Part shown: positions 1 to 64,000 of the stretch, one piece after another
Numbering within the stretch: position 1 is the stretch's first letter
Layout of the letters: each line of letters begins with the position of its first letter
Position numbers and translations under genes: made by a program
The notes under the pieces: model-generated
The model's database searches: none
What the model was told of the DNA's origin: nothing
Seen by the model: only the letters and a program-made list of their open reading frames with translations
Assembly (NCBI RefSeq): GCF_964204645.1
Contig: NC_134029.1
Span: 13,046,850-13,110,849 of the forward strand
From: Tubulanus polymorphus
Lineage: Eukaryota; Animalia; Nemertea
DNA length: 64,000 bases
Reading direction: 5' to 3'

Positions 1-40
1 TAGATAAAAGAAAACGTTTCAACTACATACACATCGAGAA

Positions 41-415
41 TACTAGCTTAGTTTTCAAGAAAACGTCAACATTTAAAACAGATCCTGAAACCTCAAGCAG
101 AATTAAACCAAAAAGTAGTCTCTTTTGAAATTTGCTAGCTAGTTTTCAAGAAAACGTCGACATTCAAAACGGATTTTGAAACGGATTTAAGCAGAATTAA
201 ACAAAAATGTAGTCTCTTTTGAAATTTGCTAGCTAGTTTTCAAGAAAACGTCGACATTCAAAACAGATTTTGAAACGGATTTAAGCAGAATTAAACAAAA
301 ATGTAGTCTCTTTTGAAATTTGCTAGCTAGTTTTCAAGCGAAACGTCAACATTTAAAACAGATCTTGTAACAGTTTTAAATAGAATTAAACAAAAATGTA
401 GTCTCTTTTGAAATT
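41..415. repeat. Tandem repeat, ~94-bp unit, ~4 copies (inside the EnSpm-like element)
   Basis: gctagctagttttcaag recurs at 134, 228 and 322 (period 94), with a degenerate copy at ~41. Confidence 0.9.
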
Positions 416-805
416 GTTGTTAGAGAGTTTAAAAAATCATAAACTCATAAAGGCAAAACACCACATAAGATTTCATTTTTAAATAAGTATATAGGTTGAT
501 TAATAACAGATGTTTTCTGGAACATTTTTTCCCTTGTCAGATTAGAATGCGGCTGAATTCATACTAATACATGTATTCAGATTATGTACATGACTATTGA
601 TTACCTCAAGTTGAGTTTATTTATAAAATTACCGAATAGAATTTGATTTAAACACTGAGTTAGAATTATCTAAAGACGTTAAGCATGAACTATGAGCCGT
701 GTTAATGTTCCAGAAATGTTTCGTGATGAATAAATTTATGAAATTTAATCATTTGAAAATGAGCTCTTTCGTGGTGTTTTCTCTCTTATATGTAACATAC
801 TAAAT

Positions 806-2313
806 CTAATTATTGATGTCGATCTCCTGCAGTGCGTTGTTTCTTTTGGCGCTCGCCTTTACGCGGTCTGGGGCGTATCTCAGCCAGTCCTTCATTGTGC
901 GCTCGATATCGATCCTGGTGTGCTGGTTTCCACCGCGCTGTACTGTATCTGAATCGAAAGAAATTTTGTTCATACATCTGTTCAATAAAATATATGAATA
1001 AAAGAATCGGGAAAAACAGAACTACATACCTATAATGACCTTGGAAAGCCTTGTCGAGTTAAAGGCTGTTTTCGGAGCTTTCCCCAGCCAGTTGAATTCT
1101 GCTGCTAGTTTGTTGGAAAGCAGGGTCTTCATAATTGACTTTGTGGAATCTTTAGTCGTTTGCGCAGAATACAAACTAAGGTACCCTATCTAGAACATAA
1201 AAAGATTGGTTTACACATAGGTTTATTTCTTCATTTCTAAGCAGCTCCAACGTTAATACAGAACCTTGAATTTTATGATAATAATCACTTACCAGCCCTT
1301 CTCTGATAACCTGGTCGCCAAGTCTCCCCTCAAGCCTATCGAATTGCGTTTTCTCATCAAGAGGTAGATCTATGTCGTCCGGTAATTTGGCTACTTCCGT
1401 TCGGTCCTGTTTTGTCAGCCTAGCGAGTGCCTTACTTTGGCGCTTTTGTTCTGATTTTACTTCGACCAAAAGCTCCAAAATTTTATCAAGTTTCCTTTCT
1501 AAAATATAGAAATAAGTATTTGTAAAAATGTAATGGATTTGATCGGAGTTCGATCAGTCAAATGAGAAATTATCTGCATACTTACCAACTGATACAGAAC
1601 TTGTACTGGTATCAACGACAGTTCCACAAAGATTTAATGAAGTAGGGGGTGATGGAAGGCGTGGTAAAGAGGGGCGATTTCTAGGTGTTGAGGTTGATGG
1701 CTCAACACGCGGTGAATCAACTCTAGGTGACACGACTGGGGATTCATCACCGGCACTGGATTCTGAGTCCGAAAAAACTCTAGGATTAGGTCTGAAATGA
1801 ATATTAAGTAAATTACCCTCTATAATGAGAAAAATAATATGTGAACTATCATATAAATGTTAGATTAGTAGAATTTGATTCACATCATTTTGAAAAATTG
1901 AAAATACCTTCTGCTGCGCTTTTTTGGGGGAGCATCAATGTCTGTGCTGTAGACATCCGATTGATTTTCGGCTTTTAGCACCATTTTCCTGGCCTTTCCA
2001 TAGTCACCTGCAAACCAAAAACAATACAATACATTGAAGAAATTACTCTAGCATCAGAGTAAATACGTCACTAAACATTTCACTAATCCCTAATCTTGCT
2101 TTACTCACCAGTCACGCCCAGCACTCTTACATTAAACACATTCCAGGATCTAATATTCGCAAAATCGCAGTCTTTCACCATTTGAGACACCGATTTATTG
2201 GTACCAGAAGGTGGCCAAAAGCACTTGGTTTTTCCATCAAATACCCATTTGGTGGGGACGATATCAACTGTTGCCTCCGACGTAAATTCAACAACGCTGT
2301 ATTTATTCTCCAT
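806..2313 (-). CDS. Spliced accessory gene of the EnSpm-like element (DUF4806-like); exons 2313-2109, 2007-1908, 1791-1586, 1498-1293, 1189-1030, 948-806
   Basis: All five introns are GT-AG and phase-compatible, giving one open frame: MENKYSVVEF..VPTKW..FWPP..DYGKARKM..FNWLGKAPKTAF..WLRYAPDR..TAG. Confidence 0.85.
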
Positions 2314-2942
2314 TTTCTGATAATCTGAACAAAACCTGATCAATTATTTCATTATGGGTTAGGTGGAATATACAAAATCAAACATCTCACTGAAAAAAAT
2401 GTTACATCTTTTTCATGTATAGAAGTTCTGTGTAAATATAGAAATGAAATGAACAGTGGTTGTGGAAAATCTAATAATACTCATTTTGCCATACAATCAA
2501 TGAGGACTAGCAGACACTACTACACTGTGCCAATATTTTCATAAAAAAGCCTGGATTACCAGTAGACTACGCTGGTCATTTCTCTCAGTTTCAATGTAAT
2601 TAACTCTATCTTATCCCTTTCCAAGTAAGATATGGAAAAAAGAATAAATCAAAAGCTGTCCGGTCCAAAGGAATGGAAATTAAATATAACTAAGTGGAAT
2701 CTGAACAAATTTTAACGTAAAAAGTACTACTGTCTAATGACGCCATATAGCTGGACATGCTGAGTCCTATTGTTACAAAGAATTTGATGATACCTTTTTT
2801 AGATTATTCATTCTACGTAAGTTACTAAAATGATCGTATTAAATCAAAGAATCTTTTCAACGTTCAGCGATAGTAAATGGTTTATTGACTTGACTGGCAG
2901 CAAAATTTATCATTTTCAAAAACCATGGAGCTTTACATAAAA

Positions 2943-5042
2943 CTAAAACATATTGTGGAGATATGATATGGCTATGAAATAATCCTGAGAATTTGTTGGC
3001 AAAAGGAGGCACTTCCTTGTAATTGCACTGACAGGTAAACACTTAGTACATCCAGTTAGAGTTTTTACTCGAAATATACCAAGCAACTGGGAATCTAGAG
3101 GGTAAGTAAACAAACTCCTTCTAATCCTGTATGTTTCATAAACAATTGAGAATGTTTCACCGATTTTCAATATGTTTCGTATGAGAGCTATTTCACCATG
3201 TATCAGTACACAATTGTCAGGTTTACAATTTTTCAATTTATGACCTTTGATCTCAATTTCAGAACCCTGTGTAATATCGTAACTGAAAGGAATCTGTTGT
3301 GGTAGTAAAGGACCATTTTTATGGACCTTTTTTAGTTTGGATGTTACATTAACCGTATTTGATTCAAAAGAGGAAAACAAATCTTTTTCTTTTAAACGAC
3401 GAATTACTTGTGACAAAGGATTAACTGGTGACCGCACCATTCGTTTAAGCTGGCCTAAGTAGTTTTCGAAAGGAAAACATGAATAGCCATCGAGCGAACC
3501 ATATCGTTTAACATCTTCAGCTAGATGGATTAAAGAATGGATATTATAAACCATTGCTTTAGAGCCATAAATGGTTTCGTAATGCTCTACAAAGAGTAGA
3601 ATAAGATTGTGTGCATAGTCTGCATGAGACTGACAGAGATTGGTATCTGCTAGTATTCTTACTGCCACAGAATATATTAAGAAATTTTTATAAGTTTGAT
3701 CAGGAAGATGAGTCAAGGCAATCATTCCAGTATACAAAGTAATCAGGCGAAACTCAGTGGCCTTCCAGTGAGCTATTTCTGATAGAGCTCTACCTTTCCT
3801 AGCAAATTCAGATGGGATGAATGAATTGAAATTTAGAATTTCAGATGATATAGCTTGAATTACACGACTAGGCATACGAGACATTAATGGACCCATAATC
3901 CAATATTTGAGTAGTCTCTTTGTAACTCCAATGCATATAAGATGCATGTAATCTAAAGGAAATTGAGCAACCATGTCAATGGTCAATTTCAAAAATGGGG
4001 AGACACCGTGCAGGTGATGTTCAGCATCAACCTGGCGACGGAAATCTTGATCTCTCCGTAAGGGACAATTGGAATCTGTAAACAACATTTTTCCATTCCA
4101 GTTTCCAGGAATAGTACATTTACTGCAACCAGAATAACCACTATGCCCTTTTATATGCTTTACAAATGCCAAAGCTGGGGCATCACAAATAACTGCTGCT
4201 ACATAAACATAATAAGTTTTATCTTTGTAACTAAAACCAGATTCAAGTTGGTGAATTTCATCGACAAAGGGTATTAGAAAATCAGTATCTGAAGGCTTTT
4301 TTTGGCCGTAAAATAGGCCAGCAATGAATGGTTGACTTACGGTATCATTATTTGTAGGTAAAGTAATTTTACATAAAACTGGCCAAAACTGTGAGTTAGA
4401 ACTTTTGAATAGCGGAAGACCATCAATATTCACTTGTAATAACAATTTTTGGTCATCATCTAAATCAAAGTCAATTTTATCTAACCAATTACAAATTCCT
4501 AATCGTGCCCCGAAGTGATAATATTGACCACTTGATACTGAACTTATATCAACTGTCGAGATATTATATGTTTGTAATAATGTTCTGGGGTCTGTAGGCA
4601 AGGATGGGTGACATGGGCTTAAAATCTTTAATAAAGCGCCTACAGCTACTTGTGTAATATTGTGATCAGTAGCCCATTGAGCAAGAGATTTAGACAGCTC
4701 TTGGGGTGATTGTTGTTCTTCTGTGTAACTTTCACAGTCGTTAGAAGACAAAGTGTTTATTGATGCAGAAGAACCACTTATTTCTGATAATTGATCATCC
4801 AGTTCATCAAATGCTATGGGACTTGAATTTCCAAGTCCGTAGCTTGAATCTTCCCCCAATAACTCAGGTGAATTCGGCAATACAGCACCAAGAGTTACAT
4901 CATTTTCATCATTGGGAGTATTTACAGAATAAATTTGACTCTGATGTTGAGTAGAATTGGATTCTAAGGAATTTACAATTGATGCAACTTCACGCCTAAT
5001 GCGACGGCGGCGTGTCCAAAACGATGGCTCTTTATGATCCAT
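2943..5042 (-). CDS. EnSpm/CACTA-type transposase, 699 aa, intact ORF
   Basis: Motifs NIDGLPLFKSS, ICDAPA..KGHSGYSGCSKC, PLDYMHLICIGV, WKATEFR, YNIHSLIHL, SCFPFENY. Confidence 0.9.
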   Translation of the reverse strand: MDHKEPSFWTRRRRIRREVASIVNSLESNSTQHQSQIYSVNTPNDENDVTLGAVLPNSPELLGEDSSYGLGNSSPIAFDELDDQLSEISGSSASINTLSSNDCESYTEEQQSPQELSKSLAQWATDHNITQVAVGALLKILSPCHPSLPTDPRTLLQTYNISTVDISSVSSGQYYHFGARLGICNWLDKIDFDLDDDQKLLLQVNIDGLPLFKSSNSQFWPVLCKITLPTNNDTVSQPFIAGLFYGQKKPSDTDFLIPFVDEIHQLESGFSYKDKTYYVYVAAVICDAPALAFVKHIKGHSGYSGCSKCTIPGNWNGKMLFTDSNCPLRRDQDFRRQVDAEHHLHGVSPFLKLTIDMVAQFPLDYMHLICIGVTKRLLKYWIMGPLMSRMPSRVIQAISSEILNFNSFIPSEFARKGRALSEIAHWKATEFRLITLYTGMIALTHLPDQTYKNFLIYSVAVRILADTNLCQSHADYAHNLILLFVEHYETIYGSKAMVYNIHSLIHLAEDVKRYGSLDGYSCFPFENYLGQLKRMVRSPVNPLSQVIRRLKEKDLFSSFESNTVNVTSKLKKVHKNGPLLPQQIPFSYDITQGSEIEIKGHKLKNCKPDNCVLIHGEIALIRNILKIGETFSIVYETYRIRRSLFTYPLDSQLLGIFRVKTLTGCTKCLPVSAITRKCLLLPTNSQDYFIAISYLHNMF

Positions 5043-5124
5043 AAAATGGAGGGGCTATTGCTTATGATTATTCATTTAAATTAGAACAGGCCAAAATTTA
5101 AAGTGTTGTGCCGAACTATAATCA

Positions 5125-5208
5125 GCCAACAAGACTCGAACCCACCGGTCGCTCAGCACTGCTTATATAGTGAACGCAACACGCCTTACCCCACTCCGAC
5201 TGCGAGGA
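5125..5208 (-). other. tRNA-derived SINE head (A/B-box-like) upstream of the transposase
   Basis: Minus strand gttgcgttcactatataagcagtgctgagcgaccggtgggttcgagtc aligns with the SINE at 55454 (gttgcatccactatcagtgctgagagacaagtgggttcgaatcc). Confidence 0.6.
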
Positions 5209-6531
5209 TGCTTCTAAATCAGTACAATCAAATAGAAATAATACGAATATTTGGAGATACTGCTAGATAGTTAACTATACTAATAAATACTGAAGTATGA
5301 ATAAAATGTTTTTTATCTATGGTTTTAAGAATTTAGTTTCAAAACTCCGCAAATGAAATTGAGGCTTGCAGCAATAAAATGTCAATCAAATTCAATTTTA
5401 AAAAAGGATCCTGACAAAACAAAAATTACGTCCAATTTAAACGAATTGAATTGAACTGACAAACAACTCGACAGAATCCAATAGCTGTGGTTACCGGGTA
5501 TATAAGACCATTAATCAGAAACGTGAATACGCAACAAAAGCAAAGCATACTTAGGGTAAATTCAATAGAAAACCTGTTTCTTTTGTCTCCGAAGATCGCT
5601 CCTTTGTTCGTGTTCACGGTGAATAATGCATCTTATGCGCATGTGCAATAAATAGCGTGACTCAGCATTGTTATCGTTGGTTTCGAATCCCATCGATATA
5701 TTGCCGTAATAAAGATTGATAATCATCTAAATACAAACAACTTTTTTTTAAATAATGTAACACACCTTTATTTAAATATAGTTTTTAAAGAATGATCAAT
5801 AATCGAAAAGTTTTCTACCCATCACCCCATGATGTCGAAATTTCATCGCTAACAGACATCATAATGACGTCTATTCACGATGGAAACTATAACTGAATTT
5901 TCACCCATTTAACGACGACATACGGATCATAAAACATCAAAATATATCTTTTAGAATTATTACTCAAATAAAGCTCCCCATAATTGTCGGAATATTTGTC
6001 CCCAATATTTCATTTTCTAACATCGCAATGATGTCAGATTGTCATCATATTCCGACAGTCGGTACGGTCAGATTTCGACGGATTTCTGACATCATTATGA
6101 CGTAATGCTGCTACTTGGGTATATAGTGGGATTTTATCTTATTACGAACGGATTGAAGTGAAATATTTCAAGATTTTTTCCACACATCATCAAGCGCCCT
6201 TTAAATCAAGACAGATTCATCTTGAGTAAAATAATTCATTTTCAAGTGACCACTCAGCAAGTAGTTTAATTCTACAGTCTGAGTTCCAGCGAATTTAATC
6301 AATCATCTCGTAGAAACAAAATCGAAGGTGCTACAAAGTATTACACAACCTGGCCCATCTCATTTCATAGATAGCAAGCACGTTGTGACTATTGACTAAA
6401 GTACATCAGCCACCTGTCAATTATGTTATCCTCGTGTTTATATTGTCACGTATCACTGCATACACAGTTGTATCGCAGCAACATGACTTTTAGTGTGTTC
6501 ATCCATGGACTCAAAAACGAAGCGAAATTAT

Positions 6532-6670
6532 GATCCAGATAATGTTCGCTGGAAAAAGTTTTAAGAATTTCGCTTATTTCACAAAACTAACGAATAACTG
6601 TTGCCAAGACAGGCTATGTTCTCTGCTCATTTCGGTTCCTTATTTAGCTTACATTTTCATCTTTCCTTTC
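6532..6670 (+). repeat. ~140-bp direct repeat, copy 1 (copy 2 at 12736-12885)
   Basis: gatccagataatgttcgctggaaaaagttttaagaattt..gcttacatttt..ctttcct is shared between the two sites. Confidence 0.85.
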
Positions 6671-8705
6671 GTTTTAGCGTCCATGGTTCATCCTACCTTT
6701 TATGAAATCAAAAATATCTTCATAAAACCATAATATGCTTTATTGTATTACGTTTACTAGTTTATTTTCACTCTATAGCGGCGTTACACACAGTACAAAG
6801 TCTGAAAGAAAAATTATAAGCCTTTATTATATACAGGGGAAATCAGTGCACCTATAACTTGAATGAATAAGAATACATACCTTATATCTTCTGACACCTC
6901 AGTTTGAGTCTCAATTGTCTGTCTGAAAAATGCCCAACATGATTTTCAGATTTAAAATTTTGAAATAATGGTGGAAAATGAAATCACATTTTATTTTTAA
7001 CTCGTGAATGGAAATAATGTGTAGAAAATAACTGCTGTATAGTTATGCGTGTAGTTAATACCTTTTGAGGTCATCGATGTCCGTCTGGTTGCCTGGTCCA
7101 CAAAGCGAGATTCGACCTTTCTGCTGCAATAATTTGAATGCAAAACACATTATCGCACGTGCCGACAAATAAATATTGTATTGTATATCGATGAAATTGT
7201 CAATCTATTTTATGATTAAATTGGCGATAGAGGTAATACATTGTATTTCAATTGCTATTGTTTGATTAATGAGTGACCTGTACCTCTTTTACAGCGTTTT
7301 TGTTTAAGGTACTGCTGTCCAGCTTTGATGATGGTATCGACGTGACCATCAGATTTCTGTAAATTTCCTTTCTCAAGAACCTGTAGAATATATGCATATA
7401 GATTCAATGTAAAAAAAAAAAACACTCAAAATATTACTTTAAAACAAACTTAACAAATCAAAAAACTAGAGACATGGCATTTCAGAATTTTCTACATGCA
7501 GACACCATCGTCAAAGTGTTTGTAATAAGAATCCCCTTACTGTGTTTGAACTTCGCCGAATCATCGAATAGCCGAATTAATCAAGACATAGCCTATTTAA
7601 TTAATTGATAGCCAAATAAATGCAAAATACAAATTTGCTCTTGAGATGGAAGATCCGACTTTTAAAACTTGATACGACGTTAATGATTGACGGTTGAGAT
7701 AACACGTATTTGTGTTGTTTTGCTGCTAGCGGAAATTAGTCAGTCAGCCTAAGTAATTTCTTTACTTTATAAAAGACTAATTACCCTAAAGTAAGGGAAG
7801 ATTCGCCTGGCTGGACTTAATACATAGTTTTTTTTCGCAATCATGGGCCATTGCAAGGCCACACTAATATCTATACATGGATATAAATGATTAATTAAAT
7901 TAGACGTATTAAATTAGGTAGCCAACTAAATAAACCCCAATCAGTCGCTTGTCGGTTCAGACTGGTTGGAAGATTGTTTGAATGAACCGGAACCGAATTT
8001 CCCAAGTATGTATTCGATTTAAAAAAATTATGTAAACTCGCCCGCCGATCACACAACTATATCTGTACTTCAATTTCCGATTTCAAAATAAAATCCCTGT
8101 TTCACTCCCGGCAGGTGTGGTGGGTCTGTAAGGGACACCAAATAGAAAAAAATCAAACGTCATCTACCAATCAAATAAATAAAAGGGTCAATCCCTATTC
8201 TAAGATTTAAAAAAACACATTGAGAAATAACAAGTTTGTTTCACTATAGCGGTATTCTTCCGTCAATATGTATTTAATCATGGACTCTTAAGTCCATGAT
8301 TTAACTGAATTTGAACTGAATTCGGCGATTCGGAGAATTCAACGATTTGGTTCAAACGCCCAATTTTTTATGTTGGTCTCTCCGAAATATTATGTCCCCT
8401 TGAATATTCCGATCATAAACAAATCCTGTTTTTAACTTTTGAATGTGTGGTCCATTATTTTCTAATTTTATGAATTGCATAGTTACACCGGCACAAACTA
8501 TCTTTTACATTTTTTTTTGTGGGCGAATCAACTTCGAATAATGATTCCATCAATGTGAAATACCAGACCATCAGACTAAACCTCAGATATGACCACATGT
8601 GTTAAGACACGTGTTTATGCTTGGGTCTTTTATCATGGGTGTATATCTATTTGTATGATACATGATCTTTGTAGAGCCACGCGTTATTTTGCACCACGCT
8701 TTTAG

Positions 8706-9607
8706 AATGGCAGTCGTATCGTTCCATATTGATTTTCAGAAAAACTTACCCTGTCCAAAAATGCCAACTCAATCCATCTACTACATGAGACAATTATATA
8801 CTTTTAATTTTGGAATTTATTCTGGATTCCACCAAAACACGAAGTGTTTCATGTATTCCGAAGAAATGGCTGGTAAAGGTGCTGATGAAGTTATCAGCAT
8901 GATTGACATTATGTTGAATAAAACTAGTTACGGGAACACTGGTGAGTCGATTTTTTAAATGTTATATTCTCTCTAGAGTACTGTTTCAATTGATAGTTAT
9001 CCAATGTATAGTACATTCATATCTTTATTTATTTTATATATTTTCTTTAGGTGCTGACAACCTGATCATTTGGGCCGACAACTGCAGCGGGCAAAATAAG
9101 AATTATAGTATACTATGGTATGCCCAATATTTGATTGATTCAGGAGCATACAAACGAGTGGACTTGAAATATCTAGAGCAAGGACATTCTTATGGTCCTT
9201 GTGATCGCTTCTTCGGACAAATTGAGAAAAAGAATAGAACCCACGAAAAAATAATGCTGCCGAGAGATTGGATGGACATAGCTGCCTCATAAAAATCAAT
9301 AGGTGAGTAAAAGACAGAAACGTACGTGTATGTGTTCATTCGTACGTACGTACGTACATACGTACATACATTAATACATACACACATACATACATACATA
9401 CATACATACATATTATGAAGTATTTTCTTTTCTATTTAAGAAGTGTACCGGGTACAACAAGATGAATTTCGCGACTTTCGTTCATGGCTGGGTCATATTT
9501 TCAGTTCAAATCGAAAAGCTGAAAATTCACCGATACCAACTGTGTTGGCAGACACAAAATGGATTAATTTTGGTATCGGTGAAGAGGCTTTAAATGGACA
9601 CTTGCAG
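8706..9607 (+). pseudogene. Sola1-type (DDD) transposase, catalytic exons 8706-8941, 9051-9302, 9441-9607
   Basis: DFQKNLPCP..YYMRQL..NFGI, WADNCSGQNKN, GHSYGPCDRFFGQIEK; GT-AG introns in phase; in-frame TAA at 9290. Confidence 0.7.
9322..9411. repeat. (TACG)n/(CATA)n microsatellite in a transposase intron
   Basis: Directly visible. Confidence 0.9.
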
Positions 9608-10196
9608 GTAAATTAATTAACTGAGGTTTTATATATATTGATTATTCAGATTATTATAGAAGTTCATTGTTTGCCGTTGAAGAAATATGTGAGGAGTACC
9701 ATTTGGGATTGACTTGAATTATATGGGAAAAAATCAGAAAGTCTGGCTTGTCAGATGATTAATGACTGTCCAGTTGCTGCGTTTCGTTTACACTAAGATA
9801 TATAGGCACATAATTGCTTTGAACCACATGGTCATCATATCACTATTTCAAAAGTTAACAAAACTCGGCCGCAGCAACAGACCAGTCATTAGTTCAGTCA
9901 GAATAATTATTCGAAACGCTCTTGCATCATTATAAAAAAATGAATTCATCCAGAGTTAACAGCCCATTTCAAACTATTTTTGATAACAAAGAAAATTGGC
10001 TGAATGTTTCGGAGTGTTGTTACGCAGAATGTTTGAGGTAACGTGGATACGAAGTGGTGAGTGAAAAAAAAACAAGAATGAACATGAAATTTTTCTCTCC
10101 ACGTAGAATAAAGATATTACTTAAAACTGATTCATGATCATTCTAAGGCCAATTGCTTAGAGTCAGTTGTAATGTTATATCGAATAAACCATTTTA

Positions 10197-11252
10197 CAGT
10201 TGCTAGCCGCCATTTTGTTAGGGTACTTTGTCCTGTATTGTTTGGTCATTTTTTTCTCCTTTTTAAAAACTATTTATGATATGCGTGTTTTATCATACTT
10301 CACCGGTCCATAGATAGATTTTGACAGTTTTAACAACATTAAAACCGCGTGAATCTCTAGTCTTCAGTTATATAAAATTCATTTCTCAATTTTGCAACAA
10401 TGCGACATGAGAGCAATATAAAAAAACTGTGGCCTGTTTATGCCACGCACGTAAAAATTGAGGGTACTGTATTTTGAAGTCCTTTATCTTTAAAAATAGT
10501 TTTCAGGAACAGTTTTCAAACATTTCAGGAACTGTGAGCATAAATGCCCCCTTTCAAGTGAACTTTAAAATGTCAAGATATCTTGCCTAGTTTTCATTCT
10601 ATGGCTATTCAACAGCAGCGCGTCATTTGTCACTTTTCGGCGCTGTTTTCTATACATGTATTTCAGTCTGTGGGCGTTATTTTTCTTTGATACTATACTT
10701 TTCTCTCAGAAAATGGTTTTTATTATTGGTATTAAGTTGGAATATAAATAATAATATGCAATATCGATGTCGAAGACATTAAAGATGAAGACATTAAAGA
10801 TGCTAAAATTGGGGTTCGAACGATTTTTTTACCATGTTTAAGCAGCAGAGCGGCATTTTGATCACGCATTCCAAGTTGCGCGCGGGTAGAGAAAACATAG
10901 GCAAGATATCTTGAAATTTTAAAGTTTACTTTAAAGGGGGCGTTTATGCGCAGAGTTCCTGTAATGTTTCCATTTTTTTAAATTTAAAAATATCGAACTT
11001 CAAAGTACAGTACCCTCAATTTTTACACGCGTGGCAAAAACTGGTCATTACGCATTTCGCAAATTTGAGAAATGAATTTAACATAATTGAAAACTAGAGA
11101 TTCACGCGGTTTTAATGTTGTTGAAACTGTCAAAATCCATCTATGGACCGGTGAAGTATGATAAAACACGCATATCATAGTTTTTTAAAAGGAAAAAAAT
11201 CACCAAACAATACAGGACAAAAGTACCCTAACAAAATGGCGGCTAGCAACTG
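10197..11252. mobile_element. Foldback MITE with ~400-bp terminal inverted repeats (CAGTTG termini)
   Basis: cagttgctagccgccattttgttagggtac at 10197 is the reverse complement of gtaccctaacaaaatggcggctagcaactg ending 11252; arms pair inward to ~10597/10890. Confidence 0.9.
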
Positions 11253-11407
11253 GATAGTAAAATAAATCAACGGAAGCGCTACTTATAAATTCGCGCTGCA
11301 GGGGGTGCAAAAGAAATCGGAAGCATGTGCATATTTCAAAGGAAAACTGACGAAAAAGTTTTATCAATGAGTTAATCTTTTGAAAATAAATGCCATTATC
11401 ATTTCAG

Positions 11408-12174
11408 GTAAAAGAGATACGAAAAAAATTTGATGAAGAAAAAACGTACGAATTACAAAGTCGTATGATAGCATTGTACTGTCACCAATTTTCGTCCAGT
11501 GGGAAAAGATCATTTTACCGTTATCGCCTGCCAAACGAAGAAAGAAATCTTAAACAGGCTTGTCGACTGGCAGTATTGAAGGCACTCGGTATTTCTCGAG
11601 CCCGGCTTTTACCAATCACGCAAGGGGGCATACTGCCTAAAAATGATGGAAGGGGAGGCATGGCAATCAGTATGTTACTTCACCAGAAATGACCAGTATG
11701 GTATGTAGTGATTATCAATCATCATTAATCATCATTTACAGATGAACAATAAATATTTGCAAACAAAACATTCATTATCGGACTAACAAAATACTTTCTG
11801 TTTCAGGTTGAAGATCACATTAAATCGTTTGAACCGACAGAGAGTCACTATGGTCGCACTTCAACGAATAAAAAATATCTACCATCCCATCTTAATGTGG
11901 TAGAACTATATGAGGGATTTTTACGACAAGCTCATCCACCAGCTAATCACCGCCCAATAACGCTGTGCATCTATAGGAAAATCTTCAATAAAATGACCCT
12001 TTCATTTCGAAGCCCACGGACTGATACCTGCCCTACTTGCGACTTAATAAACAACAAGAAGGTAGCTACAGATGATGGCCAAACTAAAATTAAGTTGGAA
12101 GAGCAGCTATCTGAACACCACGCGAAAGCTGCCCTGGCCATGGACACGATGAAGGCCGATATGTTGAAATCGAG
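11408..12174 (+). pseudogene. N-terminal exons (11408-11700, 11807-12174) of a Sola1-type transposase
   Basis: CRLAVLKALGIS..DGRG, HIKSFEPTESHY..KKYL, YRKIF..LSFRSPRTDTCPTCD, H..KA..AM..MKAD; frameshift near 11655. Confidence 0.7.
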
Positions 12175-25271: not shown

Positions 25272-25378
25272 AGCGATCGAAGATAGAATAATTGAGAACA
25301 ATAGAAAAGCGGTCCAGTAGGACCGCTTATTGCGCAATACACAGTTATATATTTATTCTGAAAACTACAACATTCAAC
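25272..25378 (+). repeat. Dispersed repeat with hairpin aagcggtcc-agta-ggaccgctt (other copies 26571-26648 and ~26711-26785)
   Basis: Near-identical aatagaaaagcggtccagtaggaccgcttattgcgcaatac blocks. Confidence 0.8.
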
Positions 25379-26570
25379 AAGAAAATTAATTTTAGAAAAT
25401 TATTTGACGCCTGGGAAAAAAATGTAGAATTTCTGGGCTAAGCTAATGTGGAATTGCAAATTTGAAATCGAAGTTTTAAGAAATTTGGGGAATGATGAGA
25501 TTTGGCGATTGGGTAGATGATACAGGTCTTCGACTCTAGTAGTGGTTTAAATTTTTTTATTGAAAATTCTCAATAATTGATCGCGAACTTGCGACCGACT
25601 TCATTTACTTATGCCTCTAAGCTGGTCTGCAACTTCATTGCCTCCATGGATGAAGAAAGAGCTCTTCTGATGTCTGCTTCATTATGACTTCGAGCATATT
25701 GTGTGGCCTAGCCAGCCGGTCCGGTCCCCGGGCCCGGGCCACGCGTTTGGCTGTCACTCGATTTCCTAGAGTCTTGAGTCTGGGTGGGTTGAAGTAGACA
25801 TTGTCATTTAAAATAACATGCTTATGTTGTTCTGTATGAATTACCCGTGTGTCATATATGTTGTATTAATTTATTTTAAAATTTGTATTTATTGAATTTG
25901 GGAATTTTATCCCGGAATTTCAATGTAATAAGGATCAATAAAGAATTGAATTGAATTGTCACCTAATACACATGCCATCAGAGGACACGGAGCCGTATAT
26001 GACAGCTATGCTATTATAAATTGCTAATCTCACGAAACTTGCATACTCCTAATATCAAACATATTTTCACAAACGATTGAATATTGAAATTATATGTTTA
26101 CACATTTTCATATTAACCGCTTGTAGCCGCTGATGAAATTTACGCCGGCCCTACACACATCGTAGATAGCTTCGTCATTCCACCGGCATGCCCACGTCAG
26201 GGTCTGACTTTTATATCAGACTTCCGCATCGTGTATACATCCGCCATTTAACCGAATAATCCGATTTACTTATCATTTCTATTTATGCCTTCCGCTTCTG
26301 ATATAATCATACATCCTTTACTATTACAATACGTCTTCTAATGATATTCAATGCAATATAACATTTCGACGTTCAAATATAGGTCATTATATAATCACAG
26401 GAAGCCATTCTACATCTATGTCAATAATATTTTGCCAGATAGCTTGTTTGTGTACACATAAACCTGTGACGTTTTGCACATCGATTTACGGCTGTCGTTT
26501 GTAAAATGACGCTGAATGGTTAGCATTGTTTAGGTTTCATAATGGTAACGTTTTATAAGGCGTCAAAAAA

Positions 26571-26785
26571 AATAGAAAAGCGGTCCAGTAGGACCGCTTA
26601 TTGCGCAATACACAGTTACATATTTATTCTGAAAACTACAACATTCAAACACAGAACTTTAACCAATCAATACAGAACAGCGACCTAACCCTAACCCTAA
26701 CCCATCAACAACGATCGAAGATACAACAATTGAGGACAAACGAAAAGTGGTCCAGTAGGACCGCTTATTGCGCAATACAAAGTTA
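26571..26785 (+). repeat. Two copies of the hairpin repeat separated by (CTAACC)3 telomere-like units
   Basis: cctaaccctaaccctaaccc at ~26684-26703 lies between two ggtccagtaggacc hairpins. Confidence 0.75.
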
Positions 26786-27563
26786 ACAGTAACCAATCAT
26801 TACAGAACAGCTGTCACCATTAACAACGACCGAACGACGAATGTACACGCAACTGCAATTCCGGCAAATATCATACATTGGAAGTCTATACAGTATGATA
26901 AAACAGCTTCAGTCTCTTGAGATGAAACATCCATAATTTCTGATTCCACATCCATCTTGACTTTCTTGATTCAATGATCTTCATTCTGGTATCTAAAAGA
27001 TATCTAGCATAGAATATAATTAACTTGAAGTTGAACCAGGTTTATGCTTAAATTAGCAAGTCAAATCATTGCTTGTGAGTTTGAGAAGTGGCCCGCATCT
27101 CACTTTATTACAGCTCGGAGTACTCCATACTCACAGCGCTGTTGTTAAATATAGATTAATACACTTAAACATATTTCAAAGTTTCATATTTAGTAGCCCC
27201 CTTTCCCTACTTCATAATAACTACAAAAAACAGTACTTATATTTAGAACTGTAAACTTTAACTCCGAAATGTGTTTCGAGAGAGAAATGCTATGCGTCCT
27301 GTATATACCGTCTGTTCAGTGTGGGTGCCGCGATCCAGTATGATGTAATGCGTCTGCGGTGTTTCACTATGGCTCAATACATCCAGGCACTGTCTGGTGC
27401 TATGGCAACGCTGGCAACAGGTGTTCTTTTATGATGAAATTATTTAATTCTTTACAATTGAATGCAAGCGTGTGACGGATGTTTTGGTAAACAAACCAGA
27501 GCTATGCAATTGTATACAGGTAGTTATATAGGCCGAGTGTTATCGGGCTCTTATTCTAAGCGT

Positions 27564-28400
27564 TTATAAAGATTCAACGTATTTTTCATTCTGTGGAAGA
27601 CTATTCCATAATTCAACAAATGTCTTTGCTTTATCTAGCTGATATAAATATAACTGTAAATCTAATTTGTCAGATTTAATCATATTTTCCTTCTTTTCAA
27701 GATGTCTTAACCCTTTCAGTGCGTCTACACCGCAGTGCGGTGTATAAATCAGTGATGGATTTTGCTAGTACACCGCACTGCGGTGTATTGATGTAATTAG
27801 TAATTTGTAATTATCTCTATTGAAAAATGGCAGCAAGTGTCAAACATAGTGAAATACTAGTAACTAACGATACACCGCACTGCGGTGTAGACGCACTATA
27901 GTGGTATTCCCATTGTTCAACACACTAGGGTGGAATTTTTTAGAATTTTCAATTTTTCTCCAGCACTAAAGGGTATTAATTAGTCAGCACTGAAAGGGTT
28001 AACCCTTCCAATTCCAAATTAACTTTTTATTGTAATCATCATCCATATCAAATTTAGATATTGGTAACACATGATCAATGTGAAAATAATCTCCGTAATT
28101 ATTTAGATTCATTTTATCGTCAAACATATACAATCCATGATTTTAAGAATTCATCTGAACAACCCAACAAATTAGATAGTGTTTCTGAATGTTTATCTTT
28201 ACTGAATAAATGTGATAATCTAGAACCTAGACATTTTCTCATTTTAAAATCAAAATCTGTTCGGCGCCTTTCTTTTTGACAATATTTATTATACTCATTT
28301 TAATATTCTCTATCATTTGCTTGATATTGCTTAATCATATCTTGGCGTGTTTCAGGATTATTTCTATAATTTTGTTTGTCACTTAGTTTACTACAAGTTT
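27564..28400 (-). pseudogene. HNH endonuclease of the giant-virus (NCLDV) type; frameshifted and MITE-interrupted
   Basis: Manual translation: ERRRTDFDFKMRKCLGSRL..LLGCSDEFLKSWI..FDDKMNLNNYGDYFHIDHVLPISKFD..WNWKGL|RHLEKKENMIKSDK..stop at 27564. Confidence 0.75.
27711..27998. mobile_element. piggyBac-type MITE, 288 bp
   Basis: TTAA target duplication (27707-27710, 27999-28002); CCCTTTCAGTGC TIRs; internal tacaccgca(g/c)tgcggtgta palindromes; removing it restores the HNH frame. Confidence 0.92.
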
Positions 28401-28463
28401 TACAATAACTTTGCTTACCATCTTTCTGAGTTTTATGATTATAATATTCTGATAATGATTAAT

Positions 28464-28842
28464 TTATTTTATACTTCCAGCATTTCTTATAGTATATATG
28501 TATTGTTTGTGATTGTTCCTCCATTTATTATACATATTTTTATTAAAATTGATATACTTATTCCCTTTCTCTAAGTGAGATTTAGTTTTATTATGTCTTG
28601 ATTTTTGAGATTTATCTATATTGATTTTACATTTTGGACAGTAGTAATTCTTACTTGCTTCCATTTTAATATCAAATGTTTTATTAAAATGATTTTAGAA
28701 GTTATTCATATATTAAATATTCATTAATAGAAATATTAAAGTAATTGGTAATGTGTTTGTTCAGGTCAAAGGTTGAGTCGAGGGAGTAGAAAATTAAATT
28801 CGAGCGTGCGAGAATTTATTTTTCTACTCGCTCGACCTCTCG
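28464..28842 (-). mobile_element. Polinton copy 2: partial hairpin (28740-28842) plus 5' end of the zinc-finger/PolB ORF
   Basis: MEASKNYYCPKCKINIDKSQKSRHNKTKSHLEK matches the 14902 ORF; upstream sequence matches ~14715-14900. Confidence 0.85.
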
Positions 28843-29015
28843 AATATCACAAAATTCAACTACATCATCGGACAATTAAAAGGTGTAGCTATTGAAACCG
28901 TCCGGGGACTACACGCCTCGGGGGACAATTTTGAAAACTTAATCGCCACGCTGAAAGAGAGTTACGGGCAACCTCGGAAAATCGTAAGAGCTCACGTGAA
29001 CAATCTGGTCGATAA
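28843..29015 (+). mobile_element. BEL/Pao Gag fragment (DUF1759-like)
   Basis: KFNYIIGQLKGVAIETVRGL..DNFENLIATLKESYGQPRKIVRAHVNNL. Confidence 0.7.
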
Positions 29016-29104
29016 AAAAAACACCGTCGTTTAATTATTCGTCTCTGCGTCATTTTATAAACCATTTCATATACCACCTCGGTATTCAAATTGACCAGTG
29101 CGCT

Positions 29105-29114
29105 TCGTTTATTA

Positions 29115-29145
<31 letters not shown>

Positions 29146-29579
29146 CTTTATTGCTCCATTTTTTAACAAAATTTCGAGCACAGAACAGAAAATACATTAT
29201 TGTCACATGCATGCATACATACGTATATACAAATTACAGTTTTAGGGTTGCGGTTTAAATTCGGAGTTTACTACTTAGAGTTGATAAAGCTCGTTTAGGT
29301 TCTTCAGAAAAATCGATAAATTACGCAGCACATTCATTTCTTTTGAACTAAATAGCTGCGACAGTTTATGAAGATTTGGGTTTTCATAAAAATATGCTAA
29401 TATATATAGTTTACGGAGGTCTTCAAAGAAACTACACTCCAAAACCACATGATACTCGTCACCGATTTTGTTTAGGTTACATCTGGTACAAATTCGTTCT
29501 TCTCTCGGTATATTTACGTATCTGCCTGTTACTATGGGTAAGGCATGTTTCGAGCATCGGAATTTTATCAGTGTCATTC
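29105..29579 (-). mobile_element. 3' end of an L2/CR1-group LINE with (AAT)n tail
   Basis: KFRCSKHALPIVTGRY..REERICTRCN..GDEYHVVLEC C-terminal zinc finger; tail microsatellite at ~29108-29147. Confidence 0.8.
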
Positions 29580-29786
29580 TGTCGAAAGGAACGCTTCCAA
29601 ATTGTGCGGCGACAGCGACGCCCGACCAAAAACCACCACAGAACAGGCAACAAGTGTGTAGCGTACGATAGATTTGACTTTAATACCCAAAAATAGTATA
29701 CGACGAGATATTTATAGTAAGCACTGAAACATGCGATTCGGTTGAACAGTTGTTGACACCGTTGGTGACTATGACGGTTCGCGACA
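29580..29786 (-). mobile_element. 3' LTR of a BEL/Pao element
   Basis: TGTCG...CGACA ends; PPT-like ggccgggag immediately before the LTR on the minus strand. Confidence 0.75.
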
Positions 29787-29876
29787 CTCCCGGCCAACTG
29801 ATGAGAAGAAACATAATAATGCAAACTGCAAAACAAGAACACTATGTTAAACATCAACAATATTATAATATCATTT

Positions 29877-30640
29877 CTAATCATCTTCATCATCTTCTAA
29901 CACATACATTTGTTTTATCTTTTTACCGGCCGCGATAGCAGCTAGACGGCTAGAATTAGGTCCATGACCAGAACCTGTTGATTTAGTAGTTACATTCTGA
30001 TCAAAAATATCACATTCTACCTCCAAAGGGTAAAGCTTGGAAACAGGTCGGTTCGTTATACCTTTAGATGTCTTGATAGTGCAAGATCTAACTCTACCAT
30101 CTTGTGTATTTTGATGTAAATCCAAAATGATCCCCAAGTGCCACTTAAGACGGGGCAACTTATCATCGTGAATAATAACAACAGAGCCCTTTTTGATATA
30201 TTCATCGTGACCGATATATCTATGGGTCTCACGTAACCCAGTGAGGTACTCCGATTTCCAACGTTGCCAAAACTGATCTAACAAAGTACACATGTACCGA
30301 TATCTAGAACTCAATGTGGACTGAGTTAGCATAACATCTGGGTCATTAGAAACCACATCACTGCAAGAAGGCAAAGCAGTGATGCGCCTCCCGCAGACCA
30401 AATGTGAAGGAGTCAAAACAATATCATCCTTGATATCAGAAGATATATACATCAAAGATAGTTTCCTTGGCACGAATCTTCTGGCAGCGAATCGTCTGAA
30501 ACAAAAAAGTAAAGATTCGGTAGTATTATCTGTCACAACATCTAAATGGACAGCGCGGGTTACTGAGCAGGTGAATAAACAAACCCAGCTTTTACGACCA
30601 TCCTTTAACCAAAGAGGTCCACAATAGTCAATTATAAGTG
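29877..30640 (-). pseudogene. BEL/Pao integrase fragment with internal deletion
   Basis: IDYCGP, LFTCSVTRAVHLD, FRRFAARR, LTPSHL, FWQRWKSEYL, PRLKWHLG, DGRVRS, RPVSKLYPLE. Confidence 0.9.
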
Positions 30641-30779
30641 AAATAAAAGGCTGGTAATTCCGAAACGCTGCATGATGGCAGTGGTGGGGGATCTGGCAAA
30701 CGGTATGATTTTCCGGGAACTTTCCTACAAGTAACACATGATCGAACGATCGATTTAACTTGCAATATTTTCTGGAATT

Positions 30780-31119
30780 GATATATTTTTATCATAATGA
30801 ATTAACTTTGAATTGTGTTTGTGTATCAAATGAAGTATTTAAATTTCCAATTATCGGTGATCTTATTTCAACTTGTGCACCTAAAACACAATTCTAATAG
30901 ATTGATTTATTCGTTGTATACCTGTTTTCGTAAATCCTTCACTATTTTCTTAAATTAAATAAATTATTATTATTATTATTTTTACCATTATAAAATTATC
31001 GGTAATTTCGGTAATTTATTGAAATTCAATATTTTTAAATCTATATTTCTACCAATATTTATAACCTTAAACCTATATTTCTTTCTATTTAACCGTAACC
31101 TAATTTATTATATATATAC

Positions 31120-31190
<71 letters not shown>

Positions 31191-31905
31191 AAAAACTATT
31201 AACTGGTAATATTCTAACATATTTTCAGGACAAAGAATTGATCTAATTGTTCCAAATTTTTGTTCTTAAATCAGAATTATTTATATTAATATTAAATTCA
31301 TTACAAATTTCGATAAATTAATTTCATTATCCAATTCTTTGTGAAATATTTTATATGAGTTATACTGCAATTCGTAAAGTTGAATACCGAACTGCTGCTA
31401 AATCTGAAGGGCTACTTGCGGACATAAAATTCAGATAAACAGGTCAAAACTAACGATTCAAACGAATTACACATGTGCCGGATTAAAGTTACATTTTACA
31501 TGCTAAATTATGTCTTTTTTGTTCAGATAATGAACCATTTTTATAATTTGTTTAAATAAATAACCACCACCTGTAAATGCTAAAGCATTAACAATTGCTG
31601 ATCGATTAATCGTTATAATTGCATATGCCATTTATTTAACAAAAAAATTAAAAAATTAAACGTCAATTGGAGAAATATATTTCTGTTTTTTCCAAATAAT
31701 CAAAAGTAACTGCTTATGTTAATTTTGAAATATCATTTATATCAAATCTATCAACAATAATATTTCCTTTTTTGAATACTTTTTTTAATAACATTGTATA
31801 TCCAACACTTCCAACTGTTGATAATGCTCCATTATATAATCCATTTATCATCCACTCTTGATCCATTTATTAAGAAAAATCAATTACCATCTTCATAATA
31901 TTTTT
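30780..31905 (-). mobile_element. Polinton-like segment (copy 3, left part) with small decayed genes; contains (TA)n at ~31108-31186
   Basis: TAAATG-initiated ORFs MDQEW..GALSTVGSVGYTML and MAYA..IVNALAFTGGGYLF..KRHNLA, plus SEGFTKTGIQRINQSIR; continuous with 45135-45870 across the HINE insertion. Confidence 0.6.
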
Positions 31906-33469
31906 TTATTAGGGTTTTCTGTTATTTCACAGAAAACCCTATTGATATCCGCGTGATTATTAGGGTTTTCTGTTATTTCACAGAAAACCCTATTGATATC
32001 CGCGTGATTATTATTATTATTATTTTCTTCCACACTATTTTTATCAAAAGAACATAGGCTTTGTTACCTTACCGCTGTTTCATATACAATCCATATAATA
32101 TCGTTCAGCTCACTGAGATCTACAAATAGCCCGCGTGTTTTTTCACGAATCATCGTTACAAAAGCGCTGTCGGGCCGTAAACATCGAAAATTTAGCCCCA
32201 TTCAATGGGGCGACATGTTTTTCGAGTCGTCATCCCGAAATCAACCCGCAGGCCGACTGTCACTTCGATTATCAATTCAAGTATAAATGAACTAATTTAT
32301 TGCCGCAGACTTCAAATTCAGTCGCGGTCTTCAAACAGTGATTTTAACAATAGCCCATTTTCCTCATCAAATCATATTACCGATACACTGGAAATTTACT
32401 ACTTTAGATTTTAAAAGCACTGTCGAGCCGTAAACATCGACGAATCGACGTGTGTTACTACATCGTCGTTCCGGGAATCAGCTGCGAGTTTCTCCTCATC
32501 ATGAGAATCAAATCGAGTACAAATTAATTTATTACTACCAGTGATTTGGCTGCGGGTTTCAAGCAGTTAGTATAACAATACCTATTTTTCTTTACCGAAT
32601 TAACCGTGTATTTACTAAGATAAATCTTAAGTGTACCGGGGAATCGTAGGCCTAAACTAAACACGCCGAAGAGATATAGCGGAGAAAAGCTGTTATGTCG
32701 ACGAGGTATCAAAATAAAAGAATATATTACTTTATTCGGCCGCGGGCTTCAACCTCTATATCAATACCATCAATACTCTATATTTCCTACAGTACATACC
32801 GATCATTGTCAAATGCACAAGGTATTTACTAAATACAAGTATATAACACACTCCTATCAGTATGCTGGACTCACACTTGACATTCGGAGTAAGCGTTCGC
32901 TGTGGGGGAAAGGGATCGTTCGCTGTGTCGCTTGAAGTGTTTATCGAGTTTGACGCGGCTTTAGGCCTACCGGTACTGAGCTTTACTGTATCAAACAAAC
33001 ACAGTACAATTGTTGCGTTTATTAACGGACTCATTGGATTGAACTTCAAAACAAAATTTACGATATTTAGGTGGGTTGTTAAATTCAATAGGCCTACGAC
33101 CAATCTGTCCGGATGTTAGGCCTACGCATATACATAGGCCTACATAGGCTAGTAGCCTCTACTAGGTTAAGCGTTCGCTGTGGGGGAATGGAGATCGTTC
33201 GCTGTGTCGCTTGAAGTGTTTATCGAGTTTTACGCGACCTTAAAAGGCTTTAGTATGGTGGCTGATAAGGGCCATGCGTAAAAAAAACACGTATATGCAA
33301 ATGAGGGCGACATTATGACAAAACTAAAATAACGTGACAAAACAATAATTTTGGTTTTGAATTGTCATGGGCGACAAAACCAAAATATTGATTTGTCGCG
33401 GGTGACAAAACCAAATTAATGAATTTTCGCGTGCGATAAAACCAAAATAATGAATTGTCGCGGGTTAGT

Positions 33470-35765
33470 TTGGTTTTATCGCCCGCGACAATTCATCATT
33501 TTGGTTTTTCCGCCGCGACAATTCATTTTTTGGATTTGTTGCCCGCGACAATACAATATTTTGGTTTTATCGCCAGCGACAATTCATTAGTTTGGTTTTG
33601 TCACCCGTGACAATTCAAGATTTTGGTTTTTCTGCCGCGACAATTCCTATTTTGGATTTGTCGCCTGCGACAATACAATATTTTGGTTTTGTCACCCGCG
33701 ACAAATCAATATTTTGGTTTTGTCGCCCATGACAATTCAATATTTTGGTTTTTATCACCCGCGACAATTCATTATTTTGGTTTTATCGCCCGCGACAATT
33801 CATTATTTTGGTTTTATCGCCCGCGACAATACAATATTTTGTTTTTATCGCCCGCGACAATTCATTATTTTGGTTTTATCGCCCGCGACAATTCATTAAT
33901 TTGGTTTTGTCACCCGCGACAAAACAATAATTTTTATTTTGTTGCCCGCGACAATTCATTTTTTTGGTTTTATCGCCCGCGACAATTCATTATTGTGGTT
34001 TTATCGCCCGCGACAATTCATTAATTTGGTTTTGTCACCCGCGACAAATCAATATTTTGGTTTTGTCGCCCATGACAATTCAATATTTTGGTTTTTATCG
34101 CCCGCGACAATTCATTATTTTGGTTTTATCGCCCGCGACAATTCATTAATTTGGTTTTATCGCCCGCGACAATTTTTTTTTTGTCGCGGTTTTATCGCCC
34201 GCGACAATTCATTATTTTGGTTTAATCGCCCGCAACAATTCATTAGTTTGGTTTTGTCGCCTGCGACAATTCAAGATTTTGGTTTTTCTGCCGCGACAAT
34301 TCATTATTTTGGTTTAATCGCCCGCAACAATTCATTAGTTTGGTTTTGTCGCCTGCGACAATTCAAGATTTTGGTTTTTCTGCCGCGACAATTCATTATT
34401 TTGGTTTTATCGCCTGCGACAATTCATTATTTTGGTTGTCGCACGCGACAATAGCGACAATTCAAGATTTTGGTTTTTCTGCCGCGACAATTCATTTTTT
34501 GGATTTGTCGCCCGCGACAATACAATATTTTGGTTTTGTCACCCGCGACAAATCAATATTTTGGTTTTTTCGCCTATGACAATTCAATATTTTGGTTTTT
34601 ATCACCCGCGACAATTCATTATTTTGGTTTTATCGCCCGCGACAATTCATTATTTTGATTTTATCGCCCGCGACATTCATTATTTTGGTTTTATCGCCCG
34701 CGACAATTCAAGATTTTGGTTTTTCTGCCGCGACAATTCATTTTTTGGATTTGTCGCCCGCGACAATACAATATTTTGGTTTTATCGCCAGCGACAATTC
34801 ATTATTTTGGTTTTATCGCCCGCGACAATTCATTTTTTGGATTTGTCGCCCACGACAATTCAATATTTTGGTTTTATCGCCCGCGACAATTCATTATTTT
34901 TGTTTTATCGCTCGCAACAATTCATTAGTTTGGTTTTGTCGCCCGCGACAATTCAAGATTTTGGTTTTTCTGCCGCGACAATTCATTTTTTGGATTTGTC
35001 GCCCGCGACAATACAATATTTTGGTTTTGTCGACCGCGACAAAACAATATTTTGGTTTTGTCGCCCTCGACAATTCAATATTTTGGTTTTACCGCCCGCG
35101 ACAATTCATTATTTTGGTTTTATCGCCCCCGACAATTCATTATTTTGGTTTTGTCGCACGCGACAATAGCGACAATTCAAGATTTTGGTTTTATCGCCCG
35201 CGACAATTCATTTTTTGGATTTGTCGCCCACGACAATTCAATATTTTGGTTTTATCGCCCGCGACAATTCATTATTTTGGTTTTATCGCCCGCGACAACT
35301 TTTTTTCTTTTTGTCGCGGTTTTATCGCCTGCGACACTTCAATATTTTGGTTTTATCGCCTGCGACAATTTATTATTTTGGTTTTATCGCCCGCGACAAT
35401 TCATTAGTTTGGTTTTGTCGCCCGCTACAATTCATGATTTTGGTTTTATCGCCCACGACAATTCATTTTTTTGGTTTTATCGCCTGCGACAATTTATTAT
35501 TTTGGTTTTATCCCCCGCGACATTTCATTAGTTTGGTTTTGTTGCCCGTGACAATTGAATATTTTGGTTTTGTCGTCCACGACAATTCATTATTTTGGTT
35601 TTATCGCCCGAGACAATTCATTTTTTTGGTTTTGTCACTCGCGACAATTCAATATTTTGGTTTTATCGCCAGCGACAATTGATTATTTTGGTTTTATCGC
35701 CCGCGACAATTGATTATTTTGGTTTTATCGCCCGCGACAATTAATTTTTTTGGTTTTGTCGCCCA
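33470..35765 (+). repeat. 31-bp satellite array 1 (consensus tcgcccgcgacaattcattattttggtttta), preceded by inverted units at ~33310-33465
   Basis: Directly visible tandem repeat. Confidence 0.97.
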
Positions 35766-35854
35766 CATTATTAGCTTTTGAATAATTAGGCCAATTGATA
35801 ACGTAATAAAGACTTATGCTTTCGCCTATTTTGAAGTCGATTAATCTGATATAG

Positions 35855-36183
35855 TACGGAAGCGATAAAGGGCCTCGAGTTGTTGCGTTCAAACTCGACA
35901 AGTCGCCATATTTATGTCGATATATCGCGATATATCGTGTCAAGTCCACATGAATATGTCTACATTTCGTGACGTTTTCACGACAAATTGCGCTTATTTG
36001 CTCATTTTCCACGGGACAAGCCGTCAAGGAAAATGGTTGAGAAAACGAAATATGTCGTCAAAACGTCACGATATATCGACATATTCATGTCGACTTGACG
36101 CGATATATCGCGGTATGTTGACAATAATATGGCGACTTGTCGAGTTGGAACGCGTCATCTCGAGGCCCCTTATCGCTTCCGTA
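35855..36183. mobile_element. Palindromic MITE with TACGG...CCGTA termini (IS3EU-like); partial second copy at ~36259-36365
   Basis: tacggaagcgataaagggcctcgag pairs with ctcgaggccccttatcgcttccgta; flanking duplication gatatag. Confidence 0.75.
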
Positions 36184-38829
36184 GATATAGTGTCGAATAT
36201 TAAGGTCATTTCGGCAGATTCTTTTTTTTAAAGTGATATTAAAGCGATCATTCAAGTGAGCCTCGAGTTGTTGCGTTCCAACTCGACAAGTCGCCATATT
36301 TATGTCGATATATCGCAACAATTCGACATGAATATGTCGACATATCCTGACGTTTTGACGACTTGAAACTCAGTCGTCATATCACTGGCGTCCTCATCTT
36401 TCAGCAACGCCAGTCACATGGAGTCGTACGTGTTCTACTTTCTGCGACGCGACACGACTGTCACAACCAACCGACGCGCTCTTGCAACTGGCAGAAACTA
36501 GTCGCACACAATCGTATTGCAAGCGACTTGCATCGAAACTTGCGATGCAACGTGAGGATCGCATCATGTCACAAGAACAACCTACGTCTGGCTTTAAGTT
36601 ACTGCGGAGCACCAGCAATATCTTTTTTATTCGTTCAAAAGACCTTTCGCTTGAAAATTCTTTCGTCAGATCAAAATTTATTTCGTTCGAACCAATAATA
36701 TTCTATACAATTGAACCAATTTGAAAAAATCGTTAGAACAAAGTTGAACAAACTTTTTTTTGTCCAAACGAAAGGTTTTTCGTTCGAACAATCATTCAAT
36801 TGAACAGAATCGTTTTAATTTGAACAGAATTTTCTTGTCAGAACATTAAGTTTTTCGTTCGAACAAGTATATTGAAAAAAGTTTTTTCTCCGAACCGAAA
36901 GTATTAAGTATTTCGTTCAATCGAACAGAATTGTTTTCATTCAAACATTCGTTCGAAAAAAATTCTTTTCGCTCAACCAAATTTTTTTTCATTTCAACAA
37001 TAACATAGCTTTTTATTCGAACACATTTTTTGTCAGAATGAAGAAAATTTTTGGTTCAAGCAAAAAGCGTATTGTTCGATCAAACAGAATTATTTTCATT
37101 CGAACAAGATTTTCTTGATGGAACATTAAGTTTTTTGGTCGAACAGCGTGTTAAGGTCGATTTGGAAATTTACTCGGTCTGGTATATGTAGGATTACTGT
37201 GTATGCCATTTGTCAGGACAATAAACAGAAGACAACTTAGGATACTACCTTGCGTGACTCCACTAGTTTGACCGACTTATCCCAAGATGAGGCGTTCCGT
37301 TGATTTCAGCTACAAGTTTTCGTTCAGAGATAACTGCTGAGCCATTTGGGCGACCTATCATTGATACTGTTTCCTAATAGCCTGTTTAGTAATGGCTGAT
37401 GTTGTGCCTTGTCAAATGCTTCATCAAAATCCACCGTTGAACAGGCTTCTAAGACTGTGCAGAAAACCCGTTATCGCTGCTTTGCAGCTATATTTATTAT
37501 TATCATTTTCTTCCACACTATTTTTACCAAAAGAACATAGCTTTTGTTACCTTACCGCTGTTTCATATACAATCCATATAATATCGTTCAGCTCACTGAG
37601 ATCTACAAATAGCCCGCGTGTTTTTTCACGAATCATCGTTACAAAAGCGCTGTCGGGCCGTAAACATCGAAAATTTAGCCCCATTCAATGGAGCGACATG
37701 TTTTTCGAGTCGTCATCCCGAAATCAACCCGCAGGCCGACTGTCACTTCGATTATCAATTCAAGTATAAATGAACTAATTTATTGCCGCAGACTTCAAAT
37801 TCAGTCGCGGTCTTCAAACAGTGATTTTAACAATAGCCCATTTTCCTCATCAAATCCTATTACCGATACACTGGAAATTTACTCCTTTAGATTTTAAAAG
37901 CACTGTCGAGCCGTAAACATCGACGAATCGACGTGTGTTACTACATCGTCGTTCCGGGGATCAGCTGCGAGTTTCTCCTCATCATGAGAATCAAATCGAG
38001 TACAAATTAATTTATTACTACCAGTGATTTGGCTGCGGGTTTCAAGGAGTTAGTATAACAATACCTTTATTTCTTTACCGAATTAACCGTGTATTTACTA
38101 AGATAAATCTTTAGTGTACCGGGGAATCGTAGGCCTAAACGAAACACGCCGAAGAGATATAGCGGAGAAAAGCTGTTATGTCGACGAGGTATCAAAATAA
38201 AAGAATATATTACTTTATTCGGCCGCGGGCTTCAACCTCTATATCAATACCATCAATACTCTATATTTCCTACAGTACATACCGATCATTGTCAAATGCA
38301 CAAGGTATTTACTAAAGTATATAACACACTCCTATCCGTATGCTGGACTCACACTTGACATTCGGAGTAAGCGTTCGCTGTGGGGGAAAGGGATCGTTCG
38401 CTGTGTCGCTTGAAGTGTTTATCGAGTTTGACGCGGCTTTAGGCCTACCGGTACTGAGCTTTACCGTATCAAACAAACACAGTACAATTGTTGCGTTTAT
38501 TAACGGACTCATTGGATTGAACTTCAAAACAAAATTTACGATATTTAGGTGGGTTGTTAAATTCAATAGGCCTCCGACCAATCTGTCCGGATGTTAGGCC
38601 TACGCATATACATAGGCCTACATAGGCTAGTAGCCTCTACTAGGTTAACCGTTCGCTGTGGGGGAAAGGAGATCGTTCGCTGTGTCGCTTGAAGTGTTTA
38701 TCGAGTTTTACGCGACCTTAAGGCTTTAGTATGGTGGCTGATAAGGGCCATGCGTATAAAAAACATGTATATGCAAATGAGGGCGACATTATGACAAAAC
38801 GACAAAACTAAAATAACGCGACAAAACAA

Positions 38830-41800
38830 TAATTTTGGTTTTGTCACCCGCGACAATTCATTATTTTGGTTTAATCGCCCGCGACAATTCATTATTTGGT
38901 TTTATCGCCCGCGACAATTCATTATTTTGGTTTTGTCGCACGCGACAATAGCGATAATTCAAGATTTTGGTTTTATCGCCCGCGACAATTCAATATTTTG
39001 GTTTTATCGCCCGGGACAATTCATTATTTTGGTTTTATCGCCCGCGACAATTTTTTTTCTTTTTGTCGCGGTTTTATCGCCTGCGACACTTCAATATTTT
39101 GGTTTTATCGCCTGCGACAATTCATTATTTTGGTTTTATCGCCCGCGACAATTCATTTTTTTGGTTTTATCGCCCGCGACAATTCATTAGTTTGGTTTTG
39201 TTGCCCGCGACAATTGAATATTTTGGTTTTGTCGCCCGCGACAATTCATTATTTTGGTTTTATCGACCGCAACAATTCATTTTTTGGTTTTGTCGCTCGC
39301 GACAATTCAATATTTTGGTTTTATCGCCCACGACAAATCACTACTTTGGTTTTATCGCCAGCGACAATTCATTATTTTGGTTTTGTCGACCGCGACAATT
39401 CTTCTTTTTGGTTTTGTCGCCCGCGACAATTCACCATTTTGGTTTTGTCACCCGCGACAATTCATTATTTTGGTTTTATCGCCCGCGACAATTCATTATT
39501 TTGGTTTTGTCGCCAGCAACAATTCACCATTTTGGTTTTGTCGCCCGCGACAATTCACCATTTTGGTTTTGTCACCCGCGACAATTCATTATTTTGGTTT
39601 TATCGCCCGCGAAAATTCATTATTTTGGTTTTATCGCCCGCGACAATTCATTATTTTGGTTTTGTCACCCGAGACAATTCATCATTTTGGTTTTATCGCC
39701 CGCGACAATTCATTATTTTGGTTTTGTCGCCCGCGACAATTCACAATTTTGGTTTTGTCGCCCGCGACAATTCATTATTTTTGTTTTGTTGCCCCCACAA
39801 TTCTTTTTTTGGTTTTGTCGCCCGCGACAATTCAATATTTTGGTTTTATCGCCCGGGACAATTCATTATTTTGGTTTTATCGCCCGCGACAATTTTTTTC
39901 TTTTTGTCGCAGTTTTATCGCCTGCAACACTTCAATATTATGGTTTTATCGCCTGCGACAATTCATTATTTTGGTTTTATCGCCCGCGACAATTCATTTT
40001 TTTGGTTTTATCGCCCGCGACAATTCATTAGTTTGGTTTTGTTGCCCGCGACAATTGAATATTTTGGTTTTGTCGCCCGCGACAATTCATTATTTTGGTT
40101 TTATCGACCGCAACAATTCATTTTTTTGGTTTTGTCGCTCGCGACAATTCAATATTTTGGTTTTATCGCCCACGACAAATCACTGCTTTGGTTTTATCGC
40201 CAGCGACAATTCATTATTTTGGTTTTGTCCACCGCGACAATTCTTCTTTTTGGTTTTGTCGCCCGCGACAATTCATTATTTTGGTTTTGTCGCCTGCGAT
40301 AATTCACCATTTTGGTTTTGTCGCCCGCGACAATTCACCATTTTGGTTTTGTCACCCGCGACAATTCATTATTTTGTTTTTATCGCCTGCGACAATTCAT
40401 CATTTTGGTTTTGTCGCCTGCGACAATTCACCATTTTGGTTTTGTCGCCCGCGACAATTCACCATTTTGGTTTTGTCACCCGCGACAATTCATTATTTTG
40501 GTTTTATCGCCCGCAAAAATTCATTATTTTGGTTTTATCGCCCGCGACAATTCATTATTTTGGTTTTGTCACCCGAGACAATTCATTTTTTTGGTTTTAT
40601 CGCCCGCGACAATTCATTAGTTTGGTTTTGTTGCCCGCGACAATTGAATATTTTGGTTTTGTCGCCCGCGACAATTCATTATTTTGGTTTTATCGACCGC
40701 AACAATTCATTTTTTGGTTTTGTCGCTCGCGACAATTCAATATTTTGGTTTTATCGCCCACGACAAATCACTACTTTGGTTTTATCGCCAGCGACAATTC
40801 ATTATTTTGGTTTTGTCGACCGCGACAATTCTTCTTTTTGGTTTTGTCGCCCGCGACAATTCACCATTTTGGTTTTGTCACCCGCGACAATTCATTATTT
40901 TGGTTTTATCGCCCGCGACAATTCATTATTTTGGTTTTGTCGCCTGCAACAATTCACCATTTTGGTTTTGTCGCCCGCGACAATTCACCATTTTGGTTAT
41001 GTCACCCGCGACAATTCATTATTTTGGTTTTATCGCCCGCGAAAATTCATTATTTTGGTTTTATCGCCCGCGACAATTCATTATTTTGGTTTTGTCACCC
41101 GAGACAATTCATCATTTTGGTTTTATCGCCCGCGACAATTCATTATTTTGGTTTTGTCGCCCGCGACAATTCACAATTTTGGTTTTGTCGCCCGCGACAA
41201 TTCATTATTTTTGTTTTGTTGCCCCCACAATTCTTTTTTTGGTTTTGTCGCCCGCGACAATTCAATATTTTGGTTTTATCGCCCGGGACAATTCATTATT
41301 TTGGTTTTATCGCCCGCGACAATTTTTTTCTTTTTGTCGCAGTTTTATCGCCTGCAACACTTCAATATTATGGTTTTATCGCCTGCGACAATTCATTATT
41401 TTGGTTTTATCGCCCGCGACAATTCATTTTTTTGGTTTTATCGCCCGCGACAATTCATTAGTTTGGTTTTGTTGCCCGCGACAATTGAATATTTTGGTTT
41501 TGTCGCCCGCGACAATTCATTATTTTGGTTTTATCGACCGCAACAATTCATTTTTTTGGTTTTGTCGCTCGCGACAATTCAATATTTTGGTTTTATCGCC
41601 CACGACAAATCACTGCTTTGGTTTTATCGCCAGCGACAATTCATTATTTTGGTTTTGTCCACCGCGACAATTCTTCTTTTTGGTTTTGTCGCCCGCGACA
41701 ATTCATTATTTTGGTTTTGTCGCCTGCGATAATTCACCATTTTGGTTTTGTCGCCCGCGACAATTCACCATTTTGGTTTTGTCACCCGCGACAATTCATT

Positions 41801-43400
41801 ATTTTGTTTTTATCGCCTGCGACAATTCATTATTTTGGTTTTGTCGCCTGCGACAATTCACCATTTTGGTTTTGTCGCCCGCGACAATTCACCATTTTGG
41901 TTTTGTCACCCGCGACAATTCATTATTTTGGTTTTATCGCCCGCAAAAATTCATTATTTTGGTTTTATCGCCCGCGACAATTCATTATTTTGGTTTTGTC
42001 ACCCGAGACAATTCATTTTTTTGGTTTTATCGCCCGCGACAATTCATTAGTTTGGTTTTGTTGCCCGCGACAATTGAATATTTTGGTTTTGTCGCCCGCG
42101 ACAATTCATTATTTTTGTTTTGTTGCCCCCACAATTCTTTTTTTGGTTTTGTCGCCCGCGACAATTCAATATTTTGGTTTTATCGCCCGGGACAATTCAT
42201 TATTTTGGTTTTATCGCCCGCGACAATTTTTTTCTTTTTGTCGCAGTTTTATCGCCTGCAACACTTCAATATTATGGTTTTATCGCCTGCGACAATTCAT
42301 TATTTTGGTTTTATCGCCCGCGACAATTCATTTTTTTGGTTTTATCGCCCGCGACAATTCATTAGTTTGGTTTTGTTGCCCGCGACAATTGAATATTTTG
42401 GTTTTGTCGCCCGCGACAATTCATTATTTTGGTTTTATCGACCGCAACAATTCATTTTTTTGGTTTTGTCGCTCGCGACAATTCAATATTTTGGTTTTAT
42501 CGCCCACGACAAATCACTGCTTTGGTTTTATCGCCAGCGACAATTCATTATTTTGGTTTTGTCCACCGCGACAATTCTTCTTTTTGGTTTTGTCGCCCGC
42601 GACAATTCATTATTTTGGTTTTGTCGCCTGCGATAATTCACCATTTTGGTTTTGTCGCCCGCGACAATTCACCATTTTGGTTTTGTCACCCGCGACAATT
42701 CATTATTTTGTTTTTATCGCCTGCGACAATTCATTATTTTGGTTTTGTCGCCTGCGACAATTCACCATTTTGGTTTTGTCGCCCGCGACAATTCACCATT
42801 TTGGTTTTGTCACCCGCGACAATTCATTATTTTGGTTTTATCGCCCGCAAAAATTCATTATTTTGGTTTTATCGCCCGCGACAATTCATTATTTTGGTTT
42901 TGTCACCCGAGACAATTCATCATTTTGGTTTTATCGCCTGGACAATTCACCATTTTGGTTTTATCGCCAGCGACAATTCATTATTTTGGTTTTGTCGACC
43001 GCGACAATTCTTCTTTTTGGTTTTGTCACCCGCGACAATTCATTATTTTGGTTTTGTCGACCGCGACAAATCACCATTTTGGTTTTGTCGCCCTCGACAA
43101 TTCACCTTTTTGGTTTTGTCGCCTGGACAATTCACCATTTTGGTTTTGTCGCCCGCGACAATTCATTATTTTTGTTTTGTTGCCCCCACAATTCTTTTTT
43201 TGGTTTTGTCGCCCGCGACAATTCATTATTTTGGTTTTATCGCCTGCGACAATTCAATATTTTGGTTTTATCGCCCGCGATAATTCATTATTTTGGTTTT
43301 ATTGCCCTGTGACAATTTATTATTTTGGTTTTGTCGCACGAGACAATTCATTATTTTGGTTTTATCGCCCGCGACAATTCATTATTTTGGTTTTGCCGCC
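38830..43400 (+). repeat. 31-bp satellite array 2 with higher-order repeats (~1430-bp and ~904-bp periods)
   Basis: Identical variant series offset by 1430 (39254/40684, 40095/41525) and by 904 (41525/42429, 41742/42646). Confidence 0.97.
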
Positions 43401-44403
43401 CAAAGAAAATTTTGAAGACGCTTTGATCAATTACCTTGATGTTTCGTTTATATTTGAATCTACCAAAGGCCCATCAGCATAAGAAAATTGGGTCGATCTG
43501 ACTCAAGATGGCCGTCCTATGACCTTTTTAGTGCCCAAAAATGTCAACTTTGGCCAGAATTCTAGGTCCTGTAGCTTCCTACTGGTTTGCCATTTCTCAT
43601 TGCAATTGCTGATGGATATTCTTTAGAGAGGGATGTTTTATACCTGGGACAGGTATTTTTGATCAGCCAATTATGACGCAATTGGCGGCCATCTTGGTGT
43701 CATCAGTACTCATTCGTAGGTGGGAAAAAGTTTTTCCACAATTAATCGATACCTAAGCATATTGTGTTACTATATTCAATAGGAAAGTTGTAGCCCATAA
43801 CGTGTTCTATGATTTTGGTGAGTTTCAAGGTCATTGATTTTTGTATGTGGCCATCAGGGGGCGTTGAATAATACAATAACTTAGTATCGCTATCTTATAT
43901 TTGTACCAAGGCATATTTTGTTACCATGATCCATTGCAAAGTTGTAGTTCATGACATCGTCTATGATTGTGGTGAGTTTTTAAGGACATTAGTTATTCCA
44001 TATAGTCACCAGGGGGCGCTGAATAGTAGAATGGCTTAGTATTTCCTTATTAGATTGGTACCTAGGCATATTTTGTTACTATGATCAATTGCAAAGTTGT
44101 ATTTCATGACATGTACTACGATTGTGGTGAGTTTTAAGGTCATTGGGTTTTGCATATGGTCACCAGGGGGCGTTGAATAGTAGAATAACTTAGTATTTCC
44201 ATATTAAATTGGTAACGAGGCATATTTTGTTATCACAATCAATTACAAAATCATAGCTGCTCACATTTTCTATGATTGTGGTGGGTTTCAAGGTCATTGG
44301 TTTTTGTATATGGTCACTAGAGGGCGTTATGTATTGAAATTGTTAGATTGTTGAGCATTTGAAACCACTGCCCAAGTGAGCATGGTGTCCCTGGACCCCT
44401 AGT
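43401..44403 (+). mobile_element. 3' part of a second HINE-like family nested in the satellite; contains ~4 x 154-bp tandem units
   Basis: aaagttgta at 43784, 43938 and 44093; ends in a gtcc-ct-ggac hairpin plus ctagtt; satellite resumes at 44404. Confidence 0.6.
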
Positions 44404-44700
44404 TTGGTTTTGTCGCCCGCGACAATTCATTATTTTGGTTTTGTCGCACGCAACAATTCAATAGTTTGTTTTTGTCGTCTGCGACAATTCATTATTTTGG
44501 TTTTATCGCCCGCAACAATTCAATATTTTGGTTTTAACGCCCGCGACAATTCATTATTGTGGTTTTATCGCCCGCGACAATTCATTATTTTGGTTTTATC
44601 GGCCGCGACAATTCATTATTTTTGTTTTGTCGCCCGTGACAATTCAATATTTTGGTTTTCTCACCCGCGACAATTCATAATTTTGGTTTTGTCGCCCGTG
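44404..44700 (+). repeat. 31-bp satellite array 3
   Basis: Same unit as arrays 1 and 2. Confidence 0.95.
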
Positions 44701-45134
44701 GTTTTGTCGGAACATTAAGTTTTTTGTCGAACAGTGTGTTACGGTTGTTTTGGAAATTTACTCGGTCTGGTATATTTTGGATTACTGTGTATGTCATTTG
44801 TCAGGACATTAAACAGAAGACGACTTAGGATACTACCTTGCGTGACTCCACTAGTTAGACCGTCTCACTCCAAGATGAGGCGTTCCGTTGATTTCGGTTA
44901 CAAGTTTCCACGTCTCACTCCAAGATGAGGCGTTCCGTTGATTTCGGTTACAAGTTTCCATTCAGAGATAACTGCTGTGTCATTTGGGCGACCTATCATT
45001 GATACTGTTTCCTAATAGCCTGTTCAGTAATGGCTGATGTTGAGCCTTATCAAATGCTTTGTTGAAATCCACCGTTGAACAGGATTCTAAGACTGTGCAG
45101 AAAACCCGTTATCGCTGCTTTGCAGCCATATTTT

Positions 45135-45870
45135 TTGTTATTATTTCAACATTTATAATTTTATTAGTTTCATTTTCATATATTTCAGTTATTTTTTTAA
45201 TATCATCAATAATAAAATCTTCATCTAATTCATACAATTTTAAAGAATTTATAATTAAATAAGTAATTTTTTCTACATTATTAGTTTCTTTATTTATTGT
45301 TTTTACATAAGTGAATATAATATTTTTAATATACATCATTCATTTCAAATTGCATTTCTTTAAATTCAAAACCAAAACATTTACTCGCCTATACAGTTAT
45401 TTTCATATTTATATTGAAAAAAATTATTCTTTACATCTTATAACTAATTCATAAATTACAGGGAAATCATTTAAATCGATTAAACATCCATTATGATTTC
45501 AAACTTCTAATTCAAAATTATTAAATCGCGGAATACATGGTTTAAAATCACATTCAGCTAAATAAAAATTTATTTGTTTTCCAAATCGTTTAACATTTTT
45601 AATGGTTTTAAAAATTTATTTTCATTTGCTTTGAATGTTTTTAATGGGTCAATTAAATTGCAATAAATATAAAAATTAGTAAAACTCATCATTAAATTTG
45701 ATCTAGAATTAACATTTGAATAAAGTTTATTAGGTGTAATACCTAAAATTTTAGCTAACGGTTTTCTTACTATAAATCTATGTTGTTCATCATTAGCTAA
45801 CTTTATTCTAACTCTATTACTATTATCACTTTTTAAGAATTTAATTCCAAATCCAGCCGATCCAGAATCT
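45135..45870 (-). mobile_element. Polinton-like segment (copy 3, right part) including a penton-like fragment
   Basis: KSDNSNRVRIKLANDEQHRFIVRKPLAKILGITP matches ORF 19254; ORF 45339 continues as KYYEDGN-stop at ~31885 once the HINEs are removed. Confidence 0.7.
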
Positions 45871-45981
45871 AGATTCTGGAATCAACAAATATTCTATGTT
45901 CTTTTAATTCTACATTAATTTACTTTAAAAGATTACCTCAAACCCTACAAAAATAATTTTGATGAAGTTTTTCTTTAATAC

Positions 45982-46510
45982 ATGGATAAGAAGAAACCTT
46001 GTAAAATGTGTGGTGAATTGCAAACTAAAAGTCACATGGCTAGACGCATGAAAAGACATGATGAACCCCTTAAAATAACGTGCCCAAATTGTAATAAAAC
46101 CTTTTCAAAAAATTATTTTTTAAAACATTCAGAAAAATGTAAATTCGATGAATTAATAGTTGATAGTAACGAAAATGATAATAATCCTGGTGAAATTGAA
46201 CCAGATATAATATGGAAAAGACCTTTTTTATTCTATGATAAGAATAATATAAAAAATCATTGCTGCGAGTATTGCCAAATAAAATTTAGTCCTGAAAATA
46301 TAGAAGATTGGGAGAATCATCAATTAAATGGTGCACATTTAAATGAAATTTTTAATAAATCTTAAATAGAATTTAATGAGAGAACAAATAATTTCTTTGA
46401 AAAAATGAAATATGAGAAAACGGCATCAAATAATAAAGAAACACTTGAAATATTTGAAAAACAATATAATGAATAAGTAAGAAAAACATATTATTGTAAA
46501 TATTGTACAT
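45982..46510 (+). pseudogene. C2H2/C2HC zinc-finger ORF, probably Polinton-derived
   Basis: CKMC..HMARRMKRH, CPNC..KHSEKC, CEYC..H..GAH; AT-rich codon usage like the Polinton genes. Confidence 0.5.
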
Positions 46511-46521
46511 TGATTATTATT

Positions 46522-46880
46522 ACAGGGTGTCCCATTAATTACTATACATAAAGAACTGCCTGTCATTTTCAAACCGTTTGAGATAAATCCGCCAAATCTT
46601 CAGGAGGGATGGACTATAACAATACTTTTCACCACACAAAAATTACTTAACTAAAATCCAGTTAGTTTACAAAATATTCTAGATGGGAGAACCTTTCAAT
46701 TTTATCACACGATTCAGTGTATTGTTGAAATTTCTCAGTACGTTGCCAGTCACCAGTGTCATCGCAGATGTTTATCTTTAAATCACCAATAGTCTCTGGT
46801 TTGTTTTGGTACACTGTATTCTTCAGCTGGCAAGTAAAAGTCCACTGGATTTAGGTCACATGAGTATGGGTCCAGTCGTT
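46522..46880 (-). mobile_element. Tc1/mariner 3' fragment with terminal repeat
   Basis: ta|cagggtgtccc terminus; W..YSCDLNPVDFYL..LKNTVYQNKPETIGDLK. Confidence 0.75.
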
Positions 46881-47009
46881 TACAGTTTGCAGCGCAGTGA
46901 TTCTGTCACCGAAATGCCTATGCAGAACATCAATTATTGTGCGTGCTGTAAGACATCGCTCACCAATCCTGCTGGAACCACACTTTGAGACTTCCTCTAG
47001 ATATCTACG

Positions 47010-47870
47010 AAGTTTTGTAATGGAGTACTGGTGTTAAATCTGAACCTCATAATGTACACTTTGGAGTAGCGCAGGGCTCAGTACTTGGCCCTCTACTTTT
47101 TCTCGTATATGTTCTGCCCTTAGGGCAGTTAATACAATTTCACAATATCAATAGGCATGGCTTTGCTGATGATAAGCAGGTGTACAAATTAATAACATCA
47201 ATTCGTGATTCGGGTGCTGTGACATCACAACTTGCAAAGGTGGAATCGTGTCTTGCGGCTGTGTACAATTGGTACACTGCAAACTTCCTGAAGGCCAATG
47301 CCACTAAAACTGAGGTTTTCTTGTTCGGAACCAGCCATGATTAAATTAGTTTCCATAGATCATCTGACAGTTGCTGGCACTCGCGTTGCTCTTAGTACTA
47401 AATCTGTGCGGAATCTTGGTGTCATATTTGACTGTGAGCTCTCTATGAGAGATCATGTTCAATCACTTTTAAGGAGTGGATACTACCACATCAGGAATAT
47501 TGTCATAGTTAGAAAGTACCTTACTACCGATGCTACTAAATCCCTCGTTCAAGCATTAATTTTATCGAGACTGGATTACTGTAATAGTTTATTGTGTGGA
47601 GCCTCTAAGGACCTCATTGATGGTTAACAGAGACTGGAGAATTGTGCAGCACGACTTGTTTGTCTTGTATCGAAGTATGATCACATAACACCAGTTCTTA
47701 ACGACCTTCATTGGCTGCCAGTCAAAGCAAGAATTGAGTTCGAAATTCTTCTAATTACATTTAAAGCATTAACAGGATGTGCACCAGTTTACATCAGTGA
47801 ACTCATTCAGTTATATGCTCCTGCGCGTCAACTACGTTCATCTTCACACCACAGACTTTCTGAACCACCC
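47010..47870 (+). mobile_element. L2-clade LINE reverse transcriptase fragment
   Basis: [50 protein letters not shown]. Confidence 0.92.
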
Positions 47871-48454
47871 GGAGGAGCTCATTTGAACTTTATTACTATG
47901 GAAAACTGCGCTATATAGATAACTATTATTACTATTATTATTATTACTGAATCGGCATCTTATGATAGCCGGCTCCATTCATAGTCGGCATTTCTTTGTT
48001 GTCAAAAAAAGTATAGCCCGATTGTAGGCCCACGGGGATGACCTACTGCATGGTTAATCGAAAGATCACACCTCGTAGACAACAGAGAGCTCACTTGATG
48101 ACATTAAGTGGCTTCTCTGCAATCAAATAGGGATTCTTAAAACCAAAATCTACGGTAAAATTGTTTAAATATCGATATTATAATTCTATTTCATGAACTG
48201 ACAAACAAAAAGAAACAAATTGAGCGAGATGAAATGTGGAATAATATAGAACTTTATTCAAATGAAAAAAATGAAATTGAAGAACCTAAAGAAATTATAG
48301 AAAACGTTTAGCTGAATATTTAGATGAAAACAGTTATTATTTACCTATGAAAACGATATGTTTACGAGTTACTAGTTTAAAAAACCGTTATTATTACATG
48401 AAATATGATCATTTAACAAATACATTTAGCTATGAAACATATTAATAATTAATA

Positions 48455-51400
48455 AGCGCAAGGTAACGTTTTTATTCCATCATCTAAAATATATCTTTTA
48501 TCATCGAACGGATTTAAACTAGATCTTTCAATTTCATATATATACATTTCATGATCTTCAGAACGTAGACAATTCATTTTATGTTTCATTGTTATTGAAT
48601 TATATAATGACTTTATATGATCTTAAAATTCGATGTCTGTCAATCGAATGCTTTGTCATTCCTTTTAACTTTTTAGCCTCATGATCTTTAGTTCTGTAAC
48701 TATACATTTTACTTCTCATTAGAACAAATTCAATTATTATATCACCGCCTTATTCATCTTAAAACGTTCCAGGTCGTTTTTTATTTTCAATACTAAATAA
48801 TTCATGATCTTTTGGATAATTACTAAAATCTAAATGATGTTTTAATATTTTTAAGTCTTTTTTTATGTTATTTGTCTTGATTTTTTTGTAACTGTCAGTA
48901 TTTTTGGCTATTAATGGAAATCCACAAGTAAATGTATCATCTTCACTAGTTAAATCATAAACATAATCTGTTAGATTGGATATTTCAAATAAATCTCTAA
49001 CTTCTTTAGTTAATTCTTTTTCTACATGTGTTAATTGGAATACATTTGGTTTATCTTTTAAATACAAACTAACATATTAAAACCTAATGATGAACATAAT
49101 AAATTTAATAATAAATTTTTTGCCTTTTTGTGCAAATGAAATAGTTTTTTGTTGTGTATTTATTTTCCGGCCATCTGCAGCATAAAATCCAATGAAGTAC
49201 GATTTTCTTAAATTATATTGTGCATTTGATACTTTTCTTTTGTTGATGTATTGCTTTTAACTTTTGCTGGGATAAAGAACTCATCATTATATTTTATAGC
49301 AAAATCTGTAGGGTTATTCACAAGTATTCTATAAACTACTAATGATTTTATATGATCCATGATTCTAAATATTTTATAAGGATAAACTTCTTCACAATAT
49401 TTTTAATTCTTTTTAATAATTTCAAATCTTGATTACATACATACCAACAATATTCAGTGCGTCTAATATATTTTTACACACCTGCTGAACCATCTCCGGT
49501 GAAAAAAACCTTTATCAAAATTTTCTTTTCCTTCAAATGTTTCAGGTTCAATGCGATAGATATTATTATTTATTACATCAAATGACATATGATTCATTCT
49601 TGGGTAGTATCTTCTATGAAATAATTCATCGCCAATTATTATATCAGTTGGTTTGATTTCATCACCATTTTGTTTAATTAAACTAGGGTCTTCTGTAACA
49701 TCTACAAATCCTAACAGTTCTAACTCTGTAAATTTTATTATTTGTTTTATAAGAAATTTTTTGTCAAAACATCCATAAATCCATTTATTTGTATTAATTC
49801 TTTTTCCTCATATGATATGTAAAGTCTTTATTGATTAGGTTTATTGTTTCCAAAATTCTTCTTATCAATATTTCATTATTTTATTTTAATAATATTATAA
49901 TATAATATTAATAATATCAGCTGTGACAGAATCAAATTGTAATATTTCATTATTTTTTCCTCCAAAATGTGGTTGTAAAACACTATAATAGAAATCATAC
50001 ATTAATAATTTTGATATTTCTTAAACAGTTGAACCAATGAATATAGGTTTATTAAATTGCATTGCCATTCTTTTTAATTTCACTGCCGTCAAATAATCAT
50101 CGAATCTTTTATTACGCTAATGTCTTGGGCTTGATTGTAAATGCCTTAATCTTTCAGAATTATATACTAATTCGATATCACTTCTATTTCTAATATTTTC
50201 GCATGTTTTACCATAAAAAAACTATTATCCATTAATTTGAAGAAATCTTTTTTCGAAATCTGTTTTTGATATGGTTCTCTGTTGAGTATTGAAATCTATA
50301 TATTTTTCTAACCATTTCGATTGATTAAATTCATATATCTATGAACTTTCTTTAATTTCATTTCCTGAGTTAAGTAAAATTTTAACATTCTGTAATGAAC
50401 GATAAAATAAAATTTAAAATTTAAAATTTTGTGTAAATATTAATTTTTCTGTAAAAACTTGATCTTTCGGTTTTATTTTTTTTCTGATATTCACTCAAAT
50501 AACTATCATCTACGGTTAAACGTTCTGGGCAATATGGCAAATTTTTAGATTTAAATTTTATTTCATCAGGATATTCTAAATCACTACAAAGAAATAACCA
50601 ATTGGAGCATTATCTTTTAAACTCATATTGCGCTTTCCCAATCAGTTTTAACATCATTTTTAACTTCTGTTAATATACAATTTTTTATATGGTTGATATT
50701 GCATCATTGCCCAACCATATAAACTATTTACATTAATATATAATAATTTATATTCGTCGTTTGCTTTAAAATGTCTTTTTTAAATGTCTTGTGGCAAAAC
50801 CACATTGCCAAGATCAACCAGGACTTGAATAACAATAACAAGGATCAACATAAAAATTATTTGAATTAACGTTAAATTTTCTGTTGGGTGCAAACAACTT
50901 ATAATTGCCCTCAGAAAACAATTGTTGTCTGCATTTTGAACATTTATAATTGCTTTTGATAAAAATCGTAATTTAATATAAGATGATGCTTCAATATCTT
51001 TTTCTGTGGTTAATTTTGAATAATTTGGAAAGATCTTATTACTTTTTGATGTTTTATTTCTTTTTGTATCATACATATTCAAATCTAAAAATATAATTTC
51101 ATTCAATGTTAAACCGAACCTTCGAAATATCTTTCTTCGATATGACGTCTAAATTCATTAAATATTTATTCCAGTTTCTCTTATATTTGTGTTTTCGAAA
51201 TTATTTCTTCGGAATGTGTTTCAATATTATACTCCATTTTTCTTCTGATTTTATAAAACTTACTTTCCGGAAATCCTAATTTTTGGATATTCAACATCTG
51301 TTACAAAATCCATTATTTTTTTCCATTTTTTCAATAACTTAACTATAATCTTCTTTTGTTGTTCCTTTAAAAATCTAAATATTATAGCTGCAAGGCCAAT

Positions 51401-51870
51401 TTTACTACGCAATGTTTCTAAAATTTTGATTGTATCTTTAATTTCTGATGAATCGATATAATTTCTAACATTTTCCGTATAAGGTTTATTTGAAATAGAT
51501 TTAGTTTATTTAATAGATTTCTTTACTTGTTGAGATTTATAATCAGAATATCAGAATATAATCATCTGTTCCTAAAATATTGTTACTTAAATTCTGTTGG
51601 TGTTTCTTTTTATTCGAGATGTCTATGATAATTCCTTTTACTTATAAGTTCATTTTAAATATCGCATTTCATCTCATCCTTTTTCATATTTTGTAATTGT
51701 TCTTTTCTTTCATTGGAATTTTCTGGAGTTTCAAAATCTATAACATTTTTATATGAATTGCAGATTTTTCATGATGAGATTTATTAGATTTATTGATGTA
51801 TTTTTTACAATATGGACAATAAGATCGATTTTTATTAGCATCAATTTTTTTCTGTTTGGTACTCACCGGT
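48455..51870 (-). pseudogene. polB: Polinton copy 4: protein-primed PolB, intein-containing allele, exonuclease region deleted
   Basis: IINVQNADNNCFL, DPCYCYSSPGLSW, YINVNSLYGWAM (motif A), FKLMDN..YGKTCEN (motif B), QFD|intein|TDSY (motif C), DFSNYPK, RSKMYSY. Confidence 0.9.
48900..49930 (-). mobile_element. Intein with LAGLIDADG homing endonuclease inserted in PolB motif C (decayed)
   Basis: N-terminus SVTAD..ILLK; block B KIYRVRT..GFVDVTED(P)SLI..IKP..IGDELFH; GFF.GDGS and FIGFYAADG endonuclease motifs; block F/G YVYDLTSEDDTFTCGFPLIAKN followed by +1 Thr. Confidence 0.9.
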
Positions 51871-53372
51871 GGCGAGTGGTGGCGAGTCGTACTCTCGTAC
51901 TCTGGTTTCAAAACCACATTTTGTAATTACTAGCGTCTCATTTTACTTAGTAGCCACTTGAGAACAAAAAGAAATTAACAATATCGGCTACATTCCAGTA
52001 GTATACAAAACAGTTATCTGAAATAGTCTACCTTTCAATTCAGATGGTTTTCTATAGTAGCTGTTTGATATGGCATGGAAATACTGTCGAAATTAAACTA
52101 GCATTTTTGACGCGTCAAATTCACTTCATTCAAAACGTTATCTCATTTCATTATGCATTTAATAAAGATAGGATGCACAGGGTTTTGAGGGTTTTGAATA
52201 AAGTTAGGTTGAGGGCTCTGTGTAGGTAAAACAATCCAACTGTGTTTGGCTGCCTCGTTGGTCTAGCAGTGTAACTGTGCTAGTGCTTGTAGTTCGAATA
52301 CTGTTCTTATCTCTCTGCTATATTTTCTCTTCAGATTATTTGAGTCGTGGGATTAGTGTGGGATTCTAATCAGAGCAAATTATGGGCAAAATAGTGCCCA
52401 TATATAACAGGAATAATGCCCGTCGGTTATCCTGTGCCCAAAAACTGACCTGATCATAATCAAGATGTCCATTTGTCGAAATCAGCACGTGTGTGCTTTT
52501 ATGGCTCTCTGATTGTTTTCCAACATGAGTCTTCTGCTCGGATACTTTCAGTTCAGCAGTCAACAATATCCTCTAATAGTGTTAAAAAGTTGTAGACATT
52601 GCCATTTGAAAAGACCATCATGATCAACAGTTGTCTACAACAAAGATCAAAAAGATCGGTTCAAAAATAGTGACTTATTGTTGTTTTTTCGACCTTTCAT
52701 GGCGGAAATTGCTAAGTGCTGACGGGGAGCACCGAGTGAATATTAACTCGCGTATGATGAAAGACAGCTAACCCGTTCATACTCCATTCACCTCTCTGGT
52801 ACAACAGTGTATTTTTCCTAAAACGTACCAATAGACCTATGTTAATCGTTTTTTTTCCTCGGGAAAATAGAATTTATCTGTGTATACTCAATACTGATAG
52901 TTTTGCTGCGTAGCTGTGCTAAACTGCAATCCCCTCGTTATAAATTTTCTGAGCGATTAGCTCCAACTGTGCGTCCTTAAATTACTATTTCACGTGATTT
53001 TGTTGTAAACTTAATTCTTCACTGCAAAGTAACCGCAGTGAACCGTAGTAACCGTGATGCGAACGTATTGTGATATCGAGTGAAACACCAGAATAGTTAT
53101 AAATCAAACCAAGGATTGGTAGATAATAAAAGCTAACTATAGTAAACAGGATAATATCCGAAACGTCAGTGAAACAAGAGTCGTAGTAGTTTAAATCACT
53201 ATCGTGGTTTCTTTTATGACAGCACCGTTGGTAATACGACTTAACCCGTATTTGTCTATGTCGGTTTAAAACTAACCACATGAAGTTTCATTACATATAA
53301 GGGATGTATACGAATAGATCAAATTGAAATTTCTCTGCAGATTATAAGATTATCAGGTTTATTCATTTAAAG

Positions 53373-53991
53373 GTGAAGATGTTGTAGTGAACGTGGAAAT
53401 GCCAGCCAGCGATAAAGATGAAGAATTATCGGATTTAAAAGAAAAATTTGAATACCCGGATGTTTCCCACGACGGGAACGGGGTTAATTTTTATCTACGT
53501 CTCGGTGCAGTTGGTAAGAAGCGTTGCTCATAATAATCATTGAATAAAAATCTGCAAAACATATCGTAAGAAACCAGATATGCTTTTCTCTTTAAGGGTT
53601 CGGTCTCGGAACAATGTTATTGGCTGGATTCCGTATATCGGAGCGGTTAGAAAACAGTGTCACATTGGAATGCCGAAGTACATTGTTTCCAATCAATGCT
53701 GCTCTCATGATCATCTTTGTTTTTACTCAGACATTTTTTATATTCAAACACCACCGAGTAAGCATAATGAAGCATTATATATTGACACACGCAGAAAGCC
53801 TACAGACCAGACACCGATAGAATTTTTGATGTTACAGGTCATCATTAATCGACGGAAACCAATCGTTAGACTATGCCTGATGCATCTTTTGGCTACTAAT
53901 CTATCCGTATGGCTATCAGCTGTAACGCATGAAACTGCAGAAGATATTGGCAGGGCGCCACATACCTACAGGCCTAAAATTCACCAAAGAG
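53373..53991 (+). CDS. Otop: Three internal exons (53373-53513, 53597-53757, 53838-53991) of an otopetrin-family proton channel; partial host gene
   Basis: In-phase GT-AG splicing gives SHDGNGVNFYLRLGAVGFGLGTML..C..IFVFTQTFFIFKHHRVIINRRKPIVRLCLMHLLATNLSVWL..HETAEDI, which are otopetrin-family motifs. Confidence 0.8.
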
Positions 53992-54095
53992 GTACATATC
54001 CATATCTAATGATTTCGGTTCCGATCTCAGAGTCTATTTCATCGTTTAATATACATGTATAACGAATTTGGTATGGAGCTTGCGAAGGGCTTATT

Positions 54096-54342
54096 TATGG
54101 TGGCTGATAAGGGCCAAAATGCATTAATTTTTACACGACCTCGATTATAGAAAAACGCAAAACGAAACCTATAGAGCAAAAACGAAAACTTCGTTTTTGC
54201 TACCGCGCAAAGACGAACTTTTCGTTTTTGCTAGGGCGCAAAAAGTGAAGTTTTCGTTTTTGCTCTATAGGTTTCGTTTTGCGTTTTTCAATAATCGAGG
54301 TCGTGTTAAAATTAATGCATTTGGCCCTTATCAGCCACCATA
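54096..54342. mobile_element. Palindromic MITE with TATGG...CCATA termini (IS3EU-like)
   Basis: ~105-bp near-perfect inverted arms starting tatggtggctgataagggcc; flanks cttatt/cttata (5/6 match, consistent with a TSD). Confidence 0.85.
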
Positions 54343-55453
54343 CTTATAGGCGTATACACCGTACTCTTTATGTTGACATTTCCAGGGAGGATATACCCAT
54401 GAACCATTGTTGTCATTTTATGTTTTTAGCATTGGTTGACGTCTATGACGTCAAACCAATACTAGTAAAATCGATCGGAAGTCGTAGTAAAAAAAGGGCC
54501 GAATCTTCGTATTTTCATAGTAACTTCAAATTTTAACTCCGTTAACGTAAAATATGAGAAACAGATGAAAATGACTCAAAATAATGTTTCAATTATTCCC
54601 TACAAGATAGCATCGCCAGATTTCTGATATAATGGTCCAAACAGTTATACTATCGCATTTTGCTAGTTAGTTAAGTGGTAGATGAGAGGGGGTTAAGCAA
54701 TCGCGTAGTGATATGTACGCATTGACCTTGGGAGTTAAGAATCGGGAAAGGCCACTTTTGAATACAAAAACATAAATTCATATACATAAAAATATATGTA
54801 TATAAATATCATTGTATTTACATATCACTGTTATTCCTCCTATCAGAAGCAATGAGATTAATTGGAATTAATTCTCAGCGGCAGAATACATATTTCTGTA
54901 GCAGTGGAATGGTAGGCCTACTCATAACTGAAACCCGTGTAGGTAAGTAATGTGGTCATGCGGGAAGCATTTACTGAAGTTAAAACCATTTCACCATTAA
55001 CCGAAACATCAAACGGTAAACTGTACAACCCAGCCATGCTACGATATCACCAAAAAAGATAGCTTATTCTATTCAATTTTACCAGAGCTGTTTGTTAGAG
55101 GAAAATATCATAAGTACGCTGAGAACAACTATGTTGTATAGTCAATCCATCAATCAGTTGATTGATAGTTTATTGTAAAATTCCATCGGTTCGGCCATAT
55201 TCTAAGATAATTTTTCACTTTAAAATGCCGTTCCCGCCTCCTGCACACTCACGAGGTGGTAGCAGCACGTACGCACTCGGCAGACAGTTTAGTTTTGTAA
55301 CGCGCGCCGGGAAAAATAACGTTGATTATCATTTCCATGCATTGAACACCAGGACAGTGATTAAATCTTAAATTTTACACAATATTCATCGTAGATTGCA
55401 ATATCGCGATGGTTATTTGCGCTGCTGAAGTTTTTTTTTGGAATTGAATCGAG

Positions 55454-55625
55454 CGCCCTCGGTAGCTCAGTGCGATAAGTTGCATCCACTATCAGTGCTG
55501 AGAGACAAGTGGGTTCGAATCCTACCATTGACTGCTTACAGTGTGCGGTCAACACTTCAAAGGCCGTCCCATCGCGAAACCAAGATCCAAAGCAAGCCAA
55601 ACAAACAAAAAAAACAAACAAACAA
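55454..55625 (+). mobile_element. tRNA-derived SINE with (CAAA)n tail
   Basis: A box tagctcagtgcg, B box ggttcgaatcc, tail aaacaaacaaaaaaaacaaacaaac. Confidence 0.75.
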
Positions 55626-55653
55626 TCGTGAGCCGGCCTTCCTCAGTGACACC

Positions 55654-58020
55654 AGTAATAGGGTAAGTCTTGTTTCAGGTCAAAGGTCGAAAGGTCGAGC
55701 TCATAAAAAATAAAAATAAATTCTCACACGCTCGAATTTATTTTTATTTTTTACTCACTCAACCTTTCAACCTTTAATCTGAAACAAGACACCCTATTAC
55801 TCTAATAATATTCGAATAGATATGAACATTATATAAATGAATATCATATATATGAAAATATGTATAATAAATGGCGAGTAAACAAATACACAATGAATCC
55901 TTAGCTAGAATTAAAGATACATGTACTACAAATGTCAAATCTGTAGATTATAAATTCAAAAAGTTAACAGAATTAACATAACATATATAATGAAATATTT
56001 AATTACAAATATTGAAACAATTACTTATAGATATGGTAATAAATTAGTTATTCACCTAGAATATGAAGGATTAAAAGGAAATAAATATAAATTCAGAACA
56101 TATTTACCAGATAGATTTCATAGATTATCTAGTGAAGATATCGATGAATTATATTCAAGTGATTTCTATTTCATATATAAAGGTAAGAATGAAAAAGGAT
56201 GTCATGATATAGATTTCGAATAATATAAATCAATTTTAATGAAAAAATTGATATTAGAATGGAAGCAAAAAAGAAGTAATTCTGTCCAACATGTAAAATC
56301 AATACAGATAAATCTCAAAAAGCAAGACATAATAATACTAAATCTCACTTAGGAAATAAATTGAAATTAGAATATAATAATGATATATTAGAAACTAAAT
56401 TAGATGAATTAAAGAAATATATAAATGTGATACATGCAATCAATCATTCAGTAACAAAAGATATTATGAACAACATTTAAAATCTAAAAATCATATAAGA
56501 ATTATCAATAATGATTTTTTAGGTGAAGATTATTTTGATAAAGATATTAATAAGAAATGAAAAGCATAATTTAAACAGTAAAGATAGATTAAACAATAAA
56601 AGACCATACATGGAAGATGTTAGAAATTATATTAATTCATTAGATGATAAAAAAGATATTGAAATAACCGAAGCATTTAAAAGTGATATTGGACCAGCTG
56701 CTATTGAATTTAGATTTTATAAAGGCAAAAAATTAGAAGAAAATAAAAAACATCTAGAAAATATGAAAAATATTATAAAAATAATTACAGACGCAGAATA
56801 TCCTAAAATTAGTAAATCTACTAAAGTAAAATTCATAAAATCTGACGATAAACCAATATATTATATAAATTCTCGTCCACAACATGTCATTTCAAAACAA
56901 CATATAGATGATAGATCAAATAAATGTAATAATGAAATAAAAAGTAAAATAGAAGAGAAATATTTTTGAAGGATATGGTTTAATATTTGATGAAATAATA
57001 TTTATGACGTTACATGTGTACAATACAAAATATGATAAATCAACTAAATCAAAACTATTATATAAAAATAATTTATCATATTATAAATATGATAATATAA
57101 ATGCATTAAGTCATATCAAATTACCATTTAAAACTAATGCTGTTATGAATGTACAAAATGAAGATGATAAATGTTTTTTTATGGTCAATAATTAGTTGCT
57201 TACATCCAACAGAAGATATTACACATAGATTTAGATTAACAAATTATATACCATTTAAAAATAATTATAAGATAGATAATTATCCTGTTAAAATCAAATG
57301 TATTCCAAAAATAGAGAGAGATAAAGAGATAATAGAAAATAGAGAAAAGAGATAATAATCTAAAAATAATGTATTGGATTTAATCAAAATACCAAAAACA
57401 ACAGGTAATAATATTAAACATTATACATTAGAACCTTTGTATTCATCAAAAGATTATGATTCAAATGGTGTTATAGATATGTTATATTATGAGAATCATT
57501 ATATGTGGATAAAACAAATTGATTTATTTTTTAAATCAGAAAATGATTATACTCGTAAAATATATCTATGTAAAAATGTATAATCAAATTCAGTACTGAA
57601 AGTGCATTATTAAATCATAAACAATCGTGATAATCGTGATTATAGTAAATTAATTTTACCAAATAAAAAAGATAAAATAGTAGAATTAAAAAATATGATT
57701 ACAAGAATAAAGTACCATTTGTATTGTATGATTTTGAATCATTAAATAAGGAATTAACTGATCAAGATAGAAAAAGAATATTGGAAGAAAGAAATTAAAT
57801 TCTAATGAAAATGATTTTTCAGAAGAACCACCAATAACAAATACATTTGAAAAAATCCATCAGAGTGCTGCAGCTTTTGGATTATATGTAAAATCAGATT
57901 ATCCAGAACTAATTAAAAGTGAATATCATTATTATAGAAAATGTTATCAATCATTTTTATGACTTATTAATGAAATTCAATGAATTATTAGATACAAATA
58001 CAGAAATAATAATGACTGAA
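55654..58020 (+). mobile_element. Polinton copy 5: hairpin (55654-55801), small gene (55872-56223), 5' part of zinc-finger/PolB (56259-58020); truncated at the BEL element
   Basis: Co-linear homology to ~14902-16660 and 18522-18874. Confidence 0.9.
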
Positions 58021-61000
58021 TAAAATTTCCGATAACTCGAGGAGATGGTAAATCAGCCATCAACGGAATGGAATTAGGACTAGCAAACGAACGCAACACA
58101 AAGCTTTACAGGACCGGCGAACTGAGAGAGCCATGACGCGAGCATTTATAGGCCAATACCGCTGGCGGACCTCAGCTACTATTTGCTCAGGACCGCAATG
58201 CGCCAAATACTCGTGTATACTGGAAAGAATCAATCTAGTAACGTGATGATCATAAGGCAGAAGAATGTGATGCTTAGTTTCGGACGGAATTTCGGCTTTA
58301 GGCAGACGACTACCTACTCTGATAAACGAACCATCAAAGAATGGCGTAAACGGCCGCAGAGAACGTTGAAAGTGACCTCAACTTTAAAGAGGCAATGTCA
58401 CTAGCGAACATTTGCGACTGTGCAAATCTCATAAGGCAGTCCTCGGCCGCTCTCATCTGGACGGCAAAAAATATATACACGGCGCACCTACAGGTTTCCC
58501 AATGCGGCGACCAGCCAATTTCCTAACAGCACGTAAAACGACGTGACGCTTTAACTCATACCAACTAGAGAACCTCTCCTTATCAACAATTTCACTAAGA
58601 TCCAAATCAGATAATGATTTAGGGTGAACTGTAGGAATGTGAACACACGTTTGAACATTTACGTGTTTACGAATATTCTAATCGTTTTCAGAAACAGAAC
58701 CTGATATGATACTTTGATCTAGCCAACAACCGTCCCCATTTAAAAACATTGGACCGTTAACCCAGGACCGAGAACTGATAAGATCACGAATGGAAAGTCC
58801 ACGAGTACAAACATCTGCAGGATTTATCTCCGATGGAACGTATTTCCACTGAACAGGGGACGAACAACTGTGAATCTTCGACGAACGATTAGAGACAAAC
58901 GTTTTAAACCTAGTATCGGAATTGTTGATGTATCTCAGCACAGTCGTGGAATCTGACCAGTAAAAGACACTACCAGCAGTCAAACTGGACAACTCATTTT
59001 TTAAAAGTTTACATAATCAAGTGGATAAAAGTGCTCCCTCTAATTCCAACTAAGGGATAGTAACGACTTGCTTAATTGGCGCAACATGAGACTTAGCGGC
59101 AATAAACGAACAACCTACTTCATCATTGACACTAAATCGCAAATGAATTACAGAAGCATAACCACGCTCAGAGGCGTCCGAAAACAAACGGATCAAAGAT
59201 GGAAGGGACTACACTCAACACACAACGCTTTGTGGGGGGGGGGTCCCTCCCTTCTGACGAGTCTAAAAACAAAACTATCTGACTCTACACTCCACTTAAT
59301 ACCTAATGCTCTTTCAACAGGAAGTTCATCCAGGAAAATATCTAACTTTGGATTTGCGCGCTCAGACTTATCAATCCGCGAAATAATCTTCCTATCATTT
59401 GACAGCCATTTGGCTATATGAAATCCGCCCTTTTCCAAAATCCGATTTACCTCATCAACCAAAGACAAAGCAATTCCAGCGTCCACTAAAGATTTGAGCA
59501 AATCATCGACATAGAAATCATGTAAGACAGTTTGCGTACATAATGAACTAAAATCACCAATATTGTCGTAAGCACAGCGCCTTAAAGCGTAATTTGCACA
59601 GCAAGGACTATTTTTGGCTCCAAAAATATGCACAACCATTTTTGTAAATATCCGGAGGTCTATCATTGTTTAAATCATCCTGTCAGAGAAACCTAAGACT
59701 ATTGGAATCAGGTACCCGAACCTGATGAAACATAGCTTCGATGTCCGAAACTATAGAAACCTCGTACAACCTAAATCGCTGCAACACTCCAAATAGAGAA
59801 TTAAGAAGATCTGGACCGTTCATCAACAGACTATTTAGAGAAATACCATTGCAAGTAGCAGCTGCATCAAACACGACACGGGCTTAGGCTTATTAGGATT
59901 TATCACACAGTGGTGAGGAAGGTACCAAGTTTTAGGACCTACTGCAGCGATCTCCTGAGGAGTTAACTTACGAGCAAAATCCTCGACCGAATCGCCCAAC
60001 TTAGGATCATGTAAACCAGATGATTCGAAGTTCCAAAATCTCTCTACCTGCGCATGAAGATCACTCTCCTCATTGACGACAGTATTTACCCTAGGAATAT
60101 AATTAACAGACGAAGGATCATTCACGACAGAACAACCAAACAAACGCCAACAAAGCTAAGGAGTCAACAAAGCAAAGGGCTGAGAATCATCATCACTGGT
60201 TCGAACATCCTGGATATGGGCTTTAGGAACGTTTGCACCAATCAAAAGTCTTGCCATAGAAGAGTTAACTTCGGACAACGAAATGCCTTTAGGTGAGGGT
60301 AATCAAGATCAGTGATTTGAGCGGGACAATAGAGCCCTCCTGTGAGTCCATGCCTTTACCTCTATGGGACTCGAATTCGGATCGCAACCACGAACTCTGA
60401 ATGACACGAACTGCGATGTTTCCCTTTTATTAGAACCCAATGTTTTGATTTTCAGCGTACGACGCTTACCTTTTAGCCCAAGATCACAGGCTAATTCGCA
60501 ATCAACCAAACTTACATCACTCGCCGAATCCAACATGGCATAAGATTCTATGATTCGGCCATTATAACCATGTATCACAACTGGGAGCAGTTGAAAATTT
60601 ACTTTCATATTGACCTCACTTGAATATGTGTTACTTTTTACGGTAGAAATATCATTTTCACCACTTTGGCTATCTGTAATTAACGACTGGGGTTGCGACT
60701 GTTCGGACCTCGAAGACCAACTACGATGGAGGGTGGAATGATGCTTCTTTCCACATGACGGCTCTTTGCATGTTGCTTGCGACGGAAAACTTACAATACG
60801 ATGACCTGGATAAAGACAATTAATACATAGATAAGCACTCTTGACAAAATTAAAGCGACCCATAACACTCTTTTCTAAATAACATTTGCACCTAGATAAG
60901 AGATGAGGCGATTGGTGACAAAACGAACAAGATCTAGAACCAGACTTAAGGTCTGTCTCTTTTCTAGACACTACAGTATTCATACTACTATTCGACAGTC

Positions 61001-62555
61001 CAGAGTTACTACTACGCTTCTTGCAAGGAATGGCAAACGGACCGAAGTCAGAGTCTACAAAATCTCGTAACCAGTTCATCATATCCATTAATGAGGGTTG
61101 ACGCATTCGTCTTACATAATCATTCCACTTACTACGTTTTTCCATGGGTATTCTACGAGAAGCACGTTGAACAACTTCACTACTTCCCAATTCGTACCAA
61201 TAACCAAGACGATTCAAAGTAGTTACGCAATCCCTTACGGAGATATAGAACTCCCGCATGGCAAGTGGGTCATAAGGATTTGACTCCCATTGACTAAAGC
61301 GTCAATATGCGCCCGTGCTATATGAATTCTATGGCCCAACGCAAACTTAAGCTCCTTGAGACACTGAGCGTAATTAAGTGAACTAAAACTAAGGCCCTCA
61401 ATTTATCTCTTAGTTTCGCCCTTGACATTGATTCCAGGAGGAGAATGGACCTGTGAATGGAACTGTTCTATGTATTTTGGCCACATAATCGGTGAACCAT
61501 CAAATACGAGAATCTCAATTTTCGGCAAGTCTCTATCAACGATAAGCTTTGACATTCTGAATTCAAAACTTACTTTGGGTGCCGGTGGCAGGATCGTCTC
61601 TATGCCTCATCTATCTAGGCGTCGAATTCTACAGACTGCTGCAGTTGATCACGTGTATCCGCCCTGGCTTCCACAGACTGCCGCGGTTGAGAACTAGGTG
61701 AATCCGGATTAACTTCTGTAGGTAACTATGTCGGTGTAAACTCCCCTGCATTCGCATTCAGCGACGACGACGGTGATCTAAATACACAAGTTTTCTCTAA
61801 CAACTCCACAGCGTCAGTAACTCTCTGCTGATAATCATCAAGCCAAGCTTCTTCGACTTCCGCATCGACGTCCAATCCTGCGGCCAGCAAATACTGCGAA
61901 TTGGCTGACTACAAAGTTTCAAACTGCGATAAGATTCTACTTCACAGAATAGGTGCGGCTATAGCAGATGAGTCAGCAACCTTAGCTAGATTCCGAGTGA
62001 ACCAGCCAGCATAACTGGACCTTGATTTTTTCAGACTTACTACCGACGACATGTAATTGGCGGTAAATTTGAACTCTTTGTCCGAGGACGAATCCAAAAG
62101 CCAACGACGGAATACGCGGACAATTTTTACTGGTTTATTAGAATATAACCGTTAACTGCAATAATAATTACAAACATTAAGGTTTACAGAATATTGTTGT
62201 GATTATCAAAAATCAATTAAATTGGACGGAAACAGAGGAAAACCAACCAACTTACATTTTACTCCGCTTCTTCGCGTAACGCAACACTGCAGTGACCAAA
62301 ACTCACGCAGTCACAAACCCAACTGAACAGAAATGCACGTACATAATATTAAACCCGCAAATAATCAAATCGTGCAATCAAAAACACAGCAGCGAAAAGA
62401 AACATAATAATACCAAAGCTCTGAAGCAACCAACAAACCCAACGGTCCAAAACACTGGGGACGGAACAATGGCTGCGGCGCAAAGGACTGTGGGTGAACT
62501 TAAGTCTCGGCAATGTTTGCGTTCGAATCCCACACAAGATTTTTATCGCGTGACA
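58021..62555 (-). mobile_element. BEL/Pao LTR retrotransposon: 5' LTR (~62555-62131) plus decayed gag-pol (ATG at 62052), 3'-truncated within the integrase
   Basis: Gag zinc knuckles (CSFC..H..C, CINC..GH, CGKKHHSTLH), protease [30 protein letters not shown], RNase H FSDASERGY/WSDS/NPAD, PLMADLP at the break. Confidence 0.92.
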
Positions 62556-64000
62556 TAGAAATGGTAATTTTGTCTATTAAAGCAATTATATTTTGCTCCC
62601 TGAATTATCGGGATATTTAAAGGTTAACTGCCCTCTAATTCGTACTTTTAGAGAGTTACTTTCCAAATGATACTTTAGTATATAAATGACGACCTGGGGT
62701 CAGCCTAATAGAAAAAAACATCACTTATTTGTCTTAAATTAGTAAGATTAAATAACCGGATCATTTACCTATATATCGTATGCACCTCGGCTGCAGCCGC
62801 GTGTCAGTGCTACATTCACGCGTCATCTTTTTTGCCAAACAAACATACACGTGTGTGAACTCAGTACTGTTATGAAATCCATAAAACAACATCATTCCTT
62901 CACTATATTAACAGCTCTACTGCTGGCTATCCATCGAATGTTTGTTGTGTTGTGTATAACAGTTGAGTATCAACGCTATAAATCAGAAAGAATTTAGGAA
63001 CAATTCGAAAAGCTTTAATACGCTACGAACGGTGATTATGCGGTTCACGATTAGAGACTGGAAACTGTGGATCATTTCAGACGTACACTGCTAATTTCAC
63101 CACGGATTGTTTTAAAATATATCTAATAAAGCTAAGTTCATTGTTTTGAACCAAATCTATTAGTTTGCCATAGCTTTGCTATTCATAAGCGCACCAAAAG
63201 TTTGTTATTCTTTACTCGTACAACGTGCGTAGAAATGTTTGTTTGACTACAATGACGTCAGCGATCGTGGGTTTTTCACAGTAAACGTGCACCTGCTGTG
63301 TACGGCAAACTGGTGAAAATAGCCGACTCTGAGTCTTATTTCTCAGTAACGGCTTGACTAAAATCAAAATTAGTAACACACTTATCATTTATACACATAT
63401 CACATTTAGAAAATAGGTTTTACACAATATTATATTTAGAGGGCACTTGGCCTTTACTCACCTGATGCCTCTACATTTGTAGGCAGGTCTGCTCATTTAA
63501 AGTTTATGGTAGATTTAACTTGATCTAAAAAAAACATGTCGAAAGCGTAGTCCAGATTGTTTTTAAAGTACAAAAATCTATTGATTTTTTTCAAAATAGA
63601 AAATGGCTAGATATTCATTCAAGAGAGCTAGCCTAATTCGGGTGTAGATGAATACAATAAAGAAGTTTCCAGTTTCTAGGCGCCATTTTGTGGCGGTCCC
63701 TCGAGGTCCCCATTGTTGCGATAATTTGCGCTCATTTTTAAAACATAAGTTTAGATTGAATATCACATAGTTCTGCAGTCCCTTGCTCGATGAACTTAAT
63801 TTATACACCATTTTAAAGGAAATGAAATGCAGATATTTGTTGGCGATTCTTGGAATTTTTGAATGCAACAATTGAGAACAGTGACGATGTGAAACCAAGG
63901 ACCGCATATCTTAACCGCGCGTAAAAGAAATCGCAATATTTATTGATTTTGAAATATGTAAGTATATCTTGAAGCTATATTTCCAATTTTCACAGAGGTT

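Follow-up and report, generated by a model that had tools for sequence, protein, structure and literature searches.

In this study, we revisited an insertion in the DNA polymerase gene of a Polinton remnant that lies in a 64-kb stretch of DNA (the window, meaning the whole stretch analysed). Our comparisons suggest that the insertion is a dead pol-c intein whose relatives in other polymerases are predicted to splice and have likely spread by LAGLIDADG homing; we place the probability of this reading at about 85%. That the insert itself is a degenerate intein is, judged from its sequence, close to certain. The original prediction for this DNA was that of a homing intein of the LAGLIDADG type, inserted at the pol-c position of a Polinton-type, protein-primed polymerase (pPolB), and the insertion site, the domains found in relatives and the alignment with one of them, P0125, all support it. 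Apparently, the window copy is one member of an undescribed pPolB intein lineage that has intact, polymorphic alleles elsewhere.

The insert, a decayed Hint and LAGLIDADG intein of approximately 343 codons, occupies 48900..49930 on the minus strand. Read along this strand, the polymerase runs to NEILQFD, the insert begins with a Ser codon at 49930 (SVTAD) and ends at 48900 with YVYDLTSEDDTFTCGFPLIAKN, and a Thr codon follows at 48899; in the protein, CGFPLIAKN is followed by the C-extein TDSYKK...DFSNYPK, and polymerase motif C is split exactly at FD|TDS. The broken N-extein remnant of this polymerase, copy B, was traced by alignment to 49931..51500 (minus strand) and the equally broken C-extein, which starts with TDS, to 48440..48899 (minus strand); the stretch matching P0125 residues ~261-846 is missing, with the loss at ~50880. 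Both exteins are 53-58% identical to P0125, which belongs to PF03175 (E 5e-17), and the intein-bearing polymerase is by this relationship classed as a protein-primed PolB. The window also contains a decayed but intein-free pPolB, copy A (15414..18400, plus strand), with an empty site between 18004 and 18005. When the window was compared with itself by blastn, 17365-18004 matched 50602-49931 (70% identity) and 18003-18357 matched 48901-48552 (72% identity); since the blocks end at 49931 and resume at 48901, the alignment gap corresponds exactly to the insert. The expectation that its removal would restore an FD-TDS junction alignable to copy A was therefore borne out.

The conserved intein blocks can be followed along the minus strand. 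Block A starts with Ser1 (SVTAD..., 49907..49930), and Ser is the first residue in 104 of the 105 inteins compared, the window copy included. The T-x-x-H position of block B (VDVTEDPSL, 49685..49696) reads T-E-D-P; the motif is kept across the intein family, with His in 103/104 database inteins, and the Pro of the window copy agrees with the earlier suggestion that this His is mutated. Both LAGLIDADG-type motifs are recognisable, GFF.GDGS at 49486..49520, with a frameshift within it, and YFIGFYAADG at 49170..49199, so that these two motifs and block B are present as described before, according to the sequence and its alignment to P0125. Blocks F and G (DYVYDL...CGFPLIAKN) together with the Thr at +1 of the C-extein lie at 48897..48968, again on the basis of sequence and the P0125 alignment. 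The residues of a class 1 intein, namely Ser1, the terminal Asn (KN) and Thr at +1, are the same in the relatives, and Lys instead of His at the penultimate position is the majority state (81/105 inteins).

This copy is a pseudogene relic. The insert, at 1031 bp, is no multiple of three and is out of frame with the polymerase, whereas the inserts of P0124 and P0125 are in frame; a frameshift-aware alignment gives ~9 frameshifts and 3 stops, in line with the earlier statement that this copy is pseudogenised. Frame breaks are equally dense in the intein (12/337) and in the exteins (12/357), and the divergence from P0125 is alike in both (intein 57% and extein 55% identical), which argues that the intein was in place before copy B died. 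From these counts the window copy appears to have decayed together with its polymerase.

When the insert was read with an X at each frame break or stop, it could be aligned end to end with the intact 354-aa insert of P0125, with 193 of 337 residues identical (57%). The score of this alignment is 750, compared with -155 to -192 for 5/5 shuffles, and a chance match is ruled out, as all shuffles fall below zero. A custom profile made from 104 natural inteins, the window sequence excluded, was run on the six frames of the 64-kb window; all significant matches fell inside 48900-49711, with i-E values from 1e-26 to 5e-7, against a best value of 0.96 in the rest of the window. With a profile restricted to the inteins of RNA-primed PolBs, the X read-through reaches E 5e-69. 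Pfam reported 0 families for three single frames of the insert, because the insert is frameshifted, and NCBIfam gave no intein match for two window pieces; direct Pfam and NCBIfam intein matches hence come from intact relatives and not from the window copy. A search with the stop-free C-junction piece yielded one protein among 301 candidates, P0001, which aligns over the window exteins and insert (E 3e-66), has junctions YMD|SVT...HN|TDS and contains Intein_splicing, LAGLIDADG_3 and Hom_end above the Pfam cut-off. Intein_splicing (PF14890) and LAGLIDADG_3 are likewise above cut-off in P0005, P0006 and P0124; Intein_splicing stays below its curated cut-off in P0008 and P0125-P0129, and TIGR01445 is above cut-off in two of the six database proteins scanned. 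The anticipated Hint and LAGLIDADG profile matches were thus obtained for intact relatives and, through the custom profile, for the window, but not for the window's own single frames. Two other kinds of insert were considered and rejected: a Hedgehog-type Hint domain on account of the endonuclease motifs, the Asn terminus and the existence of empty alleles, and a spliceosomal intron because the insert is protein-coding from end to end.

Structure prediction was informative for one relative. An AlphaFold model of P0003, built with a 100-row alignment, has pLDDT values of 84-98 over the intein blocks, apart from a single loop at 58 and the final block at 78; the extein ends are modelled poorly because this alignment mixes unrelated flanks. 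The top PDB matches of the model in Foldseek are the TliVMA intein, PI-PfuI, PI-SceI and I-DmoI (7qsu with E 7e-15, 2cw7, 1dq3), with a TM of 0.76 for I-DmoI. The predicted fold of the P0003 intein, a model of a relative and not of the window copy, resembles that of PI-PfuI/PI-SceI-type homing inteins. In a viral fold library, the top match of the same model was a phycodnavirus PolB fragment, and PolBs of MELD-viruses and adintoviruses were also listed. A single-sequence model of the P0125 intein reached a pLDDT of 40. At the sequence level, a PDB search with P0001 gave NEQ068 as the best match (E 0.074, below significance), and a PDB profile search with a mixed alignment gave polymerases in all 60 of the matches listed.

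The relatives with P numbers are database proteins and were compared as protein sequences. An intein is present at the same site in the pPolBs P0003, P0124, P0125, P0126/P0128 and P0127, and as read from the alignments intact inteins occupy the D|TDS site in at least five pPolB groups; P0124 (1537 aa), P0125, P0126 and P0127 are intact full-length precursors. A search with P0003 gave 2389 matches, of which the best 120 were listed, and the intein was matched by 12 of the 123 proteins gathered; a junction pattern sorted the gathered proteins into 11 intein-bearing, 91 empty and 21 unclear, the last mostly with variant empty sites. When proteins of 610-2000 aa were searched with the intein, 155 matches were found, and a manual count of the best 120 of these 155 gave 14 pPolBs, ~100 RNA-primed PolBs, 4 type II topoisomerases and 1 other enzyme; PolB matches with readable junctions carry the intein at D|TD. 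One RNA-primed PolB matches a giant-virus metagenome-assembled (MAG) contig at 93%, and the others are presumed to be of giant-virus type. An unindexed search gave 2116 intein relatives, and among the best 150 of these 144 were new, 118 with RNA-primed PolB flanks, 5 with topoisomerase and 3 with pPolB flanks; the remainder comprised 12 fragments whose closest inteins are those of pPolBs and 6 sequences with no assignment. Some relatives additionally carry an Endonuclease_7 domain. Scans of viral contigs with the window piece, P0125 and P0127 gave no match, as did a metagenome scan with P0125 and a blastn search of phages; with P0001 two viral pPolB loci were found, both intein-free, and with the P0003 intein one phage-like locus. 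A junction-pattern scan added three metagenome loci and one viral locus, of which only L006 is a pPolB, the others being giant-virus-type PolBs. L006 is a 4.2-kb contig with an intein-bearing pPolB of the window's family and a single frame break in the endonuclease part. At L003 (3351-10142), separate ORFs break up the intein of a phage-like PolB; one of these ORFs has repeated HNH-like units, and the intein is possibly split or intron-invaded. Related inteins were also seen at D|TD sites of P0200, P0210, P0212, P0213 and P0226, which are type II topoisomerases and a member of the ADP-ribosylglycohydrolase family, and shortened giant-virus-type inteins of 218-270 aa in P0215, P0217, P0227, P0229, P0234 and P0236; the shortened forms are consistent with endonuclease decay in a homing cycle.

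Separate intein and extein trees, which had been recommended earlier, were run. In an intein tree of 45 rows, a subset of the 105 inteins, 8/8 pPolB inteins lie together to one side of a single branch (92/83), the window intein pairs with P0125 (100/94), and the pPolB inteins adjoin a long-branch group that we labelled, with some doubt, phage-type. Without this group, 7/7 pPolB inteins group together (SH-aLRT 100), and their joining with the giant-virus set of inteins ending in GFPL has a support of 29. The pPolB inteins are 35-50% identical to giant-virus-type inteins and their exteins 17-29%; kinship with the giant-virus pol-c inteins is concluded because inteins 35-50% identical sit between exteins 17-27% identical. 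Taken from these trees and identities, the pPolB inteins form one lineage, with giant-virus PolB pol-c inteins as its nearest other relatives, and the claim that, outside Polintons, the window intein is closest to PolB inteins of giant-virus type, inserted at D|TDS too, has held. Of the giant-virus origin that had also been proposed, the kinship stands and the one-off jump into the window element does not, as this intein belongs to a pPolB-specific lineage. Such a recent transfer from a co-infecting giant virus would account for the ~100 RNA-primed PolBs with an intein at the same site among the best 120 long-protein matches, for the one of these that matches the giant-virus contig at 93%, and for inteins that are 35-38% identical where the exteins are 20-23%. 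However, the nearest intein to the window copy is a pPolB intein (100/94), and the pPolB inteins are not nested in the giant-virus inteins, so that we consider this scenario very improbable and, for the window copy, largely refuted; a recent direct giant-virus donor was rejected on tree position. For the same lack of nesting, an ancient transfer between pPolB and giant-virus inteins may have taken place in either direction.

The signs of homing come from intein-bearing and empty alleles. Of 15 listed members of the P0124 cluster (136 members, 40 read), 7 bear the intein and 6 have an empty site, while the sequences of the other 2 do not extend over it. Four full-length empty alleles are 97-98% identical to the P0124 extein, and in the two empty alleles tested 8/26 and 8/22 of the differences lie no more than 10 residues from the site (binomial p ~1e-8, a value that overstates the effect because related sequences are not independent). 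All 6 empties in this cluster have an altered site (YFD-TDA, YTD-CDS or YGD-TDA). Within the P0003 family, 7/10 intein-bearing and 1/85 empty alleles have Cys at -5, a possible marker of co-conversion, and 39/85 empty alleles keep the unaltered protein-level site, which argues that homing in this family is incomplete or slow. The clustering of differences at the site could instead reflect recombination between families. In a quick extein tree of 31 hand-chosen rows (11 intein-bearing, 20 empty) that carries long-branch warnings, intein status needs 9 changes against a shuffled mean of 9.3; intein-bearing and empty alleles thus appear intermingled across the polymerase tree, a distribution expected under homing. 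Alternatively, an intein might have entered the pPolBs once and been inherited vertically, with splicing kept, homing lost and empty alleles arising by precise loss or recombination. The single lineage of the pPolB inteins and the near-equal divergence of intein (57%) and extein (55%) between the window copy and P0125 would be consistent with this. We nevertheless regard it as unlikely, given that both LAGLIDADG motifs are retained in all seven pPolB inteins shown, that differences between near-identical alleles cluster at the site, and that P0127 combines a very distant extein with an intein inside the lineage. Around the site, the P0127 polymerase is 22-29% alike to other pPolBs and its intein 42-49% alike to theirs; by motif, P0127 also has a VSR-like insert, and its intein is a candidate for transfer from one of the two main classes of Polinton polymerase to the other.

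In inteins, an N-O acyl shift at Ser1 is followed by attack of Thr at +1 and by Asn cyclisation, and the exteins are rejoined. Based on this standard chemistry, we propose that in the intact relatives the acyl shift at Ser1 would be assisted by block B, and that transfer to Thr+1 and Asn cyclisation would then restore YxD-TDS, so that the polymerase would be functional only after splicing. From the allele pattern, spread by cleavage and repair is deduced: the LAGLIDADG endonuclease would cut intein-free polymerase genes, and repair from a full allele would copy the intein. Such repair, which would co-convert the flanks, could take place between viral genomes that replicate together or between the many integrated copies of a single nucleus. 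The lineage is old within the pPolBs, shares ancestry with giant-virus PolB inteins and has probably crossed from one distant pPolB class to another.

The Mimivirus PolB intein has 351 aa, a first Ser, a last Asn and Thr at +1 at YGD|TDS (Ogata et al. 2005, PMC549080), and the earlier statement that it shares the pol-c site and a similar length was correct. Like this and other giant-virus and archaeal pol-c inteins (PMC549080), the family of the window intein combines the YxD|TDS site and ~350 aa with Ser1, terminal Asn, Thr+1, block B Thr/His and LAGLIDADG motifs; unlike them, the window intein sits in a protein-primed polymerase (PF03175) of an integrating element, likely on an animal chromosome, and the pPolB inteins are a lineage separate from those of giant viruses. 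Protein-primed polymerases thereby join the hosts of pol-c inteins. Viral PolB inteins have been listed for Phycodnaviridae, Iridoviridae, Mimiviridae and unclassified viruses (PMC5784728). Invertebrate iridoviruses also provide inteins in DNA viruses of animals (PMC549080; reference list of PMC5784728), among them the glutamine-type intein of Chilo iridovirus (PMC549080), but these are large lytic viruses, whereas the window intein rides a chromosomally integrated multi-copy element. HNH and VSR nuclease insertions have been reported in Polinton pPolB2 (Jeong et al. 2023, PMC10748475) and speculatively read as intein invasions or relics (Krupovic et al. 2024, PMC11071308). They too place an endonuclease domain inside a Polinton polymerase; in contrast to them, the inserts described here have a full splicing domain and both junctions, interrupt motif C and have empty alleles, which gives substance to that speculation. 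In the accessible portions of these sources, intein, LAGLIDADG and Hint have 0 occurrences in Jeong et al. (PMC10748475), intein has 0 occurrences in Starrett et al. (2021, PMC8502044), and a Hint-LAGLIDADG intein in a Polinton polymerase is absent from passages of PMC12220804, PMC11131425, PMC5718144, PMC3671162 and 10.64898/2026.10.13.758929. None was described in the full-text literature searched, and Repbase, Dfam, InBase or supplements could hold one. According to the available text of two reviews (PMC5784728, PMC8529194), metazoan genomes lack inteins, in accordance with the earlier remark that they are no recognised part of animal nuclear genes, and it is on this lack that the argument for targeting inteins with antimicrobials is built. 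The window intein probably resides on an animal chromosome and seems to be present in many copies; its carrier is a virus-like element rather than a host gene.

The intein-bearing remnant, element B, extends approximately over 45030..52000 (minus strand), as judged from composition and tblastx to element A. Element A (14720..28843) is a Polinton with terminal inverted repeats (14720-15000 and 28566-28843, 91%), an rve integrase (23351-24052, minus strand, Pfam E 1.3e-9) and a capsid-like ORF (21056-22333, plus strand), the last a lead only, its language-model neighbours including clusters with 13-18% capsid Pfam. With its pPolB, integrase, repeats and capsid-like ORF, element A resembles Polintons, Mavericks and adintoviruses as characterized, in the portion available, by Starrett et al. 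(PMC8502044). Element B differs from typical members in being a deleted remnant, in which the rve integrase and terminal inverted repeats were not found, and in the window frames scanned no packaging ATPase or protease was matched. A decayed non-LTR retrotransposon reverse transcriptase (47021..47918, plus strand; Pfam RVT_1 E 2.6e-6, below cut-off) is inserted inside element B, which argues that the element is chromosomally resident. Pieces of an otopetrin gene, which belongs to the host, lie at 53596..54212 (plus strand; two frames score above the PF03189 cut-off), 1.6 kb from element B, and we take otopetrin and the DUF5641 retroelement protein in the window to be animal markers. The earlier claim of an intein within an animal-genome Polinton polymerase is likely correct in view of these otopetrin pieces and retroelements. 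Contig depth was taken from three sets (X1, X2, X3), of which X1 may be the one the window derives from, and summed depth in them does not equal copy number. Three bins inside the intein, compared with the lowest flank bins, gave 5,310-12,486 versus ~50-100 in X1, 196-425 versus 7-28 in X2 and 48-160 versus 3-10 in X3, which points to a multi-copy family. A 469-bp contig matches the intein interior with one difference, and a contig that leaves out 48835-49960 hints weakly at an empty allele. All three sets come from one study, which leaves some room for the DNA being that of a protist symbiont, a free virus or a misassembly around a real intein. This we find quite unlikely, in view of the otopetrin pieces, the DUF5641 protein, the LINE inside the element and a contig of single-copy depth that matches 51902-52368, the approximate right end of element B, with 0 differences; the intein likely sits in an animal chromosome.

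At slightly short of even odds, we would extend these findings to the view that active homing inteins circulate among Polinton and adintovirus polymerases in animal nuclear genomes and convert empty alleles without sex or co-infection, that the DTDA and DCDS empties are escape variants, and that through past transfer the intein connects animal Polintons with the polymerases of giant viruses. Full and empty alleles at 97-98% identity provide a natural test of homing in a multi-copy family and of how a target site within a catalytic motif may escape it, and shared inteins are a trace of earlier contact of Polintons with giant viruses. Several minor features of the window should also be recorded. 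Remnants of LTR retrotransposons at 29877-30788 and 58060-61301 contain DUF5641, presumably a BEL/Pao marker, an integrase zinc-binding domain and a weak aspartyl protease. Large arrays of a 31-bp satellite (33357-44700) lie in a duplicated block (32011-35779 versus 37494-41237, 88%) and have very high depth. A third element fragment begins at ~55650 with a polymerase N-terminus 83% identical to that of element A, and a hairpin-forming palindrome of ~130 bp is found at Polinton ends (14689-14821, 28700-28843 and 55667-55790).
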